From contig JAQUYG010000001.1 of assembly GCA_028691985.1 (NCBI GenBank), positions 27,617 to 91,616 on the forward strand: DNA of 64,000 nucleotides. Direction: 5' to 3'. The position numbers and the translations under genes were made by a program. This DNA comes from Minisyncoccota bacterium (GTDB taxonomy: Bacteria > Patescibacteriota > Minisyncoccia > JAHIHE01 > JAGLIN01). How positions within the stretch are numbered: position 1 is the stretch's first letter; every line of letters starts with the position of its first letter. Shown here piece after piece: positions 1-64,000 of the stretch. The notes beneath the pieces are model-generated. The model did not search any database. It saw only the letters and a list, made by a program, of their open reading frames with translations, and had not been told where the DNA came from.

Positions 1-1111
1 GCGCAGAAAGCGTTATGAGAAATATGTCCTTGGCACCGGCAAACTCGCCGAACTGCGCAAACTTTTTTCTCAAATACGGGAATATTTTTATTATACCGAG
101 TGCTGCCAAAAAAGACATCTGGAACCCTACATCAGAAAGTAAAAGTCGCGGATTGAAAAACAACATACCCACCGCCGCCAAAAGAAGTGCATTGATGGAA
201 TCATTAGGCCTTCCCACCTTAAGAGCCAAAAGAAGCACGAAAGACATTACACCTGCTCTGACCGCCGAAGGTGGCGACCCGCTAAAAACAACAAAAAAGG
301 CAATAAAAAACGCAGCGAGATAAAAGATTTTTCTCCGGTTTATTCCGAAATAAAGAAGAGCGGTAACGATTATAGAAACCAAAATTACCATATGCATACC
401 AGAAACGGCGATGATGTGTCTCACTCCAGTCTTGTTAAATTTCCCCAAAGTATCATCCGAGATTCCCGATTTCACGCCCAGAGTCATCGCGCTCAAAATC
501 CCAGCTTCCGGCTGCGGCAGAAGTTTGCCGACATTGCTATCCGCCTTTTCCCGCATTTTATATATTTCACCTAAAATCCCGGCAGCGGATTCTTTTCTTT
601 CTAGATTCGGATAATAAGAAATGAAGTATATATTTTTTGAAAGTAGATATTTCCGATAATCAAAATCATCGAAGCTTTCCGGCACTTTCAATTTTCCCTC
701 AAAATTCACTTCGTCCCCATAAAAATATTCACTGTAAGGACTCATGAAAGCCAACACCAAACCGTCTGAAAAATCTTCATCCTCGACCTCCACGACAACC
801 CGCAGCGTTCCGTTCTTGACCTCCGGCACCTCAACCACCCGCCCTGAAAAATTTATATTTTTATCGGTAAAATCACTGAGATTATCAGTAGAATAATCCA
901 TAACGCAAAGGGAGTACCTCATCACCCCCAAAGACAAGAAAAAAATGCACAAAAAAACAACAGAAGACCTGATGTTCGAAACAAAGATACCCGCGACACA
1001 CCCCGCCGATACCAAAAACAAAATCCACAACTCAACTTCCCAAAAAGAAGCAATTAATATTCCCAAAACAAAAGAAACGGAAGCGAGCAAAAATTTATCG
1101 CTCTTAGTCAT
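1..1111 (-). CDS. comEC: ComEC/Rec2 DNA internalisation competence protein. The N-terminal membrane and competence domains are in the window; the C-terminus lies beyond the window start.
   Basis: Manual minus-strand translation from ATG (rc of 1109-1111) gives MTKSDKFLLASVSFVLGILIASFWEV...ILGEIYKMREKADSNVGKLLPQPEAGILSAMTLGVKSGISDDTLGKFNKTGVRHIIAVSGMHMVIL...SAVRAGVMSFVLLLALKVGRPND. These are typical ComEC competence-domain motifs. The frame is open to position 1, so the ORF track missed it for lack of a stop. Confidence 0.7.
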   Translation of the reverse strand, partial: MTKSDKFLLASVSFVLGILIASFWEVELWILFLVSAGCVAGIFVSNIRSSVVFLCIFFLSLGVMRYSLCVMDYSTDNLSDFTDKNINFSGRVVEVPEVKNGTLRVVVEVEDEDFSDGLVLAFMSPYSEYFYGDEVNFEGKLKVPESFDDFDYRKYLLSKNIYFISYYPNLERKESAAGILGEIYKMREKADSNVGKLLPQPEAGILSAMTLGVKSGISDDTLGKFNKTGVRHIIAVSGMHMVILVSIIVTALLYFGINRRKIFYLAAFFIAFFVVFSGSPPSAVRAGVMSFVLLLALKVGRPNDSINALLLAAVGMLFFNPRLLLSDVGFQMSFLAALGIIKIFPYLRKKFAQFGEFAGAKDIFLITLSA

Positions 1112-1370
1112 CAATCTCAATTATTTTCTTATTACTGGTCTCACCCTTTAGTATATGAACGCGGCTTTTAGGAACATCCAGCTCCTCTGAAATAATTCTT
1201 ATAACTTCCTTATTGGCTTTGCCACCGACCGGTACCGCTCTAGTATAAATTTTAATCTCCGGCAAATCATCCTCTTTTTCTTTCATACCCAAATCCAGGC
1301 GATTCAAATTTTCCGCGCCGATCATTTCGTTTCTTGAAGATCTGGTTATGACTTTGCAGGTAAATTTCAT
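1104..1370 (-). CDS. DUF167 / YggU-family small protein
   Basis: 88 aa; ...IYTRAVPVGGKANKEVIRIISEELDVPKSRVHILKGETSNKKIIEI matches the YggU/UPF0235 pattern (VxxGKAN...KS.V.I..G.TSR.K.V.I). The stop overlaps the comEC start. Confidence 0.6.
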   Translation of the reverse strand: MKFTCKVITRSSRNEMIGAENLNRLDLGMKEKEDDLPEIKIYTRAVPVGGKANKEVIRIISEELDVPKSRVHILKGETSNKKIIEIDD

Positions 1371-1377
1371 TTCTTTT

Positions 1378-2118
1378 TTAGCTAAGAATGTTCACTTTCC
1401 AACAATATTTTTTAAGTTTGAAGGCGGCCTCTTCCAAAATTACGGGCGCATATGGTTCCACCTGTTCAAATTCTTTTTTCAGACACTTCTGCGGACGGAA
1501 AGGCTGCAAGGCATAACGGCAAAGGCTCGGCAGTATTTCTCCGTTTTTAGCGTTGATTTTCTCGGTTATTTCATCAAAATCAAGCAAAGACACGATTCCC
1601 GGCACCATCGTCGTCCTCAATTCCAATTCAGCCTTGCTTTTTGTAATCATATCCACGCTTTCCAAAACATTTTCCGCCTGTTTCGGTCCAGCGCCAAGCA
1701 GTCGATACTTCGAGAAAGCGGTCTTTATGTCGATGGCAAAATAGTCTACAAGATTTTCCTTGATAAGTCCGGCAATAATGTCTGGATTAGAACCGTTCGT
1801 ATCCAACTTGACCATAAACCCCATTTTTTTAACCTTTTTCATAAATTCCGCCAAATCCTTCTGCAATGTCGGCTCTCCACCGGTCACACAAACGCCGTCT
1901 AACTCGCCTATTCGCGATTCTAAGAACCGCAACACCTCATCTTCGACTATTATCACATTCTCGCTCCCAAACTCGCCCATTCCTGCAGAATCAACCTCTA
2001 CGATTTCTCCATTATGACAATATGGACAACGAAAATTACACCCCACGGTAAAAATCGTCGCAGCAATCTTCTCTGGATAATCCAAGCTAGTAAATTTTTG
2101 CATTCCACCGATGAGCAT
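1378..2118 (-). CDS. nrdG: Anaerobic ribonucleoside-triphosphate reductase activating protein (radical SAM)
   Basis: SLDYPEKIAATIFTVGCNFRCPYCHNGE contains the CxxxCxxC radical-SAM motif in an NrdG-type N-terminus. It lies downstream of nrdD on the same strand. Confidence 0.85.
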   Translation of the reverse strand: MLIGGMQKFTSLDYPEKIAATIFTVGCNFRCPYCHNGEIVEVDSAGMGEFGSENVIIVEDEVLRFLESRIGELDGVCVTGGEPTLQKDLAEFMKKVKKMGFMVKLDTNGSNPDIIAGLIKENLVDYFAIDIKTAFSKYRLLGAGPKQAENVLESVDMITKSKAELELRTTMVPGIVSLLDFDEITEKINAKNGEILPSLCRYALQPFRPQKCLKKEFEQVEPYAPVILEEAAFKLKKYCWKVNILS

Positions 2119-2329
2119 AAATCTTCATTAATTATGATTTCACGCGAGACCGCATAGTTGCCCCTCTCGGTCTTCCCGGTTTTAACCTATTTGCTCTTAT
2201 TTTTTAGCGCTCCCTTCGTGCCGAGCCTCATCCATTTATACAGTTAACAATCATCAACCGCCAAGCTATTATAAAGGCAGAATTACGACGAAAAAGTTTT
2301 CTAAGGGGTTAGTCCCGACGAGAGCTTTT

Positions 2330-2872
2330 TTATTTTTTATATTCCAGCTTATTCCTCAGAGGACCTACAAAATCGATAACATTATTATTAGGCAGACTAA
2401 ACTTATTGAGCAATGAAGAATAACTGAATTTATTCGGCGCCAAAATCTTTTTAAATTTATTCTGATTTATCAGATATTCCGCCAGACAATAAAAATCCCC
2501 ATCTCCCGAAACGATAACAGCGGCATTATAATTTTCATACTGGATCATTGAGTGCAAAACCATCTCTGCATCAACATTACCTTTAACTTTTCCAGTCCCC
2601 AATTCCAATGTAGACTTAAACACGCAAATATAACCGTCTTCCTGTAACTTGGTATGCATCGACTGATTTCCCGCCACGAAACCGACGAACAAGAAAGCTT
2701 TTTCAACTTTATATTTGTCCCTTAGATATATCCTGAATTTTTTATAATTAAGCTTCCACCCTGAATAAATTTTTTTACCATCTTTATTAAAAATGTCGCC
2801 TGAAACTCCTAGATATAAATTATTGCTATCAATAAAAGCATAATTTATTTTTTTTGAGATATTTTTAGACAT
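2330..2872 (-). CDS. NYN/LabA-like (PIN-fold) domain protein, predicted RNase
   Basis: 180 aa; YAFIDSNNLYLG ... AAVIVSGDGDFYCLAEYL. These are NYN/DUF88 acidic motifs. It is inserted between nrdD and nrdG. Confidence 0.7.
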   Translation of the reverse strand: MSKNISKKINYAFIDSNNLYLGVSGDIFNKDGKKIYSGWKLNYKKFRIYLRDKYKVEKAFLFVGFVAGNQSMHTKLQEDGYICVFKSTLELGTGKVKGNVDAEMVLHSMIQYENYNAAVIVSGDGDFYCLAEYLINQNKFKKILAPNKFSYSSLLNKFSLPNNNVIDFVGPLRNKLEYKK

Positions 2873-3021
2873 ATCAAATAACTATTATCTCAAACCCATA
2901 TTTTTAAAAGACAGAGCCTTTCCTTCATAATACAGCCTTGAGCATGAGAAGTAAAGAAGACAAAACAATCGGATGAAGACAAAAAAAAGAGAAAAATTAG
3001 TTTTCTCAGTTTAAAACATTA

Positions 3022-3165
3022 TTACAGTATTCCTTTTAAAGCCTCTCTACAAAAATTTCTCATCCCGAAAAAAGCTTTCATCTCTTCAGGGTGATTACAG
3101 GGGTCTTTGCACCCTTTTTCGATACAAATATCCAGTAATTCTGGAAATTTTTCCTCTTGGACCAT
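3022..3165 (-). CDS. Small Cys-rich ORF (47 aa) of unknown function
   Basis: A strong SD (AAAGGAGGG) lies 9 nt upstream of the ATG. The product is MVQEEKFPELLDICIEKGCKDPCNHPEEMKAFFGMRNFCREALKGIL with 4 Cys. It is not in the ORF track because it is under 60 aa. Confidence 0.3.
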   Translation of the reverse strand: MVQEEKFPELLDICIEKGCKDPCNHPEEMKAFFGMRNFCREALKGIL

Positions 3166-3226
3166 AGAAGAAAACCCTCCTTTTACATTTTCTGACTTCC
3201 CTTTTAAATCTTTAATTTTATATATT

Positions 3227-3256
3227 AAAAAAACGCCTCATTGCAGGCGTCTTTAT
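3227..3256 (-). terminator. Intrinsic terminator immediately after the nrdD stop
   Basis: The minus-strand reads GACGCCT-gcaatg-AGGCGTC followed by TTTTTTTAATAT. Confidence 0.7.
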
Positions 3257-3259
3257 AAA

Positions 3260-4999
3260 CTAACACGAAATTGCTGTTTTGATGTCCGGATATTTGGCAG
3301 TATCCTTTCTTGCTAACCTATAAGAAGTTCCTTCCCCGGGGGTCGCTTCCAAGTTATAAAGGTTTCCAGTCTCTTCCTGATATTTAACCATCTTATCTCT
3401 CATAAAATTCAGCACTTCTTCAGCAAAGGCAGAACCTTTTTCGCTTGCAATATTAGTTTTAGAACCGAAGAAATTGATGAGCGCCTCGTTCATTCCGATG
3501 ATTCCGATAGTGGAAAAATGGTTACCCCAATATTCACCTTTTTGTATTCTTATGTTACCCAGATAAAATTTTGAATATGGGTAAAGACCTTTTTCTGTAA
3601 ACTTTTCCAAGGCTTTTCTCTTGATTTCCAAACTCTCCTTGGCAATATCCATCAGCTTCTCCAACCTGGCCAAAAATTCTTTTTTATTCTTCGACAGATA
3701 ACCGATTCTCGGCAGATTGACAGTTACTACACCGATAGAACCCGTCATCGGATTCGCCCCAAAAAGTCCACCACCGCGCTTAAGTAGTTCGCGATTATCA
3801 AGTCTTAGCCGACAGCACATCGAGCGAGCATCCTCCGGACTCATATCGCTATTAATATAGTTGGAGAAATAAGGAATTCCGTATTTTGCCGTCATTTCCC
3901 ACAACGGTTCCAGGTTAGGATCTTCCCAATTGAAGTCTTTAGTAATATTGTAGGTTGGAACAGGAAAAGTAAACACCCTTCCGCTCGAATCACCCTCGGA
4001 CATCACATCTGCAAAAGCCTTATTAAGGATACTGATCTCTTCTCCGAAGTCTTTATATTGATCCTTCTGCGGCACACCACCGATAATAACCGCCTCATCC
4101 GCCAGAGTAGAAGGCACATTGAGATCCATTGTTATGTTTGTGAATGGCGTCTGAAAACCGACACGAGTAGGCACATTCATATTGAATAAGAACTCTTGCA
4201 TCGCCTGTCTAACCTCGCGATAGCTGAGTTGATCGTACCTGATAAATGGTGCAAGCAAGGTGTCAAAATTGGACATCGCCTGCGCTCCGGCCGCTTCACC
4301 CTGAAGCGTATAGAAAAAATTCACCAACTGACCCAATGCCGCTCTGAAGTGCTTGGGAGGAGCACTCTCCACTTTTCCTTTAACACCTCCAAATCCCCTA
4401 GTCAAAAGATCCTTCAGATCCCATCCACAACAATAGACTGACAAAAGACCCAGATCATGAATATGGAAATCTCCGTCCACATGGGCATCGCGCACCTCCG
4501 GCGGATAGATTTTTTCAATCCAATACTTTGAAGTGACGATGTTGGCGATATAATTATTGAGTCCCTGCAACGAATAGGACATATTACTATTCTCTTTCAC
4601 CTGCCAATCCATCTCATTGAGATAGTCATCAACCAAATCCAAAGAGTTCTTGAGCACTTCCTGATTCTCACGAAGCCTCCTGTGTTGCTCTCTATAGAGA
4701 ATGAAAGCTTTAGCCGTGTCTATATAATTTTCTCTTATCAGATAGTTCTCAACAATATCCTGAATTTCTTCAACCGTAGGAATCTCCGCCTTCAGCTTCC
4801 CTCCACCGTTGCGAACAGTGAATCTTTTATTTATTTCGTGCTCTATCTTTCTTGCCAAATCTTCAGCATTTCTTTTATCGCCTTCTTCCGTCGCCTTGAA
4901 TGCTTTTGCGATAACACTCACCAACTTCTTGTTATCAAATTTAACAATTCTTCCATCCCTTTTCCTGATCTGAGCCACCTTTATTTTTTTAGATTCCAT
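3260..4999 (-). CDS. nrdD: Anaerobic ribonucleoside-triphosphate reductase (class III) with ATP-cone. The C-terminal Zn-ribbon/glycyl-radical region appears to be absent.
   Basis: The likely true start is MESKKIKVAQIRKRDGRIVKFDNKKL (ATP-cone); the ORF track extends to 5095 via an upstream alternative start. NrdD hallmarks are present: ...GNHFSTIGIIGMNEALINF... and NLEATPGEGTSYRLARKDTAKYPDI. It ends with TAG at 3260-3262 right after KYPDIKTAISC. Confidence 0.85.
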   Translation of the reverse strand: MESKKIKVAQIRKRDGRIVKFDNKKLVSVIAKAFKATEEGDKRNAEDLARKIEHEINKRFTVRNGGGKLKAEIPTVEEIQDIVENYLIRENYIDTAKAFILYREQHRRLRENQEVLKNSLDLVDDYLNEMDWQVKENSNMSYSLQGLNNYIANIVTSKYWIEKIYPPEVRDAHVDGDFHIHDLGLLSVYCCGWDLKDLLTRGFGGVKGKVESAPPKHFRAALGQLVNFFYTLQGEAAGAQAMSNFDTLLAPFIRYDQLSYREVRQAMQEFLFNMNVPTRVGFQTPFTNITMDLNVPSTLADEAVIIGGVPQKDQYKDFGEEISILNKAFADVMSEGDSSGRVFTFPVPTYNITKDFNWEDPNLEPLWEMTAKYGIPYFSNYINSDMSPEDARSMCCRLRLDNRELLKRGGGLFGANPMTGSIGVVTVNLPRIGYLSKNKKEFLARLEKLMDIAKESLEIKRKALEKFTEKGLYPYSKFYLGNIRIQKGEYWGNHFSTIGIIGMNEALINFFGSKTNIASEKGSAFAEEVLNFMRDKMVKYQEETGNLYNLEATPGEGTSYRLARKDTAKYPDIKTAISC

Positions 5000-5139
5000 C
5001 GATTTGGTCTTTAACTTATTATTTTTAAAGCAAAAAATAAAAATAAAAAACTGCCTTTTTGAAAATATCAGACACCTAAATTCAAAACTTCCCAAAGGGC
5101 AGGATTTTTATTTTTGTTTTTTTATTACACAAGAAAAAA

Positions 5140-6540
5140 CTATTCAGAATCGTTTTTATTTTTATTCATCTTCTTTCGCAGAAATGCTGGAATATCATAC
5201 TCATCGTTATAAGTAATATTACTTATCTTGGATGAGAACGGTCTGCTTGGCGCAAAATCTTCTTTCTTTTCCTCAACAACCGGCTTTACTGGTGTCGGAA
5301 GAATATTTTCTTTAACTTCCTCCTTTACAGGCTCTTTTTCTATTTCTTCCTTTTTCTCTCTTACCTCTTTCTTAAATACGCTTCCAATCGAAGAAGATAG
5401 ATTTTTCTTCAAAGGAATAACTGTCGGTTTAACCTTCTCCTCAGGCTCCTTTTCTTTTTCATCTTCAAATATTTTGCTACTGCTTATTAAAACCGGCTCA
5501 GACCTAGTCATTACCGGCTCGACTGGTCTGTTCAGTGGCCTTACAAAATTAGCCTTCTGTACCGGCTCATCTGAATTCTGAAAACCCGTAGCTATTACCG
5601 TTATCTTTACTTCGCCTTTTTTCAAATCCTCATCAGTTATCGCTCCAAAAATCACTTTGGCACTAGGATCAACCGACTCGGTAATAATCTGTGCCGCCTC
5701 ATTGACCTCCATCATAGTGAGGTCAGTGCCTCCGCTTATGTTAAAGAGTATGCCTTTCGCCCCGTGAATAGAGAGCTCAAGAAGCGGACTGTTGATTGCC
5801 TGTTTAGCAGCATCCGCCGCCCGATTCTCACCCGAAGCGCGGCCGATACCCATCAACGCCGGACCCGTATTCTGCATAATCGCCTTCACATCAGCAAAAT
5901 CAACATTGACGATTCCAGGGATAGTAATAAGATCAGAAATCCCCTGTACCGCCTGTCTTAATACATCATCCACTATCTTAAAAGAATCTAGCAGTGGAGT
6001 TTTCTTATCTATTACCTGAAAAATTTTATCGTTAGGAATGGTTATGATCGTATCAACATTAGCTCTCAGATTTTTTAATCCTTCCTCAGCAATTTTCTTC
6101 CTCTGCATCCCCTCAAAAGCAAACGGCTTGGTCACCACAGCAACTGTCAAAGCTCCGGCATCTCTCGCCGCCTCGGCTATAATCGGAGCCGCACCAGTTC
6201 CGGTTCCACCTCCGAGTCCACAGGTCACAAAAACCATATCGGCATTTTTCAACGCGTCTTGAAGCTCATCTTTGTTTTCCTCAGCCGCCTGCCTCCCTAC
6301 ATCAGGATTCATTCCGGCACCAAGCCCCCTAGTTAGGTTTTTCCCGATATGTATTTTCTCTGCTATTTTGCAATGATGCAAATCTTGCGCATCAGAATTA
6401 ACAGCGATAAATTCAATGCCTTTAAGGTTTGCCTCCTGCATCCTACTGATGGCGTGGTTTCCACTACCACCGACTCCTACAACTTTTATTCGAGCGAATG
6501 TCTCCAGCTCTGGTTTTATCTCTTTCATATATTTAAACAA
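5140..6540 (-). CDS. ftsZ: Cell division GTPase FtsZ with long E/K/P-rich C-terminal linker
   Basis: The tubulin signature [14 protein letters not shown] is present, with [11 protein letters not shown] at the N-terminus. The C-terminal DIPAFLRKK peptide is conserved. Confidence 0.95.
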
Positions 6541-6605
6541 CTTATACGCTTATATCCCTATAATAACTTTTTTAGAAAAATCACGCAAGGTAAAAAAAGA
6601 GTCTA

Positions 6606-7847
6606 TTACGGCAACAAAGCCTTAAAAATTCCTTTGATTTTCTTACCGAGATTTCCTAATTTCACGCTTCCTCCTCTATCTGCATAAAAAAGCCCATTAT
6701 CATCAGCCTCCCACATAACAAGTCCGACAGCAGTTGCAAATTCAGGATCATCAATCCTGTCCACCACACCATTCATCTCTGCAGGGTAACCAATCTGTGA
6801 AGGAAGTCTGAGAATCTTTTTGGCAAGATTTACTATGCCCTGCATCTTCGCACCACCACCTACCAAGACTGCTCCTGCAGGAAGCATTCCGCTCTTATCC
6901 ATTTTCCTAAGCTCATCATCAACCATAGAAAAAATCTCTTCAACCCGCGCCTCTATGATTTCCGCAATATAGTGTCGTTTAAAAATTCCTTCTTCACTTG
7001 AGTCTATTTCTTGAAGATCAATCTCTTCCTGTTTATCTACCTCTGAAGCCATTGCATTACCATACTCCAATTTTATTTTTTCTGCCACATCTATCGAGGT
7101 TCGAAGTCCGATAGCGATATCATTCGTGATATGTCCCGCCCCGACCGGAATCACCGCGGTTCCCAGCATATTACCGTCTTCATAGACCACGATACCTGTC
7201 GTCTCTTTTCCGATATCAATCACCACAACCCCGAGCTCCCTCTGCTTGCGGGACAAGACAGACTTGGCCGCTGCGATAGGAGCAAAAATCATATCATCGA
7301 TATCGATTCCGCATCTCTGCTGGACACATTTCTCGATGTTCTTGATGAAAGGAGCTGCCCCTTGGATCAAAAGTGCGTTTATCTCAAGACGAACTCCGTT
7401 CATACCAACAGGAGACTTGATCTGCTCCTGACCATCCACGGTATAACCACACGGAAAGACATTTATGATTTCCTTATTAGTAGGAACAGAAATCGCCTGT
7501 GCGGCATTCATAACTCGATTAACATCCTCTTCGCTTATTTCCCCATCCGCCCGAGAAACCGCAACTACTCCCTTGGAAAATTGCGAAGAGATATGCTTAC
7601 CGTTTATACTCACAAAAGCATGTTCAACTGGAACCCCCGCGATTCTCTCGGCTTCCTCTTTGGATTTATTAATAGCGTTAATCGTATCTTCGATATCAAC
7701 AATGACACCATTACTAATTCCACAAGAAGGCACCACTCCTACACCGAGGACAAGCGGACTAGAATCATCTCCCTGAATTTGAGCTACAACGGTTCTTACC
7801 TGACCTGCTCCGAGATCAAGTCCTATGATTATGTTTTCTTTTGACAT
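6606..7847 (-). CDS. ftsA: Cell division protein FtsA (actin-like ATPase)
   Basis: 413 aa; IIGLDLGAGQVRTVVAQ ... GGGAKMQGIV. It is immediately upstream of ftsZ on the same strand. Confidence 0.9.
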   Translation of the reverse strand: MSKENIIIGLDLGAGQVRTVVAQIQGDDSSPLVLGVGVVPSCGISNGVIVDIEDTINAINKSKEEAERIAGVPVEHAFVSINGKHISSQFSKGVVAVSRADGEISEEDVNRVMNAAQAISVPTNKEIINVFPCGYTVDGQEQIKSPVGMNGVRLEINALLIQGAAPFIKNIEKCVQQRCGIDIDDMIFAPIAAAKSVLSRKQRELGVVVIDIGKETTGIVVYEDGNMLGTAVIPVGAGHITNDIAIGLRTSIDVAEKIKLEYGNAMASEVDKQEEIDLQEIDSSEEGIFKRHYIAEIIEARVEEIFSMVDDELRKMDKSGMLPAGAVLVGGGAKMQGIVNLAKKILRLPSQIGYPAEMNGVVDRIDDPEFATAVGLVMWEADDNGLFYADRGGSVKLGNLGKKIKGIFKALLP

Positions 7848-7962
7848 GAAGCCTTTTGTTTAAAGATAACTTTTTATTTGAAAATTTGAAAAAAAGAAAA
7901 AACAGCACCTCATAACCATTATAGTATATTTTTTAAAAAACAAAAAGGGTCTTTAAAAAATA

Positions 7963-8322
7963 TTACCCCATCCCTAAATATGGTAGAAAAATGACCGCTC
8001 CGACGAGCAGTGACCCCAAGCAAGCAAGCAGCACTGCGCCCGCCATCATATCCTTCACGACCTTCGCATAGGGATGCATGCGCGGGTTCTGTATATCGAT
8101 CATTCTCTCAAAAATCGTATTGATTATTTCCAGTACCAGCACCAATAGAATCGTCAATATGAGTACAGCTGATTCCCAACCAGAAATATTAAACACAAAA
8201 GCCATAAACATCGCCCCACAACCGAGAAAAATTTCTATCTGAAAATTCGACTCTCTCATCGCATACCTGAGTCCGTTCAAAGCGTGCTTTAAACTTTTTA
8301 TAAATCTCTTCAATTTTGGCAT
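7963..8322 (-). CDS. dgkA: Diacylglycerol kinase / undecaprenol kinase family membrane protein
   Basis: 119 aa with 3 TM helices; it resembles the DgkA family (…LEIINTIFERMIDIQNP…). Confidence 0.7.
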   Translation of the reverse strand: MPKLKRFIKSLKHALNGLRYAMRESNFQIEIFLGCGAMFMAFVFNISGWESAVLILTILLVLVLEIINTIFERMIDIQNPRMHPYAKVVKDMMAGAVLLACLGSLLVGAVIFLPYLGMG

Positions 8323-8327
8323 ATTTT

Positions 8328-8768
8328 TTATTTATACAACATTTTCAGAACCGCGGTTTCTTTCTTGTTCATTATACCATAATCTTTGTCACTTATATGA
8401 TCATATCCGAGTAGATGGAAAAGCCCGTGCACAAAAAGTATATCTATCTCTTTTTTCAAAGAATGTTTCTTCTCACGCGCCTGCCTCTCCGCCCTCTTGA
8501 TACATATAAAAATTTCCCCCAGATAAACTACCCCATCTTGCGGACCCACAAATCCCCCGCCTTCGCCTTCGAAAGAAATGACATCAGTCACCCTATCGAC
8601 GCCACGATATTCACGATTGATATCTCTTATCCTCTTCTCGCCGACAAAAACCAGGCTGACTTCAGCCTTACCGCAAAATTTTTCCTCCTTGAAAACTTTT
8701 TCCATCACGATTTCCAAAGACCTGCCATCAATTTTCTTCTTTGTAAAATTTCTGATTAAGAGGCTCAT
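8328..8768 (-). CDS. ybeY: rRNA maturation endoribonuclease YbeY
   Basis: The motif HGLFHLLGYDH (H..H..GYDH metal site) is present. Confidence 0.85.
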   Translation of the reverse strand: MSLLIRNFTKKKIDGRSLEIVMEKVFKEEKFCGKAEVSLVFVGEKRIRDINREYRGVDRVTDVISFEGEGGGFVGPQDGVVYLGEIFICIKRAERQAREKKHSLKKEIDILFVHGLFHLLGYDHISDKDYGIMNKKETAVLKMLYK

Positions 8769-8840
8769 CTCATGAAATAAATTAAAAAACCTTATTGAGA
8801 ATTTTCCTGTCTAACGCTTTAAACATAAAAAAGCTTCGAC

Positions 8841-9287
8841 CTATCCGATCAAAGTCTTTTTTACGATTCCGCTGACAAGATTTCCATCTGCTTTGCCTTC
8901 AGCCTCTTTCATAACAGCTTTCATAACCAAACCGAAGTTTTTGACTTCAGTATCGTTCATTCCGGCGATTACTTTTTTGACGATAGACTCAACCTCGGAT
9001 TCCCCCATCTGCTCAGGCATATACTCTTCCAGAACTGCCACCTCTGCCTTTTCTTTCTCCGCGAGATCTTCTCTTCCGCCCTTTGAAAACTGCTCAATAG
9101 AATCTTTTCTGCTCTTGATATTTTTCTTTACAATCGCAACCACATCACCGTCTTCAAGAGTTTTCTGCTTACTTATGATTTCATTCTTGATGTTGGAATT
9201 GATACCTCTCAGTACCTCTACCTTGAATTTATCACCGCCTTTCATCGCAGCTTTTAGGTCTTCCTTGATTTTCTCTTCTATTTTCAT
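8841..9287 (-). CDS. GatB/YqeY domain protein
   Basis: 148 aa; KAAMKGGDKFKVEVLRGINSNIKN ... VKKVIAGMNDTEVKNFGLVMKAVMKEAEGKADGNLV is typical of YqeY. Confidence 0.8.
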   Translation of the reverse strand: MKIEEKIKEDLKAAMKGGDKFKVEVLRGINSNIKNEIISKQKTLEDGDVVAIVKKNIKSRKDSIEQFSKGGREDLAEKEKAEVAVLEEYMPEQMGESEVESIVKKVIAGMNDTEVKNFGLVMKAVMKEAEGKADGNLVSGIVKKTLIG

Positions 9288-9321
9288 AAGCGAAATAAAA
9301 TTATAAAATCACCCGAGAAGA

Positions 9322-9558
9322 CTACTTCTTGAATCTGAGATCTTCTTCAAGCTTACCCAGTTTCCTGTCTTTTTCCTTTTGAAAAACAATTTCATTTCTT
9401 CTAAGAGCGCTTTTTCTTCTTTCTGTTCGGCTTTTTTCTTTCTCCACGAATCGGGAACTTCTGGCCTGCAAAAGCAGCCCGCTTTGCTGGATCTTTTTTG
9501 AAAAACGCCTTAAAAGACTTCCAATGCTCTCATTGTCTTTTCTTTTGACTTCGATCAT
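9322..9558 (-). CDS. rpsU: 30S ribosomal protein S21
   Basis: MIEVKRKDNESIGSLLRRFSKKIQQSGLL...ERRKSALRR follows the S21 pattern. Confidence 0.8.
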   Translation of the reverse strand: MIEVKRKDNESIGSLLRRFSKKIQQSGLLLQARSSRFVEKEKSRTERRKSALRRNEIVFQKEKDRKLGKLEEDLRFKK

Positions 9559-9605
9559 ATTTCATCACCTCCAATGTGATATTTTAGTATTTTAAAAACT
9601 CTTTC

Positions 9606-9634
9606 AGTGTAACAGAAAATAAACATCTTGGCAA
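9606..9634 (-). promoter_or_regulatory. Sigma70-like promoter for rpsU
   Basis: Minus strand: TTGCCA-N17-TACACT, followed by GGAGGTGATGAAAT-ATG. Confidence 0.45.
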
Positions 9635-9687
9635 GGGCATGCGTAATCATACTCCTCCTGGTTTTTTCACCTAACTTCAAACAAAAA

Positions 9688-10038
9688 TCATCTTGCAAGA
9701 CCAATTCCCTCTCTCATCTGTCCGCCACCCAGAAGGTGTATATGGATATGCGGGACTTCCTGTCCGCCATTCCGGCCAGTTCGTATTAATAATTTATATC
9801 CGCCTTCCGCGACACCGACTTCTTTAGCAATTTTCTTAGCCACAAAAATCATTCTACCCATAATTTCCGCATCTTCTTCAGTGACATCGTTTATAGACTC
9901 GATATGTTTCTTCGGAATAATCAAAACATGCACCGGTACAATCGGATGGATGTCATAAAAAGCAAAAACCAGCTCGTCCTCATAAACTTTATCAGACGGA
10001 ATCTCTCCTTTTACTATTTTGCAAAAAAGACAATCCAT
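9688..10038 (-). CDS. HIT-family (histidine triad) nucleotide hydrolase
   Basis: The motifs HVLIIPKKHI and HIHIHLLGG are present. Confidence 0.85.
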   Translation of the reverse strand: MDCLFCKIVKGEIPSDKVYEDELVFAFYDIHPIVPVHVLIIPKKHIESINDVTEEDAEIMGRMIFVAKKIAKEVGVAEGGYKLLIRTGRNGGQEVPHIHIHLLGGGQMREGIGLAR

Positions 10039-10125
10039 ATTTTATATATCATCAAAAAATATTACTCAAAAAATACATATAGATAATCGCATTACTTTAC
10101 TCACCCCAATAACACGAGTCAGCCA

Positions 10126-11454
10126 CTACCCTTTAAGCATTCTCCTGACATCTTCGACAATATTTTCTAAAATCACAGTTTCCTGCATTCCACTGTCCAT
10201 ATCTCTGATAATTACAGTGCCGTCTATTGCCTCTTTCTGCCCGACAATCAGTGCCAATTTCGCCCTGACCTTGTTGGCGGTTCTGAGTTGAGATTTGATA
10301 CTTCCTTTGCCAAGCGACTCTCCGACTAAAATGTTATTGTCTACTAGCTTGTCAAAAATCTTCATAACTTTTTTTCTTGCCATATCGCCAAGCTGCACCA
10401 AGAACACATCTTTGACAACCTTCGGTTCCAGATCCAATCCCATTTTCATAACCTTATCTGCAACCCTTTCCACGCCGAAAGAAAATCCCACAGCTGGAGT
10501 CGGTTCGCCTCCCAAAAGTTCTACCAGCCCATCATATCTTCCACCACCACCTAGAGCCGCCTGTCTCGATTCGCCCTCGTCTCCGTCGGCCCATATTTCA
10601 AAGACAGTCCTAGTATAATAATCCAAACCTCTCACCAAAGACGGATTTAAAACATAAGGAATCTCCAGCTCATCCAAAAATTCCAAGACACTCTTGAAGT
10701 GAGTATTGCAATCATCACAAAGATTGTCGATGATCTGCGGAGCGCCCGCCGCCACCTGCAAACATTTTTCTTCCTTGCAATCCAAAAGCCGCATCGGATT
10801 CTTTTCCAATCTTCTCTTACAATCGACACAAAGCTTGTTGATTTTCATATCATAATAATCCGTCAAAAGCTTTTTGTATTTATTCCTGCAAGTCGGACAG
10901 CCGATACTATTGATCTGAATTGAAACATCTCTAAGTCCGAGCTTCTGAAAAATCTTCCATGCAAGATAGATTATCTGAGCATCTATGGCAGAACCCTCTT
11001 CTCCGAAAACTTCCGCTCCGAACTGATGGAATTCCCGAAATCTTCCCTGCTGCGGCTTGTCATAGCGGAACATCGAACCTTCATAATAAAGACGGACCGG
11101 CTGCGACCACCTGCTCATACCGTTCTCGATGTACGACCGAACAACCCCCGCCGTACCCTCCGGCCTCATGGTGACATTATCCCCGCCTTGAGTCTCAAAA
11201 GAAAACATTTCTTTTTCAACGATATCCGTCGCCTGTCCGACTCCGCGTTTGAAGAGATCGGTGTTTTCCAAAATAGGAGTTTCGATTCTCCCAAATCCGA
11301 AATCTTGGCATATCTTGCGTGAATTATGCAAAATGTAATCCCAGATGAACTGCTCCGGAGGAAGGATATCTTTCATTCCTTTGACCGTCTGAATCGGTTT
11401 AGCTTTCTTTCTTGGTTTCTTCTCTACCTGCTCTTCTTTTTTAACTCGAGGCAT
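10126..11454 (-). CDS. hisS: Histidine--tRNA ligase
   Basis: 442 aa; ...GFGRIETPILENTDLFKRGVGQATDIVEKEMFSFETQGGDNVTMRPEGTAGVVRSY are class II HisRS motifs. Confidence 0.9.
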   Translation of the reverse strand: MPRVKKEEQVEKKPRKKAKPIQTVKGMKDILPPEQFIWDYILHNSRKICQDFGFGRIETPILENTDLFKRGVGQATDIVEKEMFSFETQGGDNVTMRPEGTAGVVRSYIENGMSRWSQPVRLYYEGSMFRYDKPQQGRFREFHQFGAEVFGEEGSAIDAQIIYLAWKIFQKLGLRDVSIQINSIGCPTCRNKYKKLLTDYYDMKINKLCVDCKRRLEKNPMRLLDCKEEKCLQVAAGAPQIIDNLCDDCNTHFKSVLEFLDELEIPYVLNPSLVRGLDYYTRTVFEIWADGDEGESRQAALGGGGRYDGLVELLGGEPTPAVGFSFGVERVADKVMKMGLDLEPKVVKDVFLVQLGDMARKKVMKIFDKLVDNNILVGESLGKGSIKSQLRTANKVRAKLALIVGQKEAIDGTVIIRDMDSGMQETVILENIVEDVRRMLKG

Positions 11455-11474
11455 AATGATTTTCTATTAAAATT

Positions 11475-12014
11475 TTAACTTAGTATGCTCACCACAAAAT
11501 CGTCTATCTTCTTAACGCTCTCCGGATCATTCTCAAGACCTTGGGCGTCTTTAGCGTTTAGATATAAGTCGCCTATTATACTTATCCCCAAAGAATTTGT
11601 AAGAGACTCGACAACAACCAACGCCTTATCGATATTTCTTACTTCATCTCCCACAAACAACACAACTGCTTTTTTCCCATCTAATTTTTTATTCCCATAA
11701 GCAGGATTCAATCTATCAAAAAAATCTTTCATCAGCCCGGAAACATTATTAAAATAATTAGGGCTCCCAAAAACGATAAGATCGTTGGCGACCATCTTCT
11801 CCGTTATTGAATTCATATCGTCCAAAATCGGACACTTTCCGGTATCATCACATGACAAACACCCCCTGCAATGTTCAACCTTCTTTTCCCTAAGAAGAAT
11901 CAGCTCGGTTTTATGCCCTAACTCACCTGCCTTAGTCAAAAGTTTCTTTAAAGCGAACTCGGTATTCCCGCGACGAGGACTACCACAAATGGCAATTATA
12001 TTCATAGACTGCAA
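11475..12014 (-). CDS. NADPH-dependent FMN reductase / iron-sulfur flavoprotein-like (flavodoxin fold)
   Basis: MNIIAICGSPRRGNTE...CRGCLSCDDTGKCPI is a Cys cluster typical of Isf/WrbA-like FMN reductases. Confidence 0.6.
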   Translation of the reverse strand: MQSMNIIAICGSPRRGNTEFALKKLLTKAGELGHKTELILLREKKVEHCRGCLSCDDTGKCPILDDMNSITEKMVANDLIVFGSPNYFNNVSGLMKDFFDRLNPAYGNKKLDGKKAVVLFVGDEVRNIDKALVVVESLTNSLGISIIGDLYLNAKDAQGLENDPESVKKIDDFVVSILS

Positions 12015-12017
12015 AAA

Positions 12018-12764
12018 TTAATTTTGATATTCTTCTCCGTCAAAGACGGCAAAATTATCGAAAGGCCAGGCCCTGACCCATGCCTTGCCGATAATGAAAC
12101 GATTTTCAAGTTTTCCCCAGATCCTCGAATCGGAGCTGGCAGAACGATTGTCTCCAAGGACATAATACTCCCCCTCGCTCAGCGTTTCAAAAACATTTCC
12201 CGAAGTCACGGTTCCTTCCTGCAAATATACGCTCTCGTCCAAAACGAACCCATCCCGATTTTCATCGCTATATATCTTGATCACACCAGCCCTTATCTCG
12301 ACTGTTTCACCCGGAAGTCCGATGACTCTTTTGATGAAAAACTTACTAGGGTCTCCGGGGTAACGGAAAATGATGACATCTCCTCTCTCAGGGTTTTCCA
12401 AACGATAGCCTATCTCATTCACAATCAGATAGTCTCCATCATGAAAGTTCGGCTGCATACTCGCACCATCGACGAAAAAAGGCTGAAGCACGAACGAACG
12501 CACGACAAAAATTATAACCAGACTGACTATTACAACCCTTATTGTCTCAAAAGAAAGGTCTAGAAAATTCTTGAGTTTATTCATAAGATCGCCACTATCG
12601 TCTATGCCTATCTTTTCGTCCTTAAAGTCCGATACGAACTGAACATCGCTCTTTTTTTCCCCTGCAGGCTTTATATCAGCAATCTTCTTGTTTTCTATAT
12701 CCATTGATTTATTTTTAGATTTTACGAGTTTATGATATAACTTTTGGAGGGCCAAGTCAAACAA
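12018..12764 (-). CDS. lepB: Signal peptidase I
   Basis: The boxes GASMQPNFHDGDYLIVNE (Ser box), IKRVIGLPGETVEI and VLGDNRSASSDSR are present. Confidence 0.85.
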   Translation of the reverse strand: MFDLALQKLYHKLVKSKNKSMDIENKKIADIKPAGEKKSDVQFVSDFKDEKIGIDDSGDLMNKLKNFLDLSFETIRVVIVSLVIIFVVRSFVLQPFFVDGASMQPNFHDGDYLIVNEIGYRLENPERGDVIIFRYPGDPSKFFIKRVIGLPGETVEIRAGVIKIYSDENRDGFVLDESVYLQEGTVTSGNVFETLSEGEYYVLGDNRSASSDSRIWGKLENRFIIGKAWVRAWPFDNFAVFDGEEYQN

Positions 12765-13054
12765 CAGGAATAGATATTAAAAACCCGCTTCCACAGACTT
12801 CACACGCCGCGTTGATTTGATTGTCCCCGCCAGAAAGCAAAATCCATATCTACAATTTTTTTTGGAAGAGTTTTCTGCCCCTATAATTATAGATTATACC
12901 TCAAAATCAAGATCTGGAGCGAACTTAAAAACATCGGAATTGAAACCCGCCACGAAACTTGTTACCCCTCCCCGAAAACTGCGCCGTCAATAGACACTTT
13001 AGTTCGTATGATATAAAATAAAATCAACGGTTAAATTCACACGAGAAAAGAAAA

Positions 13055-14356
13055 ATGAACAAGAAAAAAGTCCTAAAAATTTTTGCGCTATTTTTTATAG
13101 TAATTGCCGTTTTCTTGTCGGCGTTTCTTTATGAGTTTATGATGGCGAGCGGTAAAATCTTTTCCAACGGAAAAAACGATAGCATATCGATAGTGAAACA
13201 ATTCAGCGAGATGATCATAAACCCCAGCGAATCTCTCCAAGGAGAAGAAAACGGCCAAATCAATATCCTCCTTCTGGGAATCGGTGGAGAAGGACATAGC
13301 GGCGGAGAACTCACAGACACTATAATGATAGCCAGCATAAAACCGCAGACCCGCGAGGCGGCGCTGCTTTCTATTCCTCGGGATCTGTATGTAGAAGTTG
13401 AAGGCGAAGAAATTAAGAACAAAATCAACGCCATCAAAGCATTGGGAGACAAAAGTAAAAAACAGAACGGAATCGAATTACTCGAAGGTGTCGTCGAAGA
13501 AGTCTCTGGACTTAAGATTGATTATTATGTTCAGTTGGATTTTGACGGTTTTATCAAGATTATCGACCTGATGGGTGGCGTCGATGTTTATTTGGAAAAT
13601 GATATCAACGACCCGGCCTATCCCGATTTCAACAGAGGCTATGACCCTTTTTATATCAAAAAGGGCTGGCACCACCTGGACGGAGCCACAGCACTCAAAG
13701 TCGCCAGATCGCGTCACAGCACGATGGGAGATTTTGATCGCATCAAACGACAACAGGAAATAATCAAAGCCTTCCGTCAAAAGGTCTATGAAAAATATTC
13801 CCAGATGGACATCATGACCTTCCGTGATATTTTTATCTCCCTTTCCGACAATATGGAGACTGATATCGAATTGAGAGAAATACCGCGTTTCTATCAAGTC
13901 CTGAAAGAAATAAGAAGCAACAATTTCACCGCCCAGACCGTCAACACGCAAAATTATCTGGAAAGAATATATGTCGGACTAGGATATACTTTAGGAGTGA
14001 AAGACGCCGAAATAGCTGCAGAGATCGGAAAAAACCTGTTTGAGATGCAACTTCCTGAGAAAACAGCAAAAACCATCCGCGAAGAAAGCGCAACAATTGA
14101 AATACGCAACGGCACTGATTCCCCCGACCTTGCCAATATAATCGCCCAAGATTTGGAAAATATGGGGTTTCGCATAATAAATTCGATAAATATAGACCCG
14201 CCAGATTTCAACGGCGTCAAAATATATCGCACGCAGGATTGCAAAAAAGCCGAGACCCTCTCATTCCTTCTGGAAAAATTCAGCGCCCAGGAAAAAATAA
14301 GTAAAACCCTAGATTCAAGAGCGGATTTCGTCATCATACTCGGTAAAGGATTTTAG
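13055..14356 (+). CDS. LytR-CpsA-Psr (LCP) family cell-envelope protein
   Basis: N-terminal TM, then LLLGIGGEGHSGGELTDTIMIASIKPQTREAALLSIPRDLYVEV (LCP core). Confidence 0.8.
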   Translation: MNKKKVLKIFALFFIVIAVFLSAFLYEFMMASGKIFSNGKNDSISIVKQFSEMIINPSESLQGEENGQINILLLGIGGEGHSGGELTDTIMIASIKPQTREAALLSIPRDLYVEVEGEEIKNKINAIKALGDKSKKQNGIELLEGVVEEVSGLKIDYYVQLDFDGFIKIIDLMGGVDVYLENDINDPAYPDFNRGYDPFYIKKGWHHLDGATALKVARSRHSTMGDFDRIKRQQEIIKAFRQKVYEKYSQMDIMTFRDIFISLSDNMETDIELREIPRFYQVLKEIRSNNFTAQTVNTQNYLERIYVGLGYTLGVKDAEIAAEIGKNLFEMQLPEKTAKTIREESATIEIRNGTDSPDLANIIAQDLENMGFRIINSINIDPPDFNGVKIYRTQDCKKAETLSFLLEKFSAQEKISKTLDSRADFVIILGKGF

Positions 14357-14385
14357 GTAACAAAATATAAAAATAATACTTTAAT

Positions 14386-14916
14386 ATGAAAATGATCGTC
14401 GGACTCGGAAATCCTGGAAAAGAATACGAAAAAACCAGACACAATGTCGGCTTTATGGCACTTGATAAGATTACAAAAATTTACGACTTTGGAGATTTCA
14501 AAACCGAAGAAAAGTTTGAGGCAGAAATATCTCAAGGAGAAATAGCTGCTGAAAAAATCTTTCTGATAAAACCACAAACTTTTATGAATTCTTCCGGTCG
14601 CACTGTCCAGAAAATGATGAATTTTTATAAGGCAGGAATTGATGATTTGATAGTAATTCACGACGATTTAGACATCGCACTCGGAGAATTTCGTACGGGG
14701 TCAGGGAGTCGCAGTGCCGGACACAAGGGGGTACAGTCAATCATAGACTTCCTAGATTCGAAGGACTTCAAGAGGATCAGGGTCGGTATAAAGATTGAAG
14801 ATCGCAAAATTCCGACAGAAAAATTCGTATTAGGGACTTTCACAAAAAAAGAATCTGAAGCGATAACGGGTGCTTTAGATGGCGTGATTGAAACCGTAAA
14901 AAAAGAGCTTACTTAA
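14386..14916 (+). CDS. pth: Peptidyl-tRNA hydrolase
   Basis: MKMIVGLGNPGKEYEKTRHNVGFMALD...FMNSSGRTV...VIHDDLD. Confidence 0.9.
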   Translation: MKMIVGLGNPGKEYEKTRHNVGFMALDKITKIYDFGDFKTEEKFEAEISQGEIAAEKIFLIKPQTFMNSSGRTVQKMMNFYKAGIDDLIVIHDDLDIALGEFRTGSGSRSAGHKGVQSIIDFLDSKDFKRIRVGIKIEDRKIPTEKFVLGTFTKKESEAITGALDGVIETVKKELT

Positions 14917-14947
14917 GATAAGCCCTTTTCTTTTTATTGACTATCGT

Positions 14948-15065
14948 ACACTATCCTGATTATGAGCTTAAAGCACAATTTACGTGAAATTTTGCCTTAA
15001 TTTGCAGCTACTCGAAAATATCTAGGAGGGATGATTTTACTTTCGCGCTCATAAACAGGATAGTG
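14948..15065. repeat. Long-range 19-nt inverted repeat bracketing the pth-dprA intergenic region and the dprA start
   Basis: ACACTATCCTGATTATGAGC at 14948-14967 and GCTCATAAACAGGATAGTG at 15047-15065 match at 18/19 positions as a reverse complement, with ~80 nt between them. The interval contains a perfect SD (AGGAGGG) plus a 7-codon mini-ORF. Confidence 0.5.
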
Positions 15066-16244
15066 AACAATAGAAATGATTTTCTAGTTGTTTATGGCCA
15101 AAACCTATCAGTTTTTTCCAACAACTGCTCATCCTATCATACATTCATAAATATGTCAACCCCTGACAAGAAATATTACAATGCTTTCAATCTAATGCCG
15201 CAAATAGGCCCGGTGCGCTTTCGTAAGCTCCTTGCCCATTTTCCATCCATGCAAATCGCGTGGGAGGCAACTTTTTCTGAATTCAAGGAATCAGGCCTTG
15301 AAGAAAAAATCATCGAGAGAATTGTGGATGCTAGAAAAAATATAAACCCCGATGCCGAGTTTGAAAAATTAGAAAAAGAAAATATAAAAATTATTACGAA
15401 GAATGAAAGTTCCTATCCCAAAAATCTCCTGGAAATTTCTTCCGCTCCGGCGATGTTATATGTGAAAGGCGAAATGATTCCCGACGAATTTTGCATCGGC
15501 ATCGTCGGCTCGCGCAAGATCTCAGACTACGGAAGAAGAGTGGCCGAAGATTTTGCGCGGCAGCTTTCACAAAACGGCGTAACGCTCGCCAGCGGAATGG
15601 CTTATGGCGTGGACACGATTACTCACCGCGAATGCCTAAAGGCTAAAACTCGCACCCTGGCCGTCCTTGGTAGCGGCATCGACGAAAGAAGCATATACCC
15701 ATCATCCAACCGCCAAATCGCGCAAGAAATCGCAAACTGCGGATGCGTCCTCAGTGAATATCCGATCGGGACTCCCCCGCTCAAACAGAATTTCCCCGCC
15801 CGCAATCGCATCATCAGCGGACTATCTAAGGGCGTATTGGTTATCGAAGCTTCACAAACCTCCGGCTCGCTCCACACCGCCCGCTTCGCTCTGGAACAAA
15901 ACCGCGAAGTCTTCGCTGTGCCGGGAAACATCTATTCCAAAAATTCCGAAGGCACCAACAGCCTCATCAAAATGGGCGCCAAATCCGCCTGCAAAGTGGA
16001 GGATATTTTAGAAGAGTTCAACTTTGAAACAAACTCCGAGATCCGCGAAGCCAGAAAAATCATCCCCGACAGTCCTGAGGAAGAACTGATTTTGAACAAT
16101 CTCTCCTTCGACGAAGCGCTTCACATCGACAAACTTGCCGCCAAGACGCAAATAAAAACCGCCAGCCTGTCATCACTTCTCACTCTTATGGAAATGAAAG
16201 GAATGATTCGCGACATCGGCGGGATGCGATATATAAAAAAATAA
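15063..16244 (+). CDS. dprA: DNA processing protein DprA/Smf. The track ORF begins at a GTG, so the true start is uncertain and may be ATG at 15153.
   Basis: LMPQIGPVRFRKLLAHF...IGIVGSRKISDYGRRVAEDFARQLSQNGVTLASGMAYGVDTITH...VPGNIYS. Confidence 0.8.
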   Translation: MNNRNDFLVVYGQNLSVFSNNCSSYHTFINMSTPDKKYYNAFNLMPQIGPVRFRKLLAHFPSMQIAWEATFSEFKESGLEEKIIERIVDARKNINPDAEFEKLEKENIKIITKNESSYPKNLLEISSAPAMLYVKGEMIPDEFCIGIVGSRKISDYGRRVAEDFARQLSQNGVTLASGMAYGVDTITHRECLKAKTRTLAVLGSGIDERSIYPSSNRQIAQEIANCGCVLSEYPIGTPPLKQNFPARNRIISGLSKGVLVIEASQTSGSLHTARFALEQNREVFAVPGNIYSKNSEGTNSLIKMGAKSACKVEDILEEFNFETNSEIREARKIIPDSPEEELILNNLSFDEALHIDKLAAKTQIKTASLSSLLTLMEMKGMIRDIGGMRYIKK

Positions 16245-16265
16245 GGCCGGATAAATCCGCCTAAT

Positions 16266-16541
16266 TCATTTTCCAAATTCTGGAAATTTATTTCTAATCT
16301 CTGCAACAAGAACGCTTAGATTTGCGAGATTATCGCTTTTTGTATTAGAAGCCCGATTAATAAGTTTTTCAAAAAACTCATACAGTTCTGGATCTATCTC
16401 TTTTGTCTCTTTTATTTCTTCTATTTCACCTATTTTCCTTATTTTATCCTCCTCGATATTATTCTTGCGCTCTTGTTCTTTACCTAGCCAGAAAGAAAGT
16501 ATACATCCTACCACAAAAATAATAACGATTAACAAGCTCAA
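16266..16541 (-). CDS. Hypothetical small membrane-anchored protein
   Basis: The ORF has one N-terminal TM and a charged tail. No family was recognised. Confidence 0.3.
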   Translation of the reverse strand: MSLLIVIIFVVGCILSFWLGKEQERKNNIEEDKIRKIGEIEEIKETKEIDPELYEFFEKLINRASNTKSDNLANLSVLVAEIRNKFPEFGK

Positions 16542-16691
16542 CTTTTCATCTCCTGTTCAAATTTATCACATTTTTTTAGTATTTTATTTTTACATCCAAT
16601 ATAAATAATCCATAGAATTTGTCAATCAAAATCTTTCGTTTCTGACAAATACTAGAGATTTATTATAATTTTTCTCTCATCACATATCGAG

Positions 16692-16720
16692 TTGACACTC
16701 TCGCCCCAAAAAGGTAAAGT
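16692..16720 (+). promoter_or_regulatory. Sigma70-like promoter upstream of topA
   Basis: TTGACA at 16692-16697, a 17-nt spacer, then TAAAGT at 16715-20. An 8-nt palindrome ATTTGTCA...TGACAAAT lies ~60 nt upstream. Confidence 0.5.
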
Positions 16721-16761
16721 AAAAATGTCATAAGAACTTTCAGCAATTTATTTTTATACAT

Positions 16762-18978
16762 ATGTCAAAAAAACTTATCATCGTTGAGTCCCCTACCAAA
16801 GCGAAAACGATTTCAAAATTTCTAGACAAAAATTATGAAGTCAGATCTTCTTTCGGACACCTGCGAGATCTTCCTAAAAGTAAACTAGGAGTGGAAGTTG
16901 ATAAGGACTTTGAGCCGGAATATGTCGTCAGTCCCAAGAGCAAAAAGATTGCCAGTGAGCTTAAAAAACTCGCCAAAGAGTCTGACGAAATCATACTAGC
17001 AAGCGATGAAGACCGCGAAGGAGAAGCGATTGCCTGGCACTTGGCGCAGATTCTGGATATAGACATTACGGGAAAAAGCAAAAGTAAAAAAGGATATAAA
17101 CGCATCGTTTTTCACGAGATTACCAAAGGTGCCATTCTAGCGGCATTAGAAAATCCTCGCCAACTTGACCTAAATTTAGTCGACGCCCAGCAGGCGCGCA
17201 GAATTCTCGACCGTCTCGTAGGATACAAACTATCGCCATTTTTGTGGAAAAAAATCCGCTATGGCCTCTCTGCCGGAAGAGTACAGTCTGTCGCAGTCAG
17301 ACTTATTGTCGAACGCGAAAGAGAAATCCAGAATTTTATAAAGGATGAATATTGGGAAGTTAATGCCGATCTTTCTAAAAAAGACCGAGACGCGAATTTT
17401 TTGGCAAAATTAGTCAAAATTGAAGGCAAAGCTCTAAAAAAGCTGGATATAAAGGGCGAAAAGCAAGCCAACGCGATTAAGGCAGAACTTGAAAAAGAAA
17501 ATTATATCATTGAGAAGATAGATAAGAAAGAAACGAAAAAAAATCCCCTGCCGCCATTTACCACCAGTACGCTCCAACAGGCTTCGGGCAACCGCTTGGG
17601 ATATAGCGCCAAACAGACGATGATGATTGCGCAGCAGCTCTATGAAGGAATCCAACTCGGTAAGGGAGGCGCTGTCGGTCTTATCACCTATATGAGGACC
17701 GATTCTCTAAACCTCAGCAAAGAGTCTGTTGAAACGGCAAAGAATTATATAACCAATCATTTCGGTAAAGAATTCGCCGAGGAACGGCATTTCAAAACCA
17801 AATCCAAAGGCGCGCAGGAAGCTCATGAAGCTATCCGCCCCACCGACCCTTCTAGAACGCCGGAAAGCATCAAAGAATTTCTAGATCCGAAACAATATAA
17901 ATTATACACTCTTATCTGGCAGAGGATGGTCGCGTCACAAATGGCAAGCGCCATAAGCGACCTTACGACTATAGAAATTTTAGCCGGCAAATATACGCTC
18001 CGCTCCAGCGGCTCAACCATCAAATTTGAAGGATTTTTAAAAGTATATCCGATCAAAAGCGAAGAAGTCACTTTTCCAGAACTCAAAGAGAAAGAAGAAC
18101 TCAAGCTCCTCAAAATTATCGCCGACCAGCATTTTACCCAACCGCCGGCGCGCTATAATGAATCTGGATTGATTAAAGCCATGGAAGAATTCGGCATCGG
18201 TCGACCTTCAACTTATGCGCCCATCATCAGCACTATCCAGGACCGCGGCTATGTAAAGAAAGAAGAAAAAAGATTGGCACCGGAAGAAATCGGGTTCATC
18301 GTCAATGACTTTTTGGTCGAACATTTTCCCAAAATTGTTGATATTAAATTCACCGCTAAAATGGAAGAAGATTTAGATAAAGTGGCGGAGGGCGAACAAG
18401 ATTGGAGAAAACTCATGAGAGAATTCTATAATCCCTTCATCGACAATCTAAATGCCAAAGAAAAAGAAATCGACAAAAAAGTTGTCACCGAAGAAAAAAC
18501 GGACGAGAAATGTCCTCAGTGTGACTCACCGATGATTATCAAACTGGGCCGCTTCGGCAAATTTATGGCCTGTACCAACTATCCGACTTGCAAAACCACC
18601 AAACCGATGGGTGAAGAAAAAAAACTTATCGAAGAATTTTCCGATGAAGTATGCGACAAATGTGGCAAACCTATGGCCGTCAAACGCGGACGCTTCGGAG
18701 CTTTCTTGGGCTGCTCAGGTTATCCGGAATGTAAAAATATCAAGTCTATGGCCAAACCGACCGGCGCCAAATGTCCAGAGTGCGGCAAAGGCGACATTGT
18801 TGAAAAGAAATCCAAGGCAGGACGAACCTTTTATGCTTGCAACAACTATCCCGATTGCAAATTCGCCCTCTGGCAGAAACCGACCGGCGATAAATGTCCC
18901 AAGTGCGAGAGCCTGATGGTCTTCGCCGCCAAAGAAAAACAGATTTGCTCAAACAAGGAATGTAAGTTTGAAAAGTAA
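16762..18978 (+). CDS. topA: DNA topoisomerase I with C-terminal zinc-ribbon repeats
   Basis: The N-terminus MSKKLIIVESPTKAKTISKFL is a TOPRIM motif. A ...YMRTDS... active-site Tyr region and multiple CPxC Zn-ribbons follow. Confidence 0.95.
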   Translation: MSKKLIIVESPTKAKTISKFLDKNYEVRSSFGHLRDLPKSKLGVEVDKDFEPEYVVSPKSKKIASELKKLAKESDEIILASDEDREGEAIAWHLAQILDIDITGKSKSKKGYKRIVFHEITKGAILAALENPRQLDLNLVDAQQARRILDRLVGYKLSPFLWKKIRYGLSAGRVQSVAVRLIVEREREIQNFIKDEYWEVNADLSKKDRDANFLAKLVKIEGKALKKLDIKGEKQANAIKAELEKENYIIEKIDKKETKKNPLPPFTTSTLQQASGNRLGYSAKQTMMIAQQLYEGIQLGKGGAVGLITYMRTDSLNLSKESVETAKNYITNHFGKEFAEERHFKTKSKGAQEAHEAIRPTDPSRTPESIKEFLDPKQYKLYTLIWQRMVASQMASAISDLTTIEILAGKYTLRSSGSTIKFEGFLKVYPIKSEEVTFPELKEKEELKLLKIIADQHFTQPPARYNESGLIKAMEEFGIGRPSTYAPIISTIQDRGYVKKEEKRLAPEEIGFIVNDFLVEHFPKIVDIKFTAKMEEDLDKVAEGEQDWRKLMREFYNPFIDNLNAKEKEIDKKVVTEEKTDEKCPQCDSPMIIKLGRFGKFMACTNYPTCKTTKPMGEEKKLIEEFSDEVCDKCGKPMAVKRGRFGAFLGCSGYPECKNIKSMAKPTGAKCPECGKGDIVEKKSKAGRTFYACNNYPDCKFALWQKPTGDKCPKCESLMVFAAKEKQICSNKECKFEK

Positions 18979-18998
18979 TATAATATAATTTATAAGAA

Positions 18999-19196
18999 AT
19001 GGAAATGAAACAGAAAAACGAGTCACCAAAACAAATCAAAATCGGGGTATTCTTAATTTTCATTATCTTTTTTACCCATAATCTTATATCGTTTGCGAAG
19101 AAACCTTCTGATTTAACTGGAGGATTTCTAATCATTATCTTATTTTTCTGGCTCCTTACGGCACTCTTATTTTATAAAGAGCAGAACAAAAAATAG
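18999..19196 (+). CDS. Hypothetical small 2-TM membrane protein
   Basis: The ORF has no recognisable family. Confidence 0.25.
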   Translation: MEMKQKNESPKQIKIGVFLIFIIFFTHNLISFAKKPSDLTGGFLIIILFFWLLTALLFYKEQNKK

Positions 19197-19199
19197 TAT

Positions 19200-19955
19200 A
19201 TGAAAAATAATAAGAAAACTTTAGGCATTATCGGAATCGGTCAGTTCTCCGAGTTCTTTATTCCATATCTAAAACCTTTTTTCCAAGATATTTATATAAC
19301 GAGCAAAACTGACAAAAACGCAGTCGCAAAAAAGCTTAGTGTCAAAAATTCTACCTTGAAAGAAGTATGTGAGCAGGACATCATTATGTTATCGATGCCT
19401 ATCTCGCAAATATCGCAAGTTCTTGATTCAATCAAGAAAAATACTCACGAGGACCAAATCATAATAGATATATGTTCTGTAAAAATATTTCCCATCAAGG
19501 AAATGAAAAAGAAATTGCCGAAAGATGTCCAAATCCTGGGAACCCATCCCCTTTTCGGCCCACAGAGCGGCAAAGACGGCATAAAAGGACTAGAAATAGT
19601 CCTCTGCCCGGCAAGAATAAAAGATGAAGATTTTAAAAAGATAGAGACGGTTTTTAAAAAAATGGGGCTAAAAATCACAGAAACGACACCGCAAAAGCAT
19701 GACGAGATAATGGCATACACACAAGCTCTTACTCACTTCTTCTCACGCGCCGCAGCGAAGACCATCCCATTTGAAGATTTCAAATTTACCACCCCATCCG
19801 CAAAAAGGCTCAGAAATATAATCAACGAAGTCAAAGACGATTCCAAAGAACTTTTTATGGATATGCAGACGCTCAATCCTTATGCGGAGAAAACAAGAAA
19901 AAAATTTCTCACAGAACTTAACAAGATAAATGACGAATTATGGAAGAAAAAATAA
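19200..19955 (+). CDS. tyrA: Prephenate/arogenate dehydrogenase
   Basis: LGIIGIGQFSEF is a Rossmann GxGxxG motif, and GTHPLFGP is the TyrA HP(M/L)FG motif. Confidence 0.75.
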   Translation: MKNNKKTLGIIGIGQFSEFFIPYLKPFFQDIYITSKTDKNAVAKKLSVKNSTLKEVCEQDIIMLSMPISQISQVLDSIKKNTHEDQIIIDICSVKIFPIKEMKKKLPKDVQILGTHPLFGPQSGKDGIKGLEIVLCPARIKDEDFKKIETVFKKMGLKITETTPQKHDEIMAYTQALTHFFSRAAAKTIPFEDFKFTTPSAKRLRNIINEVKDDSKELFMDMQTLNPYAEKTRKKFLTELNKINDELWKKK

Positions 19956-20506
19956 TCGGCGTTTCCGGCGCTATCGGAAGCTTCTCCGAACAGGCCGCCA
20001 AGGAATATTGCCGCAATAAAAAAATAGAAGATTACAAACTTGAATATCTAATTTCAGTCGAAAATGTGCTCAGCGCCCTCAAAAAAGAAAAAATCAACCT
20101 CGGAATATTCCCTATCGAAAATTCCAACGGAGGCATAGTTATTGAAAGCGTATACGCCATGAGTCGATATATTTTCAACATCCAGGAGCTTTTTGAAATA
20201 CCGGTAATCCATTGCCTGCTTGTAAAACCCGGCATTAAGAAAGAAGATATCAAGACTATCGCCTCTCACGACCAGGCAATCAAACAGTGTAAGATGTATA
20301 TCAAAAGAAGTTGGCCTTCTGCCGCCATTGAACAACGCGACGACACCGCCAAAGCCGCCAAAGATCTCTCGGAAGGCGTTTTAACTGACGATACAGCTGT
20401 TCTAGCCCCAGAAAGCTGCGCGAAGCTCTACAACCTCGAAATCCTCGAAAAAGGCGTGCAAGACCTCAAATTCAATTTTACCAGTTTTTTGGTAGTAACT
20501 AAATAA
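19940..20506 (+). CDS. pheA: Prephenate dehydratase (catalytic PDT domain only, no ACT domain)
   Basis: IIGVSGAIGSFSEQAAKEY and PIENSNGGIVIE resemble the PDT motifs (LGPEGTFS / ENSxxGxV). It overlaps the tyrA stop. Confidence 0.6.
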   Translation: MEEKIIGVSGAIGSFSEQAAKEYCRNKKIEDYKLEYLISVENVLSALKKEKINLGIFPIENSNGGIVIESVYAMSRYIFNIQELFEIPVIHCLLVKPGIKKEDIKTIASHDQAIKQCKMYIKRSWPSAAIEQRDDTAKAAKDLSEGVLTDDTAVLAPESCAKLYNLEILEKGVQDLKFNFTSFLVVTK

Positions 20507-20523
20507 AATCGAGACAAAAAAAG

Positions 20524-20568
20524 AAACATAGCTCGCGTTAACCGCATAAAAGCTATGTTTTTTATTAT
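20524..20568. terminator. Bidirectional intrinsic terminator
   Basis: AAACATAGCT-cgcgttaaccgcataaa-AGCTATGTTTTTTATT. Confidence 0.6.
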
Positions 20569-20581
20569 TTTTCTATTAAGT

Positions 20582-21163
20582 TCATTTTTCGCAGTCAGCT
20601 GTCATCGTTGCTTCTTCTTCGCAGCCCATAAAAGCAAGATGATTCGGTTGAGCTACATTATTCATCCGAAAACTTTTCTGATTGATTTCTTCTGTTTTTA
20701 AGGATAACTTAGTAAAATCCAATATATTTTTTAAGATAACTATAGCTTCGAAGAAATCGATGCCTTTCAGATCCTGAATAATGATTTTATCTTTCTTCCA
20801 TATATTCGTTCTGGTACTGAAAGGACTTGTCATCTGCAAGAATTTTTCCCGCACCTCCTCAAAAGCCACCCCTTCACAAAGAACAACTTCCATCCAATTC
20901 CGGTCGTCCACTAAAGAGACTTCTCCTGTCACATCTGTTTTTCTAACTTTGATATTTTCAAGAGTTTCGATCCTCGAAAGAAAGTTCAAAACCTTTTCCA
21001 ACCTGACTTTCCAGCCGAATTCTTTGATATTTACCAGAAAATATCCTTTTGTTTCGTTGAGAATATCCATGCTGAAATGCGTATCCAGCATAGAGCTGAT
21101 TTCTCTAAGCACTTTTTTTAGATCTTTAGACTTGTCCTTTCTTACGATAAGCGTCTCATTCAA
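20582..21163 (-). CDS. Hypothetical protein, possibly an ACT-like regulatory fold
   Basis: 193 aa; the start overlaps the upstream aminotransferase stop. No confident family was recognised. Confidence 0.35.
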   Translation of the reverse strand: MNETLIVRKDKSKDLKKVLREISSMLDTHFSMDILNETKGYFLVNIKEFGWKVRLEKVLNFLSRIETLENIKVRKTDVTGEVSLVDDRNWMEVVLCEGVAFEEVREKFLQMTSPFSTRTNIWKKDKIIIQDLKGIDFFEAIVILKNILDFTKLSLKTEEINQKSFRMNNVAQPNHLAFMGCEEEATMTADCEK

Positions 21164-22355
21164 TTTTAACTACCCCCTTTTGGATAAACAATTTTTCTAT
21201 TATATTCATAGCTTTTATAAGCTCTTCTGTGGTGGTCGCAAAACATATCCTAATATAATCATCACAAGTCTCTCCAAAGATGATCCCTGGAGCGACTGCA
21301 AGCCCTTCTTGAAGCAGAATCTCTGAACATTCCTCAGAATTAACACCGAATTTCTTCGGTAATTTTACAAATACATAAAAGGCTCCCTTCGGCGGCACAT
21401 ATTCTATACCCCAAAGATCAAAGAACGCACAGATATAATCTTTATTTTTCTTATATTCTTCGTTGCTTTTCTTTATGAAAGCCAGAGAATCTTCGAAATG
21501 ATTATCTATCGCCGCTTTGATAATGAATTGGAGCAGCGAACAAGAATTCCCGTCAATATTGCTCTTTGCGGCTATCATATCCCTGCATTTTGCATTTATC
21601 GCAAGTACAAAGCCTGCGCGCCAGCCAGGAATTGCCCACATCTTGGAAAAACTATTGACTATGATTGTCCGCTCTTTCATCCCCTTAAAACTGGCAATGG
21701 AGACCGGCATCTCGCCTTCCAAAATGATCGTGTTGTAAACCTCGTCTGAAATTACGATAAAGTCATGTTCAATAGCAAGCTGAGCAAGTTCCCCCAGCTC
21801 CTCATTGCTCCATATGACACTCGTAGGATTATTCGGGCTATTTATTATGATAGCCCTGGTATTTTTGGTAATTTTTGCTCTTATTTCTGCAAGCGGTAAA
21901 GAAAAATCCTCATTCGGGCCGACCAATACAAGTATGCCGTCATGAGCGCGAATTATCGCATTATAAGTCGGCCAATCAGAGGCAAAAATTATAATTTCGT
22001 AACCTGGCTTAGTTTCTTGATCGGCCAATGTCGCCGCAACTGCCAGGTCTATACCCTGTTTTGCACCGCTGGTAAAAATAATCTCATCGAGAGAATATTC
22101 CAGAGTGAACATCTTATAAACAAATTCACTTATGCTCTCTCTAATCTCGATAGCACCTTCAACAAAAGTATAGCCGTTATTGGATTCCATCTTCGAGGCT
22201 TCTGCTCCAGCCTCTATCAAAAAAAGAGGAGTAGTTACATGGGGCTCGCCTACATTTAATCTTATCACTGTTTGACCGCCAATAATAAGCTCCAAAATCT
22301 TTGCATTCAACTCATTGAGCGGAGAACCTTTTGCTTTTATTTTTTTTCCTGACAT
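21156..22355 (-). CDS. PLP-dependent aminotransferase, class I/II (aspartate/aromatic type)
   Basis: NSFSKMWAIPGWRAGF is the PLP-Lys region of the family. Confidence 0.85.
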   Translation of the reverse strand: MSGKKIKAKGSPLNELNAKILELIIGGQTVIRLNVGEPHVTTPLFLIEAGAEASKMESNNGYTFVEGAIEIRESISEFVYKMFTLEYSLDEIIFTSGAKQGIDLAVAATLADQETKPGYEIIIFASDWPTYNAIIRAHDGILVLVGPNEDFSLPLAEIRAKITKNTRAIIINSPNNPTSVIWSNEELGELAQLAIEHDFIVISDEVYNTIILEGEMPVSIASFKGMKERTIIVNSFSKMWAIPGWRAGFVLAINAKCRDMIAAKSNIDGNSCSLLQFIIKAAIDNHFEDSLAFIKKSNEEYKKNKDYICAFFDLWGIEYVPPKGAFYVFVKLPKKFGVNSEECSEILLQEGLAVAPGIIFGETCDDYIRICFATTTEELIKAMNIIEKLFIQKGVVKIE

Positions 22356-22502
22356 TTTTCGTTCACTCCTTTTTATTTTTGTTTCTGTTCCATACGAAAT
22401 GTTTGTGAAATGTCAATGAACTGCAAACTTGAGTAAAACTCCCTATGAGCTTACTTCCGAATTTTCGTCCGTTACAAGACGAAAGCTCGAAACTAAGCAC
22501 AT

Positions 22503-22536
22503 AAAAAAACAGCCTCTTGAGACAGGCTGTTTTTCG
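22503..22536. terminator. Bidirectional intrinsic terminator between the two aminotransferase genes
   Basis: AAAAAAACAGCCTcttgagacAGGCTGTTTTTCG. Confidence 0.6.
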
Positions 22537-22663
22537 TGTTATAAACTACGGCAAAAGCGACCTATCTCAAATGACGGCTAAAATAAAAGAAAAACCAGTT
22601 GCTTATGTTGTAATTCATAATTTTCAATTTATAAAGCTATTGTAGCCAAATTATTATTTCATG

Positions 22664-23845
22664 TCAATGCCTGGTTTCTTCCAAAAACTTCTTCATTCTC
22701 TTAACTCCCTCTACAATATCTTCCATTGAGGTTCCAAAAGAAATCCTGAAATAATTATCGAAGCTCTTTCCAAAAAAAATACCCGGAGCGACAGCAATGC
22801 CTGTTTTCTCGAGAAGGGACTCAACAAACTCTCGTGATCCCATATCAAACCCCTTAGGTATCTTAGCAAACAAGTAGAAGGTTCCCTCCGGCTTTTTATA
22901 TTCCATCTTCATACCATCTAGACTTTCACACAAAAAATCTCTCCTTTTTAAATATTCACCCTTTGCCATATCAACGAATCTGAGATAATCCTCAAAATGA
23001 TTTGCCAGCACTTCCTCGACGACCATTTGAAAAAAAGAATTAGTATTCCCATTGATATTACTCTTAACTTTTATCATATTGTCGATTATTTCCCGAGAAG
23101 AAAAGGCAAAACCCAGCCGATAACCTGTCATAGAAAGTGTTTTAGAAAAGCCATCAATCACTATTGCTCGCTCTTTAGCCCCTGGGAAATCAGCGACAGA
23201 AATGTGTTTTTTTCCGTCAAAAACAGTAGAATTATAAACTTCATCTGAAATAATTATAAGATTATGTTTTTCAGCCAACTCTACGATTTCCCCAATATCC
23301 TCCCGCCCATATATCATCCCTACGGGATTGTTAGGGTTGTTTATCACTATTGCCTTGGTATTCTCATTAACAGCTTTTTTTATCGCCTCAATATTGAGAC
23401 CAAAGTTATTAGTAATATCCACCACCACAGGAAGGCCTCCAAAAAATTTGACCTGTTCAACATAGGTCGGCCAATGAGGGGCCACGACGATTACCTCGTC
23501 GTTGCCATTTAAAATCGCCGCAAAGGCCAAAAATAGCGCCTCCTTGGCCCCATTGGTCACAATCACCTCCTCCTTATTATATTCCAGCCCAAAAGTCTTT
23601 TTCTGCAGGTCTGCGAGCAAAAAACGAAGTTTATCCGTCCCGCCCGTGTGATTATAAAAATTATTTTTATCTTTTCCGTTTACAATCTTTATCGCTTCTT
23701 TTACAAATTCTGGACAAGCAAAATCCGGCTGCCCCAGGTTGAACTGCAAAACACTCTTCCCCTCTGCAATTTTATATTTAACATCAGAATCCCACTTATT
23801 TAGAAACGATTCCTGAATGCCTAAGACTTTTCCAGAGAACATCAT
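22664..23845 (-). CDS. PLP-dependent aminotransferase, class I/II, paralogous to 21156..22355
   Basis: DGFSKTLSMTGYRLGF; it has the same domain order as the neighbouring paralog. Confidence 0.85.
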   Translation of the reverse strand: MMFSGKVLGIQESFLNKWDSDVKYKIAEGKSVLQFNLGQPDFACPEFVKEAIKIVNGKDKNNFYNHTGGTDKLRFLLADLQKKTFGLEYNKEEVIVTNGAKEALFLAFAAILNGNDEVIVVAPHWPTYVEQVKFFGGLPVVVDITNNFGLNIEAIKKAVNENTKAIVINNPNNPVGMIYGREDIGEIVELAEKHNLIIISDEVYNSTVFDGKKHISVADFPGAKERAIVIDGFSKTLSMTGYRLGFAFSSREIIDNMIKVKSNINGNTNSFFQMVVEEVLANHFEDYLRFVDMAKGEYLKRRDFLCESLDGMKMEYKKPEGTFYLFAKIPKGFDMGSREFVESLLEKTGIAVAPGIFFGKSFDNYFRISFGTSMEDIVEGVKRMKKFLEETRH

Positions 23846-23958
23846 TTGATAGCTTTTATTTATTTATATTCTATATAATACCAAGAGCATTTGATAAGTC
23901 AATAAAAACAAAAAAACAGCCCTACAAAAGAGCTGTCTTATCTATGTCAGGAAAAATC

Positions 23959-24603
23959 TCACTTCCCTCTCCGTACCCCAGAAAATTCCCTCGCCCGCCT
24001 CTCTTGAAAAGGAAAGTCCAGCTCATCCAAGATAGTCTTCGCCTCATCATTTTTTCCCTCTGATTGCAAAATTTTTGCTTCGGCAAACTTTGAAAAATTC
24101 TCCTCATTTATAATCTCTAGAATTTTCCCGCCACCTCTCTGCTCCATAAGAACTTTCCAGGTTTCATAGTCTCCGCTTTCAAAAACTTCCATCATATCTC
24201 CTCGTTGCCCGTCGTCTCTAAGACAATCTCCACAGTCTTTAGATTGAACCATGTCCCCACGCGAAAAAAACATCTTTTTTTGAACACCATTTTCCTCTAG
24301 GAGAGAAATTGCTCCTTCCAAATCTCCGCTTTCTTTAAGTTTGTAGGCTTCAATAATGACAGCAAAAGTGTCCTTATCCGTAGCACCTGAGATTCTATCA
24401 CCTCCGACACTCTCGACCAGACTTTTCCATTTATCATAGTCACCGTTCTGGATGGCTGCATCGATGCTCTGCCGAGTTTCCTCAGAAAGATTACATTTTT
24501 CCCTCATTCCAGAAAAGCGACTGGATGAAGCATTGGCAGAAAAGATAGCCGATCCCATAAGGATCGAAAAGGCGGTTATCCCGATGATTTTTTTATTCTT
24601 CAT
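23959..24603 (-). CDS. Secreted protein with alternating internal repeats
   Basis: A signal peptide (MKNKKIIGITAFSILMGSAIFSANA) is followed by repeated GDY(D/E)xWKxLxE and EAxKLxESGxxEEA units. Confidence 0.45.
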   Translation of the reverse strand: MKNKKIIGITAFSILMGSAIFSANASSSRFSGMREKCNLSEETRQSIDAAIQNGDYDKWKSLVESVGGDRISGATDKDTFAVIIEAYKLKESGDLEGAISLLEENGVQKKMFFSRGDMVQSKDCGDCLRDDGQRGDMMEVFESGDYETWKVLMEQRGGGKILEIINEENFSKFAEAKILQSEGKNDEAKTILDELDFPFQERRAREFSGVRRGK

Positions 24604-24675
24604 AGATTTTATATTATTAGTGATTTTAAGACGCCACTCTTACACCGTATAATACGCATGCTGATTTTTTTTATT

Positions 24676-25458
24676 TCACGACCCCGAGAAATCATGCTTT
24701 GGCACAATCTCTATAATTACCGACCTCGGACTAAAATCCACTTTGTCCATAAACGGAAATATATCCTTAGCAATAAATATTTGCTCCTCCTGTCTCTCTC
24801 CGAATACTTTGACATCAAAATTCCGCTCAATCGTAACCCCGCCATGCATCTTTGCACCAGAAGCTTCAACCAACCAAGATCCCCCAGACAGATCCTTAAG
24901 AAAGAATTGCCCATTTTCTATATCCACCTCTTTAATCACTCCCAGAATTATACCCTCTTCCGGCCTATTCCATATCTGATTCTGCCGAACTTTCATATCC
25001 TTATAGAAAGGCGCCCTTCTGGCAAACTCGATTTCTGCTTGCTCTCCTGCCCCGATTGCATATAATCCGGCGCCCAAAACAAAAGACAATAAAATATTTA
25101 ACAATACGATTTTTATGAATCCATAGCGATACCCCGTCTTCGTATGTTCATAATAATAGTAAGCTACAAGAAGAAATATTAAAAATGCCAGAAGCCAGAA
25201 GTAGGGCAATGTCACCAAGACAAGCCCCAAAGGATTATTTCCAAGCATATGATAAAGCCCCCAATCGCTGACCCCGACAAGATACAAAACCACGGCCACG
25301 GAAAGCGACCCGAAAAATATGTTCACAAAAAACACAAGCCAGACTACATATTCCCTAAGAATAAAACGCCACCTAGATTTCGGCTGAATCTTTTTTCCTC
25401 TGATTTCCTCCAGAATACTCGCACTTAAATCTTTTTCCATATATTTATAAGTTAACAC
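24676..25458 (-). CDS. Putative membrane anti-sigma factor, co-transcribed with the ECF sigma upstream
   Basis: The start overlaps the sigma stop. It has a short cytoplasmic N-terminus, TM segments and an extracytoplasmic domain. The call rests on context only. Confidence 0.4.
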   Translation of the reverse strand: MLTYKYMEKDLSASILEEIRGKKIQPKSRWRFILREYVVWLVFFVNIFFGSLSVAVVLYLVGVSDWGLYHMLGNNPLGLVLVTLPYFWLLAFLIFLLVAYYYYEHTKTGYRYGFIKIVLLNILLSFVLGAGLYAIGAGEQAEIEFARRAPFYKDMKVRQNQIWNRPEEGIILGVIKEVDIENGQFFLKDLSGGSWLVEASGAKMHGGVTIERNFDVKVFGERQEEQIFIAKDIFPFMDKVDFSPRSVIIEIVPKHDFSGS

Positions 25459-26035
25459 TCTCCTTTTCCAATTCTTCCTGAAAACTTTTTTTCGCTCTGC
25501 TGATCAGAGTCGCAACTGTCCCCATTGGTTTCTTCAGAATATCAGAAATTTCCTTATAGTCTTTATCCTCCCAAAACCGCAGAATCAGAACCTCCCGATG
25601 TTTCTCGTTGAGACGACCAAGGATTTCTCCTATATTCTTTTTCAGATAATTTTCATCCACCTCCTTATCGGTCTTCATATCAGATGCAAGATTCGCGAGA
25701 AAATCGTTATCCAAATCCAACACACACTGCGGCCTAGCCTTTTTTCGCCGATGGCTATTTATGACTTCATTATGCGTAATTCGATATATCCAAGAAGAAA
25801 ATTTCAGCTGATCGTCGAAAGAATTGAGGTTGATATAAGTCTTGATAAAAACCTCTTGCAAAATATCCTCCGCATCTTCCTTGGAAAATCCGGAAATTCT
25901 TACTATATAAGATAGCAATTTTCGCTCATATCTTTTTATTATATGCAAAAAACAGTCCTGATCTTCCAAAGCCATCTTTACTAGCTCTTCATCAGTCTTT
26001 TGAGAAAACAAATCAATATAGGAATCTTTCTCCAT
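25445..26035 (-). CDS. ECF-type RNA polymerase sigma-70 factor
   Basis: Region 2: DAEDILQEVFIKTYINLNSFDDQLKFSSWIYRITHNEVINSHRRKK. Region 4: REVLILRFWEDKDYKEISDILKKPMGTVATLISRAKK. Confidence 0.85.
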   Translation of the reverse strand: MEKDSYIDLFSQKTDEELVKMALEDQDCFLHIIKRYERKLLSYIVRISGFSKEDAEDILQEVFIKTYINLNSFDDQLKFSSWIYRITHNEVINSHRRKKARPQCVLDLDNDFLANLASDMKTDKEVDENYLKKNIGEILGRLNEKHREVLILRFWEDKDYKEISDILKKPMGTVATLISRAKKSFQEELEKESVNL

Positions 26036-26079
26036 AGGGCGTAATACGGTTTAATATGCTTTTTTATTTCCAAAAGCGT

Positions 26080-26256
26080 TTACTTCTTGAAAATTATCTC
26101 ATCTACCGGAAAAAACACCAGCGCTCCGATGAAATTAGCAATTACTGTCTTGGTCAGATTGTCGTAAGGCAGACAAGCTAGAACCAGATACAAAATCGGT
26201 GTACTAAGCTGCCAACGCATGACATAAAAAAACAGCTTCTTGAATTTTTTATCCAT
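26080..26256 (-). CDS. Possible 58-aa membrane mini-protein, not in the ORF track
   Basis: MDKKFKKLFFYVMRWQLSTPILYLVLACLPYDNLTKTVIANFIGALVFFPVDEIIFKK resembles a GtrA-like fragment. Confidence 0.2.
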   Translation of the reverse strand: MDKKFKKLFFYVMRWQLSTPILYLVLACLPYDNLTKTVIANFIGALVFFPVDEIIFKK

Positions 26257-26422
26257 TTTATTGATTACTGAGCTTATTTAACCAGTCCAGAAACCAGAAT
26301 GATTTTAGCACAGAAAATCCACGATTACAATTACCTATTTTTTGACTTTTATGGAGAAAAAATGTATTATTAAAAGACTAAAAGGTCGAGTTCTTTAATT
26401 AATCCACTGATAACCAAAAAAT

Positions 26423-26629
26423 ATGCAAAAGCTAAATGCAGTAGACTGGCTGGCCCTAGTTCTCGTTTTAGTGGGAGCATTGAACTGGGGGTTGGTCGGG
26501 TTGTTAGATTTTGATCTGGTCGCTACTTTGTTTGGAGACATGTCTCTCATCTCCAGAGCGATTTATTCCTTTGTGGGAATCGCCGCTCTCTACATTGCCG
26601 CCATTTCCATGAGCTTGAACAAAGAATAG
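26423..26629 (+). CDS. DUF378-family small membrane protein
   Basis: …WLALVLVLVGALNWGLVGLLDFDLVATLFG…VGIAALY. Confidence 0.55.
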   Translation: MQKLNAVDWLALVLVLVGALNWGLVGLLDFDLVATLFGDMSLISRAIYSFVGIAALYIAAISMSLNKE

Positions 26630-26669
26630 AAAAAACCATAAAAAACAGGAAGAGCTATCTTCCTGTTTT

Positions 26670-27377
26670 TTATTTTACCAAATAACTTTCTCGTTCCTTT
26701 TTATCAAACCGCTCAATCGCATAACGAAGCATTGTTCTTGGCATTTTTTTGTGATATTTAAGCAGAAAGATTTCTTCTGCCGCCAAGTCCCGCTTTCCCA
26801 CTTCCCGCAGCATCCACCCGACTGCTTTATGCATAAGATCGTGCTCGTCAAAAAGAAGAATTTCTGCAATCTTCAAGGTATCTCCAAAATCGTTTTTACG
26901 GATAAAAGCAAGCGTGGCTATTATCGCAATCCTCCTCTGCCATAGATTATCAGACTTAGCAAGTTCATAAAGCGCCCCCCTGTCCTTATTCAAAAGATGA
27001 TAGCCGAGAATCTTCGGAGCCGAGACATCTACTAAGTCCCAATTATTTATCTTCTTTGAATTCCTTATATAAAAATCAAAGATATTTTTTCTCATGTCCG
27101 CATCGCCTTGCTCGTATTTTTTCATAAGGATAAGAAGCGCGCAGAACCTTTCTTCGTGTATTTTACTTTCAAGCAGCTTTTTCACATCTCCGAACTCTAA
27201 ATCATAGAAACCTCTGACAATCATCCGCTGTACAGGGACTTTTATCCCCCAAAACACATCTCCTTCGCCATATTCCCCCTTGCCTGTTTTGAAAAACCCC
27301 TGCAGAATTTTCGCTTGATTCTCATTAGCCTCATCTGCTAAAACTTTTCTCAAACTACCCAATTTATTATCTTCCAT
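26670..27377 (-). CDS. DNA alkylation repair protein (AlkD-like HEAT-repeat glycosylase family)
   Basis: …FWGIKVPVQRMIV…NNWDLVDVSAPKILGYHL…LWQRRIAIIATLAFIRKNDF…HDLMHKAVGWMLREVGKRD. Confidence 0.65.
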   Translation of the reverse strand: MEDNKLGSLRKVLADEANENQAKILQGFFKTGKGEYGEGDVFWGIKVPVQRMIVRGFYDLEFGDVKKLLESKIHEERFCALLILMKKYEQGDADMRKNIFDFYIRNSKKINNWDLVDVSAPKILGYHLLNKDRGALYELAKSDNLWQRRIAIIATLAFIRKNDFGDTLKIAEILLFDEHDLMHKAVGWMLREVGKRDLAAEEIFLLKYHKKMPRTMLRYAIERFDKKERESYLVK

Positions 27378-27469
27378 AAATTTCCATATTATATCAAAAT
27401 TCTAGCAGAAAAATGCATAAAAAAAAACCCGCTCATAACGGGCCTTCTTTTTTATAGACATGAATGAAA

Positions 27470-28993
27470 TCACTCGACCGCTTCGCTCACAGCAGCATCG
27501 ACATCCGTATCGACTGCCGTTTTCTCCATAATCCGGATCGGATCTCCATCAGATTGGTTTATAAAATCTTTTATGATAGGCACGATGACTCTCTTTTTCC
27601 AATAATAATTGTCTTCAGAAATACTTTTGACAGGAAATATGAGTGCCGGAACCAAATATTCATAACTCTTATTTTCGGTTTTATCATATCTCCAGAAATG
27701 TTCCAGTCCCACAAAAGGAGTATCCAGCTCAATAGTCACCTTTACCGACTCTGTTCTCTCGTCGTACAGCACCGGCTTCGATCTATCAGGACTGTTCACA
27801 CTGTTTATTATTTTATCAAAATCCCGTTCAGTATCATAGAGGGAGCTCTCGTAGTTCTGGACTGTGAGATTGTTGACCGCCGAAACCCTGCCACTACGCA
27901 CATCATAATTAACATTCAGTCCGGATATGTTTCCATAGCCCTCGTAGACTTTTATGTCATTGATAAGAAACGGGTATATGACTGTTACTTCGTCAGGGAT
28001 ATACGCATCTTCAATATTTTTGTAATACATCAAAAAATCCCTATTGACCTCCGGCTCGCCATAGATGCTAGTATCTATCCCATAGCCCGACAAGAAATCA
28101 TTGGCGACAGCTACGATAACTTCGTCATCAGGAATGTCTGAAAGAGAGGGACGGTCTGTTTCATAGCACCCTTCGGAAGTACAAGTGGTGGAATAATAAT
28201 TAGGCCATTTTTCCCAATTTTTATAAATATATGCCGAACCGTTCGTAAAATCTATCTCTGTCCGATAACCAAAATCAGAATTATCCACAAAACTTATATT
28301 ACCGACATTTGCATCGCCAACTTTGCCAAGATCAAACAGATTAAAATTTATCCTACCAGTAACACTACCTCCTTTGACCGAACCGCTTGTTGGAACCTTC
28401 CTGAACACATCCATTTTTTCTTGCTCTATAACAATCTCCTCCCCCGCATAAACATAAGAATAGTACATCGGCCCGAAAGGATAATCGATTTTGGATTCAG
28501 CATTGCCAGGAGGAGTAGAATATCTGCCTCCGCCCGCGCCTGCCGGAACGCTTTCCATATTAACCTCATCAGAAGAACTTTTCTCTACATTAAGATCAGA
28601 AAGTACGCCGAAAGCATTATCTTTGAGTTGTGCAACTGTCGGTTCGGAGGAAAAGAACAGATTCCTTCCATTCTCCATATCGACACCGGACCTATTTGAA
28701 ATTCCAGAAACAGAAATCAGGATAACCACGACAACCACCAACCCCCCGATAGCAAAAGACAACCCCTTATACATTTCCAAAAAGGAAAATTCCTTCTTCC
28801 CCACTACTTTCATCGGACCTACACTCTCCACAAGCTGCTTTTTTAGGGAGAGGACAAATTCTTCATCCGGCTCCAAGTCCGGCTCTATCTCCAAGAGTTC
28901 CTCAAGTACTTTAATGATTTCTACTTCATCGGACCTGAGACTGGGATCTATCTTATATATATCCTTTAAGATATCCTTTATTTTCTCGTTCAT
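27470..28993 (-). CDS. Putative anti-sigma factor with large extracytoplasmic domain (507 aa), paired with the sigma at 29003..29560
   Basis: Acidic cytoplasmic N-terminus, a single TM (LSFAIGGLVVVVVILISV), then a large Ser/Asp/Tyr-rich domain. It lies 10 nt downstream of the ECF sigma. Confidence 0.45.
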   Translation of the reverse strand: MNEKIKDILKDIYKIDPSLRSDEVEIIKVLEELLEIEPDLEPDEEFVLSLKKQLVESVGPMKVVGKKEFSFLEMYKGLSFAIGGLVVVVVILISVSGISNRSGVDMENGRNLFFSSEPTVAQLKDNAFGVLSDLNVEKSSSDEVNMESVPAGAGGGRYSTPPGNAESKIDYPFGPMYYSYVYAGEEIVIEQEKMDVFRKVPTSGSVKGGSVTGRINFNLFDLGKVGDANVGNISFVDNSDFGYRTEIDFTNGSAYIYKNWEKWPNYYSTTCTSEGCYETDRPSLSDIPDDEVIVAVANDFLSGYGIDTSIYGEPEVNRDFLMYYKNIEDAYIPDEVTVIYPFLINDIKVYEGYGNISGLNVNYDVRSGRVSAVNNLTVQNYESSLYDTERDFDKIINSVNSPDRSKPVLYDERTESVKVTIELDTPFVGLEHFWRYDKTENKSYEYLVPALIFPVKSISEDNYYWKKRVIVPIIKDFINQSDGDPIRIMEKTAVDTDVDAAVSEAVE

Positions 28994-29002
28994 ATTTTTA
29001 AT

Positions 29003-29560
29003 TTATCTTATTAAAATTCCAAGAATTACAATATTTAAAATGTCCTCCCGTTTTGCGCCCCTTACAAATCTTGAAAAGAACATCTTAAGACCACCTTCGC
29101 TCCTGCCTGTCGCTTCGGCAATTTCCCGGAAGCTCATTCCTCCCCACACTCGCATCAAGATAATTTCCCTTTGTTCCGGCTTCAACCTGTTTAGATATTG
29201 ACCCACTTTCTGAAGCCGATTTCTGTCATCTATCTTTTTATCAATATCCTCGTTCAGACATATATCCCAAAAATCGTCGATATCAACCTCCTCTTTTTTC
29301 TTACGATAATGGTCTATGACCCCGTTCCTCGCAATCGCATATAACCAGGAAGAAAAGCTCGTATCCGCGTCGAAACTTCCGATCTTTTCGACCACCTTCA
29401 AAAATGTCCGACTTGTCAAATCCTCGGCTGTTTCTTTATGCATAGTCTTAAAAAACACAAAACGATAGATTTTCTCCACATAAAAATCATAGAGGACACC
29501 GAACTCGGACCAATCCCCTTTCTGACACTTCCTAATGATTTTTTTCTCATCGAATCCCAT
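29003..29560 (-). CDS. ECF-type RNA polymerase sigma-70 factor (second copy)
   Basis: ETAEDLTSRTFLKVVEKIGSFDADTSFSSWLYAIARNGVIDHYRKKK is region 2. REIILMRVWGGMSFREIAEATGRSEGGLKMFFSR is region 4. Confidence 0.85.
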   Translation of the reverse strand: MGFDEKKIIRKCQKGDWSEFGVLYDFYVEKIYRFVFFKTMHKETAEDLTSRTFLKVVEKIGSFDADTSFSSWLYAIARNGVIDHYRKKKEEVDIDDFWDICLNEDIDKKIDDRNRLQKVGQYLNRLKPEQREIILMRVWGGMSFREIAEATGRSEGGLKMFFSRFVRGAKREDILNIVILGILIR

Positions 29561-29589
29561 AAGATTCTTAAAAGATTAACATCAGTCAC

Positions 29590-29883
29590 CTAAAGATTCG
29601 GAAACAGATTACCACTTAAAAGTTCCCAGACATAACTGAGTCCGAAGATCATTATGACAGCAAAAACGCTTACAAAAGCTACTGAAAAAATATCATCCCC
29701 GATATTTTTCCTATTTTTTTCTCTTGGCATTTTTCTAAGTCTTATCCGCTTATATTCCATATAACGGGTAGGATTTAAAAAAGTAACAATCATCTTTGTC
29801 AAAAAATTTGCAAAAACGGAGGCTCTTTCGCACTTCGAAAAGCCTCCGTTTTCCATTATCCTATTCGGCTGCCTTAACCTCAA
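29590..29883 (-). CDS. Hypothetical small membrane protein. It probably starts internally at MEYKRIRLRK.
   Basis: Basic N-terminus plus one TM. It overlaps the Hsp20 stop. Confidence 0.25.
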   Translation of the reverse strand: MRLRQPNRIMENGGFSKCERASVFANFLTKMIVTFLNPTRYMEYKRIRLRKMPREKNRKNIGDDIFSVAFVSVFAVIMIFGLSYVWELLSGNLFPNL

Positions 29884-30361
29884 CCAATTTACTTTGAGCT
29901 TCAGGTTTTTTCTTAACTTTCACAGTAAGTGTGCCATTTTTACAGCTTGCCTCGATCTTGTCCGGATCCGCGCCCTTGGGAAGCTCAAACTCTCGATAAA
30001 AACTGCCGCTATACCTTTCGATGCGATGCCAAGTTTTCCCTTTTTCTTCTTTTTCTTCTTCGCTCTTACCGCTGATTACAATGTTGTCGCCGGAAATTTC
30101 TACCTTGATATCTTCCGGTTTGACTGCAGGAATATCAGCCATGATATGGAATTCTTTTTCCGTTTCTGCGACATCGACCCTAGGCATCCAGGATTCCATC
30201 TCGCGATAAAAACCTTTTCCTATTCCGGACCAAGGCTTCAACCAACTCTCAGGAAAAAATCTTTCCATCAACGCCTGCGGCTCCACCCACGGCAATACCT
30301 CAGAGCTCATCGGCTCTTTTCTTCGCTCTGTTTTTTGGACTGGAAGTTTCATATTAATCAC
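29861..30361 (-). CDS. Hsp20/alpha-crystallin family small heat-shock protein
   Basis: …PRVDVAETEKEFHIMADIPAVKPEDIKVEISGDNIVISGKSEEEKEEKGKTWHRIERYSGSFYREFELP…. Confidence 0.85.
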   Translation of the reverse strand: MINMKLPVQKTERRKEPMSSEVLPWVEPQALMERFFPESWLKPWSGIGKGFYREMESWMPRVDVAETEKEFHIMADIPAVKPEDIKVEISGDNIVISGKSEEEKEEKGKTWHRIERYSGSFYREFELPKGADPDKIEASCKNGTLTVKVKKKPEAQSKLVEVKAAE

Positions 30362-30461
30362 CTCCTTTCTAAAAAAATAGAAAAAGAAAAATCGGAATTT
30401 TAAAAAGTACGAAATTTATTACACGACCGACCAGACAAACAAAACCTATGAGTTTTTAATC

Positions 30462-31361
30462 TTATTTCCCCTTAAAAACCTTATAGAAATATTCGAACCT
30501 GCCTGCTATTTTTCGCGAGGCTTCCTCTGCAGTTATTTCCCCCGCTTTATATGCCAAAAGCGAATCCCAAAAAATTGTCCTCCCGATTGCAAAACCGATT
30601 ACACCTTCAACGCCCGCACCTGCCACCAGCCACTTCTCTAGCTGCTCATCGTTAGCATGTCGCCCCAGAATAATTATATCAGAATCCCTTCCTTGCGCCC
30701 TTACCTGCTCAACCAACAGTTCATAATCCTCTCTTTCCTCCAAGCCCTCAATCTTCCAAACAGCCGGTTCCACTCCTCCGTCCTGAAGTTCTTCTATCAT
30801 CAGTTCCATCAGTTTCGGCCTCATCTCTGTATCATAGATTTCTTTGTCTCCCTCCACGATTTCCAGCTGCTTTTCCGTAGGCGGCACCAATGGCTCTATC
30901 ATCATCTTATAGCCCTTCTCACGACAATAATCACTCAAAAACTTTAACTTCTCCGTTTGCCGCAAATTTAATTCTTGATCTCCATCCGGATTGTAACGGA
31001 CCAGCACCTTAACGAACTCCGGATCATATTTTTCTATATGTTCCTTAAAATTTTCCCCAAATTCAAAATCAAATTCCGCCTGTCCGCTTTTTTCCGTGCA
31101 GATACAAATACGATATCCATTCTGCTTCGCATCTTTCAAAATCGCATCTCCGAATTCTTCGTCCACCAAAATCGCACCGATTTCCTTCGGCACCGCACCA
31201 TTTTCAATCGCCATCTTGAAGCCCTCATAAACTATCCCCTTAAAAAAAGATATTCTCTCAGCTTCCTCCGGCGTCGGTTTCCCCAATATCCCGAACATTT
31301 TTTCCTGAAAAGATCCACGATGATCGAACGGCAGGACAAACAACTCATTTTTTTCTGACAT
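30462..31361 (-). CDS. LacD/DUF2090-like class-I-aldolase-fold (TIM barrel) protein
   Basis: The N-terminal FVLPFDHRGSF resembles the LacD/DUF2090 'DxRG' start. The length and secondary-structure pattern fit a TIM barrel. This is a tentative family call. Confidence 0.45.
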   Translation of the reverse strand: MSEKNELFVLPFDHRGSFQEKMFGILGKPTPEEAERISFFKGIVYEGFKMAIENGAVPKEIGAILVDEEFGDAILKDAKQNGYRICICTEKSGQAEFDFEFGENFKEHIEKYDPEFVKVLVRYNPDGDQELNLRQTEKLKFLSDYCREKGYKMMIEPLVPPTEKQLEIVEGDKEIYDTEMRPKLMELMIEELQDGGVEPAVWKIEGLEEREDYELLVEQVRAQGRDSDIIILGRHANDEQLEKWLVAGAGVEGVIGFAIGRTIFWDSLLAYKAGEITAEEASRKIAGRFEYFYKVFKGK

Positions 31362-31451
31362 TTTAGGCTAGATTATTCTTATTAATATTTTTATTATAAC
31401 ATTTTGTCTATAGAATGGAAACTTTTTAAAATGAGCTGTGACCGTTTTTAA

Positions 31452-33932
31452 TTAAAGCAGGTTCGCTTGCAAGTGATAATAGGGCGGACGATTCTTATAT
31501 CGCTTAATTGCCATATGAATGACTTCCTCTAGAAAATCACCGTAGTCCATTCCTGTCAGCTTTGCCACAGAAGGCACGCACGATGTTAGATTGATGGTAG
31601 GATTAGGATTAAGCTCTAGGACATAGGGATTTCCATTCTTATCCACCCTGATTTCCACTCTTCCATAATCATGGCAATCTAAAATATTATAAGTGTCCAG
31701 CGCGATTTCACTGATAACCGCTTCCAATTTTTTGCTTATATTCTTCGGAGGTCTTTGTACCGATATATATTTTTTATAGACTTCTTCCTCTCCATATTTC
31801 GATTCAAAGGGATATATATGCCAATAGCCCTCTGGCATTTTGTCAAAAACCGAACGGGAAAGCGGCAACACGCGCAAATCATCTTCCTCGCTTCCGATGA
31901 TTGAAACATCGTATTCATCCCCCTCGATATACTCTTCGATGAGTGCCGGTCTTCCCATTTCCTTCACAACATACTCCAATTGCCCCTTGAGCTGTTCTTT
32001 ATTGGTTACGACAGAGTTATTTGTAATACCGATGGAATTGTCTGTATTCGCGGGTTTTACAATCAGGGGATATTTAAGATTCTCTCTGACCTTATCTTCC
32101 AACGAATAGACATAATCCCATTCAGGTGTAGGAATTTTGTGATAGTTCAAGAGTTTTTTCACGCGAATCTTGTCGATACACAGGCTCAAAGTGAAAGGAT
32201 TAGAGCCAGTGTAGGGAATTTCCAAAACATCCAAAAGTGAAGCGACATGCGGCTCCAAAAGGCTGGAATTATTAATTCTCTCACAGACATTAAATACCAA
32301 ATCCACATCGCTATTCTTCAAATCGTTAAAAGCCTTTCCTACATCGTTAAAATCAAAAAAACTTATCCTATAACCCCTCTCCTTCAAAGCATTTTGAATA
32401 TTGACCCCTATCGTAGTCAGCTCTTTTTCTAATGTTTCGTCTTCATTCTTGTCATAAAGATTGCAAGCGATACCGATGTGCAGATTCCTCTGATCCTTAA
32501 CGGACATTTTTTGTATTTTTTCTATCTTTTCAACCCTCTTTGCAGCTTCGGTTTTAAGAATCGACGAAGATCGATGGTCTTTTCTTAGCGTTTTTCCTAT
32601 CGACGAAGCGGAGTGAAAACGCGCCACTTCATATTCTATAAGTTTCTCCGCCTCCTCCATATTTTCCTCAGCCTCAGAAGAATTATCGCCCGACACCGTC
32701 ATCCATCCCAGATATTCATAGCCTTCCGGCGGCGCCATTACCGTATCCCCCACTTTCTTGAAAAATTTAACCTCCTCGACAAAATCTTTTTTATTTATCC
32801 CCGGGTCAATATCTAACTGCACGACCACTCCCGAATGATCAGAAAGGAAAGTCTTGGCCAATACATATTCTTTTGCTTCTTCAATCTTCATTTTGGGAAC
32901 ATAAACCCCCATCGCAATTTTAACTGCGCCTTCGATAAGATCTACCCCCCAGACCTTCTTCACACTTGAATACATCTCATCGCCACCCATCCGCAAATTC
33001 GCCTCAATCGGCACCACCCCGCGCCTTGTCACTTTTGCCTCAAAATGGATGCATCCGTCGCACACACCCGCTTTCTCTAGTGTCTCCTCCACCATCGCAA
33101 TGATATCTTCTTGATCATCGTCCGGAAGGTTGGAAGGCGTAAGCCGATAAGTCTCAATAAAAAATGGCTCATGCGTTGCGCTGTTATCGGAGATAGAAAA
33201 GAATTTTATTATTCCATTCTGAACCAAAAGATCAACATCCACTTCACTACCGTCAATATATTCCTCGACCATAATCTGCTTTCCATCGCTGAAAGCCGAT
33301 TCCACTTGCTCCGAAATCGAAGTTTTTACATATTCGAATTTACTTTCCAGTTCTCCGGCATCCTCCACTTTAATCACGAAAGCGCTCGAAGATCCAAAAG
33401 TCGGCTTAATAACAACAGGAAAGGAAAAATTGTCTCGCACAAAATCCAAATCCTTTTCAGAATCGATTGCTCGATGATGAGGTGCCGCAATTTCATTTTC
33501 CTCACAAAAATCCCGAAAAAGCTGCTTATTGCGCACTCCACTCGAAACAGCATAAGGAATTCCGATAAATCCGAACTTATCAACGATTTTAGAAGTCAAA
33601 AGCACATCATCTTCCCAAAAAGTCAACGCCCCTTCGATTTTTTCATCTGGATTATTTTTAATAAACTCCCGCACCGCTCGGAGCGCTTCGGAATGCTTGG
33701 CATTATCCGCCAAAATCCACCTATCCACATAAGGCTCCGCCCAACTCTCTTTCTCACCAAGAACCACAAGCCTCACGCCCGATTTTTTAAGTCTCTGCAA
33801 TATGAATTTTTTCTTGATGGACCCGGTGCTTACCAAAAGCACTGTTCGCCCCGCGATTTTGTCGTTTTTAGAAAAAACTTTATTACTTATTTTCTTGCTG
33901 AACTTAATAACTTTTTTTGCCGTTTTTTTCAT
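31452..33932 (-). CDS. Two-module ATP-grasp ligase (826 aa): an N-terminal ATP-grasp joined to a C-terminal D-Ala-D-Ala-ligase-like ATP-grasp
   Basis: N-half: …FPVVIKPTFGSSSAFVIKVED…IMVEEYIDGSEVDVDLLV…IEANLRMGGDEM. C-half: …YPLIVKPANTDNSIGITNNSVV…ALIEEYIEGDEYDVSIIGS…YGRVEIRVDKNGNPYVLELNPNP. Confidence 0.75.
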   Translation of the reverse strand: MKKTAKKVIKFSKKISNKVFSKNDKIAGRTVLLVSTGSIKKKFILQRLKKSGVRLVVLGEKESWAEPYVDRWILADNAKHSEALRAVREFIKNNPDEKIEGALTFWEDDVLLTSKIVDKFGFIGIPYAVSSGVRNKQLFRDFCEENEIAAPHHRAIDSEKDLDFVRDNFSFPVVIKPTFGSSSAFVIKVEDAGELESKFEYVKTSISEQVESAFSDGKQIMVEEYIDGSEVDVDLLVQNGIIKFFSISDNSATHEPFFIETYRLTPSNLPDDDQEDIIAMVEETLEKAGVCDGCIHFEAKVTRRGVVPIEANLRMGGDEMYSSVKKVWGVDLIEGAVKIAMGVYVPKMKIEEAKEYVLAKTFLSDHSGVVVQLDIDPGINKKDFVEEVKFFKKVGDTVMAPPEGYEYLGWMTVSGDNSSEAEENMEEAEKLIEYEVARFHSASSIGKTLRKDHRSSSILKTEAAKRVEKIEKIQKMSVKDQRNLHIGIACNLYDKNEDETLEKELTTIGVNIQNALKERGYRISFFDFNDVGKAFNDLKNSDVDLVFNVCERINNSSLLEPHVASLLDVLEIPYTGSNPFTLSLCIDKIRVKKLLNYHKIPTPEWDYVYSLEDKVRENLKYPLIVKPANTDNSIGITNNSVVTNKEQLKGQLEYVVKEMGRPALIEEYIEGDEYDVSIIGSEEDDLRVLPLSRSVFDKMPEGYWHIYPFESKYGEEEVYKKYISVQRPPKNISKKLEAVISEIALDTYNILDCHDYGRVEIRVDKNGNPYVLELNPNPTINLTSCVPSVAKLTGMDYGDFLEEVIHMAIKRYKNRPPYYHLQANLL

Positions 33933-34241
33933 CTCTTTTTCAAATATTTTAAAAAATAAAAAAAGACTAAATTCAAATCTAGTCTTCCTTTAGAAGTTTA
34001 TAAAAACAAGTCTCCGATTTTCCAAACCCACTCTTATCCGGAGGCTCCCCGATGTCTTCAATTGTAAGTTCCATATTTTTAACTAATCCCGATAGTCATA
34101 AATATCAGTAAATACAGTATAGAATAAAGATTTTGAAAGTCAATCATTAAGAATCTTTCATTTAAACCTCTCTTGCTTAAAAATCGAAACAGATATGCTT
34201 TATTTATTTTTCAAACGATATTCTTCAAATACTTTTTTATT

Positions 34242-34269
34242 TGTCATTCCGAGCTTATTGAGGAATCGC
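34242..34269 (+). repeat. Partial copy (5' hairpin only) of the TGTCATTCCG repeat family
   Basis: TGTCATTCCGAGCTTATTGAGGAATCGC, compared with the copy-1 start TGTCATTCCGGGCTTGACCCGGAATCTGCG. Confidence 0.4.
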
Positions 34270-34368
34270 TTTATCACCACCCAAGCCTACACCCTCAAGT
34301 TTATCTGAAATATTTTTAAATTCATTCATAAATTTCAAACTTCCGCATATTGCAATTTTCATTTTTTA

Positions 34369-34950
34369 TTAATTATACAGTAAAATCTTTTTTAGTATAT
34401 TCAAAACAATCGGCAATTCACAAATACCGTCATCCCCGCCAAAATGTCTATTGTTTTCTTCAATAAAAGTTTTAACACCCATAGCCTCTTCGAAAAACAT
34501 TTTGTTTATTTCCAAAGGAACACAGGGGTCATTATCAGAAAATATTGCAAAAAAAATTTCAGACTTTTTCTTAACTTCTTGAAAATTTATCGCGTCTTTA
34601 TTCCATTCTGCGGCGATTTCATTTTCTTCGGGAGTTTCCAAGTCAAAGAGTTCGATCCACGGCACTACCATGATTACCCCGCCGCAAACTTCTCCCTTAT
34701 CAGATTTTTCTAAAAATCTCAAAATGGCCTGACATCCGATACTGTGTCCCACGAAATAAGTATTCTTACCAAAATCACCGACCAATTTTCGCAAACAATC
34801 AACCTATTCCGCTGTTTGAGGATTTTCCGTATGAGGCATCTCAGGGATTAAAACCTTAAAACCCTCTTTTTCTTCTTCCTTTTCGAGCCAAGGAAGCCGA
34901 TCTTCTTTAAGATATCCTCCCCAACCGTGGATTATAAAAAGTCTTTTCAT
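34369..34950 (-). pseudogene. RBBP9/YdeN-like serine hydrolase interrupted by an in-frame TAG (rc of 34804-34806) at the conserved Trp position
   Basis: Manual translation: MKRLFIIHGWGGYLKEDRLPWLEKEEEKEGFKVLIPEMPHTENPQTAE*VDCLRKLVGDFGKNTYFVGHSIGCQA… The nucleophile elbow GHSIG is intact. The paralog next door has W (GNWLKVIGEYG) where this gene has the stop. Confidence 0.6.
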
Positions 34951-34993
34951 TTTTAATAAGCTCTATCTCCACGCCCAATCTCTCCGCCAGGGC

Positions 34994-35440
34994 CTATGCC
35001 TTTTCAACCGAGACATAAGGACCATTATCAGAATAATAAATATGAAAGTTTTTGCAGTTCCCTTTGATTTTTTCCCAATCGAAATCTTTATCGACAAAAC
35101 TTTTATTAATCACATCAAAATCTTCATTTCCTAAAAAATCAACAAAACCTGAAACAAAAAAACACGCCTTAATAGGTTTTTCCAATTTTTCCAAAACACT
35201 AAGAATAAAGACCGGCCCCAGAATGTGGCCGATAAAGATAGTCTCTTTATTAATGTAATATCCATATTCCCCGATCACTTTCAGCCAGTTCCCGAGACTC
35301 TGACCCGCTGGCGTAGGAAAATTAGGCACAAAAACTTGATAATTATTCCGTTCAAGCTCATCTTTCAGCCACGGAAACCAATTTTCTTTCGAGCTTCCAT
35401 AAGCGCCATGAATTATAAAAACATTTTTCATGAAATCCAT
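34994..35440 (-). CDS. RBBP9/YdeN-like serine hydrolase paralog with a Ser-to-Ile change at the nucleophile (GHILG). It ends at a TAG, and homology continues past that TAG.
   Basis: …VFIIHGAYGSSKENWFPWL…FIGHILGPVF…YSDNGPYVSVEKA*ALAERLGVEIELIKN. This aligns with VPLEINKMFFEEAMGVKTFIEEN of the neighbouring paralog. Confidence 0.55.
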   Translation of the reverse strand: MDFMKNVFIIHGAYGSSKENWFPWLKDELERNNYQVFVPNFPTPAGQSLGNWLKVIGEYGYYINKETIFIGHILGPVFILSVLEKLEKPIKACFFVSGFVDFLGNEDFDVINKSFVDKDFDWEKIKGNCKNFHIYYSDNGPYVSVEKA

Positions 35441-35647
35441 ATTCCCTGATAAAAATTATCCCCCAGACGATACCTTGTTTCTCTTGATTCTTTTTCTTCC
35501 GTAGAGAAAGATGTAATGATTATCCTATCTTTCACAATCACCTCATCAAAATATAAGATTGACTTATTATGTTAGACATCCTTATGTTTTACACAGTTTG
35601 TATCTTTTTTAAATCCTAGCAAACTTCTATATGGTTCTACGCTCATC

Positions 35648-37036
35648 TCATTTCTCTGTGATAAAAAACTCCTCGCTATTGCCAGAATAAGATGTATAAT
35701 CATTTTCATATTCTGTGATATGAAACTGGTATTTATCCCCCGGATTAATCCAATCAGAGACTTTAAAAATATAACTTCCAGTATTTGGGACTTCGCCTAC
35801 TGCCGTCGTTTGCCAGACAAGTCTAGTCGCAACAGATTCGGCAGAATTATCATAAAGCGCAATATCTATCAGGTTAGTAGATTTGATCGGTGTCCATTGT
35901 AGTTCATAACTTTTGCCAATAACCCATTCGCTGTCTTTGGCAGGAGAAACAATTTCGAGCTTTTTCAGGCTATATTTTATGATTTTTTCCGGCGAATTAG
36001 TACCATCCTCCCGACATGGACCATTCAAAGTAAAGATAATCGCATCTTCCTCTTGGTTATATTCGCATTCACTGTCCATATAACCTCCCCAACTCTGTGC
36101 AGCTTCAAAAACTCTCTTGAAATCAGGAACCGAATAGACCTCGCCTGGATTTCCACCACTAAATCCGGCACTAGTACAAGCATATATATATTTTTCATCA
36201 GGAGTAACACCAAAATTTTCCCCCAAAACAGCACCCACTATACTAAGTACCTCTTTTTTACCTTTTATATCATATACTTTGCCCACATTCCATTCATAAC
36301 CAGTCATCGTATAAAGCAAAAAATCATTTTTCGGAGAAAACTCAAACCTCGAAAACCTCTTGATTTCCACTAAATTAGAATGGTCCTCATTGAATTCATA
36401 ATCCCCTTTATCAACAATCACCTCCTCTTTATCTCTTTTGACGATCAAATAAATCCCCTCTCCTCTTTTAACAGAGAAAGTTTCATATTCTCCAGAAATA
36501 ACATTTTCAGCCATAAATTCTTCCACAAAAATTGTGCTAAGTTTATCGTTTTCTGAGATAACCATCTTAACGCCATATTTATTCTCGTCTTCACCCTCGT
36601 CTTTATATCTCACGAAAAAATAAAAAGTATCACCTCCTAAATCCTGAAAGTCATAAGGCTCGGCATATTCCACTTCTCCATACCACTTTACAAACTCCTC
36701 AAAAGAAACATCCTGCTCAGCGCGCATAGCATATGCTTTTGCCAAATCTCCGGAAGAAAGCAGCTCATAATATCTCTCTATGATATCGATTTTGAGTCCG
36801 TAGGAATCATCACCCTCGTCATTTTTCCCTTCCTGAACAATACCAGCGTCATTATTCTTCTCATTTTTGTCTTGTAAACGCAAATCTGTGCCGCCTTCGT
36901 TTGTGATAGAGTATCGACAGGAGAGCAGCGCCGCAACACTAAACATCAGAATAAAGAAAGAGAAAAGATATAGGCACCTTTTTAGAAATCTCCCTGAATT
37001 TGACGCTCCCAAGCCCGGGATTTTGTGTTTTTCCAT
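35648..37036 (-). CDS. Hypothetical secreted/lipoprotein-like protein (462 aa)
   Basis: Signal/TM FFILMFSVAALLSC (lipobox-like). No confident domain was recognised. Confidence 0.45.
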   Translation of the reverse strand: MEKHKIPGLGASNSGRFLKRCLYLFSFFILMFSVAALLSCRYSITNEGGTDLRLQDKNEKNNDAGIVQEGKNDEGDDSYGLKIDIIERYYELLSSGDLAKAYAMRAEQDVSFEEFVKWYGEVEYAEPYDFQDLGGDTFYFFVRYKDEGEDENKYGVKMVISENDKLSTIFVEEFMAENVISGEYETFSVKRGEGIYLIVKRDKEEVIVDKGDYEFNEDHSNLVEIKRFSRFEFSPKNDFLLYTMTGYEWNVGKVYDIKGKKEVLSIVGAVLGENFGVTPDEKYIYACTSAGFSGGNPGEVYSVPDFKRVFEAAQSWGGYMDSECEYNQEEDAIIFTLNGPCREDGTNSPEKIIKYSLKKLEIVSPAKDSEWVIGKSYELQWTPIKSTNLIDIALYDNSAESVATRLVWQTTAVGEVPNTGSYIFKVSDWINPGDKYQFHITEYENDYTSYSGNSEEFFITEK

Positions 37037-37130
37037 TTAAATATTTTATATTTATTAAAAATATTATATAATACTTTCAATATAAAAAAAAGGTACATTT
37101 TGTATCTTCTATAAAAAATAATAAAATCAT

Positions 37131-38156
37131 ATGAAAAAACTTTTTACCGTTCTGGCCGCTTTTATATTTCTGGCCATCCCCGCCCATGCATCAGAAATTG
37201 TCGAGGGCGCAGTCATCAAAACTGCAAATAATCCCGATGTCTATATCGTAAAATATAACAGCGGAAAAAGTTACAAGCGGTTGGTTCTGAATCCGCAAGT
37301 TTTCGAAAGTTATGGACACCTTCGCTGGGAGGACATTTTAACCGTCGACCAAGAGACTCTAAATAAGTTCACAACTTCCGACTTAGTGCGAGTGGACGGA
37401 ACCTCTGAAATTTATCAGCTCACACCAAACGGAGATACCGGCAGCAAGGTTCCTATAGACAATCCCACCGAAGTTGACCTTAATAGCATATATACGATCA
37501 ACCATACCGATTTCGGAAACTATTTAAATCCATCGAACGCGGAGCTATCCGGCCCTTACGAAATTTATCAAGTCATCGACGGCGACACCTTCTCGGTCAC
37601 GATCAATGGCATAATCCAAACCGTGCGCCTAATCGGTATCGACACGCCTGAAGTTGCCAGCGCAGTGACCGCTCGGGAATGTTATGGAGAAGAAGCATCC
37701 ACAGCCGCCAAAGAACAGCTGACCGGCAAGAAGGTGTATTTAGAATCCGATGCTGTTTCCGGCGATACTGACAAATATGGACGACTATTACGATATGCTT
37801 ATCTGGAAAATAATACGCTTTTCAACAAATGGATGATTGAAGAAGGCAACGCCAAAGAATACACCTATGCCGGACAGATTTATAGATACCAAACCGAGTT
37901 CAAAACGGCGCAAGCATCTGCAAAAACTGCCCAGAAAGGACTCTGGGGAATTGAAATCTGCGCCCTCTCAGATGTAAGTTCAGAGAAAGACGCTTATATC
38001 TGCTCCGCCGACACTTATAATTGCTCCGATTTCGCGACTCAAACCGAAGCGCAAAACGCCTACGCCTACTGTCTCAACCAAACAGGCACTGACATCCACC
38101 GCCTAGATTCAGACGATGACGGAGTAGTGTGCGAAGGGTTGGAACAAAATATCTGA
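37131..38156 (+). CDS. Secreted thermonuclease (SNase-like) with C-terminal Excalibur Ca-binding domain
   Basis: Signal peptide, then SNase core: VIDGDTFSVTINGIIQTVRLIGIDTPEV…YGRLLRYAYLENNTLFNKWMIEEGNAKEY. Excalibur: DSDDDGVVCE. Confidence 0.8.
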   Translation: MKKLFTVLAAFIFLAIPAHASEIVEGAVIKTANNPDVYIVKYNSGKSYKRLVLNPQVFESYGHLRWEDILTVDQETLNKFTTSDLVRVDGTSEIYQLTPNGDTGSKVPIDNPTEVDLNSIYTINHTDFGNYLNPSNAELSGPYEIYQVIDGDTFSVTINGIIQTVRLIGIDTPEVASAVTARECYGEEASTAAKEQLTGKKVYLESDAVSGDTDKYGRLLRYAYLENNTLFNKWMIEEGNAKEYTYAGQIYRYQTEFKTAQASAKTAQKGLWGIEICALSDVSSEKDAYICSADTYNCSDFATQTEAQNAYAYCLNQTGTDIHRLDSDDDGVVCEGLEQNI

Positions 38157-38231
38157 ATTTAACTAAGCATTGACAGAATTCATTGTTTTGTCGTACCTTT
38201 AAGATGTCAAAGATAAAAAGAGGTTGATATT

Positions 38232-38648
38232 GTGAAAACAAAAATTCTTCCAGAAGACATAGATACCAAAGGAAATTTTTTAAATACCTTTGGAAAGTTA
38301 GAGTATGAACTTATGGTAAGATTGATTGTAGAGAAATGCCAGAGATTCAATAGATGGGATCATTTCTCGCTGCGAGGAATACTTGACCTCGTAGAGGCGG
38401 ATTGTCCTGAACATATTATTTGGCGCACCCTGTGTCCAAAAGCCATCCTCAATCAACTTGTTGAAAATGGCTGGATAATTGACGAAAAAAACGGATATTA
38501 CAATATCACAGATGATTTGATAAAAAGATGCCACGAAAGGCATCCCACCAACAAAAAAGCACCTCCCAACACTTTAGAGCAATCAAGAACAGGATGGAGA
38601 AAAGTCAAAAAAGATGAAGAATATTTCGTTCCTCCGCCCTCAGAATAA
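38232..38648 (+). CDS. Hypothetical protein (GTG start)
   Basis: 138 aa; no recognised family. Confidence 0.35.
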   Translation: MKTKILPEDIDTKGNFLNTFGKLEYELMVRLIVEKCQRFNRWDHFSLRGILDLVEADCPEHIIWRTLCPKAILNQLVENGWIIDEKNGYYNITDDLIKRCHERHPTNKKAPPNTLEQSRTGWRKVKKDEEYFVPPPSE

Positions 38649-38652
38649 TTTT

Positions 38653-38690
38653 TACTACACTTTTTATTTTTTAAGTGTAGTTTTATTTTT
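38653..38690 (+). terminator. Intrinsic terminator
   Basis: ACTACACTT-tttatttttt-AAGTGTAGT followed by TTTATTTTT. Confidence 0.55.
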
Positions 38691-38728
38691 CGACCTAATC
38701 GACCATTTATCTAATAATCGTTTTTCAC

Positions 38729-38751
38729 CTGTCATTGCGAAGAGGCAATCT
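38729..38751 (+). repeat. Partial copy (5' hairpin) of the TGTCATT repeat family
   Basis: CCTGTCATTGCGAAGAGGCAATC (ATTGC/GCAAT hairpin) lies 65 nt upstream of full copy 1. Confidence 0.35.
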
Positions 38752-38815
38752 AAATTTATCCCCGCGGAGGCGGAGATGAAAATCCCGTCACTACAGTTTA
38801 CAAAACATTGTCTCC

Positions 38816-39008
38816 TGTCATTCCGGGCTTGACCCGGAATCTGCGTTATATTTCGCTTTTACTTTACTATAACACTTAATCGTTATGCTTCGTAGATTGC
38901 GGATATTTCGCAGTAACGAAATTCCGGAATGACAAATATTGTGAGTTTGACATTTGAGAAAAATTCTTCGGAATATTTTATATAAAAACTATCAACGAAT
39001 TAAGTAGC
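38816..39008 (+). repeat. Full copy 1 of a ~195-nt structured repeat, candidate ncRNA / MITE core
   Basis: It is ~85% identical over ~195 nt to 49956-50147. It starts TGTCATTCCGGGcttgaCCCGGAAT (8-bp hairpin) and has a subterminal AATTCCGGAATGACAAA. Confidence 0.6.
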
Positions 39009-39027
39009 CTGTAAGGGAATAACAAAA

Positions 39028-39060
39028 AAAGAAACGATTTCAAAATCGTTCTTTTTTATG
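39028..39060. terminator. Bidirectional intrinsic terminator (glnA 3' end)
   Basis: AAAAAAAGAAACGATttcaaaATCGTTCTTTTTT. Confidence 0.55.
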
Positions 39061-39076
39061 CAAACTATATCAAGTT

Positions 39077-40450
39077 CTAATAAACTTCTATATATCTTTC
39101 CTTCTCCCAATCAGTCACATGGACCCTGAATTCTTCCCACTCTGCCATCTTGATGTTGTAATACCTCTTGAATAGATCTTCCCCCAAAACAGATTTGATA
39201 AGTTCGTCTTTCTTGAGCTCATCCAGTGCCTCGCGCAAATTGTGCGGAACAGTATCAATGCCACGATTCACGATTTCTTCCGGTGTCATCTCATAAGTAG
39301 ACTCCTCAATCGGCTTGGGCGGAGTCATCTTGTTTTTCACTCCATCCATTCCCGCCGCCAACATCACCGCATAAGCAAGATATGGATTGCAAGTCGGGTC
39401 CGGACATCTGAGCTCGCAACGAGTCGAATTCGGTGATTTCGGATTTACGCGCGGAATCCTGATAAGCGCACTGCGGTTAGTCCTTCCCCAAGAAATATAA
39501 ACTGGCGCTTCATAACCGACAACCAGTCTCTTATAAGAATTAACAGTCGGATTAATAATAGCATTCATCGCCTTGATATGCTTCAACTGCCCAGCCACAA
39601 ATTGCTCGGCAATATCCGAAAGTCCATATGCACTTTGTTCGTCAAAAAAAGCATTCTTCCCGCCCTTGAACAAACTTTGATTCGTATGCATCCCTGAACC
39701 GTTAATGCCCTCAAACGGCTTTGCCATAAAAGTCGCGTGTAGTCCTAGCTCTTTAGCAACCATTTTCAGGACATATTTAAAAGTTATGGTATTGTCTGCT
39801 GATTTGATCGGACCGTCATATTTAAAATTAATTTCATGCTGACCATTTGCAACTTCATGATGGAGCGCCTCCACATCGATTCCAAAATTACCCAACGCGA
39901 TTCCCATCGCATGTCTTGTTGCCGCATCCCCATCGATCGTTTGATCAAAATATCCACCTTTATCGTGAGGCATTCTTTCCAGTGAACCATCACTATTCCT
40001 CTTCATTAGGAAGAACTCTACTTCCGGCGCCACACAATAATCGAAGCCCATCTCCTTTGCTTTCTCCATTTGCTTTCGCAAAATATATCTAGGGTCACCC
40101 TCAAACGGCTTCCCATCCGGAGTCAGAATATCGCAAATAACCCGTGCTTCCGTATGACCGTTTCCAGTCGTCCAAGGAATCACACGAAAAGTCGACATGT
40201 CCAATTTCAAAAACATATCACTTTCGGAAATCCTGGCAAAACCGTCAATTGAAGAACCGTCAAACCACTTACCGTTTTCAATCGCCTCCTCCAATTGATG
40301 AACGGGTATAGTTACCGCCTTAAGCGCCCCCAAAAGATCAGAAAACTGCAAATGTACAAACCTGACTTCATTTGCCTCAATTTCCTTTCGCACCTCTTCA
40401 GATAGCATAATTTTTGAGATATAAAAGATTAATAAAAACCAAAAAATCAA
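39077..40450 (-). CDS. glnA: Glutamine synthetase, type I
   Basis: 457 aa; …GSGMHTNQSLFKGGKNAFFDE…; the overall length and pattern match GlnA. Confidence 0.9.
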   Translation of the reverse strand: MIFWFLLIFYISKIMLSEEVRKEIEANEVRFVHLQFSDLLGALKAVTIPVHQLEEAIENGKWFDGSSIDGFARISESDMFLKLDMSTFRVIPWTTGNGHTEARVICDILTPDGKPFEGDPRYILRKQMEKAKEMGFDYCVAPEVEFFLMKRNSDGSLERMPHDKGGYFDQTIDGDAATRHAMGIALGNFGIDVEALHHEVANGQHEINFKYDGPIKSADNTITFKYVLKMVAKELGLHATFMAKPFEGINGSGMHTNQSLFKGGKNAFFDEQSAYGLSDIAEQFVAGQLKHIKAMNAIINPTVNSYKRLVVGYEAPVYISWGRTNRSALIRIPRVNPKSPNSTRCELRCPDPTCNPYLAYAVMLAAGMDGVKNKMTPPKPIEESTYEMTPEEIVNRGIDTVPHNLREALDELKKDELIKSVLGEDLFKRYYNIKMAEWEEFRVHVTDWEKERYIEVY

Positions 40451-40687
40451 AATTACTGCATAATTTTGACCCCTCTTTCGACCCGCTCTCCAAGAGCAAG
40501 CCTTCCTTCTATAAAGAACTAAAAATAAAAAAGAGTGTTTTTTTAATTCTTATTTTAAAATACTTATTAAGTATCTCACTTTGAAAAAAAATGTCAATGC
40601 ACAAAAACCTAAGCCTTTGTATAAAACAGTATTTTATGCTATTCTACAAGAAATAAATATTAGATAAAAATTATAAACATAGAATCA

Positions 40688-41116
40688 ATGAGGCTTAATG
40701 ATACTGAAAGTGAAGAAACTCCCAAAAGAGATTTTTTAAAAGCCATAGAAGGGATAAAAGACAGTGGTGAGCGCGAAAAAGAAATGAAAAAGGGGGATTT
40801 TATTAAAATACCGTCTGATAAATTTAAAAGATGGATTGGCGATGTTATTTTCGGAGATGAAAAATCTCTAGACAATTCAGAAGAAATAGAGGTTAAAATC
40901 TTAGAAAAAAAATATACAGAGGATGATTTTGGCAATAAATCCAATAAAGTGTTAGTTGAAGGAGGTGGTGTAAAAAAAGTAGTTTTTGCGAGTTTGTTTT
41001 TTAACTATGGTAAACCTTCAGACGATTCAGGCGATACAGATAAAGTTTTTGTGAATGGTGGTAGCGGTTTTAACCAAGCAACTGATACCGATGGTCTTAA
41101 TTATAATGTAGGATAA
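40688..41116 (+). CDS. Hypothetical acidic/Gly-rich protein
   Basis: 142 aa, low complexity. Confidence 0.3.
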   Translation: MRLNDTESEETPKRDFLKAIEGIKDSGEREKEMKKGDFIKIPSDKFKRWIGDVIFGDEKSLDNSEEIEVKILEKKYTEDDFGNKSNKVLVEGGGVKKVVFASLFFNYGKPSDDSGDTDKVFVNGGSGFNQATDTDGLNYNVG

Positions 41117-41180
41117 AGCTTTGTCATTAAATTTTTAATGAGTTTAATCTGACAATAGTTATGGCCGAAGACTAATCTCA

Positions 41181-41209
41181 TTGACAAATGTATTTGTCTA
41201 TGCTATATT
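41181..41209 (+). promoter_or_regulatory. Sigma70-like promoter upstream of the DEAD-box helicase gene
   Basis: TTGACA-N17-TATATT. Confidence 0.5.
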
Positions 41210-41310
41210 GGTTTGATGACTAACGACAATTCTTTTGCAGTTTTATATATTATAAAATTCTGACCTTAAGGATAATCGGGTCGGAATTTTTATTTTTTAT
41301 AAATACCAAA

Positions 41311-43125
41311 ATGGAAAAACAGACATTTGAAGGTCTGAACATAAGACCGGAGATTTTGGGGGTGCTCGGTAAACTTAATTTTAGCACTCCTACTCCCATC
41401 CAAAGCCAGGCAATCCCAGTGGCGATCAAAGACAACGATGTAATCGGAATCGCCCAGACAGGGACTGGAAAAACTCTAGCTTTTGGAGTCCCGACTATTC
41501 AGAAATTAATGGACTCAAAAGGCTTAGCCCTGATAATCCTCCCTACGAGAGAGCTGGCTTTGCAGGTAGATGAGTCTCTCAGCAAAATCTCCAGAAATTT
41601 CAACCTAAGGTCGGTAGTCCTGATCGGTGGACAAAATATGAACAAGCAATTGCGAGATCTTAGAGCCAACCCGAGAATTATCATTTCAACTCCCGGCAGA
41701 CTTATTGATCACCTGGAAAGAAAAACCGTTCGCTTGGAAAAAGTGGAGGTTCTTGTGCTGGACGAAGCGGACAGGATGCTCGATATGGGATTTGAACCGC
41801 AGATAAAAAGGATATTACAGTCCGTACCGCAAGAAAGACAAACGATGCTTTTTAGTGCCACTATGCCGGCAGCAATCGTCAATATTGCCAATCGATATAT
41901 GAAGACTCCGCTAAGAGTGGAAGTCGCCCCGGCAGGAAGCGCAACCGAAAATGTCACTCACGAGATTTTCTTTGTAAAGGACAGCTCTAAATTGTCACTT
42001 TTAGAAAGCGTACTTAAAGATAGAAAAGGCAGCGTTCTGGTTTTTTCCAGAACTAAACATGGCGCCAAACGAATCGCTTTTGCGCTACGCAAAATGGAAT
42101 ATACCTCAACTGAAATTCACTCTAATAGAACACTTGCACAAAGAATGAGTGCGTTAGAAGGATTCAAAAAGGGCAGATACCAAGTAATGGTTGCCACTGA
42201 CATCGCCGCCCGCGGAATTGATGTTAAAGGCATCGAACTGGTTATAAATTACGACCTGCCAGATTCTCCAGAAGATTATGTGCACCGTATAGGAAGAACC
42301 GGCCGAGCTGAAAATCTCGGACACGCGATTTCTTTCGCCACGCCACGACAAGCTCATGATGTTCGCATTATCGAGAGACTTATCAAAAAAGAATTGCCGA
42401 TTTCCAAGCTTCCTGAGCTTGCTCAATTAGATCCTTCTATAAAAGAAGAACTAGCCAAGAGAGAAAGTGAACGAGGGCAGAGAGGGCGAGACGACAACAG
42501 AAGGTCTCCGTCTTCAGAAAGCCGCGGACACAGTGCTTCCGGCAGTCGCTATGGAAGAAGTGCGAAACCTGCCGACACTGTTTCGAGAGAGAAACGGGAG
42601 GTAGAAAGCAATCCTCGCCGAGGATTCCTTCCTAAACGATCAAACAGTCGTCCTTACGAAAAAACCGCATCTTCCCTAGCACAAAAGGGTAAAGACTTCT
42701 ATAAAGATTTTAACAAAGACAGCTTTTTTGAAAGCTCTGATTACAAAAAATCAGATAGCAAGGACGAAAGAACCCCTAGGGCTACCAATAGAGGTTTTCA
42801 AACAAATCACAACGAAGGCGCAAATCGCAAATCCTATGGTCACACAAGTCGACCGAACCACAATTCTTCCAACAGAAGGGGCTATAAAGACTCCAAGGAT
42901 GAAAGGATTATTCAACCAGCGGCCCGCTCAGCGAAAAGAATCTCTACTCTCGAAGAGGGACAGCAGGATAGTTATGTACAAGAACCATTTATGAATGCCA
43001 ACAAGAAACCTGACTATCGCAAACCTTTCGGCACATACAAATCTACCCAAAGAGGAAAAGGCGGCAATAGCCGTGCACCTTTCAACAAAGGTCCAAGAAA
43101 AACAGCCGCTCGAACTTCAAGATAG
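41311..43125 (+). CDS. DEAD-box ATP-dependent RNA helicase with ~230-aa basic/RG-rich C-terminal tail
   Basis: Q-motif region …FSTPTPIQSQAIP; motif I AQTGTGKTLAF; DEAD (VLDEADRMLDMGF); SAT; HRIGRTGRAG. The C-terminus is rich in R/G/S/K/N. Confidence 0.9.
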   Translation: MEKQTFEGLNIRPEILGVLGKLNFSTPTPIQSQAIPVAIKDNDVIGIAQTGTGKTLAFGVPTIQKLMDSKGLALIILPTRELALQVDESLSKISRNFNLRSVVLIGGQNMNKQLRDLRANPRIIISTPGRLIDHLERKTVRLEKVEVLVLDEADRMLDMGFEPQIKRILQSVPQERQTMLFSATMPAAIVNIANRYMKTPLRVEVAPAGSATENVTHEIFFVKDSSKLSLLESVLKDRKGSVLVFSRTKHGAKRIAFALRKMEYTSTEIHSNRTLAQRMSALEGFKKGRYQVMVATDIAARGIDVKGIELVINYDLPDSPEDYVHRIGRTGRAENLGHAISFATPRQAHDVRIIERLIKKELPISKLPELAQLDPSIKEELAKRESERGQRGRDDNRRSPSSESRGHSASGSRYGRSAKPADTVSREKREVESNPRRGFLPKRSNSRPYEKTASSLAQKGKDFYKDFNKDSFFESSDYKKSDSKDERTPRATNRGFQTNHNEGANRKSYGHTSRPNHNSSNRRGYKDSKDERIIQPAARSAKRISTLEEGQQDSYVQEPFMNANKKPDYRKPFGTYKSTQRGKGGNSRAPFNKGPRKTAARTSR

Positions 43126-43145
43126 AACCTTATGAATTCTACACC

Positions 43146-43177
43146 AAAAAAACACCCTAAGGAGGGTGTTTTTTTGA
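43146..43177. terminator. Bidirectional intrinsic terminator
   Basis: AAAAAAACACCCTaaggAGGGTGTTTTTTT. Confidence 0.7.
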
Positions 43178-43246
43178 TTCTTACGGCCTATAATTAAAAA
43201 ATGACTTAGACATTTTCTCCTCCTCTTCTTGCAACATTTTCATTTT

Positions 43247-43579
43247 CTAATCCATCTTGCCCCTCATCTTTTTTAAATTATCCCCATATTTTTCCCGCCA
43301 ATCAGGAATTTTATCCTTGATTTTTAAAATCTTTTTCTCATACGCACCTTCCAAGTCTATGTCATACGAATTGCAAAGAGAAATCAATCCCACTAATACA
43401 TCGGCGCACTCGTCTGCCAATTCATTCTTTCGATTTTCTCCATACATTTCAATCTCCATTACCTCCTGAGCAAGCTCCCCTACTTCTTCAAAAAGCCCTA
43501 CCACATTTCCTAAGCGAGGATGCTCAATACCAGACATAATATGTCCCTGTTCGTCCTGGAGGTTTCTTAAAGTTTTCAT
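43247..43579 (-). CDS. MazG-like nucleoside-triphosphate pyrophosphohydrolase (small, single domain)
   Basis: …FEEVGELAQEVMEIE…ELADECADVLVGLISLCNSYDIDLEGAYEKKILKIKDK is an EExxE…D MazG/all-alpha NTP-PPase signature. Confidence 0.7.
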   Translation of the reverse strand: MKTLRNLQDEQGHIMSGIEHPRLGNVVGLFEEVGELAQEVMEIEMYGENRKNELADECADVLVGLISLCNSYDIDLEGAYEKKILKIKDKIPDWREKYGDNLKKMRGKMD

Positions 43580-43585
43580 GTATTT

Positions 43586-44125
43586 CTAATTATTTTCTTC
43601 ATTAATCCTATATAACTCCTCTTTATATTTTTCTTGAAGCATTCCCCAAATCTCTCCCGCAAGCACCCCCTCTGTAATATCCAGAAAATCAGCGATTTTA
43701 TCCAAAATAATTACTTGTGTCTTTTTGTCAGTCAAAGATAAGTAAAAGCCATTATCATAAAGATCTGCGAGTTTCACCGCTACTGCCTCAGTACCACGCT
43801 GGATTATGCGATCAAAATTTTCTTTGTACCTTTCTTTATAGACACTAATATTTTCATCCTCTGACAAACTCGCCACATTACCAGCGATATTTTCTCCAAA
43901 CTCTCGTTCAATATCCTCAATCTTCACTGCCGAATCCTCAATCAGATCATGAAGCATCGCAGTAATTACAGTTTCCGCATTTGCTCCAGTATTCATTAAA
44001 TAAAAAGCAACACGCATACTATGCAGTACTACAGGTTTGGGATTGTGTCCGCTCTTAGCATATTCACTACACAAAAAACAAATTGCTTTCTCAATTTGGA
44101 AAGAATCCTGATTGCTAATTTGCAT
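43586..44125 (-). CDS. HD-domain hydrolase of RelA/SpoT (small alarmone hydrolase-like) type
   Basis: …HSMRVAFYLMNTGANAETVITAMLHDLIEDSAV…FGENIAGNVASLSED shows the H…HD…ED pattern of the (p)ppGpp-hydrolase HD_4 fold. Confidence 0.65.
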   Translation of the reverse strand: MQISNQDSFQIEKAICFLCSEYAKSGHNPKPVVLHSMRVAFYLMNTGANAETVITAMLHDLIEDSAVKIEDIEREFGENIAGNVASLSEDENISVYKERYKENFDRIIQRGTEAVAVKLADLYDNGFYLSLTDKKTQVIILDKIADFLDITEGVLAGEIWGMLQEKYKEELYRINEENN

Positions 44126-44151
44126 ATTTTTATTTTTATAATAAATATGGC

Positions 44152-44582
44152 TTATGGCTTACCCAATAATTTACAACACTCTCTCGTATAGGGCGAGATA
44201 TTTTCCGGGACTTCCCTACACTCGAAACAAGCAACTTCTTCATTCTTATCTTCTTCCAAGTTCTGTGCCTTTTCCTCTGTCTTAGCAGAAAAATCGATCG
44301 CCAACCAATGTTTTCCGTCTTTTATGTAATCATTATAGTTTATTAGCGCGATATCAGAGATATCAACTCCAAGATCTTCCTTGACTTCTCTCCTGAGCGC
44401 CTCCTCACAAGTCTCACCGAATTCCACAGTGTTTCCCAGCATTGACCAGATACCTTCGTAACCCTCCCCCTTCTTTTCCGAAGACTTGGCTTTTGTTAAA
44501 ATAATTTTCCCCTCGCTATTTTTAACAAAAGCAAAACACCGAATCCGATGAAATCTCTGCCCGGTTTTAAAATATTTTCCAT
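44152..44582 (-). pseudogene. Nudix hydrolase with an apparent -1 frameshift at an A5 run. It may be a homopolymer sequencing error.
   Basis: N-terminus MENILKPGRDFIGFGVLLLLK| then the downstream frame NSEGKIILTKAKSSEKKGEGYEGIWSMLGNTVEFGETCEEALRREVKEDLGV (Nudix box GxxxExxExxxxAxxRExxEExG). One extra A in the AAAAA run would join the two frames. Confidence 0.55.
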
Positions 44583-44597
44583 ATTTTTAAAATTATT

Positions 44598-44990
44598 TTA
44601 CCAAAAATACCTTGCGGACTCCATAGGCTTTATATAATTAGGAGGATAATATTTCAATAGTCCTGGATTTATTTCTACCATTGAAGCTTTGTATTCCCTA
44701 TCGCATTGATAAACACAGTTCGCCTGCTTTTCTTGAGTTTCCATATTTTTTTCGTTATCGCCATATGTCCTAAACATTTGACCTGGATTCTCCGCCTCAG
44801 AACACTCATAGACACACATCATATAGATATTCCCTTGTGTCCTTTCAGCGTTATCGTGTAAATACCACCACCACCAAATAAAAAATACAAAAAGTATTAC
44901 GAGCTTTCCAAACGAAGAAACAAGACGACGCTTTTCCACAAGACTTAGTCCGCCCTTACTTTTATCCATACTATAGTCCTTATGAATCAT
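44598..44990 (-). CDS. Hypothetical single-TM protein with Trp-rich TM and Cys-containing ectodomain
   Basis: …LVILFVFFIWWWWYLH… plus 5 Cys. No family was recognised. Confidence 0.35.
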   Translation of the reverse strand: MIHKDYSMDKSKGGLSLVEKRRLVSSFGKLVILFVFFIWWWWYLHDNAERTQGNIYMMCVYECSEAENPGQMFRTYGDNEKNMETQEKQANCVYQCDREYKASMVEINPGLLKYYPPNYIKPMESARYFW

Positions 44991-45011
44991 AATTTAAGAT
45001 TAAAATTATTT

Positions 45012-45587
45012 TTATCCCAAAAATGGATTTTTCATATCAAACAAAATCCGCGGGGTATGATTATTCACGATATCTTCCGAGACTCCGTATTTTTCTTTGT
45101 AAAGTTTTGAAATTGCGCAAACGCGGCATTTTTCAATATCATATCCCAGTGATTTTACCGCCTCAACAACTGTTTTTTCATCGGGACCTTCAACCTCGAT
45201 AATCGGCTCCAAAAAAGGCCATTCGTCAATCACCACTTCGCATTTTCCCAAAGTCCAAGTTTCCCGCCTTTTTTCACTACGAGCTTTCTCACGAGCACCC
45301 ATCGTCTCCAAAAACTCAGAAGCCTCCTCCATACTTTCCGCAAAGAAACAAAATTCTCTTTGATCGGTAATTTTTTTACCGTCTATAATCTTAAGGCTCA
45401 TTGTAATCTTTTCGCCCTCATCGCGCACCCTGAGCCAACCACCCGCAATCTCACGCCCCGAAGGAAGATGTAACATAATATTTTTTTGCACATAAGAACT
45501 TTTTTGCAAAACCGCACCGATTTTTTGCAAACGGTTTTTTGCGTCTTCAATATTCACATCAGGAATTTTTAATTCAAATTCTATCAT
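45012..45587 (-). CDS. CYTH-domain protein (CyaB/ThTPase-like triphosphate tunnel metalloenzyme)
   Basis: The N-terminal MIEFELKIP carries the ExExK motif. The length and the pattern of charged beta-strands fit CYTH. Confidence 0.7.
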   Translation of the reverse strand: MIEFELKIPDVNIEDAKNRLQKIGAVLQKSSYVQKNIMLHLPSGREIAGGWLRVRDEGEKITMSLKIIDGKKITDQREFCFFAESMEEASEFLETMGAREKARSEKRRETWTLGKCEVVIDEWPFLEPIIEVEGPDEKTVVEAVKSLGYDIEKCRVCAISKLYKEKYGVSEDIVNNHTPRILFDMKNPFLG

Positions 45588-45699
45588 AATATATCGATTA
45601 TCTTAGCTATTCTTATTTACCCGAATTATAGCACAACAAACACACAAACAAAAAAAAGAAGAGCCAGATCTTCTTTTTTAAATATTTTTCATCTATAAA

Positions 45700-46689
45700 T
45701 TACGGTTGAAAAACTCCGCCTTCCGGTAAAATTTCCACAGACTTTACTTCCACGAACTGTTTCGCTGTCTTTTCGATCTGAAGCCTCAGAACATTGACTC
45801 GACAAGATCCTCCGCTAGTTGAAAAATCGGGATCGTCAAAAGCCAAAGATAGAACACCCTCATTACTCAAAGAAACATTCTCCAACTTCAACCCCTCAAG
45901 AGGAAACTCCGAACTTATGCCCGCCGTCGTTTCTATATCAGTCACGACCCCTTCCAACAAAAGCTTTATCGTATCCTCAATGACATCATCAGACTCAAGC
46001 ACTCTGCGTCCGACCACAACCATGCCAGATTCGGAACATGCCACATATCCATTTTCTTTTTCGTCTTTATAGGAGCTGTAATAGTATAACGAGACATCCC
46101 TCCACTGCTCTCTGGTCCCAAAATCAACAGGAACTTCCAGACTGTCATCATACTCTCGTATATCGGAAGGATTCTCTTTTTCAAAAACCAAAGAACCTTT
46201 CCCCCAGGCAGTATTTTTAAATCTTAAAACGACCTCGAACGGCACGAAGTCCGTTGTCATCCAATCAGCCTTGGCCTGAGCGACTGCAACTCCCAATTCA
46301 TTCTTATCTTTATCATAAATCCTAACCGGAAAAGACCCCTCGAAAAACCAAGTTCCTCTCGCCTCCCCGGTAACTTTGAGCGGACTGGATATGAGATCAT
46401 TCGGTTGTACATTATCAACTCGAATCAAATCTGACTTATCTTCCTTATCAGGAATGACTTCCTCCACAAAAATTTCTCCATCGGGAGTTCTACATTGCCT
46501 GGGATAAGATTCCATGATCTCATACCCAGCATTCAGACATTCTTCAAAACTTGCCACAACGGCAGAAGGGGTCGATCCGTTACCAAGGCCATCTTTTTTA
46601 TTGAGGACATAAAGTAAACTTGATATCACAAGCAGAAAAGCACCCAAAAACGATAACAAGGTCAGCAGAATTTTATTATTTTTCGTCAT
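45700..46689 (-). CDS. Secreted protein with Gmad2 Ig-like and GerMN-like domains
   Basis: N-terminal TM/signal; …VTGEARGTWFFEGSFPVRIYDKDKNELGVAVAQA…FEVVLRF is the Gmad2 pattern. Confidence 0.45.
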   Translation of the reverse strand: MTKNNKILLTLLSFLGAFLLVISSLLYVLNKKDGLGNGSTPSAVVASFEECLNAGYEIMESYPRQCRTPDGEIFVEEVIPDKEDKSDLIRVDNVQPNDLISSPLKVTGEARGTWFFEGSFPVRIYDKDKNELGVAVAQAKADWMTTDFVPFEVVLRFKNTAWGKGSLVFEKENPSDIREYDDSLEVPVDFGTREQWRDVSLYYYSSYKDEKENGYVACSESGMVVVGRRVLESDDVIEDTIKLLLEGVVTDIETTAGISSEFPLEGLKLENVSLSNEGVLSLAFDDPDFSTSGGSCRVNVLRLQIEKTAKQFVEVKSVEILPEGGVFQP

Positions 46690-46749
46690 ATCTTTTTATT
46701 ATTTATTTTATAAGATTATTATAACACAAGATGATGTATAACACGAAAA

Positions 46750-47268
46750 TCATATTTTTCTACTGTCGTATGCCCAGTGCAAAAGCGATTGCCTCTGTTT
46801 CTTGCGACAACCAAGATCTCCTTTTTGACAATTTTTCCAGACCTGCGCGATGTGCCGTTTCATCGCTTTCCAACGCCTAACCTGCCGCGGGTCGTCTTCA
46901 TGCCTGCGCCCCATATAATATCGACAATACCACTGAAACCACCCCCGCGGGTCGTCAGTATGTATCCATCCCTTTTCTCGCCAGACAGAAAGTGGCATAC
47001 TCGCCCTAACTCCGAAAAAATTTAAACTGCAATCGGCCTTGTCGCCCTTTGCAAGCTTAGCATGGGAAAACCAAACCTTCGGAAATTCCCTCGTACAGTC
47101 CCGCATATATTTCCCGCAAAACACGCCCATCTCCAACATCTCTTTTGGCGTCAACTCTGGCTTGAAATCCTCGGCAAAATTCTCCCCGACCGATTCGGAA
47201 AGTTCATAACGATAATTTTTTTGCATCTTATCGTTAACGATGACAATTTTTTTGTTTTTTAGAGGCAT
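46750..47268 (-). CDS. Conserved hypothetical protein with an internal tandem HxDDPRxW repeat
   Basis: …GWIHTDDPRGWFQWYCRYYMGRRHEDDPRQVRRW… A nucleotide direct repeat CCGCGGGTCGTC occurs twice, at 46880-46960. Confidence 0.35.
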   Translation of the reverse strand: MPLKNKKIVIVNDKMQKNYRYELSESVGENFAEDFKPELTPKEMLEMGVFCGKYMRDCTREFPKVWFSHAKLAKGDKADCSLNFFGVRASMPLSVWREKGWIHTDDPRGWFQWYCRYYMGRRHEDDPRQVRRWKAMKRHIAQVWKNCQKGDLGCRKKQRQSLLHWAYDSRKI

Positions 47269-47304
47269 AATTTTTATAATATTCCTGATACTTACGCATC
47301 CAAA

Positions 47305-48141
47305 TTACCCCTTCCCGACCACTAGCATCGCTTTTTTCACTTCATCAACCGGCTCGTTAAATCCGGTTTTATAATCGCGAATCGAATCCATAAAAATATT
47401 ATAATCATAGTGATAATTTGCGCCATATCGCGTTCCTGGGTCATGGGTTATGAACTCACCCGCCCTATCGTCATAACCGATCACGATCATCTCATGAAAC
47501 TCCGGACCCGGTGCTGTATAATGAGGATTTTGGAGTTTAACTCCGTTGATCGGCACAATAACCAGATTCCCTTCAGCAAGCTCCTTTTTTATATCTTCCA
47601 ATGAGATGTCGTATTTAGTAAAAGCCCTTCCAGAGGCAAAATATTCATTCCACAATTTAAGAGTATCGGCAATCGAAAGGTCATAAGCACCACTGAAATT
47701 CTCATCCTCAAATTCCGATATCGTGATAATCTCTTCGAGGGCTTTGTCGGGACTTAATGGTTTCCCTAATATCCAATAATACGCCATCAAAAGCGATGCC
47801 TCTTCACAACCATGCTGTTGCCTTGGATCCTCCCAATCTCCGAAAGGAGCCTGCGAAGCGAAAGGAACATTTTTGATTATGATTGTCCGAGGAATATCTA
47901 TTTCTTCTGGCAAAATCTCGCTTTCATTTCCAATCTCATTAGAATCGTCTCTTTTTTCTCCCTCTATATCATCGGTTATTATGCCGCTATCCCCGCTTGA
48001 GCCTCCATTTTCAATTTCAAGCTGAGTATATGGAGGAAGCGGCTCATCTGAAATAGTTCCAACATAAAAATAAGCTGAAATAAGAATTAAAGCACAAAAA
48101 ACAAACAATATTTTGTAATTTATTTGAAAATTCATAAACAA
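47305..48141 (-). CDS. Secreted C39-like (papain-fold) peptidase domain protein
   Basis: Signal/TM; …SQAPFGDWEDPRQQHGCEEASLLMAYYW… (Cys region) and …MIVIGYDDRAGEFITHDPG… (His region), as in Peptidase_C39_2. Confidence 0.55.
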   Translation of the reverse strand: MFMNFQINYKILFVFCALILISAYFYVGTISDEPLPPYTQLEIENGGSSGDSGIITDDIEGEKRDDSNEIGNESEILPEEIDIPRTIIIKNVPFASQAPFGDWEDPRQQHGCEEASLLMAYYWILGKPLSPDKALEEIITISEFEDENFSGAYDLSIADTLKLWNEYFASGRAFTKYDISLEDIKKELAEGNLVIVPINGVKLQNPHYTAPGPEFHEMIVIGYDDRAGEFITHDPGTRYGANYHYDYNIFMDSIRDYKTGFNEPVDEVKKAMLVVGKG

Positions 48142-48161
48142 TAAATTAACATTTTATCGTC

Positions 48162-48653
48162 CTAAAAGATTCTTTTTCTCACTTGGCAAGCCGAGTTATT
48201 TCCGCTTTTTAGATAGTATTTTTGATGATAATCTTCCGCAACATAAAAATTCTTCACAGGAGAAATTTCTGTCACGGCATCGATACCTTTTTCTTTCAAA
48301 ATATCCACGAGCTTATCTGCAATTTTCTTCTGTTTTTCACTCACATAAAAAATTGCGCTGCGATACTGATCTCCGATATCTGGACCCTGACGATTTTTCT
48401 GCGTCGAGTCGTGAATTTCAAAAAAGGTTTTCGCTAGAGTTTCAAAATCAAGTTCATTCGCGTCAAAAACAATCTCCAAAGTTTCGGCATGACCCGTGTC
48501 GCCCCTACAAACTTTCTCATAAGTCGGACTTTCCGTTTTTCCACCCATATAACCCACACGCGTCGAAACAACCCCTTTCAAATTTTGGAAAGAATCCTCT
48601 ACTCCCCAAAAACATCCACCGGCAAAATACGCTTTTTGTATTTTATCCTTCAT
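48162..48653 (-). CDS. msrA: Peptide methionine-S-sulfoxide reductase
   Basis: The active-site region [12 protein letters not shown] is present. Confidence 0.9.
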
Positions 48654-49017
48654 GTTTTTTTATAAAATCCAAAGAAATAGAATTAACGCAATACCGTGTA
48701 TTCTTGTCTGTCATCCCTTCCCCCAAAAAAACATGCCCCAGATGCGCACCGCAATTAGCGCAAATGATTTCCGTTCGAATTTTATCTGCGTCATTAACCC
48801 TTTTGACTGCACCCCCAATTTCATCATCGAAACTTGGCCAGCCGCAATTAGAGTTAAATTTGTCCCCGGAGTTATAAAGCTCTGCCCCACACCTTTTGCA
48901 AGTATAAACCCCCTCTTCGTCAGAATTAAAATACTTTCCTGAAAATGGCCTTTCAGTCATTTTTTTAACGATAACGTCTTCTTCCTCTGGAGTAAGTTTT
49001 TTGTATGCTTTCTCCAT
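48643..49017 (-). CDS. msrB: Peptide methionine-R-sulfoxide reductase
   Basis: …[13 protein letters not shown]…[17 protein letters not shown]… is the SelR zinc/active-site pattern. It overlaps msrA by 11 nt. Confidence 0.9.
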
Positions 49018-49198
49018 ATGGCTTGAATAATGATTATATTGGAACTATTATGGCACAACAAAAAGATAAAGTCACTTTTTTATCCGCAGGGTAGTTTTCA
49101 TTGTTCTTATCAAAATCCACGATTTTTCGACAGGATACAATTAGCACAACCCTTCTTAAAACAAATAGAATAATGATTAATTTTAGCCAACCATTTTT

Positions 49199-49687
49199 TC
49201 AAACTTCTGCGAAAATAATCATATAATTATGTCCGAACTTCTTGGCGCATTTCGGACAATAAGCATAATGAACATAATATTTTTTAGCCTTCTTTCCGAC
49301 TCCGGCTAAATATTTATCCATCTGTTTTATCAATTTAGGGATTGCATTATACGAATCATCGAAAACCTTGCTAATAAATGTTCCTGAAATCACAGCATTG
49401 TTCGCGCCAGGAACATTTCCTGTCACAGACAAATACAGCTCCGATCTAAAAGCAGAAGGATCACAAAACAAAACCAGAGTGTCCTCTTTATCGTCCGAAG
49501 TAGCTTTTACCTCCTCTGCCATCTTCCACATCTTAGATATCTTTTTACCGATCATAGGAGGAAAAGGAAGATGAAATAATGTAGGTATAGACTCTTTGAT
49601 AAATTGTTTATTATCCCAATCTAATGTCTTTTCGTCCCATTTCTCTAGGTTAAATTTGGGACAACATTCATCGTTTTCTTGGTTCAT
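49199..49687 (-). CDS. Hypothetical protein with C-terminal CPKC motif
   Basis: 162 aa; no confident family. Confidence 0.35.
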   Translation of the reverse strand: MNQENDECCPKFNLEKWDEKTLDWDNKQFIKESIPTLFHLPFPPMIGKKISKMWKMAEEVKATSDDKEDTLVLFCDPSAFRSELYLSVTGNVPGANNAVISGTFISKVFDDSYNAIPKLIKQMDKYLAGVGKKAKKYYVHYAYCPKCAKKFGHNYMIIFAEV

Positions 49688-49837
49688 ATATTTATTTTAT
49701 CACAAATTATATGCCATTTTAACGGTAAACCCTATTTCAGAAATAAATCAATATTAAACAAACTAGAATGAAATTAACAGATTAAAGCTATTATAACCCA
49801 GAAAGAAACAAAGTCATTTTTTCTATGATGAATAGAT

Positions 49838-50241
49838 TATAAGAACCTCTGAAAAACTAAGAGCTATTGATTTTAAGTGCTAACAGCTCCTGTACAAGCT
49901 AGATAATTCGAGAACAAAACACCGCATAAATTTCATCCATATTATATTTTTCGTGTGTCATGCCGGGCCCCAACCCGGTATCTTCGTTATATTTCGCTTT
50001 TACTTTACTATAATGCTTAATCGTTATACTCCGTAGATTCTGGATATTTTGCAGTAAAGAAATTCCGGAATGACAAATACTGCGTTTTCGGCATTTTAGA
50101 AAAATTCTTCGAAATATTTTATACAGGAACTGTCAGTGAATTAAGTAACTTGTACAATTCCTGCAGAGGCGGGAATCTAGACTTGAAGGAAAAAGATAAA
50201 TTTAAAAATCGATATTTCTTAGTTTTTCAGAGGTTCCTATG
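49838..50241. mobile_element. MITE-like non-coding element (404 bp). It has 22-bp terminal inverted repeats and nested subterminal inverted repeats, and carries full copy 2 of the structured repeat.
   Basis: TIR-L AAGAACCTCTGAAAAACTAAGA at 49841-49862. The reverse complement of TIR-R (50217-50238) is AGGAACCTCTGAAAAACTAAGA, a 21/22 match. A nested pair GCTCCTGTACAAGCT (49881) / ACTTGTACAATTCC (50151) lies inside. There is no ORF over 60 aa. Confidence 0.5.
49956..50147 (+). repeat. Full copy 2 of the ~195-nt structured repeat
   Basis: It aligns end-to-end with 38816-39008. The 5' hairpin ATGCCGGGccccaaCCCGGTAT keeps pairing through a G·U wobble relative to copy 1. Confidence 0.6.
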
Positions 50242-50258
50242 TATTTTCTATTAAAAAT

Positions 50259-50543
50259 TCAATAACTATCTTTTTTATCTTCTGAAAATAATCTCTTTTT
50301 TATAATTTCTAATTTATCCTCTCGCGATAACTTTTTGATTCGAGCCTCTTCCTTGGTCGCAGTCGACCTAGTTCGGAAAGATTTAGAAAACAAAAGTTCC
50401 ACCGGCCGACGAGACTTTGTATATTTCGCACCCAACTTCGAAAAATTATGTTCTTCCACTCTCCGCGCCAAATCCACCGTAATCCCGGTATAAAGTGTCC
50501 CGTCCGCACATTTTAATATATAGAGGTAATACATAATATTCAT
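50259..50543 (-). CDS. GIY-YIG nuclease superfamily protein (UPF0213/YhbQ-like)
   Basis: MYYLYILKCADGTLYTGITVDLARRVEEHN is the GIY…YIG motif. Confidence 0.75.
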   Translation of the reverse strand: MNIMYYLYILKCADGTLYTGITVDLARRVEEHNFSKLGAKYTKSRRPVELLFSKSFRTRSTATKEEARIKKLSREDKLEIIKKRLFSEDKKDSY

Positions 50544-50657
50544 TAGACTGCACCCTTAACAAAATAATATTTTCTTATTTATTATCTCACATTTAAAGAT
50601 AAGACAAAAGGACAGTCCTTAAAAATAGACTGCCCTTCCGTGTGCTCGGCAAAAGTA

Positions 50658-51488
50658 CTACCGCCTCTTCCCGGCATGTTCATTGCTCTGTATGTAGCTT
50701 ACGCAACTACCCTGATTCCTAAATCCAAGATCTCTCCATCCGCCCCGCTTGTACTGATTCTTGCTTTTAAGATGAAGTTTGTTTTTCACCTTCACATTGA
50801 TCAGATCGAAATCTTCGTTTCCAGAGTCATCTTCAGCCTCCAGATTAATAAAATACATACCATTATCGACAGCAGTCGTGTCCCAAACGAACAATGATTC
50901 ATCTGTAAAAGAAATACCGTCACTGTTATTGATGATCTCCACTACAACATTATCATGGTCTCTGATAGTCAGAGCATAGCCCTTCAGATTATCGTCCTGC
51001 ACTGAACCACGGATGTCCACACTGCCAGAAACGGTTTCGTCATCTGCCGGCTGCAATATTTCTACTTCGGGGTCAGTTGTGTTCGCGACCGGTTCATCAA
51101 CAACCTCGAATTCTCGCGTGAGCCTTATATTGCTCTCTCCTGCATCCTCAAGGGGATTAAAAACGAAACAATAGGCTCCTTTTCCCCAAGAAGTCGTATC
51201 GGCAGTAGCAACAAAATCTCCACTACCTGACCATGAATAACTGTCGGAGTGCCCATCAACATTTCCCAAAACTGTTCCTGTTTTTGCAGCGCAAGTACCT
51301 TTTCGCACCGCCCAAGAAACATTATCATTGTCATCGTCTATCAAAGTCGCCCTAAAATCGACCATGCCGTAAACTTCTTCTCCTGTTCCTGGAGAGGTTA
51401 TCTCAGCCGAGCGCTCGACTTCCGCCACGCAGCTCAGAACTGGAAATAATGCCATAAAGGCTGTTAGGAATAATGCGATTTTTTTCAT
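50658..51488 (-). CDS. Hypothetical secreted protein
   Basis: Signal peptide MKKIALFLTAFMALFPVLSCVA; acidic, beta-rich. Confidence 0.4.
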   Translation of the reverse strand: MKKIALFLTAFMALFPVLSCVAEVERSAEITSPGTGEEVYGMVDFRATLIDDDNDNVSWAVRKGTCAAKTGTVLGNVDGHSDSYSWSGSGDFVATADTTSWGKGAYCFVFNPLEDAGESNIRLTREFEVVDEPVANTTDPEVEILQPADDETVSGSVDIRGSVQDDNLKGYALTIRDHDNVVVEIINNSDGISFTDESLFVWDTTAVDNGMYFINLEAEDDSGNEDFDLINVKVKNKLHLKSKNQYKRGGWRDLGFRNQGSCVSYIQSNEHAGKRR

Positions 51489-51776
51489 ATTTTTGATATT
51501 AGACTTTTAATATATAGAAGGTGCTGATTGGCGTAAAACTGGTCCGTGCTAAAAAATATTTTCAACTCCTCCCTTCAAGTAATTATGCTAAATCTTCTAC
51601 TTTTAGGCAAATAAGTTATACACAACGCCAGAATCCTATAGGCTGGCATCAATCATTCGGAAGATCGCATATCTTCGGCAAAATATTTCTTTTTGCCCTC
51701 TCGGAATATACTCAAAAGAATGCTATAATTCAATGTAAGTGAAAAAAGACTAAAGATTCACAGCCCGTATCAATAT

Positions 51777-53915
51777 ATGAAAACTCTCTTAAAACAATAT
51801 TTCGGATATGATCAGTTCCGTCCGCTTCAAGAAGAAATCATCCAGAATGTCATCGAAAAAAATGACACTTTTGTGCTAATGCCGACCGGGGGAGGAAAGT
51901 CGCTCTGCTATCAATTGCCGGCACTCAAATTCAAAGGCATTACACTGGTAGTCTCCCCCCTTATCGCGCTTATGAAAGACCAAGTGGACGCGCTTCAGTC
52001 TTGCGGCATCCGCGCGGAGTTCATCAACTCCAGTCTGTCGGCAGGAGAAATACAGAAAATCTATGAAGAGACGGAAGGTGGTGAAATTAAAATTCTCTAT
52101 ATCGCGCCGGAAAGATTTGCTCTCAAAAGCTTCCAAGCTTGGGTACAATCTTTGCCCGTAAGCCTCATAGCGGTTGATGAAGCGCACTGCATATCTGAAT
52201 GGGGGCATGACTTCCGTCCTGAATACCGTAATTTGAGATATCTTCGCAAACTCTTTCCAAAAGTGCCGCTTATCGCCCTGACGGCAACCGCCACCGACAA
52301 AGTCCGCGAAGACATCATCAACCAGCTCGAGCTTCAAGAAGCGAAAATTTTTATTTCAAGCTTCAATCGAGAAAATCTGCATCTAAGTGTCGTGGAAAAG
52401 AAAAATGCCTTTCCCAAGCTCCTCGATATTCTGGACAAATACAGAGATGAATCCTCGATTATCTATTGTTTTTCGCGCAAAGAAACAGAAAAAATCGCCG
52501 AGAAACTCATCGGTAACGGCTTCAAGGCCTGTGCCTACCACGCGGGACTTTCCAAGGAGAAAAGAAAAAAGGCTCAAGATAGTTTCATAAAGGACAAGGT
52601 AAATGTTATCGTTGGCACTATCGCCTTCGGAATGGGTATCAATAAACCTGATGTACGGCTAGTCGTACATTACACCTATCCCAAAACTCTCGAAGGCTAT
52701 TATCAGGAGATCGGCCGTGCCGGACGAGACGGACTTCCGAGCGATTGCGTCATGTTTTATACCTACGCCGACACTCGCAAGCATGAATTTTTTATCAATC
52801 AGATCTATGACCAAGAGTTGAAAGGCCGTGCTGAAGAAAAGCTGGGGGAAATGATGACCTATGGCGAGCTTACCACTTGCCGGAAGAAATATGTCCTCCG
52901 CTATTTCGGGGAGAATTTCGAGAAAGATAATTGTGGCAGTTGTGACATCTGCCTCACAGATAAAATAATGTTTGATGCTACCGTCGTTTCCCAAAAAATC
53001 CTCTCCGCCGTCATCCGAACCGAAAACAAATTCGGTAAAGGCTATATCGCACAAGTGCTACGCGGGAAAAAAAATCAAAAAATATCAGCAAACGGACATG
53101 ACAGACTCTCCGTCTTCGGCATCGTCCGAGATTTTTCCGAAAATGAACTGGGGCAAATCATAAACCACTTGGTCGGTTTGGAATATCTGCGAAAAGACAT
53201 AGGCAAATATCCGACGCTAGGCATCACGCGAAAAGGAGTGGATTTCCTGAAAGGTAGTGAGCTTTTAGAAATTCCAAAGCCTCAAGCGGACATCATCAAG
53301 GAAATCAAGACCGGCAAATTCGATTACAACACAGAGCTGTTTGAGAAACTGCGCGAACTACGAAAAAGTCTGGCAGAAAAAGCCAATGTTCCTCCTTTTG
53401 TCATTTTTGGAGATCAGAGTCTGCAGGAAATGGCCTATTACCTACCGCAAAATAGAGAGGCTTTCGCGCGTATCGGCGGAGTAGGTGTAAAAAAATTGGA
53501 AGACCTGAGCGAAATCTTCCTTGGCACAATCGTGGATTTCACTACAAAAGAAAATCTTGCCCCTATCGAGATCCCCGATAAACCTTCCATGCGAACCACG
53601 AAAAATCCAAAAGTAGAAACCGCCTTGATAACTCAAGGGCTCATAGCTCAAAAAATACCTCTTGCTAAAATTGCAGAGAAGCAAGGACTGAAAATCGGCA
53701 CGATTATTAATCACATCACTCAGATAATTGACAGAGGGGAAGAGTTGGACCTGAGTTATATAGATTTTCCCCCAGAAAAAATAACGGAAATCGCCTCAGC
53801 TTTCGAAGAATGTGGTAATGAAAGGTTAAGACCGATTTTCGACTGCCTCGACGGAAAATATTCTTATGATGACATCCGTATGGCAGTAATCTTGATCAAA
53901 AATCGAGAAAAGTAA
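51777..53915 (+). CDS. recQ: ATP-dependent DNA helicase RecQ (with RQC/HRDC region)
   Basis: …FGYDQFRPLQEEII…LMPTGGGKSLCYQLPA…; the DEAH region is VDEAHCISEWGHDFRPEY; then …TATAT… and the Zn-binding CxxC…C. Confidence 0.9.
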   Translation: MKTLLKQYFGYDQFRPLQEEIIQNVIEKNDTFVLMPTGGGKSLCYQLPALKFKGITLVVSPLIALMKDQVDALQSCGIRAEFINSSLSAGEIQKIYEETEGGEIKILYIAPERFALKSFQAWVQSLPVSLIAVDEAHCISEWGHDFRPEYRNLRYLRKLFPKVPLIALTATATDKVREDIINQLELQEAKIFISSFNRENLHLSVVEKKNAFPKLLDILDKYRDESSIIYCFSRKETEKIAEKLIGNGFKACAYHAGLSKEKRKKAQDSFIKDKVNVIVGTIAFGMGINKPDVRLVVHYTYPKTLEGYYQEIGRAGRDGLPSDCVMFYTYADTRKHEFFINQIYDQELKGRAEEKLGEMMTYGELTTCRKKYVLRYFGENFEKDNCGSCDICLTDKIMFDATVVSQKILSAVIRTENKFGKGYIAQVLRGKKNQKISANGHDRLSVFGIVRDFSENELGQIINHLVGLEYLRKDIGKYPTLGITRKGVDFLKGSELLEIPKPQADIIKEIKTGKFDYNTELFEKLRELRKSLAEKANVPPFVIFGDQSLQEMAYYLPQNREAFARIGGVGVKKLEDLSEIFLGTIVDFTTKENLAPIEIPDKPSMRTTKNPKVETALITQGLIAQKIPLAKIAEKQGLKIGTIINHITQIIDRGEELDLSYIDFPPEKITEIASAFEECGNERLRPIFDCLDGKYSYDDIRMAVILIKNREK

Positions 53916-53924
53916 CAGATTACA

Positions 53925-53965
53925 AAAAAAAGGACTGGCCTCGCAGAATAGAAAGGCCGGTCTTT
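53925..53965. terminator. Bidirectional intrinsic terminator between recQ and the PIF1-like helicase gene
   Basis: AAAAAAAAGGACTGGCCtcgcagaatagaaaGGCCGGTCTTTTTTAT. Confidence 0.55.
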
Positions 53966-53988
53966 TTTATATCCAATTTGCCGGCTTC

Positions 53989-55371
53989 TTATCCAAAAAG
54001 CCCGCCGACATACTTTTCTCCACCATTTTTCTCGAGAAAATCTTTTTGCGTTTTTACCAGGTTTTTCTTGTCCATTTTTAGATAGTCTTTTTCGTCTTCT
54101 TCTGATTTAGCGAGCAATTCGCGATCAAGGATAATGACTTCCTCCTTCGCCCGAAGCGCCATCTCGTTAAAGCCCACCAAGCTCATTCCCGCCAGCGAAC
54201 GCACGCGGGAAAGCGCCACATAACCCATACCGAATTCGAAAGTTTTACGCAGATCGATTTCTGCCGCATCCAAGCTCATGCCCTGACTCTTGTGCACCGT
54301 AATCGCCCACGCCAGCCTGAGCGGCACCTGCCGGACCGAAGCAATGACCTCTTTGCCATCCTCCACGACCCATTGCTCCGGATAAGCCGTAATCAGATTG
54401 CCATCAAAAGTTCTTACCACAGGATAATTATCGTTTTCTTCGTCAAAATCCACAACCTTGCCCAAAGTACCATTAACAAAGCCCTTATTAAAATTATTTT
54501 TGACGAACATCACCACCGCCCCGATTTTCAGTGTCAGATTCTGCGGCGCCAAGCAATACCCTTTTCTCAATCTCTCCACCAGATTATCAACCCCTTCTGC
54601 TTCCATCTCGTAAGAAATCTCCTTAGTCTTCAGCTTATCCAGTTCCTGAAAATTATAATCCTCGACATCAATGTTATGCGTATGCAATTTTGTAGGCTTT
54701 ATCTCAGATTTGACTGTCTTACCCAAACGCTTTTCTAATATTTTTATAGTCTTCTCCGTCACTTCATTTTTTCGGATATCCCCGAGCAATTGCAAAAATT
54801 TCTTATCCGATTGTCGATGTTGCTCCTCCAGATAACAAACTCTGATATCCATATTATTCCAAATATGAGATTCTGTGACAAAGCGCCCGTCTTTCCCGCC
54901 CCGCTTGACCGGAGGCAACTGAAAAAAATCGCCGCAAAAAACCACCTGCATACCACCGAAAGGTCTCATGTCTTCTTTAAATGTCCTGCAAATCCAATCA
55001 ATCAGATCAAGTTGCTTGGCATTGAGCATCGAAATCTCATCTATTATCAGAACCTTGGTAAAAGCCACGCTACGGAATAAATAATTTTTCTTTTTAAGTG
55101 CGTTAATCTTATCAATTAACAACTCATCTTCAATCCCCATTCCGCACCAAGAATGAATCGTACGCCCACCCAGATGTGTCGCCGCAATGCCCGTAGAAGC
55201 AGTAACCGCCACTGCGATATTATTATCCCTAAGATATTTTATATATTGCGTCAACAAAAAAGTCTTGCCCGACCCCGCCGGACCCGTCAAAAAAACGCTC
55301 TCCCCCGATTTCAATATATCCAAAGCTTGCTTCTGTTTCATAATTTGTTTTTTTCCTAGATAAAATACCAT
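53989..55371 (-). CDS. PIF1/RecD-like SF1B DNA helicase
   Basis: Walker A FLTGPAGSGKTFLL; …VLIIDEISMLNAKQLDLID…FGGMQVVFCGDFFQLPPV; C-terminal …AITVHKSQGMSLDAAEIDL…. Confidence 0.8.
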   Translation of the reverse strand: MVFYLGKKQIMKQKQALDILKSGESVFLTGPAGSGKTFLLTQYIKYLRDNNIAVAVTASTGIAATHLGGRTIHSWCGMGIEDELLIDKINALKKKNYLFRSVAFTKVLIIDEISMLNAKQLDLIDWICRTFKEDMRPFGGMQVVFCGDFFQLPPVKRGGKDGRFVTESHIWNNMDIRVCYLEEQHRQSDKKFLQLLGDIRKNEVTEKTIKILEKRLGKTVKSEIKPTKLHTHNIDVEDYNFQELDKLKTKEISYEMEAEGVDNLVERLRKGYCLAPQNLTLKIGAVVMFVKNNFNKGFVNGTLGKVVDFDEENDNYPVVRTFDGNLITAYPEQWVVEDGKEVIASVRQVPLRLAWAITVHKSQGMSLDAAEIDLRKTFEFGMGYVALSRVRSLAGMSLVGFNEMALRAKEEVIILDRELLAKSEEDEKDYLKMDKKNLVKTQKDFLEKNGGEKYVGGLFG

Positions 55372-55523
55372 TTACACCCTTAATTCAGGCAGAGCCCCCC
55401 TCGCCGTGTCTATCATCCTCACCATTTCAGAATACCACAAACGAGAAAGAGATTCTACCTTTGCCGGGAAACGAAAAACTTGTATAATACTAATAAGTAG
55501 GCTTTTATCAATAACAATCATAT

Positions 55524-56240
55524 ATGTTCAACCCCGAATGCCCGATAGGCCAGATTCCTGCAGAAGAACCCTTCAAAGAGGAACTGTCGGAAAACGAAGG
55601 AGAGGAAGAGAAAAAAGAAAAACAATCCCTCGCCAAAGAAATCATCGACAATGGCTACGAAGAAATTAAAACATTGGCGGAAAATATTTACGAAAAAATC
55701 AAATCGGACGACACCAAAATAGAAATGGCATGTATTGTTACCGAAACCTTGGATAAAATTGCCAATGACGAAGAGATAGTGAAGTATCTCCAAGAACACG
55801 GATGCATTGACGATAAAATTGCTAAAATCAGCGTGCTGATGATACCCTTGATTGAAAAATCCATCCTAGTCGAGCAAACTGAACTCTCAGAGCAAAAGAA
55901 AGAAGAAGCAAGAAAAACAGCAGAGAAAGTGAAAGGTGTTTGTAAAGCGCTCCTCTTTAAAGACGGTCCCGCTATCGACGCAAAAACTATTAAAGAGGTT
56001 CTAGCCGTCATCATTCCAGAAAATCCCGAAGATGATTATACCTATATCGACCAGGCAGGAGATAGCCTGATTGGATTGGCAACCCGATATGAAGGCAACA
56101 GGGCTTCGACTATCAGAACTTTTGCATACATCCTAAAAAATAAAGCGTTTCAAAGTGTGGTATCGGGTGTCTTCAGAAAATGGCTGGAGAATAGAACGGA
56201 AGAAGAAAATATCGAAGACAAAGCAAGCACAACAACATAG
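55524..56240 (+). CDS. Hypothetical acidic protein
   Basis: 238 aa, E/K-rich; no family recognised. Confidence 0.35.
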   Translation: MFNPECPIGQIPAEEPFKEELSENEGEEEKKEKQSLAKEIIDNGYEEIKTLAENIYEKIKSDDTKIEMACIVTETLDKIANDEEIVKYLQEHGCIDDKIAKISVLMIPLIEKSILVEQTELSEQKKEEARKTAEKVKGVCKALLFKDGPAIDAKTIKEVLAVIIPENPEDDYTYIDQAGDSLIGLATRYEGNRASTIRTFAYILKNKAFQSVVSGVFRKWLENRTEEENIEDKASTTT

Positions 56241-56310
56241 GACACAATCGAGCAGCTACAACAGAGCTGCTTTATTGTGTCCGCAGGATTTAATAAAACC
56301 ATTTTGTATT

Positions 56311-56661
56311 TTACTCTAATAATTTTATCCTGATTCCTAACACTCCATATTCCGCCTCTTGTTCTTTGGTATAAACTTCATACATACAAGTTTCCAAGTA
56401 TTTTCTATCCGATTCCTCATATCCCAATAGTCCTGTTGGCAAATCCGAAAGCATTTCCGTAAAAGTATCATACCGGAACAACCCGACAACCCTTGTTTTG
56501 ATTTTATTCTCTAAGTCTGGCAGCTCTGAAAATTCTATCTCATCTCCTAGCATTATAATCTGCCGTTTCTCATCATAAAGCCGGAGTTCCAAAGTTTTCT
56601 TACCACTTTTCATTCTTTCAAAAGGACCCGATTGTAACTTCATTCGATATAGCATTCTCAT
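56311..56661 (-). CDS. ASCH-domain (PUA-like) protein
   Basis: MRMLYRMKLQSGPFERMKSGKKTLELRLYDEKRQIIMLGDEIEF is the ASCH N-terminal pattern. Confidence 0.6.
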   Translation of the reverse strand: MRMLYRMKLQSGPFERMKSGKKTLELRLYDEKRQIIMLGDEIEFSELPDLENKIKTRVVGLFRYDTFTEMLSDLPTGLLGYEESDRKYLETCMYEVYTKEQEAEYGVLGIRIKLLE

Positions 56662-56666
56662 AACAA

Positions 56667-57413
56667 TTATTTTCTTAATAAATCCGCGAGTGGCTTGAAA
56701 TCCTCTTTTTTGATTTCTTCCTCAAAAAACTCCCCCTTACTCCAGAAGATTTTATAAGCCTTAGCAGACGATTTTGAACTTATGATACGATATTTGTCAT
56801 CAACAATCTCCAGCGCAGCGCAATTATCGATTGCGATTGCCACTCCCGAAGTCCTGTCCATCATTTCTCTTAATGCTTTCTTTCTATTTTTTTCAACATC
56901 ATAGTGTGGACAATGCAAAGCCTTTATCACTCCCAGCCCCGATACCTTGATAAGCTCATCCTTTCCACTAGTAAACCTCAACGAATCACTAAGCCCGTTT
57001 TTAAACCAACATATCGACCCTGCGCTTAATCCTGCCATAATTTTTCCTTTTTGGACGGCATCAACCAGCAACTCATCAACTCCATTTTTCCTCCAGATTT
57101 TCATCATAGAAAGCGTATCTCCCCCTCCCACATAAATTATATCCGCTCTGTCTATTTTGTCCTTAATTTCCTTTTTAGTTAAACCGCCTTTTATGAGAAG
57201 AAGGTTGTCCATCTCACAACCCAATTTCTCTCCAAAATATTTTCGCACGACTTCAATATATAAAGCCGAATCCAGACTTGCCGTCGGGACAAAAAGCAAC
57301 CTCGGCCTTTTCTTCCCCGCAAGTCCTATAATTTCCTTGTCGATTTCTTCCGTCTCAATCGAAAATCCAGGCCTCCCGATTTCCCCACCACCGATTGCAA
57401 TAATTTTATACAT
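56667..57413 (-). CDS. Peptidase S51 (dipeptidase E / cyanophycinase-like) family protein
   Basis: …LLFVPTAS…IYVGGGDT…IMAGLSAGSICW is the S51 Ser-nucleophile region. Confidence 0.7.
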   Translation of the reverse strand: MYKIIAIGGGEIGRPGFSIETEEIDKEIIGLAGKKRPRLLFVPTASLDSALYIEVVRKYFGEKLGCEMDNLLLIKGGLTKKEIKDKIDRADIIYVGGGDTLSMMKIWRKNGVDELLVDAVQKGKIMAGLSAGSICWFKNGLSDSLRFTSGKDELIKVSGLGVIKALHCPHYDVEKNRKKALREMMDRTSGVAIAIDNCAALEIVDDKYRIISSKSSAKAYKIFWSKGEFFEEEIKKEDFKPLADLLRK

Positions 57414-57452
57414 ATAAAATCCCCATAAATCTTTAAAAAACCCTGCGCCATT

Positions 57453-57770
57453 TTATCTCCAAACCCGTTTTTTATTTATCTCTTCTTTTTCCCTAAACGC
57501 TTTCTCCAGATCAATCCCGTAACGATTGGCAATAGAAAATAAAAAAATCATAATATCAGCCATCTCCTCACCTACAGAAGTTGTTTTAGAATTTTCATCC
57601 ATCTTCATATTTTCCGCCTTACGAATTGCCTTAAAAAGCTCTCCCGTTTCTTCGCCCAAATGAAGCGCTCTTTGCAAAGCCGTCTGATCCGTAAAACCGC
57701 GCTCTTTCTCCAGCTCAGTTACATAATTTTGAAAATCTCCCAAGATTGGATTTTCTCTTAACTCAGGCAT
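57453..57770 (-). CDS. MazG-like nucleotide pyrophosphohydrolase (second copy)
   Basis: …LHLGEETGELFKAIRK…EEMADIMIFLFSIANRYGIDLEKAFREK. Confidence 0.65.
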   Translation of the reverse strand: MPELRENPILGDFQNYVTELEKERGFTDQTALQRALHLGEETGELFKAIRKAENMKMDENSKTTSVGEEMADIMIFLFSIANRYGIDLEKAFREKEEINKKRVWR

Positions 57771-57795
57771 AATTTTGTGATAATATGTTTTATAA

Positions 57796-58314
57796 TTATA
57801 ATCGGATTTTGCCTATTGCCAACTTTATCTTTTCCTCAGAATATCTAAGATAATAATCCATCGCTTTTTCATCTCCCATCTCATACAAAGATTTAGATTC
57901 CCCTAAAGCAGCGATGACATGATTCAACGGATACTTAAAATCTTCTCTCCTCACCCCCGCTGAGTTGCCCATAAATTTATAAGGGATTTCCGTCTCAAAC
58001 TTATCTATCATATTGCCTTGCCTATCCAAAAAAGCAAAAGCTCTAACTATTATTAGCAACTCTCCCTCTTTTAATATTTCACCTCGCAAAATCCTATCGA
58101 CCACACTTTTAGAATCATCACCGTCTTCTGAGCCTTCATATTTCATCCTATCATCCGCACCGACATAAATATCAATATTTCCCCTCCGACCCGCCTCTTT
58201 ATAGGAGTGCAAGGCCTTTTCGAGCGCTTTATTAATTGAACTCCCATGCTCTTCACCCTGCGACTGTAAACCGGAATCAATAAGATCTAAGAAAAAGACA
58301 ATCAGGAAGTCCAC
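57796..58314 (-). CDS. Hypothetical protein
   Basis: 172 aa; no confident family. Confidence 0.35.
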   Translation of the reverse strand: MDFLIVFFLDLIDSGLQSQGEEHGSSINKALEKALHSYKEAGRRGNIDIYVGADDRMKYEGSEDGDDSKSVVDRILRGEILKEGELLIIVRAFAFLDRQGNMIDKFETEIPYKFMGNSAGVRREDFKYPLNHVIAALGESKSLYEMGDEKAMDYYLRYSEEKIKLAIGKIRL

Positions 58315-58408
58315 AGCCAGAAAGCAGTCCTTTTATAATCTCAAATTTATCTTTATTTTGGGTTGCTATTAATATTTTCATAAAATTCATATTTTTAGTA
58401 AATATTAA

Positions 58409-58762
58409 TCAAATCTTATCACAAATCCTATAAAAATCATAACCGCTGAGAAGAAGGCCGCAAGAGCAATCCTTCTTTATATATCTCTGATGATTACATT
58501 TGAGGAATATAATCGAGTCCAAACACTTCTTGGCAAAAAAGACAAACCACGCCCCATAATCCACGAATTTACCTTCGCCGGCTCAATCAACGGTACTGTT
58601 TATGGTCGTTTTTACACTGCCAAGACTAAAAAGAAACTTCTAATATCAGGTGAAATTCGAGAACACGCACATTATCATTGCACGAGGAAATCAAAAAAAT
58701 GTAATCAGAAGAAAAATCTTCCTCTAGAAAAGTTAGAAACGATGCTTGAGAAAGAAATATAA
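58409..58762 (+). pseudogene. Remnant of a large serine recombinase. It covers the recombinase/Zn-ribbon-region fragment, the Cys ligands are lost, and there is no catalytic domain.
   Basis: The open frame reads …ITFEEYNRVQTLLGKKDKPRPIIHEFTFAGSINGTVYGRFYTAKTKKK…YHCTRKSKKCNQKKNLPLEKLETMLEKEI. This matches the I.eEef..VQ..L…Y.FsGLl.CG.CG…YYrC…C…LE..V pattern of phage-type serine integrases. Confidence 0.45.
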
Positions 58763-59324
58763 AAATAAAATATCCTGCGCCAGAAGCAGAATATCTAAGA
58801 TTAGAACCGACAAAAATACCGATGGATAAAACAAAAACAGAGGCTGCTGCCTCCGTTCGTGCACACTGGCTCTGTAGTAATTTTATATACTTGATCCAAT
58901 CATAGCATAGTTATTTTACCAATGATTTTCCATTTTTATTACATATTCCCCTAATCACAAGATATCTCTTGATATTATTATGCACTTTACATTCAAATAG
59001 AAAAAATTACCATAAGTACCATCATTCCTTTTACTGCTTCAGAAAAGGAATGCCTTACACTTAATCTTTTCGGCTAGCGCTCCATATGAATTCGCCCCCC
59101 CCTAATACCGTTTATGTTCACGGTCAACCTAAGACCGTTCTTTAATCCTCTTCTGATTCAAATTTACCTTTTGAGGGTATAAAAAATTATCGCGTATCTA
59201 AACGATAATTTTGTCGGCTCCGAAAGCTAGACGATATTAAAACCTATTTCTTAAACAGCAACGAGTATTTTTACATAACTAAACCAAGCGAGGAAGGCGC
59301 CATAATTAATTCCATAAAACGATT

Positions 59325-60020
59325 TTATTCTGTCCAAATTCTTACTTTGCCACAACCCTCTTCAGCATCATTCACAATATCGAATATACTATCAATTTTA
59401 GGACTATATGCTTCAAGTTCATCACCATTTTTTAGTGTTACTCTAACTTTCCTATCATGCGTTTGACCACCCTCTCTTATATTACAATTGGCTGCCGATT
59501 CTTTTATTAGATTCCAATTCTTTTTGTTCTGATCTGATTCCTTATTTACAAAAATAATAGAGCTAAATTCGGATTTTAAAATCAGCTTGCCATCCTCATC
59601 AAATAAAAACTTTTCCGATTCAGCAAGTAATTTTTTAAATATTTCTTCCTGCGAGTTTTCGCAATACATTTGATTTGATGTAAATAAACCGAAATCAATA
59701 TTATCTCCATCTTTTTTGAATTCACTTGAGAAACTATTACAATCAGTGGTCCCATTTAGTTCTCCGCTTTCCGTAAATGTGATAGCAAAAGCATCATGCA
59801 CCCTTGGAAAAATTATTTCGTCTTTGCTTACAATAGTTTTTTCCCAATCCCATCTTGCCCCAACAAGATTGTTATCAGTTGGTTTGTTTAAAACCATCGG
59901 ATTATCATCTTGGTTTAATTGCCCCCTTATAGAACTTTTACTATAAATTCCAGTTATATACGCGAATACGATCATTATAATAAATACAAATGTAACTATT
60001 ATTGTATTAGATTTTTTCAT
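59325..60020 (-). CDS. Hypothetical secreted protein
   Basis: N-terminal signal/TM (IIVTFVFIIMIVFAYITGIYS); contains Cys pairs. Confidence 0.4.
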   Translation of the reverse strand: MKKSNTIIVTFVFIIMIVFAYITGIYSKSSIRGQLNQDDNPMVLNKPTDNNLVGARWDWEKTIVSKDEIIFPRVHDAFAITFTESGELNGTTDCNSFSSEFKKDGDNIDFGLFTSNQMYCENSQEEIFKKLLAESEKFLFDEDGKLILKSEFSSIIFVNKESDQNKKNWNLIKESAANCNIREGGQTHDRKVRVTLKNGDELEAYSPKIDSIFDIVNDAEEGCGKVRIWTE

Positions 60021-60345
60021 TTTCTATTTTTATTATTTATTATCTATTTATTACAACGATCGAGAAAGAATAAAGTAACTTATTTTTTATATTTCGATTA
60101 TACCAAGTATCCCTAATCTTTTCAAACCTCTGATTTGAAGTATAAAAAATACACCTGATATTGAGCATATTTAAAATTACTTCAGTAATGAGATGCAAAC
60201 CGGTCGGTTGTACAGAAATATTACCGTCAGTTCGATACCTGCTTCTGTCACAAAATATCAGATATTTTTCTACTTTCTATAAAAGTAATTAAATTCTTGA
60301 TTAGCAAAAGGTTTCATACTACTATATAGAGAGAAAAGGTAAATT

Positions 60346-61041
60346 TTGAAATATTCTATGAAAAAATATCCATTAATACTCATTCTATGTCTTGTGTTAT
60401 TTTTCTCTCTCCTGATCGTTTTAGAAAAAAGTAAGTACGATATTGCAGATATTATCAACGAAATTATAAGGTTCGTCGAAAAGGCAGATGATAAAAAAGA
60501 TTGGGACACCAAAGTGATTGAAGATGATTGCACGCGCAATTTAGTGACAGCAGCGGTTGAGCAAACTACAAAAAATGTCGTTTACGACCCAACCTATTTT
60601 CATATAGACTATCCGAACGGCGATGTACCATCGGACAGAGGGGTTTGTACTGATGTAATAATAAGAGCTTATCGCTCAGTCGGAGCTGATTTGCAGAAAG
60701 AGGTCCATGAGGATATGATAAAAAATTTTGACCTCTACCCCAAAAAATGGGGAATGACCGAAACTGATACCAATATCGATCATCGTCGTGTCCCTAATCT
60801 TCAAGTCTTCTTCAAACATTTCGGAGAAGAACTCGAAATTTCCAAGAATCCCGAATCTTATCAGCCAGGTGATATTGTGACTTGGAACATGCCCTCAGGT
60901 CGACCGCACATCGGGCTGGTCAGCAATTTCAGTAAAAATAACATACCCTTAATCATCCATAATATAGGCACCGGACCAAAGATAGATGACATGCTTTTTG
61001 TTTTTGAAATAAGCGGACATTATAGATATTTCTGTAAATAA
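60346..61041 (+). CDS. DUF1287-family secreted protein
   Basis: …YFHIDYPNGDVPSDRGVCTDVIIRAYRSVGADLQ…GDIVTWNMPSGRPHIGLVS… The assignment to DUF1287 is tentative. Confidence 0.5.
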   Translation: MKYSMKKYPLILILCLVLFFSLLIVLEKSKYDIADIINEIIRFVEKADDKKDWDTKVIEDDCTRNLVTAAVEQTTKNVVYDPTYFHIDYPNGDVPSDRGVCTDVIIRAYRSVGADLQKEVHEDMIKNFDLYPKKWGMTETDTNIDHRRVPNLQVFFKHFGEELEISKNPESYQPGDIVTWNMPSGRPHIGLVSNFSKNNIPLIIHNIGTGPKIDDMLFVFEISGHYRYFCK

Positions 61042-61065
61042 AGATCAGCTAACAGAAAAACAGAA

Positions 61066-61095
61066 GTTGCACCAAGGGGTGCTGCTTTTTGTTCA
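61066..61095 (+). terminator. Intrinsic terminator
   Basis: GTTGCACCaaggGGTGCTGCTTTTTGTT. Confidence 0.5.
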
Positions 61096-61176
61096 TGATT
61101 TTGGACAATGCTGGAACGATTTTATTTAACCCTTTTTCTCGCAACAGCTACCGATTCTGACAAATATCTTATCAGG

Positions 61177-61614
61177 TTACGAATTTGACAGATTAAACAT
61201 ATTGTCATATTTTACACTCGGCAATGAATATATTGCAGAAACGGGGGGGTAAGTTGCAACTTGCAATAAATTTGGAGCTATCAGTAAAGCAGTAGAGGAA
61301 TTGGAATTTACGATATGGTCTAGAATCAAATACATTAGAGATACGAAAAAGAAAGTCAGGGCTATCACTGTGGAAACGATTAGCGAACCAGTTGATCATG
61401 AAGCTCTATATCTAAAGCCAGATATAAACTCGATTTTATCTGTGATTCCAAGATAGTCAGTATTAGCAAAATCCAGATGGGAGCATCTTCTTATCAACCC
61501 ATAAACTTTGAAGTCTTTGCCTAATAAGAATTTAGCAAATATGGTCCATCTTGACCTGAAATTCCTGTTATAAGCGCCACCTTTTGCATATATTCTACTA
61601 AAAAAGTTATTCAA
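61177..61614 (-). pseudogene. gmd: Decayed remnant of GDP-mannose 4,6-dehydratase (N-terminal ~110 aa only, multiple frameshifts)
   Basis: The fragment …RWTIFAKFLLGKDFKVYGLIRRCSHLDFANTDYL… aligns with Gmd …[33 protein letters not shown]… In the next frame …FLYCFTDSSKFIASC aligns with …LHYGDLTDSSNLTRIL. Confidence 0.45.
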
Positions 61615-61739
61615 GCATTCCCCCTTCGGTCATGTCATCGTTTATTCAAATTAAAGTATTGGTTACGCACAAAATATGACTGTAGGATTCCCTTAAGTCA
61701 CTGCAATAGCAACCCCGAGTCATTTTCAGACGGAGATCC

Positions 61740-62408
61740 TTATATATACAATTCTTTTTTGAAATTTTCAGCAAAACCACTCATTATTTCAATCCGTTCT
61801 CTGGCTATAGTATTAGCCGTTTCAGTTAGAAAAATTTCTCCTTTTTTATACTTTTCAATTAATAAAATTATATAATGTAACGAAGAAGCAGTCTCACATC
61901 CGTTTAGAGGTATTAATGGATCATAAATTGGACGACTATATTGCCTCGATTGCAGGGAACTGGCAATAATCCGACTAATAGATATCGCACCCAGACAATC
62001 AAGCTTGTCTGCATCCCGAAGAATCTTTGATTCAAGGGTTTCTCCTTTTTGATTAGAACGATGATTTATAATATAATAAACTATTTGGTCTATGATATTA
62101 TCAGAAAGACCATACTTAGACAATATCTCCTTTGCCAACTCTCCACCTTTTATTGCGTGATTTATACACTCACCTATTTCTTCGTGCACTCTGGCGATAT
62201 CGTGCAAGAGAGCAGCAACGGACAATACTAGCAAATCGCCGCCCTCTTTTTCGTGTATAATTTCAACAATTTTACACACTCGTTTAGTATGTGACATCCC
62301 ATGAGAATAATCTTCCAGTTCATCAGGGAAATATACCGTTATTTCCTTCCTAAGAGAATTTAATAACGAATCACGACTATCTGATAAAATATTTTTTGAC
62401 ATTAACAT
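61740..62408 (-). CDS. HD-domain phosphohydrolase
   Basis: …YSHGMSHTKRVCKIVEII…LVLSVAALLHDIAR… is an H…HD motif. Confidence 0.7.
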   Translation of the reverse strand: MLMSKNILSDSRDSLLNSLRKEITVYFPDELEDYSHGMSHTKRVCKIVEIIHEKEGGDLLVLSVAALLHDIARVHEEIGECINHAIKGGELAKEILSKYGLSDNIIDQIVYYIINHRSNQKGETLESKILRDADKLDCLGAISISRIIASSLQSRQYSRPIYDPLIPLNGCETASSLHYIILLIEKYKKGEIFLTETANTIARERIEIMSGFAENFKKELYI

Positions 62409-62459
62409 ATTTATATAATGATATTGTGTTAGATTGACAATACGAATTAATACTTTTAT

Positions 62460-62999
62460 CTACAGCAAAACTTCTAATTGATTAGCTAAATCATATACTA
62501 TCTTTTTCCCGATAGATTCATCACAAGAATCTAAAAAATCTCTTATGCTCTTAATATACTTACTATTATTAGCAAATTTAGGATAAAGATTTTGCTCTCC
62601 CCTCTTACAGATTTTAATAAAATTTCTAAGATGCGATGTGAAGTCAGCCATCTTAATGATTTTAGCTCCCGTAGATATCGTTTTTATTTTTTTATAGTAT
62701 TCCTCTTTTTCTTCTTGATTATAGTTTTTTGGATGAGACACTTCTTGCACTAAATCGGCAATTTCTCTTGAAAAAATACTCTTTATTTCTTCATAGGTAG
62801 TAGAAGTGTCTTCTAGCGTATCATGAAGGAGCCCGGCAACTAGAACCTCTGTATCTTGAATGTCAAATTCATCTCTCATAATGTTAAAGACCTCGAGAAA
62901 ATGATTTTTCTTACCTATTTTTGCAAATTTATCTGCCGCAAATTCTTTTGCTGACTCTATTTGTTTTTCACATTCGATTGATAGTGATTTTGTGGTCAT
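62460..62999 (-). CDS. HD-domain hydrolase, RelA/SpoT small-alarmone-hydrolase-like (paralog of 43586..44125)
   Basis: …EVLVAGLLHDTLEDTSTTYEEIKSIFSREIADLVQEVS…. Confidence 0.65.
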   Translation of the reverse strand: MTTKSLSIECEKQIESAKEFAADKFAKIGKKNHFLEVFNIMRDEFDIQDTEVLVAGLLHDTLEDTSTTYEEIKSIFSREIADLVQEVSHPKNYNQEEKEEYYKKIKTISTGAKIIKMADFTSHLRNFIKICKRGEQNLYPKFANNSKYIKSIRDFLDSCDESIGKKIVYDLANQLEVLL

Positions 63000-63061
63000 A
63001 ATTTTATTTTAAATATTTGAATAATTCATGAACCTCGTTTCGATTCTTTGGCAAATTTTCT

Positions 63062-63388
63062 TTAATTCATCATTGCTGATATTACTGCTATCTGGTTGAC
63101 AATAGTCATATCTATCTCCCCTCTCGCGTATCGTTCCTTGAGGATGTCCAGTGCGGTTTCATTTTGCTGCGCACCTTTGGCACTTTGGACTAAATATCTG
63201 GCAAGATAGATAATTCCCGCTATCACCAGAATCCAAAACAGAAACATAACTATTTCTCCGCCAAACCCGCCATATCCGTTCATCATATTATAGAATCCAT
63301 TATAGCCATCCATCATAGGATGACCGTAATGATCGTCTCCCATATGTGCCTGAGCAAAAGGAATAAAACATAATATAAAAGCTTTCAT
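63062..63388 (-). CDS. Secreted/membrane protein with Gly/Tyr-rich region and C-terminal SHOCT domain
   Basis: Signal MKAFILCFIPFAQA; …GYNGFYNMMNGYGGFGG…; C-terminal …LDILKERYARGEIDMTIVNQ is SHOCT-like. Confidence 0.55.
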   Translation of the reverse strand: MKAFILCFIPFAQAHMGDDHYGHPMMDGYNGFYNMMNGYGGFGGEIVMFLFWILVIAGIIYLARYLVQSAKGAQQNETALDILKERYARGEIDMTIVNQIAVISAMMN

Positions 63389-63424
63389 ATTTTTACATTA
63401 TCGGCTTAATATGATTAGCAAAAT

Positions 63425-64000
63425 CTATCTCTTGATTTTCAAGGACTTGGCATTGATCGCCACCATCACCGTACTCAAAGACATGAGAACGGCTCCCAAT
63501 GCCGGTGAAAGCAGGATCCCTCTACCGGCCAGAATTCCTGCTGCGAGCGGTATGGCAAAAATATTGTAACCAGTTGCCCAAATAAGATTCTGGACCATTT
63601 TTCCGTAAGTTGCTTTGCCGAAAGAGATAAGCAAAGGAACATCTTCAGGGTTGCTGTTTACCAAGATTACATCAGCCGTTTCAGCGGCAACATCGGTTCC
63701 AGATCCAATAGCAATTCCAACATCTGCCTGGGCCAGAGCCGGCGCATCATTGATACCATCTCCCACCATAGCCACGAATTGCCCTTCTTGCTGGAGCTCT
63801 TTAACCTTTTCCTGCTTCTGATCAGGAAGAACGCCTGCGAAATAACCGTCTATTTCTAGCGCATCTGAAACACTCTTAGCAGATGTCTCGTTATCTCCGG
63901 TAAGCATCCACACTTTTATTCCTTGCTGTTTGAGCTTTTTGACCGCTTCAAAAGATTCTTTTCTGACAATATCTGCTAAATTGACAGCCCCAGCCAAAAT
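63425..64000 (-). CDS. P-type (P1B, heavy-metal) ATPase, C-terminal portion. The gene starts beyond the window end.
   Basis: …VAMVGDGINDAPALAQADVGIAIGSGTDVAAETADVIL… is the hinge motif, followed by the two C-terminal TM helices. The frame is open to 64000. Confidence 0.85.
   Translation of the reverse strand: MLAGAVNLADIVRKESFEAVKKLKQQGIKVWMLTGDNETSAKSVSDALEIDGYFAGVLPDQKQEKVKELQQEGQFVAMVGDGINDAPALAQADVGIAIGSGTDVAAETADVILVNSNPEDVPLLISFGKATYGKMVQNLIWATGYNIFAIPLAAGILAGRGILLSPALGAVLMSLSTVMVAINAKSLKIKR

Follow-up and report, generated by a model that had tools for sequence, protein, structure and literature searches.

A probable two-subunit class III ribonucleotide reductase in Patescibacteria, with the glycyl-radical subunit encoded in trans

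The class III ribonucleotide reductase (RNR) of a Patescibacteria (CPR) genome of the Paceibacteria type, from a group of ultra-small bacteria, was investigated in a 64-kb stretch of DNA, the whole of which is referred to here as the window. This genome very probably encodes the reductase as two polypeptides, with the glycyl-radical subunit supplied in trans. The window holds the gene of the large subunit, nrdD-N, and that of the activase, nrdG (Table 1). The large subunit is truncated, the truncation is conserved, both pieces are under purifying selection, and their coverage of one family model is complementary; in a relative, both genes lie on one scaffold. We infer that the genome sampled here has its own nrdD-C, the gene of the small glycyl-radical subunit, outside the window. 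No description of a dispersed two-gene arrangement for a class III RNR in cellular organisms was found in the literature.

Table 1. Features of the nrdD-N/nrdG region, in window coordinates.
Feature	Position	Strand	Basis
nrdG, radical-SAM activase of class III reductase, 246 aa	1378..2118	-	NrdG2-type
3' element travelling with NYN genes	2275..2329	-	A-run, hairpin, U-run, then CGTCGTAATTCT
NYN (LabA/DUF88-like, PIN-fold) protein gene, 180 aa	2330..2872	-	Pfam NYN
Promoter-like site TTTACT-17-TATTAT	2927..2955	-	Consensus scan, 9/12 matches, not above chance count
47-aa, 4-Cys mini-ORF	3022..3165	-	ORF and AAAGGAGGG Shine-Dalgarno 7 nt upstream of ATG
Intrinsic terminator (hairpin + U7)	3225..3258	-	Directly 3' of nrdD-N stop codon
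nrdD-N, large subunit of the probable split class III reductase (580 aa)	3260..5002	-	ATP-cone and barrel profiles

The nrdD reading frame was recovered as given in a preliminary description of this DNA, with its ATP-cone and barrel motifs and a C-terminus of KYPDIKTAISC followed by TAG at 3260-3262. The start was revised: the mechanical ORF (3260..5095) extends to a TTG at 5095, which had been taken as the start codon, and the likely start is the ATG at 5002 (MESKKIKV, as in homologues). By family-model score, the product classifies as the catalytic subunit of a class III RNR, the best model being ribonucleoside triphosphate reductase. NCBIfam PRK08270 scored 881 bits against a cut-off of 548 bits and was matched over positions 3-550 of 684, TIGR02487 scored 434 bits against a cut-off of 326, and Pfam returned an ATP-cone together with positions 1-435 of 562 of NRDD (E = 5.7e-145). 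Approximately 130-135 C-terminal residues are absent by this profile coverage. The earlier statement that this NrdD lacks its zinc-ribbon/glycyl-radical part was confirmed, as both the Pfam and the NCBIfam match end before the four-Cys zinc ribbon, which is absent from the polypeptide, and the ORF contains no glycyl-radical motif R-[VI]-x-G-[YF]. The barrel motifs YCCGWDL and SMCCRLRLDNRE are present, as is the finger-loop SMCCRLRLD, and the barrel Cys are invariant in a 26-sequence alignment. We take the catalytic roles of these cysteines, with the finger-loop Cys giving the thiyl radical, to be those assigned from T4 and E. coli NrdD. The exact 580-aa protein had no NCBI accession in the protein collection searched, perhaps because its start was called differently or because it was flagged as a pseudogene. 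The product of nrdG matched TIGR02495 (NrdG2) with 192 bits against a 131-bit cut-off, and Pfam identified Radical_SAM and Fer4_12.

Neither tblastn with three C-terminal queries nor a motif scan detected a C-terminal NrdD domain in the 64-kb window. Translated in six frames, the window contains 11 matches to the pattern R[VTIAS]xG[YFW]. The preliminary description had reported no RxxGY motif in the gap between nrdD and nrdG, overlooking an in-frame SRITGYL at ~3142. We considered this as a relic of an old nrdD 3' end and rejected it as a chance match; it is not kept in the relative L008, whose DNA is 86% identical and conserves the mini-ORF frame. In full-length relatives, the split point corresponds to a linker that varies both in sequence and in length (4-13 residues), and it aligns to approximately residues 510-520 of Thermotoga maritima NrdD, ahead of the stretch reaching the Gly loop. 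As placed by alignment, the split would fall in a surface loop. An AlphaFold model of the full-length relative P0072 was also considered for mapping the split and was dropped, its mean pLDDT of 62.7 being too low.

The early end of nrdD-N is common to its relatives. Among the 73 closest 90%-identity clusters (73-97% identity), 71 end 1-7 residues past KYPDIxTA, the exceptions being P0072 and P0009, a borderline case with a 9-residue tail. Five of the clusters sharing this end carry an intein (~900 aa, intein after VGFQ). An assembly artefact had been proposed as one explanation for the truncation, and one point speaks for an assembly or binning error that hides a 3' end contiguous in the organism, namely that the sequence derives from a metagenome-assembled genome. 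Such an error is exceedingly improbable, however, as the junction was reproduced by the Logan assembly SRR22315505 (2,481 nt, 100% identity over window 4782-2302) and by the ENA assembly ERZ27250894 (1,129 nt, 99.9% identity over window 3352-2224), the end point recurs in more than 70 independent clusters, and a complete-looking 831-kb scaffold has the same arrangement.

Selection was estimated against L008, a 97%-identical relative. The dN/dS ratio was 0.013 for nrdD-N (dS 0.86) and 0.065 for nrdG, with dS of 0.5-0.9 since the split from L008. These values bear on the reading in which the reductase is defunct in this genome, an NYN-carrying insertion or an earlier deletion having taken the 3' end with no partner left to replace it. 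The spacer does hold foreign-looking cargo, and the partner gene was seen in relatives and not in the window. Nevertheless, relatives without the NYN gene have the identical nrdD-N stop residue, with nrdG 68-140 nt downstream, the catalytic motifs of nrdD-N are all intact, and the ten next-largest ORFs of the window (at least 433 aa) included neither a further RNR nor another glycyl-radical enzyme. We consider a dead reductase highly unlikely, and the proposal that an NYN insertion had destroyed the 3' end of nrdD does not stand. Because the end is common to the clusters, dN/dS is 0.013, and the junction recurs in two further assemblies, the early end of nrdD-N is, judged from these sequence comparisons, neither damage nor artefact.

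A stand-alone gene for the missing part was identified in relatives. Using the C-terminal 143 aa of P0072, the nearest full-length relative, as the query, we retrieved many proteins of 129-160 aa with 70-81% identity. These NrdD-C proteins (~150 aa) carry the motifs YTNS, TGGTV, and PYxSxTPTFS, four invariant Cys, and RVVGY. Thirteen aligned sequences start with Met and a variable, Lys-rich leader of 2-25 residues, and share invariant C97, C110, C113, C119, and G127 (in RVVGY). The stand-alone protein P0139 spans PRK08270 positions 549-683 of 684, while NrdD-N of the window ends at 550. On scaffold_1 of ERZ23498665 (831,018 bp), from a relative, nrdD-N (P0048) and nrdG lie at ~332-334 kb and nrdD-C (P0242) at ~799 kb, a distance of ~465 kb; P0048 and P0242 are also both encoded in GCA_023132875.1. 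The order prfB - nrdD-C - ftsE - ftsX was observed in four lineages (P0139, P0242, L011, and P0128), and pN of nrdD-C was 0.09-0.12 versus a pS of ~0.74. In a sister clade the split genes are adjacent, with nrdD-N (608 aa) followed after 110 nt by nrdD-C (145 aa) and then nrdG.

Since prfB, ftsE, ftsX, and nrdD-C are all absent from the window, the partner locus of its nrdD-N is placed outside these 64 kb. No stand-alone nrdD-C was linked to the source MAG (proteins MDD3190098/99), and P0128 came from another sample. A profile search of genome contigs with nrdD-C was dominated by full-length nrdD, with L011 the sole clear stand-alone gene among 80 loci. NCBI labels both P0139 and P0242 "hypothetical protein". 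NrdD-C also matches a 158-position PHROGs model, one of the short "NrdD large subunit" families.

The trans arrangement had been suggested in the preliminary description by analogy with GrcA/YfiD. The split RNR itself was supported by the stand-alone nrdD-C, by co-occurrence of both genes on the 831-kb scaffold, and by the two pieces tiling one model, while the analogy proved imprecise. As in GrcA/YfiD, the Gly-radical loop would belong to a small protein of its own, which would dock into the large barrel subunit and be activated by the cognate activase. GrcA, however, rescues a damaged enzyme owning a Gly loop, whereas NrdD-C would carry the sole Gly site plus barrel segments. Because it adds segments of the last barrel strands and NrdD-N has no glycyl site, NrdD-C would be an obligate subunit and falls outside the definition of a spare part. 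ORFs of 81-87 aa beside full-length nrdD (L031 and similar loci) do fit that definition; according to a 2026 review, spare-part proteins are known for formate lyases only (PMC13450708).

In the two-subunit reductase, NrdD-N would provide the ATP-cone and the barrel with its radical-relay cysteines, and would be encoded in the window with the activase NrdG. NrdD-C would provide the Lys-rich leader, the segments that align with the last strands of the barrel, the zinc ribbon with its four Cys, and the RVVGY loop; in this clade its gene would stand alone, far from nrdD-N (in the prfB/ftsE interval in relatives). The two chains would join non-covalently to complete the barrel, NrdG would put the glycyl radical onto NrdD-C, and the radical would then cross the subunit interface to the finger-loop Cys of NrdD-N, leading to NTP reduction.

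Two other routes to a working enzyme were weighed against this scheme. NrdD-N could operate without a cognate NrdD-C, its radical coming from another small protein, e.g., a GrcA-like module encoded by a different gene or provided by a phage or by the host bacterium. Glycyl-radical modules are indeed modular in this phylum, as zinc-ribbon + Gly-loop proteins of 81-87 aa occur beside full-length nrdD at six loci and a 129-aa NrdD-C was found in a phage-like region. We judge this very unlikely, given that NrdD-N lacks YTNS, TGGTV, and PYxSxTPTFS (in T. maritima, the region before the Gly loop), such that a loop-only module would leave the barrel incomplete, and that relatives retain a conserved cognate subunit of 150 aa in a syntenic position.

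The pieces could also be rejoined after expression into one full-length NrdD, either through split-intein protein trans-splicing or through trans-splicing of intron halves. Inteins are known in nrdD of this clade, both in the five ~900-aa members mentioned above and in P0156, which also has an intein domain, and split nrd genes in phages are usually caused by introns or inteins (PMC3653736). However, the NrdD-N tail past the conserved motif consists of 1-9 variable residues, far below the size of an N-intein, and the leaders of the 13 aligned NrdD-C have no conserved junction residue. Precomputed Pfam annotation of the pieces gave PF13597 only, with no intein domain, and Rfam scans of the window and four nrdD-C loci (E-value and gathering) detected tRNAs and a single chance lncRNA match but no intron. 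The terminator directly 3' of nrdD-N also argues against trans-splicing, and rejoining is in our estimate highly improbable.

The proposed non-covalent two-subunit enzyme can be compared with several known systems. It resembles canonical NrdD/NrdG (T4, E. coli, and Thermotoga maritima 4COI/4U3E) in its ATP-cone, barrel motifs, and neighboring NrdG2-type activase, and it differs in that the zinc ribbon, the Gly-radical loop, and the last-strand segments are off the main chain, with the second gene far away in relatives. The class II RNR NrdJa/NrdJb of Pseudomonas aeruginosa is split near the C-terminus and both pieces are needed; it was described in 2015 as a unique split RNR in a free-living organism (Crona et al. 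2015, PMC4520616), and a 2022 family survey considered split domains particular to class II RNRs (PMC9669993). Like the system proposed here, it is a cellular RNR of two polypeptides whose small piece contains a Cys-rich zinc-finger region (PMC4520616; PMC9669993). In contrast to the present system, class II enzymes use B12 rather than a glycyl radical, and NrdJb does reductive dithiol exchange whereas NrdD-C would bear the radical cofactor itself; the genes are also dispersed here, unlike those of NrdJa/NrdJb. With the present case, the split RNRs of cellular organisms would include class III as well as class II. Among phages, nrdD is the most frequently split nrd gene, and examples include the group I intron of T4 nrdD, nrdD-a/b of phage 949, nrdD of phiAS4, and nrdA-a/b of Aeh1 (Dwivedi et al. 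2013, PMC3653736). Those pieces are adjacent, cut by introns, inteins, or homing endonucleases, and often of uncertain function, whereas in the present split no mobile element lies at the break, the pieces occupy separate chromosomal loci, purifying selection on them is strong, and the state has become fixed throughout a large clade of bacteria.

Several states were observed in Patescibacteria: the distant trans subunit, the adjacent split of the sister clade, mini proteins by full-length nrdD, and phage-borne NrdD-C. With full-length genes, both kinds of split, and a possible re-fusion (P0072), the phylum is a good example of how the gene of a core enzyme can undergo fission. It is conceivable, if doubtful, that in Patescibacteria the glycyl-radical part of class III RNR, which is oxygen-labile, serves as a separate module open to exchange. 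Were the small subunit swapped after oxygen cleavage or supplied by phages, pyruvate formate-lyase would no longer be the only enzyme with a "replaceable radical cartridge", and this would also be the first glycyl-radical enzyme with its native radical site on its own polypeptide. An old question about glycyl-radical enzymes is how NrdG gains access to a glycine that lies buried, a step in which the radical domain flips out of the barrel, and a radical domain on its own 17-kDa chain would allow activation, docking, and radical transfer to be studied separately. Annotation pipelines will score such an nrdD as truncated or as a pseudogene and its 150-aa partner as a "hypothetical protein"; metabolic reconstructions could therefore wrongly deny deoxynucleotide synthesis to many Patescibacteria.

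The terminator reported after the nrdD stop codon is real: the hairpin (-14.2 kcal/mol, z = -4.8) was not equaled by any of 200 shuffles and is followed by U7, although its stem, with the G+C core GACGCCU/AGGCGU(U), is not closed by a G-C pair as had been written. L008 has the same hairpin, and nrdD-N of L009 is followed by an analogous one. Beyond it, the nrdD-N/nrdG spacer ranges from 68 nt to ~3 kb in relatives. Both ORFs described earlier in this spacer, the 47-aa 4-Cys ORF with its strong Shine-Dalgarno sequence and the 180-aa NYN ORF, were found as described. They are cargo in a variable spacer, unrelated to the reductase, and the implied link of either one to the truncation of nrdD was not supported.

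The mini-ORF has a diverged counterpart in the same frame in L008 (pN 0.35, with indels) and was called as a gene in L100. It had no match in Pfam, NCBIfam, or PADLOC, and its sole significant relative among 1.84 billion representatives was itself. The idea that it is a degenerate glycyl-radical/zinc-ribbon module was rejected, as it showed neither similarity to the 81-aa mini proteins nor any family match. It is an orphan restricted to the closest relatives and probably not part of the reductase. Homology to L008 extends to window 2903 and then ends; the segment 2903-3021, which holds the promoter-like site, is common to L008 and L094 and lies upstream of variable cargo, the spacer genes of these two differing from the NYN gene of the window. 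Only short chance repeats were found in a search for flanking repeats marking an insertion. Upstream of nrdG (2119-2335), the fold was no better than that of shuffles (z = -0.22), giving no sign of a structured RNA there.

By its Pfam score (PF01936, 42.0 bits against a gathering score of 24.2, residues 13-151), the 180-aa protein is a member of the NYN/LabA-like PIN-fold family and a putative nuclease. PADLOC gave no meaningful match to a defense system for the NYN gene or for the L008 cargo. The protein has thousands of homologues in Patescibacteria, and the closest of them sit elsewhere, in the nrdG/DUF167 interval in L102 and in the ileS/Band_7 interval in L103-L105. Four NYN 3' flanks were aligned (three distinct sequences from three genomic contexts), giving a mean column identity of 81% over all 119 columns; the corresponding coding sequences have 69-81% protein identity. 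Most of the invariant columns lie within the 3' element listed in Table 1, which looks like a terminator, with a consensus fold of 13 pairs, one of them compensatory.

The nrdD gene of the window (Table) lies in DNA with a G+C content of 39.6%, and the closest relatives of the window were MAGs labelled Candidatus Pacebacteria/Parcubacteria, i.e., Patescibacteria. The nrdD product contained an ATP-cone, covered only positions 1–435 of 562 of the Pfam NRDD profile and 3–550 of 684 of NCBIfam PRK08270, and ended in KYPDIKTAISC-TAG. A hairpin (−14.2 kcal/mol, z = −4.8) and a U7 run followed the stop directly. The observation in the preliminary description that nrdD stops early with a terminator next to it was therefore correct; the hairpin is real, although its stem had been written with one pair too many. 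The gene probably starts at ATG 5002. The same description had reported no RxxGY motif downstream, overlooking an in-frame SRITGYL ~118 nt away, but this is a chance match, since motifs of this type occurred 11 times in the six-frame translation of the window and it was not conserved in the DNA of the closest relative.

Table. Coordinates of the nrdD neighborhood and of one further ORF in the window
Feature	Position	Strand	Remarks
ftsA	6606-7847	-	First in minus-strand gene order
ftsZ	5140-6540	-	Between ftsA and the nrdD ORF
nrdD ORF	3260-5002 (mechanical ORF to 5095)	-	ATP-cone, Pfam NRDD, NCBIfam PRK08270
47-aa ORF	3022-3165	-	Mini-ORF, no family
NYN-domain ORF	2330-2872	-	
nrdG	1378-2118	-	
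DUF167 gene	1104-1370	-	Last in the listed minus-strand order
ORF, 826 aa	31452-33932	-	Two ATP-grasp modules: N-half L-amino-acid-ligase-like, C-half D-Ala-D-Ala-ligase-like

Early termination was a conserved state of this gene. Among the 73 best-scoring 90%-identity clusters (73–97% identical), 71 terminated 1–7 residues past KYPDIxTA, the exceptions being P0072, which is full-length, and P0009, which has a 9-residue tail. Relatives had nrdG as the next gene after 68 nt (locus L009) or 140 nt (L001), which leaves no space for the 135 residues that are missing. In comparison with L008, a 97%-identical relative, the truncated gene (nrdD-N) showed a dS of 0.86, a dN of 0.011, and a dN/dS of 0.013, and nrdG a dN/dS of 0.065. 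Decay of nrdD through insertion of the NYN gene was one of the explanations offered in the preliminary description, and is refuted by the identical end in relatives with gaps of 68–140 nt and by the low dN/dS of nrdD-N. An assembly artefact, another explanation offered there, is refuted by the 71 clusters sharing this end and by two other assemblies, which reproduced the stop/terminator/mini-ORF/NYN junction at 99.9–100% identity. In five of the 71 clusters, an intein was present elsewhere in the protein with the C-terminal end unchanged. In these members (P0045, P0055, P0066, P0069, and P0070; about 900 aa), an intein of ~320 aa follows VGFQ in the barrel, and the protein still ends at the split site, so that one gene family shows both intein and fission.

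The C-terminal piece is present in P0072 (724 aa, 74% identity) and other full-length relatives, in which a short variable linker is followed by PYYTNSxQLPV...KYTGGTV...PYxSLTPTFSxCPxHGY...CPKC...CEVYSRVVGYLRPVQQWNKGK. A search with this 143-aa C-terminal stretch of P0072 returned many proteins of 129–160 aa (70–81% identity), labelled "hypothetical protein" or "ribonucleoside-triphosphate reductase" in the databases. Thirteen aligned small proteins started with Met and a Lys-rich leader; four Cys residues and the RVVGY glycine were invariant among them. One of these stand-alone NrdD-C proteins, P0139, spans positions 549–683 of the 684-position model on which the window protein ends at 550; on this model, the two pieces tile the enzyme exactly. 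Genes for both kinds of piece occurred together on scaffold_1 of ERZ23498665 (831,018 bp), where a truncated nrdD-N (P0048) and nrdG lie at about 332–334 kb and, on the other strand, nrdD-C (P0242) lies at about 799 kb; the P0048 and P0242 genes are both also in NCBI assembly GCA_023132875.1. In four separate lineages nrdD-C was located between prfB and ftsE-ftsX, and it was under purifying selection (pN 0.09–0.12 vs. pS about 0.74). None of prfB, ftsE, ftsX, and nrdD-C was found within the 64-kb window, and the nrdD-C partner would lie outside it. The stand-alone genes, the tiling of the model, and the P0048/P0242 pair support the split reductase with a glycyl-radical module in trans that the preliminary description had listed first, and it is highly probable that the genome of the window runs such a two-gene NrdD with its partner beyond the window.

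The cut falls in a linker of 4–13 residues that varies in length and sequence among full-length relatives and aligned to residues ~510–520 of T. maritima NrdD (4COI). NrdD-C aligned to IYSNQWVPL, SGGAILHINLGE, and MYFAFNTKISVC of the T. maritima protein, followed by its zinc site and RIVGYLVPV. It therefore carries more than the radical loop, which argues for an obligate subunit and against the analogy with the spare part GrcA drawn earlier. The AlphaFold model of P0072 (pLDDT 62.7) was too poor to inform on the cut. Most likely, NrdD-N and NrdD-C would assemble non-covalently, NrdG, encoded beside NrdD-N, would take the glycine hydrogen from NrdD-C, and the radical would then pass to the NrdD-N finger-loop cysteine (SMCCRLRLD). 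Splicing is unlikely to join the two pieces, given that the tails of NrdD-N and the leaders of NrdD-C are too short and too variable to be intein halves, neither piece has a recorded intein domain, intron models match neither locus, and a terminator directly follows nrdD-N.

A second clade (591–614 aa, about 66–68% identity) was cut at the same loop and retained a tail of 19–39 aa. For its member P0093, the gene order was ftsZ, nrdD-N, 110 nt, nrdD-C (145 aa), and nrdG, i.e., an adjacent split. At L095:5001-8191 (JGI Ga0180732_1000612; also GCA_018901015.1), a 608-aa nrdD-N with a novel ~35-aa tail ending QKQxVCA was followed by a 110-nt AT-rich spacer, a 145-aa nrdD-C, and nrdG; this arrangement may be an intermediate towards the dispersed one. 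In a neighbor-joining tree, 63 short-tail clusters including the window were monophyletic, with full-length P0072 as their sister and 14 long-tail clusters as the next branch. This topology implies that either the loop was split twice or a single fission was followed by a re-fusion, between which a neighbor-joining tree is too crude to choose. P0072 is the sole full-length protein nested beside the dispersed-split clade; its linker (QYYHRDSDELSD) is atypical, and the protein could be a re-fusion of both genes. In the 1.82 Mb chromosome of a Thermoplasmatales archaeon (L051, CP070712.1), an nrdD C-terminal region preceded nrdG, and no nrdD-N match was found within 4 kb upstream of it; this may be a further split or a very large insertion.

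The principle of split reductases is already known. Split nrd genes of phages, arising from introns, inteins, and homing endonucleases, are well known, with nrdD the commonest case (PMC3653736), and the class II NrdJa/NrdJb of Pseudomonas is the known cellular example, described as unique in a free-living organism (PMC4520616). In a family-wide survey of 2022, domain splitting was regarded as specific to class II (PMC9669993), and a 2026 review knew small spare-part proteins only for formate lyases among glycyl-radical enzymes (PMC13450708). The full texts searched gave no account of a split NrdD from Patescibacteria/CPR; an earlier one may exist outside the literature covered. The variant reported here is therefore a dispersed, clade-wide class III split, with the predicted radical-bearing part as a separate subunit. 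It matters for annotating a large phylum and gives glycyl-radical enzymology a natural tool.

The spacer between nrdD-N and nrdG was variable. It measured 68–140 nt in some relatives and about 3 kb in L008 and L094 (97% identical), where it held an SDH-protease-family gene, a DUF6941 gene, and a 210-aa ORF, while that of the window held the mini-ORF and the NYN gene. Homology to L008 extended from the terminator through the mini-ORF and a further ~120 nt, which contain a promoter-like site, as far as window position 2903; it restarted exactly at the nrdG start. The shared block (window 2903-3259, minus strand, vs. L008:7741-8112 and L094) is followed by wholly different genes; with no recognizable flanking repeats at the spacer, the region looks like a cassette-like swap site. 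Upstream of nrdG, L008:10222-10706 contained a ~35-nt motif (AATGAAGGGATTCCTCGGCArGCTCGGAATGACAAA) in two copies, along with further GC-rich repeats; these may be miniature repeat elements. The mini-ORF had no family and no detectable relatives, and was rejected as the radical module, being unrelated to any glycyl-radical module. Its frame is kept in L008 with strong divergence (pN 0.35, indels); it is a tentative gene.

The family of the NYN gene has thousands of members in Patescibacteria; the closest homologues of the gene lay between nrdG and DUF167, at 81% identity, or after ileS, at 69%. A conserved element of about 55 nt at its 3' end travels with the gene (window 2275-2329, minus strand; L102:1687-1745; L103:4541-4600; AAAAAAGCTCTCnTCnGGAC...GAnAACTTTTTnGTCGTAATTCT). 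Its fold comprises an A-run, a hairpin, and a U-run, past which 12 nt are invariant save the first base. Across three genomic contexts its conservation appears to exceed that of the NYN coding sequence, and it looks terminator-like. PADLOC gave no match for the NYN gene; nothing links it to the reductase.

Other modular glycyl-radical pieces were also observed. A profile search of genome contigs yielded six loci with ORFs of 81–87 aa between a full-length nrdD and nrdG (L031:4501-4746, L032:4517-4771, L038:4510-4764, L039:4446-4709, L046:4457-4717, and L058:4443-4706), three labelled Moranbacteria/Moraniibacteriota and the rest Parcubacteria group, "Bdellovibrionales", and "bacterium". These ORFs carry CxxC...CxxC and EVYSR[IV]VGYIRPVxQWNxGK, and their Gly-loop region differs little from that of the cis copy; the last residues are CC in all but the L031 ORF, which ends in AIV. 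By definition they match a spare glycyl-radical protein of the GrcA/YfiD type, here for a class III reductase. At L098:5001-5390 (ENA ERZ23498471 scaffold_869, 33 kb), a 129-aa stand-alone NrdD-C (P0182) lay between a holin and an amidase/endolysin, with a RusA-like resolvase and a phosphoesterase close by. Gene calls over the 10.4 kb fetched around it included neither nrdD-N nor nrdG, which suggests a phage or prophage carrying the radical subunit only. Elsewhere in the window, the fusion of two ATP-grasp modules in the 826-aa ORF is unusual.

Follow-up and report, generated by a model that had tools for sequence, protein, structure and literature searches.

Gene layout of the interval

The question raised by this locus is whether six neighbouring genes of a Minisyncoccota bacterium, all lying on the minus strand of the 64,000-nt stretch analysed (the window), constitute one envelope-stress regulon or several separate functional units. 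The first-pass annotation had proposed a single ECF/Hsp20-linked, stress-inducible pathway. The six ORFs were confirmed, together with the reported sequence of 90-nt and 100-nt gaps, an overlap, and gaps of 29 nt and 9 nt, and Pfam and NCBIfam searches indicated that the domain calls made for the six genes were essentially right. The genes are as follows:

31452–33932, minus strand: two-module ATP-grasp ligase, 826 aa (domain searches, homologues, AF2 model, structure comparison)
30462–31361, minus strand: stand-alone DUF2090 class-I-aldolase-like TIM barrel, 299 aa (PF09863; supporting paper PMC9007349)
29861–30352, minus strand: Hsp20 small heat-shock protein, 163 aa counted from the ATG behind a AAAGGAGG ribosome-binding site
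29590–29760, minus strand: single-span membrane protein, 56 aa, first gene of the sigma module (gene call; hydrophobic span at aa 19–50)
29003–29560, minus strand: ECF-type sigma factor, 185 aa (Sigma70_r2 and r4_2; TIGR02937 at 86 bits against a cutoff of 42.9)
27470–28993, minus strand: putative anti-sigma factor, 507 aa (9 nt after the sigma gene; one predicted span)

The hsp20 ORF is listed as 29861–30361 (166 aa) and has an HSP20 match in Pfam (E 5e-27). Its overlap with the following frame exists between ORFs, but not between genes, since the 97-aa ORF at 29590–29883 is a TTG-extended form of the 56-aa gene given by the gene callers. The 100 nt between the hsp20 stop codon and the 56-aa gene are occupied by a strong terminator hairpin, which has a folding energy of −26.1 kcal/mol and a z-score of −4.13, with none of 200 shuffled sequences being as stable:

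29806–29853, minus strand: intrinsic terminator directly 3′ of hsp20, within the 97-aa TTG ORF (folding)

Hsp20 would be an ordinary small chaperone with its own terminator behind it.

Conservation of the neighbourhood

Comparison of loci carrying the ligase gene (the fusion) shows that the gene set is not a conserved one. A DUF2090 gene was found within 5 kb of the fusion in just 6 of 145 distinct loci, all six belonging to close relatives with fusions at least 72% identical. The adjacency of the two genes persists throughout this clade of 72–100% identity, within which the presence of Hsp20, of the ECF pair and of inserted genes varies: locus L082 has no ECF pair and contains an inserted NADAR gene on the opposite strand, L084 is devoid of Hsp20, and in L002 and L004 the fusion is separated from DUF2090 by a GNAT6 gene. 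In many loci, the fusion is a solitary gene flanked by genes of the opposite strand. Of 67 well-flanked loci, 17 have an ECF sigma gene no more than 5 kb from the fusion and 22 have AlkD in that range; most of these loci belong to one other clade, and a loose, ancient linkage may exist.

Promoter and leader of the ligase gene

The following elements precede the ligase and DUF2090 genes:

34116–34143, minus strand: sigma-70-type promoter of the ligase leader, TTGACT-N16-TATACT (consensus score 10/12)
33979–34074, minus strand: leader uORF of 31 codons, MELTIEDIGEPPDKSGFGKSETCFYKLLKED, starting with MELTIEDIGEPPDK (read from the sequence)
33945–33992, minus strand: intrinsic terminator, a 16-bp hairpin and U-run about 45 nt before the ligase ATG (folding)
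31393–31421, minus strand: extended −10 promoter-like site before the DUF2090 gene, TTTCCA-N17-TG-TATAAT (10/12, TG present; consensus match only)

A promoter arrangement TTGACT/TTGACA-N16/17-TATACT/TATAAT precedes the fusion in L002, L003, L004, L082 and L084, and the leader uORF and terminator are conserved in relatives. The ECF promoter motif suggested in the first-pass annotation was absent: a scan for GGAAC-N14-19-CGT found no match upstream of any of the six genes.

These data bear directly on the single-regulon proposal, according to which the ECF sigma factor would drive the ligase, the aldolase-like protein and Hsp20 towards a protective amide-linked metabolite (an osmolyte or a wall modification). 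The genes are indeed co-directional with short gaps, an ECF sigma gene recurs near the fusion at the frequency given above, and the GNAT, ATP-grasp and PP-loop partner set of other lineages loosely recalls the synthesis of the osmolyte NAGGN. The fusion, DUF2090 and hsp20 may even be co-transcribed by read-through, no terminator being visible between them and the promoter calls being consensus matches only. The proposal nevertheless fails, because the gene set is not conserved (single modules being missing even among close relatives), the terminator cuts hsp20 off from the sigma module, the ligase has a sigma-70-type promoter and leader of its own, and the ECF motif is absent; moreover, DUF2090 is elsewhere embedded in sugar-phosphate operons. 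One regulon of six genes is therefore regarded as very unlikely. The interval is better described as a set of mutually independent functional units, two at the least and probably four, whose proximity is confined to one family-level lineage of Patescibacteria; this explanation, including the ligase and the switch described below, is given moderate confidence. The ligase unit would be self-contained and transcribed from its own sigma-70-type promoter through the leader.

The leader uORF contains E-P-P-D codons at 34036–34047, and its stop codon (33979–33981) falls within the 5′ arm of the terminator. A uORF with an acidic-PP[D/N/G/S] motif, ending within 100 nt of the start codon, precedes 13 of 74 fusion genes and none of 532 other genes of the same loci (Fisher p 5e-13), with the motif having been defined post hoc from six related sequences and the 13 positives representing only about six lineages. 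The uORFs have no strong Shine–Dalgarno sites, the ligase leader has no match in Rfam, and no alternative anti-terminator is evident in it. Folding with a ribosome footprint retained the hairpin when the ribosome was placed on the PP codons and abolished it when the ribosome was placed on the stop codon, an outcome seen in 9 of 11 leaders.

At intrinsic terminators, a polyproline stall breaks the coupling between translation and transcription, a coupling shown in E. coli to depend on EF-P (PMC5021804); acidic or G-starting codons ahead of PP are typical arrest contexts (PMC11611912). The ligase leader looks like a polyproline-stall attenuator, with the direction of regulation deduced from geometry and folding. 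A ribosome reading the leader smoothly would reach the stop codon and mask the terminator, so that the ligase is transcribed; a stall at Pro-Pro, caused by poor EF-P function, low prolyl-tRNA or uncoupling, would let the hairpin form and end transcription. Since the stop codon lies inside the terminator stem, the predicted logic is that stalling switches the ligase off. In Salmonella mgtP and the hisL- and trpL-type leaders, an intrinsic terminator upstream of a regulated gene is likewise preceded by a short ORF in which Pro codons follow one another, but the ligase leader differs from them in the position of its stop codon and in the predicted sign of the switch. Its acidic-Pro-Pro-Asp/Asn/Gly motif and the gene that it would regulate are new among polyproline attenuators.

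Another view of the uORF is that it encodes the substrate, a microviridin-like ribosomal peptide modified or extended by the ATP-grasp modules, acetylated by a GNAT and exported by an ABC transporter. Ribosomal peptide clusters typically comprise a small ORF, a leaky terminator and a modifying enzyme; in some loci, the two ATP-grasp modules with a GNAT and an ABC exporter parallel mdnB/C/D/E, and the N-terminal motif of the uORF is conserved while its C-terminal tail varies. Several features make this highly improbable: the uORF precedes only the 13 of 74 fusion genes mentioned, its acidic-PP-D/N/G residues fit ribosome-arrest motifs and not Thr/Ser/Lys–Asp/Glu cross-link cores, and the tails shrink to five residues (L012).

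The two-module ATP-grasp ligase

The ligase contains a module of the L-amino-acid-ligase (LAL) type (about aa 25–437), a linker (aa 440–467) predicted to be disordered in the AF2 model (pLDDT 81), and a module of the Ddl type (about aa 485–815). Pfam and NCBIfam searches revealed ATP-grasp_4 and LAL_C2 at about aa 130–436 and Dala_Dala_lig_C at aa 610–805. The ATP-, Mg- and catalytic residues are intact in both modules (K176, E310/N312/R314, K626, K712, R758, E773/N775), and, among solved structures, dipeptide ligases, which act on free amino acids, come closest.

Two ATP-grasp modules per chain and weak matches to the CPSase_L_D2 and cyanophycin synthetase models could recall an ordinary CarB in split or fused form, or else a piece of a cyanophycin synthetase, the outcome that the first-pass annotation had named as fatal to its proposal. 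Scores far below both cutoffs refute this identity, the probability of which is next to nil: TIGR01369 gave 65 bits (cutoff 1027), ruling out CarB, and TIGR02068 gave 63 bits (cutoff 850), ruling out a cyanophycin-synthetase fragment; the expected Mur-ligase, oligomerisation and MGS domains are all absent from the 826-aa fusion. Nor is a two-module ATP-grasp protein unusual outside carbamoyl-phosphate synthetase in Patescibacteria, as had been assumed: the fusion occurs in at least 225 species representatives. All 120 homologues among the matches listed span the full length with 60% identity or more, and two-module relatives reach down to 29% identity. The family is mostly confined to Patescibacteria, where it is patchy and not universal.

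The ligase has two catalytically intact ATP-grasp modules on a flexible linker, one of the LAL type and one of a divergent Ddl type. Because both retain their motifs and the nearest structures are dipeptide ligases, the fusion would most likely form amide bonds on small substrates; this part of the first-pass reading, with the fold and domains, stands, and the shared stress pathway does not. Each module would make an acyl-phosphate and then one amide bond, and the two could jointly build a short peptide from free amino acids, namely a di- or tripeptide or a peptide–amine conjugate. Characterised L-amino acid ligases (BL00235 of Bacillus licheniformis, BacD/YwfE, RizA) correspond to the N-terminal module, here fused to a second ligase, with only 17–22% identity. 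In layout, the closest working analogy may be the bifunctional glutathione synthetase GshF, in which one chain carries two ATP-dependent ligases, the second a Ddl-like ATP-grasp, that work one after the other to make the tripeptide glutathione from free amino acids. The first module of GshF has a gamma-glutamylcysteine ligase fold and, unlike that of the fusion, is not an ATP-grasp.

Modification of a protein, as by RimK or tubulin–tyrosine ligase, is hardly probable. The fusion keeps about 60% identity between classes, more than is usual for an enzyme acting on small molecules, and a target in the translation apparatus (e.g., EF-P) would give the EF-P-dependent arrest motif of the leader a feedback role; in L141, two copies of the fusion flank a lysine-2,3-aminomutase-like radical SAM gene, which recalls EpmB. 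The leader geometry, however, predicts less ligase upon stalling, whereas homeostatic feedback would need the opposite sign. The most similar structures are ligases of free amino acids, and small molecules are the substrates of the partner enzymes (decarboxylase, epimerase-like, aminotransferase).

Partners of the ligase and its possible product

In other lineages, the recurrent partners of the fusion include a FemAB-like GNAT, a PP-loop enzyme of QueC/MurL-like type (carboxylate-adenylating), a PLP decarboxylase of the Orn/DAP type, an enolase-superfamily enzyme (dipeptide-epimerase-like), a third ATP-grasp and, in some cases, an ABC exporter; this window contains none of them. Of 107 loci, 57 have a GNAT6 or MurL-like gene directly beside the fusion in the same orientation. 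The gene of the PP-loop protein (about 455 aa) is adjacent to the fusion in about 16% of loci, often with a 4-nt overlap. Its similarity to the MurL model NF041275 is colinear but weak (E 1.4e-6; 134–449 against 133–443 of 447), and NCBIfam matches to MurL range from E 1.4e-6 to 0.01. MurL, of the alternative MurD2/MurL route to D-Glu in Xanthomonas, uses ATP, yields AMP and epimerises the C-terminal L-residue of a peptide (PMC8788868).

Because other lineages encode tailoring enzymes beside the ligase, these partners suggest that its product would be a tailored small peptide, possibly containing a D-residue; the idea draws on the weak MurL similarity and on family-level annotations of enzymes that this window lacks.

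A role in making peptidoglycan precursors is also conceivable. D-Ala-D-Ala, or a variant of it, would then come from the Ddl-type module and a second stem or bridge dipeptide from the LAL-type module; together with the epimerases among the partners (MurL-like and enolase-type), the fusion would provide Patescibacteria with a racemase-independent route to wall peptides containing D-residues. The partner families do have murein-linked members (FemAB-like GNAT, MurL-like, MR_MLE, Orn/DAP decarboxylase family), MR_MLE being the family of L-Ala-D/L-Glu epimerases, and the very high conservation is what a core function would show. Still, this is judged unlikely. The C-terminal module scores below both curated Ddl cutoffs (243 and 245.65 bits), and the D-Ala1-binding triad of the DdlB/VanA family is altered, with Ser150 replaced by an invariant Asn632 and Tyr216 by Trp in most members; the fusion family adds invariant motifs of its own, CERINNSSLLEPH and KPANTDNSIGITN. 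In addition, the MurL-like partner family also occurs in the murein-free DPANN archaea, the distribution of the fusion across the phylum is patchy, and none of the loci examined has mur genes nearby.

DUF2090 protein

The 299-aa protein matches PF09863 over model positions 33–306 of 310 (122.7 bits, E 2e-35) and has the K/E/K pattern expected of class-I aldolases (FVKVLV at 116, MMIEPLV at 153, VWKIEG at 201). At least 7998 homologues were found in CPR bacteria and archaea. Stand-alone DUF2090 genes of other Patescibacteria and archaea are located in PfkB–DUF2090–RpiB–Rpe operons or beside GlpX-type FBPase. These contexts make it probable that the protein serves central sugar metabolism as an aldolase of sugar phosphates (ketose phosphates), which would make it a unit separate from the ligase. 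It differs from its known relative in lacking the IolC kinase fusion, and the neighbours listed point to a ketose-phosphate substrate different from that of the IolC-fused form.

Sigma module

The 507-aa protein has no family match in Pfam or NCBIfam. Its predicted topology comprises about 75 cytoplasmic residues, a span at about aa 78–100 and about 400 extracytoplasmic residues; judging by position and topology, it is a putative single-pass anti-sigma factor. The gene is followed by a terminator:

27419–27451, minus strand: terminator after the anti-sigma gene (15-pair stem, then a T-run)

The small membrane protein, the ECF sigma factor and the anti-sigma factor would form an ordinary envelope-signalling module, of which the window holds two copies by layout. 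The second small-protein/ECF/anti-sigma module is situated at 24676–26256 and has the same layout.

Gene Composition and Transcription Signals of the Interval

The ORF listing contains all six minus-strand ORFs claimed in the first-pass annotation, together with the claimed gaps, which, counted from the gene of the two-module ATP-grasp fusion (the ligase) to the 507-aa ORF, comprise 90 nt, 100 nt, an overlap, 29 nt and 9 nt. The overlap of hsp20 with the small gene exists at the level of ORFs and is an artefact of extension to a TTG start, since the gene callers place the small gene at 29590-29760.

Genes of the interval, the terminator at its 3' end and the second sigma module
31452-33932, minus: ligase (fusion), 826 aa; ATP-grasp_4 and LAL_C2 in the first half, Dala_Dala_lig_C in the second half (Pfam, NCBIfam)
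30462-31361, minus: DUF2090 protein, 299 aa (Pfam/NCBIfam, E 2e-35)
29861-30361, minus: HSP20, 166 aa (Pfam/NCBIfam)
29590-29883, minus: 97-aa ORF with a TTG start (ORF listing)
29590-29760, minus: 56-aa product, the shorter form of the 97-aa ORF (gene callers)
29003-29560, minus: ECF-type sigma factor, 185 aa, with sigma-70 regions 2 and 4
27470-28993, minus: 507-aa ORF without a Pfam or NCBIfam match; one predicted membrane span, about residues 78-100
27419-27451, minus: second terminator, 3' of the anti-sigma gene
26080-26256, minus: 58-aa membrane protein
25445-26035, minus: second ECF sigma factor
24676-25458, minus: overlapping multi-span putative anti-sigma factor

The 100 nt between the hsp20 stop codon and the 56-aa gene include a hairpin and, after it, a U-run (-26.1 kcal/mol, z -4.1, none of the 200 shuffles being as stable). 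An extended -10 site, TTTCCA-N17-TG-TATAAT, lies upstream of the DUF2090 gene, and a promoter, TTGACT-N16-TATACT, is located 180 nt upstream of the ligase and is kept in five relatives as TTGACT/TTGACA-N16/17-TATACT/TATAAT. The ECF-type promoter suggested in the first-pass annotation precedes none of the six genes: GGAAC-N14-19-CGT occurs twice in the window against 4.5 matches expected, and the four matches of GAAAC-N-CGTM (3.6 expected) include none of relevance. A search for terminators between the ligase, DUF2090 and hsp20 genes found none, so read-through across these three is possible. It is safe to state that the interval holds at least two transcription units, and there are probably four.

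The 185-aa sigma factor exceeds the TIGR02937 cutoff (86 bits versus 42.9) and contains regions 2 and 4. The 507-aa protein is a putative anti-sigma factor on account of its 9-nt spacing from the sigma gene and its single membrane span, Pfam and NCBIfam searches giving no anti-sigma domain match. Both Hsp20 and this module of small protein, ECF sigma and anti-sigma factor are ordinary. A second module of the same kind, comprising a 58-aa membrane protein, a sigma factor and a putative anti-sigma factor, occupies 24676-26256 and is kept in two relatives (loci L082 and L084). The remainder of the window is ordinary chromosome, encoding NrdD, FtsZ/FtsA, HisRS, signal peptidase, TopA, DprA, RecQ, glutamine synthetase and others; a tRNA scan found none, and an Rfam search of the whole window at gathering scores gave no matches.

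Conservation of the Neighbourhood

Loci encoding the fusion were collected from 185,579 species-representative genomes (225 matches, 80 kept), from JGI metagenomes (80 loci kept) and by exact-protein look-ups, which gave 145 distinct full-length fusion loci after de-duplication. Only six of the 145 (L002, L003, L004, L082, L084 and L096) have a DUF2090 gene no more than 5 kb from the fusion, and in all six the fusion is at least 72% identical to that of the window. Even within this clade of close relatives, pieces have been lost or gained independently: in L082 a NADAR gene on the opposite strand separates fusion and DUF2090 and the ECF/anti-sigma pair is missing, L084 is devoid of Hsp20, and L002 and L004 carry a gene for a GNAT protein of ~295 aa between fusion and DUF2090. 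Many other lineages have the fusion by itself, flanked by opposite-strand genes. Of the 67 well-flanked loci, 17 have an ECF sigma gene and 22 a gene for AlkD no more than 5 kb from the fusion; these loci belong mainly to one clade with the fixed order AlkD-SIMPL-fusion-GNAT-SET...ECF, where several genes, including one on the opposite strand, separate the sigma factor from the fusion.

The first-pass annotation had read the array as possibly one envelope-stress-inducible pathway, linked to the ECF sigma factor and Hsp20, and had itself named a lack of joint conservation as grounds against this. The proximity of DUF2090 in only 6/145 loci and the turnover of modules in the close clade therefore tell against its reading; the order is not kept beyond close relatives, a terminator follows hsp20, and promoter-like sites precede individual genes, so that neither a single operon nor a unified stress pathway is supported. 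What stands is the anatomy of the interval, and its notable item is the LAL- and Ddl-type ligase with its leader. The failure of the operon reading warns against inferring the function of genes in compact genomes from their shared direction.

The window also contains an AlkD-type DNA alkylation repair gene (26670-27377, minus), downstream of the ligase; in a Falkowbacteria-type clade AlkD lies ~0.9-1.3 kb upstream of it. The recurrence is shared by two differently organised clades and may represent an old synteny.

The DUF2090 Protein

The match to DUF2090 (PF09863, 122.7 bits versus a gathering score of 27) places the 299-aa protein in the class-I aldolase clan, and inspection found K/E/K motifs, putatively equivalent to the Schiff-base Lys and general-acid Glu of LacD. 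Price et al. proposed that DUF2090, whose catalytic Lys and Glu are conserved, is a LacD-related class-I aldolase and that the substrate of DUF2090 fused to IolC is 2-deoxy-5-keto-gluconate-6-phosphate (PMC9007349). Stand-alone DUF2090 proteins of ~300 aa are extremely common, with at least 7998 homologues and identities above 50% across many CPR groups, Bathyarchaeia and Thermoproteota. In the DUF2090 context loci L086-L091 (homologues P0196, P0213 and P0212), Levybacteria-type genomes show PfkB-DUF2090-RpiB-Rpe beside PGK, and in a Bathyarchaeia MAG a GlpX-type fructose bisphosphatase begins 4 nt past DUF2090. The window protein is best read as a putative ketose-phosphate aldolase that belongs to central metabolism and does not partner the ligase; judging by the PfkB-DUF2090-RpiB-Rpe setting, DUF2090 may catalyse the aldolase step in the sugar-phosphate metabolism of these lineages.

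The Two-Module Ligase

All of the best 120 homologues are full length (~795-845 aa), their identity to the window fusion being 60% or higher; the groups represented are Paceibacteria, Komeilibacteria, Falkowbacteria, Gracilibacteria/Peregrinibacteria and others. When 1.84 billion representatives were searched exhaustively without a profile, two-module relatives were found down to 38% identity in Roizmanbacteria and 29% in a Bdellovibrionales-labelled MAG, as were stand-alone relatives of each module. A Peregrinibacteria locus (L093:6001-9932) contains three LAL-type ATP-grasp genes in tandem, all stand-alone, akin to the N-module and encoding 434, 416 and 447 aa, which suggests that the amino-acid-ligase repertoire is enlarged in some CPR lineages.

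The AlphaFold2 model (mean pLDDT 81) contains two globular modules joined by a disordered linker at residues 440-467. Both modules have the ATP-grasp fold with the conserved Lys, acidic Mg ligands and catalytic Arg, and all of the expected catalytic residues are kept in 40 homologues (K176, E310, N312 and R314; K626, K712, R758, E773 and N775). The N-module, composed of an ATP-grasp_4 core and LAL C-terminal domain 2, matches solved LALs structurally over its full length, as expected of a member of that family.

The C-module scores below the cutoffs of both D-Ala-D-Ala ligase models, PRK01372 (207.4 bits, cutoff 243) and TIGR01205 (174 bits, cutoff 245.65). The D-Ala1 site of these ligases is formed by the triad Glu15-Ser150-Tyr216, and Ser281 serves D-Ala2 (E. 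coli DdlB numbering). Alignment to the Yersinia DdlB structure 4zqi indicated that the D-Ala-site residues as a set are not retained: Ser150 is replaced by Asn632, which is invariant in the family, Tyr216 corresponds to Tyr713 here and to Trp in the family consensus and most members, and Ser281 is Ser here and Asp in the consensus. The module also contains the invariant family-specific motifs CERINNSSLLEPH and KPANTDNSIGITN. Because of the scores below cutoff, the changed D-Ala-site residues and these motifs, the C-module, which appears Ddl-like in its working, should not be classed as a D-Ala-D-Ala ligase.

A routine CarB or a cyanophycin-synthetase fragment, the alternatives raised in the first-pass annotation, are both excluded by scores. 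The TIGR01369 cutoff for the large subunit of carbamoyl-phosphate synthetase was not reached, nor was its combination of two repeats with oligomerisation and MGS-like regions found; the same is true of TIGR02068 and of the pairing of an ATP-grasp G domain with a Mur-ligase M domain in cyanophycin synthetase. The features of a graspetide (microviridin-type) macrocyclase, an MdnB/C-type ATP-grasp enzyme and a precursor peptide with Thr/Ser/Lys and Asp/Glu core motifs, were also lacking, and the CPR ATP-grasp enzymes reported in PMC8939145 are graspetide-type and belong to a different family. Searches of the literature on ATP-grasp enzymes in Patescibacteria/CPR and on LAL-Ddl fusions did not find the family described. 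The fusion is predicted, from sequence comparison and modelling, to be an uncharacterised and very strongly conserved two-step peptide ligase of hundreds of Patescibacteria species. Biosynthesis in Patescibacteria is minimal, and an ATP-costly peptide synthesis that is retained there likely matters for the envelope or for symbiotic life.

Putative Polyproline Leader Upstream of the Ligase Gene

Elements between the ligase promoter and the ligase ATG
33979-34074, minus: leader uORF of 31 codons, MELTIEDIGEPPDKSGFGKSETCFYKLLKED
33945-33992, minus: terminator, 16-bp hairpin and U-run, ~45 nt before the ligase start

The TAG stop codon of the uORF lies inside the 5' arm of the hairpin, and the same layout is present in L002, L003, L004, L082, L084 and L096. 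The general plan, seen at 33945-34145 (minus) of the window and upstream of the fusion in L002, L003, L004, L009, L012, L037, L082, L084, L096, L103 and L151, includes a sigma-70-type promoter, a uORF of 25-40 codons with an acidic residue followed by Pro-Pro-Asp/Asn/Gly, and a terminator containing or abutting the uORF stop codon. Leaders also occur in unrelated lineages, where the flanking peptide sequence is different.

Leader motifs in other lineages
L009, L103: DDRPPN / DDRPPD
L012 (Peregrinibacteria): EEEPPD
L037: NEPPN
L151, L153: SEPPD
L102: ETPPN

At the second Pro codon the third base varies freely and the amino acids are kept. When fusion genes preceded by a gap of 120 nt or more were searched for a uORF with acidic-PP[D/N/G/S] ending within 100 nt of the start, 13 of the 74 had one, versus none of 532 other genes of the same loci (Fisher p 5e-13), the 13 representing about six lineages and the motif having been set after the first six sequences had been seen. 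This enrichment and the third-base variation support selection of the putative leader at the peptide level.

In the XPP/PPX hierarchy, PPD, PPN and PPG are arrest contexts when preceded by an acidic residue or by a codon that begins with G. The same contexts are described as typical of EF-P-dependent arrest (PMC11611912), and Elgamal et al. reported that EF-P keeps translation and transcription coupled, preventing early stops at intrinsic terminators past polyproline codons (PMC5021804). In 9 of 11 leaders, constrained folds keep the terminator in place under a ribosome footprint on the Pro-Pro codons and lose it under one on the uORF stop codon. Fluent translation of the uORF would then permit read-through into the ligase, and a stall at Pro-Pro would lead to termination before it.

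Attenuation through an alternative anti-terminator is the competing arrangement; a weak 7-bp option was all that inspection by eye offered, and the terminator persisted in the constrained folds. Simple occlusion by the ribosome is therefore favoured. A search of the leader against Rfam at E values up to 10 gave chance-level matches only, leaving no known riboswitch or T-box ahead of the ligase. Conservation of the uORF sequence, enrichment and terminator geometry are as expected of an attenuator; uORF translation and regulated termination are predicted. The leader looks like a polyproline (EF-P-sensitive) attenuator which, as far as the literature searches show, has not been described; if so, it would provide a compact natural case of polyproline/EF-P-dependent transcription attenuation outside enterobacteria.

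Just upstream of the ligase promoter, at 34255-35440 (minus), there are two tandem partial Ser_hydrolase (PF06821) ORFs, which cover positions 2-133 and 54-171 of the profile, and the relative L004 has one ORF in their place; 34255-34362 is a 35-codon remnant ORF (MKIAICGSLKF...). This looks like gene decay or duplication.

Partner Genes in Other Lineages and the Possible Product

De novo clustering of fusion neighbours revealed two recurrent partners, one or the other of which adjoins the fusion in 57 of 107 loci. The commonest is a GNAT protein of ~300 aa (PF13480, E 1.6e-5; a weak match to the FemAB-type TIGR03019), whose gene starts 3-30 nt past the fusion stop codon in 40 of the 107; L002:4492-5376 and L004:7452-8351 show it in close relatives. 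In the window, the corresponding site between fusion and DUF2090 is a 90-nt gap.

The second partner, a family of ~455 aa without a Pfam match, adjoins the fusion in 17/107 loci (~16%); it either precedes the fusion, overlapping it by 4 nt, or directly follows it, and the adjacency survives rearrangement (examples are L016:8628-9992, L050:8637-10043 and L134:8486-9880). It contains an SFGKDS PP-loop motif and four invariant Cys, and its alignment with the NCBIfam MurL model is colinear and weak (best E 1.4e-6, residues 134-449 versus 133-443 of 447). A QueC-like PP-loop fold with a weak relationship to the peptide epimerase MurL is suggested for this family, and translational coupling to the ligase is predicted in the loci where the two adjoin. 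In L158 and L170 the fusion and MurL-like genes overlap and are separate genes, not one fused protein. PDB sequence searches with profiles of the GNAT and MurL-like families gave only chance-level or PP-loop matches.

Same-strand runs with further enzymes
L139, L140, L144: fusion, MurL-like, MR_MLE, DegT-like aminotransferase, GNAT, PLP Orn/DAP/Arg-type decarboxylase
L013, L016, L047, L050, L076, L119, L121: MurL-like, fusion, third ATP-grasp (~445 aa), PLP decarboxylase; then an ABC exporter in some
L141: fusion, MurL-like, lysine-aminomutase-like radical SAM, second fusion

MR_MLE is the enolase superfamily, to which L-Ala-D/L-Glu epimerases belong. Profiles of the GNAT and MurL-like families detected nothing among all ORFs of the 64-kb window, and the other partners are also absent from it. 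The partners suggest a short peptide made from free amino acids in two to four ATP-grasp steps and then tailored by adenylation/epimerisation, decarboxylation and N-acylation. The kept partner set (FemAB-like GNAT, QueC/MurL-like, decarboxylase, epimerase-like, extra ATP-grasp, ABC exporter) offers concrete, testable substrate hypotheses. That the product serves peptidoglycan strictly would fit the Ddl-type module and the MurL resemblance; this is argued against by the presence of the MurL-like family in DPANN archaea as well as CPR bacteria, and by the lack of mur genes near the fusion in every locus examined.

A broader proposal, which taken as a whole we consider unlikely, would make the ligase the core of an undescribed ATP-grasp-based small-peptide pathway, neither NRPS-dependent nor ribosomal, specific to ultra-small symbionts (Patescibacteria and possibly DPANN), with a product containing D-residues and gating by polyproline arrest. 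The D-residues would arise in the peptide through two epimerases, one adenylating and MurL/QueC-like, the other of the enolase type. Synthesis would be gated by an attenuator of a new class, a polyproline arrest peptide that reports EF-P or prolyl-tRNA status, and the product might be a racemase-free building block of wall peptides or an exported factor for host interaction.

The window also encodes, 23 kb from the ligase at 56667-57413 (minus), a Peptidase_S51 protein; dipeptidase E and cyanophycinase belong to this family, and the protein might act on aspartyl dipeptides. A cluster at 19200-23845 comprises genes for prephenate dehydrogenase, prephenate dehydratase and two aminotransferases of class I/II. 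One would not quite expect these final steps of Phe/Tyr synthesis in a Patescibacteria genome, which is reduced.

Follow-up and report, generated by a model that had tools for sequence, protein, structure and literature searches.

The 64,000-nucleotide stretch of Minisyncoccota DNA analysed here (the window) carries two copies of one dispersed repeat about 11 kb apart, both of them intergenic, and the second adjoins a gene for a 94-amino-acid GIY-YIG protein. A sequence-only reading had described them as two intergenic copies, about 85% identical, of a ~195-nt unit that might be a structured RNA, a riboregulator or the core of a MITE; the repeat itself proved to be real, while the limits of the unit and several of its features needed correction. 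Ungapped alignment of positions 38832–39013 (copy 1) with 49973–50154 (copy 2) gives 86% identity over 182 nt, and a wider comparison of 38816–39013 with 49956–50154 gives 84.4% over 199 nt. The features of the two copies and of the two short hairpins once taken for partial copies are as follows:

34242–34267, plus strand: marginal singleton TGTCATTCCGAGCTTATTGAGGAATC, with a tag, a 5-bp stem and a C, structurally indistinguishable from chance
38730–38750, plus strand: short hairpin TGTCATTGCGAAGAGGCAATC, TGTC tag, 5-bp stem, perhaps a degenerate singleton that belongs to another stem type
38816–38841, plus strand: left tagged hairpin of copy 1, TGTC, 8-bp stem ATTCCGGG/CCCGGAAT, 5-nt loop, C (from sequence and pairing)
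38842–38891, unstranded: spacer of copy 1, conserved in the alignment, holding an unsupported GTTATA/TATAAC hairpin
38892–38934, minus strand: right tagged hairpin of copy 1, reading TGTC-ATTCCGGAATTTCG-loop-CGAAAT(A)TCCGCAAT-C on the minus strand
38935–39013, unstranded: right-hand part of the ~265-nt outer element in copy 1 (from alignment)
38989–39013, unstranded: outer right terminal inverted repeat of copy 1 (from alignment)
49803–49874, unstranded: left arm of the outermost inverted repeat around copy 2 (core 49839–49874)
49891–49916, unstranded: left terminal inverted repeat of the outer element of copy 2, TGTACAAGCTAGATAATTCGAGAACA
49956–49982, plus strand: left tagged hairpin of copy 2, TGTC-ATGCCGGG-CCCCAA-CCCGGTAT-C
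50033–50075, minus strand: right tagged bulged hairpin of copy 2, ending in GACA on the plus strand
50076–50156, unstranded: right-hand part of the outer element of copy 2 (from alignment)
50130–50156, unstranded: outer right terminal inverted repeat of copy 2 (from alignment)
50157–50177, plus strand: small hairpin abutting the outer element of copy 2, ATTCCTGC-AGAG-GCGGGAAT, then C
50205–50276, unstranded: right arm of the outermost inverted repeat, overlapping the last codons of the neighbouring GIY-YIG gene

At the core of each copy (38816–38934 and 49956–50075) two palindromic hairpins of the (C/T)GTC-tagged REP superfamily stand head to head. In both hairpins the GTC tag is unpaired, the stem opens with A-T/T-A and a C directly follows the palindrome, and the two are separated by a conserved spacer of about 50 nt with their tags pointing outward, so that the two ends of the core are inverted copies of one tagged hairpin. 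The left end reads TGTC-ATTCCGGG...CCCGGAAT-C, and the 3′ end, in the opposite orientation, reads ...ATTCCGGAAT-GACA and closes a 14-bp bulged hairpin (in copy 1, on the plus strand, an 8+6-bp stem with one bulged T, followed by GACA). ATTCCGGAAT plus GACA had been taken for a separate palindrome ending the unit; the sequence is as described, but it is the 3′ arm of the bulged hairpin at 38896–38930, which mirrors the 5′ hairpin. This 119-nt doublet is nested in an element of ~265 nt (49891–50156 in copy 2) with its own ~25-nt terminal inverted repeats, and in copy 2 that element is nested in turn in a third inverted-repeat layer. The proposed length of ~195 nt is therefore too short: copy 2 and 11 other copies reach ~63 nt further left, and the left part of the ~265-nt element is missing from copy 1. 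On the right, conservation extends about 80 nt beyond GACA, in agreement with the ~70 nt that had been noted. Pairing between the outer left and right terminal inverted repeats is looser than in the core, with 73% of cells paired and covariation not beyond that of shuffles. Arms related to the outermost repeat of copy 2 lie on both sides of one other copy (L131a) and on one side of another (L124b), and hairpins resembling the one at 50157–50177 follow four other copies, in the right flanks of L124b, L127, L126 and L135.

We found 14 distinct copies, 80–88% identical to copy 2, in related Paceibacterota genomes and metagenomes. All 14 are intergenic, mostly between unidirectional or convergent genes, and they occupy non-orthologous sites; for example, neither L078 nor L118 (Ca. 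Paceibacterota MAG STD2_77) has flanks in synteny with the window. About half of the matches listed in a genome scan with AATTCCGGAATGACAAA were chance or coding matches, among them an HNSGMTK motif inside the GIY-YIG genes of L082 and L104, and two scans of viral contigs found no copies. Short-read (Logan) contigs are interrupted within copy 2 from either side. The orientation of the copies relative to GC skew is 11:3, which is suggestive only.

The hairpins at 34242 and 38729 had been counted as two further partial copies, and this does not stand: they have in common with the repeat only TGTCATT, a 5-bp stem and the following C. Tagged 5-bp hairpins number 12 in the window where 8 are expected, which is about chance, and a generic scan of the window for tagged hairpins found few of them and no excess over shuffles. 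At best the two are degenerate singletons of the same superfamily, although the one at 38730–38750 is kept at the same place in a relative, L134.

This relative is syntenic with window positions 36784–50385 at 83–89% nucleotide identity and differs from the window at both copies of the repeat. At the copy-2 locus ~54 nt replace ~450 nt (window ~49823–50277), so that the entire copy-2 composite is absent, and the neighbouring genes manage without it. At the copy-1 locus L134 carries the element in full together with one more left hairpin, and this suggests that copy 1 lost its left part when the DNA between two directly repeated left hairpins was deleted. No target-site duplication was recognised at any nesting level, whether beside the aligned copies or at the empty site, nor was a clean junction, and the window holds no tRNA or tmRNA that could act as an integration target.

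The sequence-only reading rested its case for RNA on changes that preserve pairing, and its description of the 5′ hairpins, including the change of a T-A pair to G·T between the two copies, is accurate. Among the 13 copies that cover the left hairpin, 98% of cells are paired, and the focal pair exchanges among A-U, U-A and G·U; because it is mostly one of these three (G·U in 5 copies, A-U in 4, U-A in 2 and mismatched in 2), the hairpin is indeed maintained. Pair maintenance is a known property of REP-type hairpins (PMC3733652), and it does not distinguish RNA from single-stranded DNA. The second proposed hairpin, GTTATA...TATAAC, fails: its end pairs are broken in 6–8 of the 14 copies, there are no double changes, and its pairing lies below the shuffled mean. 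Pair conservation is confined to the two terminal hairpins and was not found in any long-range stem of the copy alignment, for which the RNAalifold covariation term is −0.74 kcal/mol. Folding is about equal on either strand (plus z = −2.0, minus z = −1.8). The non-Watson–Crick cells of the two hairpins are nonetheless strongly asymmetric, with 13 plus-strand G·U cells against 1 A·C and the same bias in both hairpins; these counts are small, come from non-independent events and are partly biased by the search pattern. The excess is consistent with selection acting on the entire composite through its plus strand, as single-stranded RNA or DNA, and it is unlike what selection on each hairpin's own tagged strand would give. 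In a wider set, the bulged architecture recurs as 36 variants in at least 20 genomes with compensated upper stems and across many phyla, and the C flanking the palindrome is kept in 35 of these 36 variants. Hairpins that match the strict SRM pattern (below) stand head-to-head with the bulged type, 57–67 nt away, at six loci in five other genomes.

A coding reading was considered and rejected. The mini-ORF that had been noticed on the minus strand is present in both copies with the seven differences reported, but it has 25 codons rather than 24, and it is intact in only 7 of the 14 members of the family; this ORF (…YLSFRNF…) is the usual spurious translation of the hairpin.

These hairpins fit a known superfamily. 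CGTC-tagged REPs, among which TGTC and CCTC variants of the unpaired tag are counted, have 8–9 bp stems that start with AT, loops of 4–5 nt and a short unpaired 3′ tail of consensus CCA; they form head-to-head dimers and contain G·T pairs, and they include Neisseria dRS3 and Rickettsia RPE-4/RPE-6 (Di Nocera, De Gregorio & Rocco 2013, PMC3733652). The repeat shares with them an unpaired (C/T)GTC tag (here TGTC before the left hairpin in 13 of 13 covering copies, and GACA after the right hairpin in 14 of 14), an 8-bp stem beginning A-T,T-A with a loop of 5–6 nt (ATKCCGGG in the left hairpin), and a short tail beginning with C. Like most of them it occurs as head-to-head dimers with a conserved spacer (20–100 bp in the superfamily), and like them it is multi-copy and intergenic, has G·T pairs in its stems and has no linked transposase. 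The differences are that the right hairpin departs from the REP stem definition, with an extended 14-bp stem (8+6 bp), a bulged T and a 6-nt loop; that the tail, whose C is conserved, is CTK or CTA (CTG/CTT at the left hairpin, CTA at the right) and not CCA, superfamily relatives having mostly CCA or CTA; and that the dimer sits within a conserved ~265-nt element with extra inverted-repeat layers. The host, a member of the Paceibacterota (CPR), lies outside the five phyla listed in PMC3733652.

A second likeness is to the Neisseria NTS hairpin, the single-stranded DNA target of the small GIY-YIG nuclease Ssn, which cuts ssDNA, and not RNA or dsDNA, beside CGTCATTCCCGCG..GCGGGAATC and which depends critically, for cleavage and binding, on the GTC tag and on the C that follows the palindrome (Chenal et al. 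2025, PMC11893778). The TGTCAT-TCC...GGA-ATC hairpin found here closely resembles NTS CGTCATTCCCGCGMAVGCGGGAATCYRG, and the aligned copies conserve both critical features, the GTC tag and the C. A search of both strands of the window with the degenerate SRM pattern HGTCWYN(0-2)YYVSBRHN(0-5)WNVSBRGN(0-2)RNCYNB nevertheless gave 0 matches, because the stems of the window hairpins are one base pair too short. In a Patescibacteria MAG (L111, 4920–5518) a GIY-YIG ORF (PF01541, E = 2.5e-17) is bracketed by 43-nt hairpins of the same type as those described here, which also end at least 13 short doublets in that MAG; this is the NTS-ssnA-NTS arrangement with a putative nuclease, which probably belongs to the Ssn family, and L074 has a similar arrangement. 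A GIY-YIG gene flanked by hairpins was found only in L111 and L074, whose membership of the cd10448 clade is putative; the 64-kb window has no Ssn-like gene and no hairpin-flanked single-domain (~94 aa) ssn gene of that clade. The GIY-YIG gene beside copy 2 was considered as the source of the cognate nuclease and rejected. Unlike the NTS-linked genes it is of the UPF0213 type (PDB 1ywl, E = 2e-17; 1zg2, E = 5e-15), its protein is 70–85% identical across Patescibacteria, and its orthologues at five loci in four other CPR genomes are tightly packed and have no tagged hairpins.

The repeat also resembles REPINs/BIMEs and the Neisseria NIMEs, in that its inverted palindrome doublets can fold as one long hairpin and lie in mosaic, nested intergenic arrays that are hot spots of recombination and rearrangement. 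REPINs have a GTAG tag and depend on a RAYT (Y1 HUH) transposase. The present repeat is tagged with TGTC; a GTAG does precede its right hairpin, but simply as the complement of the tail of that hairpin, and no RAYT/Y1_Tnp domain is present among the window ORFs.

We conclude, with a probability of roughly 0.68, that the repeat is a dispersed, nested inverted-repeat DNA element of the tagged REP/NTS kind and not a structured-RNA gene. It is not a new RNA because it is built from hairpins of a known REP/NTS kind, and it is a dispersed DNA repeat because it has nested terminal inverted repeats, occupies non-orthologous sites, is present or absent relative to L134 and shows rearrangement of its hairpins. 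The earlier interpretation is thus partly supported: of its three proposals the MITE-like one comes closest, and the evidence goes against a dedicated structured ncRNA. The hairpins would form in DNA that becomes single-stranded during replication, transformation or repair, and once formed they would be recognised by an Ssn-type single-domain GIY-YIG ssDNA nuclease whose gene would lie elsewhere in the genome. The composite might then spread and rearrange by cutting and rejoining of ssDNA or by recombination at the hairpins, giving mosaics like Neisseria NIMEs or E. coli BIMEs; any effect at the RNA level, whether of 3′ UTR hairpins or of antisense read-through, would be secondary.

Two other readings are each improbable, though they outlive the rest. 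One is that the repeat acts as a REP-type RNA element, whose hairpins, lying in 3′ UTRs or in antisense transcripts, would serve to stabilise, terminate or process the mRNAs of neighbouring genes, roles which have been proposed for many REPs. Its attraction lies in the uniformly intergenic copies, mostly between unidirectional or convergent genes, and in one strand rich in G·U pairs, the same two features from which transcription of many tagged REPs has been argued (PMC3733652). The strand is the difficulty: in 6 of 7 unidirectional contexts the G·U-tolerant plus strand is antisense to the flanking genes, so read-through RNA would carry the A·C version. The hairpins moreover lack a terminator-like T-run, barring one weak call at copy 2, and the genes at the empty L134 site manage without the element. 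Such a role is compatible with the DNA-level explanation and not exclusive of it. The other reading, about equally improbable, goes beyond the tagged-REP conclusion and takes the nested elements as active non-autonomous mobile DNA moved in trans by an Ssn-type GIY-YIG nuclease, with the L111 4920–5518 cassette as the autonomous form. If true, this would be a GIY-YIG-driven single-strand 'hairpin transposon' system widespread in CPR bacteria, and the plus-strand G·U bias would mirror the mobilised strand.

Somewhat less likely again is a classical MITE, a non-autonomous deletion derivative of an insertion sequence whose TG...CA terminal inverted repeats are recognised by a DDE transposase. The repeat is MITE-like in being short (<300 nt), non-coding, multi-copy and polymorphic between relatives, with terminal inverted repeats at three nesting levels and termini reading TGT...ACA. 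It departs from MITEs in the missing target-site duplication (above) and in the lack of a cognate transposase, a search of 63 window ORFs having revealed neither a transposase nor an integrase. The one longer element that was found to share these ends encodes a GIY-YIG protein and not a transposase, the termini are conserved hairpins common to several phyla, unlike the specific inverted repeats of insertion sequences, and the outer repeats are only loosely paired.

The free-standing plus-strand small RNA or riboregulator first proposed is very unlikely, since its support (the pair-preserving changes and G·U pairs that maintain the hairpins, and the plus-strand fold) is met by an equally good minus-strand fold, by conserved pairing and covariation restricted to the two terminal palindromes, by copies that are dispersed, nested, polymorphic and partly deleted, by scans that found no promoter or terminator common to the two window copies, by the absence of any matching curated Rfam family (no match in the whole window at gathering score, and best E-values of 0.5 or worse, those up to 10 near both copies being chance-level), and by the fact that the characterised protein that binds this hairpin superfamily's DNA does not bind RNA (PMC11893778).

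The analysis first of all removes a false lead, since the hairpins that looked like covarying RNA are the termini of a DNA repeat of the REP type; such repeats could mislead ncRNA screens, and they break short-read assemblies of CPR genomes. It also adds Paceibacterota and Patescibacteria to the hosts of the (C/T)GTC-tagged REP / NTS-like hairpin superfamily; the name Patescibacteria is absent from the main text of the RefSeq-based Ssn study (PMC11893778). Within that superfamily it documents a bulged, long-stem hairpin variant common to many phyla, shows three-level nesting of tagged hairpins together with an empty-site polymorphism, and adds, from a CPR bacterium, a GIY-YIG gene flanked by the very hairpins that the short repeats carry. 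If the link to Ssn holds, the small genomes of CPR bacteria, in which other mobile elements are few, would offer a clean setting for studying how tagged REPs multiply.

The feature is a dispersed DNA repeat of nested structure, and at its base are two TGTC-tagged, REP/NTS-like hairpins placed head to head as a doublet (NTS being the tagged Neisseria-type motif). An ungapped 182-nt match of 86% identity joins 38832-39013 to 49973-50154, and when one indel is allowed the match begins at 38816/49956 and covers 199 nt at 84.4% identity. The sequence-only reading had described two intergenic copies of about 85% identity, and both points are borne out; the hairpin sequences it gave agree with both copies, and its minus-strand ORF is present (25 codons). 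The features of the window are as follows.

38816-39013: copy 1, lying between a 138-aa ORF and glnA, which converge on it
49956-50154: copy 2, with a minus-strand gene on each side, one for a 94-aa GIY-YIG protein and one for a 162-aa hydrolase
49803-49874 / 50205-50276: outermost inverted repeat around copy 2, 72 nt, 71% complementary (36-nt core 89%)
41123-41149: TGTC-tagged AT-rich hairpin of 9 bp, TGTCATTAAATTTTTAATGAGTTTAATC, immediately following ORF 40688-41116; possibly a terminator, possibly a further tagged repeat

The left end of the doublet reads TGTC-ATTCCGGG-cttga-CCCGGAAT-C. On the minus strand the right end gives TGTC-ATTCCGGAATTTCG-ttactg-CGAAAT(A)TCCGCAAT-C, which is the left end's tagged palindrome with an additional upper stem and one bulged base. 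Both landmarks had been noted earlier as separate features; they are in fact inverted copies of one palindrome, and because the two ends mirror each other, 38816-38934 and 49956-50075 are 119-nt head-to-head hairpin doublets. Alignment of copy 2 to its relatives extends the conserved unit, previously put at ~195 nt, to roughly 265 nt (~49891 to 50156), bounded by imperfect terminal inverted repeats of its own, ~25 nt each (TGTACAAGYTAGATAATTCG.. / ..CGAATTAAGTAACTTGTACA). The outermost inverted repeat reaches into the last codons of the GIY-YIG gene; arms akin to it flank two other copies (L131 and L124), and several copies have, flanking the outer element, TGTCATTCC... and ...GGAATGACA half-sites or an extra ATTCC...GGAATC hairpin. 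Folded as single-stranded DNA, the 481-nt block around copy 2 forms a single nested hairpin (z = -4.6); by itself the 265-nt unit has only a modest fold, of similar strength on the two strands (z = -2.0 and -1.8).

The search for further copies that had been proposed did find them. A genome scan for AATTCCGGAATGACAAA gave, among the matches listed, at least two full-length copies (L078 and L118; ~84% identity) in Ca. Paceibacterota MAG STD2_77, the flanks of these copies having no synteny with the window, and a metagenome scan with a family-specific pattern gave 12 loci, one of which (L129), at 99.9% identity, is the copy-2 locus of the window itself. Removal of duplicates left 14 distinct copies, each of them intergenic, with 80-88% identity to copy 2. 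Short-read Logan contigs end inside copy 2 from both sides, as expected of a multi-copy repeat. The relative L134 is syntenic with 36784-50385 at 83-89% identity and has an empty site at the copy-2 locus, with ~54 nt in place of ~450 nt (~49823 to 50277). At the copy-1 locus it carries a complete 265-nt element with a second left-type hairpin upstream, and copy 1 of the window appears to have arisen by deletion between those two left-type hairpins; this hairpin-to-hairpin deletion accounts for the T-A in copy 1 at the supposedly covarying pair, where most copies have G.T. A second indel lies beside the repeat: L134 lacks ~560 nt at 38137-38700, including the 138-aa ORF (38232-38648), which has no Pfam match.

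The sequence-only reading took the repeat for a structured RNA; the repeat is real, and the RNA interpretation is without support, since pairing is kept only in the two terminal hairpins and no Rfam family matches. RNAalifold on the 14-copy alignment retains only these hairpins, their TGTC/GACA closing pairs and a weak central helix, with a covariation term of -0.74 kcal/mol. Of the cells in these two hairpins 98% pair, with double changes at two pairs, and just 4-7 of 500 shuffles attain the observed percentage of pairing and covariation score; at the focal pair 5 copies have G.U, 4 have A-U and 2 have U-A, and 2 are unpaired. Pairing in the outer inverted repeats is 73%, and the structure that joins them to the inner long-range stem does not score above shuffles. 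The second hairpin once proposed (GTTATA...TATAAC) scores below the shuffled mean, its end pairs being broken in 6-8 of 14 copies. Non-Watson-Crick cells in the two terminal hairpins comprise 13 plus-strand G.U against 1 A.C, an excess suggestive of selection on one single strand, although the counts are small, come from events that are not independent and are partly constrained by the search pattern used. The plus strand is antisense to the flanking genes in 6 of 7 unidirectional contexts and 11 of the 14 copies have it on the C-rich strand. The suggested Rfam comparison gave zero matches at gathering score in the whole window and chance-level matches only around either copy.

The repeat is exactly of the class described by Di Nocera et al. 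(PMC3733652): palindromic repeats with an unpaired CGTC (often TGTC) tag, stems of 8-9 bp starting with AT, loops of 4-5 nt and short tails, which occur mainly as head-to-head dimers with conserved spacers and frequent G.T pairs, lack a linked transposase, and count Neisseria dRS3 and Rickettsia RPE-4/-6 among their members. In Neisseria, SsnA, a single-domain GIY-YIG nuclease of 94 aa, binds the NTS (CGTCATTCCCGCGMAVGCGGGAATCYRG) in its hairpin form and cuts a few nt upstream of it, acting on correct-strand single-stranded DNA only, and on neither RNA nor dsDNA; critical bases are the three preceding the palindrome and the C that follows it, and ssn genes are typically flanked by the motif in an IS-like arrangement (Chenal et al., PMC11893778). 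The window's hairpins share the GTC tag and the C after the palindrome but fall outside the published degenerate pattern, their stem being a base pair too short for it.

The right-hand hairpin also occurs outside the window's lineage. The loci retrieved contain 36 sequence variants of the form ATTCCGGA-(T)-[variable, fully compensated upper stem]-TCCGGAAT-GACA, 35 of which keep a conserved flanking base, from at least 20 genomes that include Patescibacteria, Anaerolineae, Calditrichia, Flavobacteriia and Gammaproteobacteria. At six loci in five other genomes, hairpins of the strict pattern stand 57-67 nt from the bulged one, head to head. In Patescibacteria MAG JBAXYM01 a ~135-nt doublet with these same hairpins as its 42-nt ends occurs at no fewer than 13 sites. 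A second abundant palindromic repeat of that MAG (~115 nt, containing GATCACACCAGAAATGGTGTGA; L028 and other loci) occurs in both orientations, frequently beside tagged doublets. Two GIY-YIG genes lie among tagged hairpins.

L111 4920-5518 (Patescibacteria MAG JBAXYM010000036.1): 97-aa GIY-YIG ORF bracketed by hairpins (PF01541, E = 2.5e-17)
L074 5960-6760 (Flavobacteriaceae bacterium R38): GIY-YIG ORF 6290-6592 with several CGTC-tagged hairpins around

The L111 ORF has 43-nt tagged hairpins in inverted orientation on either side, the same that end at least 13 short doublets in this MAG, and cassette and doublets look like an autonomous/non-autonomous pair. Its protein has the two GIY-YIG tyrosines and the catalytic glutamate spaced as reported for SsnA (Y6, Y17, E64). 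The CGTC-tagged hairpins of L074 have a different stem type (ATTGCGAGG...CGAAGCAAT) and are joined by one bulged ATTCCGGA hairpin.

The GIY-YIG gene adjoining copy 2 was considered as the repeat's partner and rejected; its position is probably a coincidence. It is of UPF0213 type (PDB 1ywl, E = 2e-17; 1zg2, E = 5e-15), its product is only 32% identical to the L111 protein, five orthologue loci from four other CPR genomes are tight gene arrays with zero tagged hairpins, and L134 has the gene without the repeat, with a C-terminus differing from the window's. All close homologues are from Patescibacteria, across which the protein is 70-85% conserved (best database match 100%, a 'Candidatus Pacebacteria' MAG), and these matches assign the window to the candidate phyla radiation (CPR). 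A search of 63 window ORFs turned up no transposase, no integrase, no Y1 transposase and no second GIY-YIG gene. The copy-2 neighbourhood is a zone of gene gain and loss; the Bact_hydrolase (49199-49687) and Big_7-domain (50658-51488) genes flanking the GIY-YIG gene are absent in the relative L138, which has the order recQ, GIY-YIG, msrB, msrA.

The window is otherwise ordinary chromosome (ftsZ, ftsA, nrdD, hisS, topA, dprA, glnA, recQ). The minus strand carries most of the genes, all 2-kb bins of 1-64000 have a negative GC skew (weakest, about -0.01, at 40-42 and 52-54 kb), and the whole probably lies within one replichore. Two adjacent minus-strand ORFs (34369-34794 and 34994-35440) each match part of Ser_hydrolase PF06821 (profile 54-171 and 2-133) and may represent a single gene that has been disrupted or a pair of truncated paralogues; just downstream of them is the marginal hairpin of 34242. 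Three 31-nt direct repeats (18493-18907) are ordinary coding repeats, the three C4 zinc-ribbon domains of the topoisomerase I gene.

From the anatomy, the L111 cassette and the published biochemistry on relatives, we infer that the hairpins most likely form in single-stranded DNA, where an Ssn-type GIY-YIG nuclease encoded elsewhere would recognise them, and that the element would spread and rearrange at these hairpins; side effects at the RNA level are possible. The kind of element is already known; the repeat family is new, and the phylum is new as a host for this kind.
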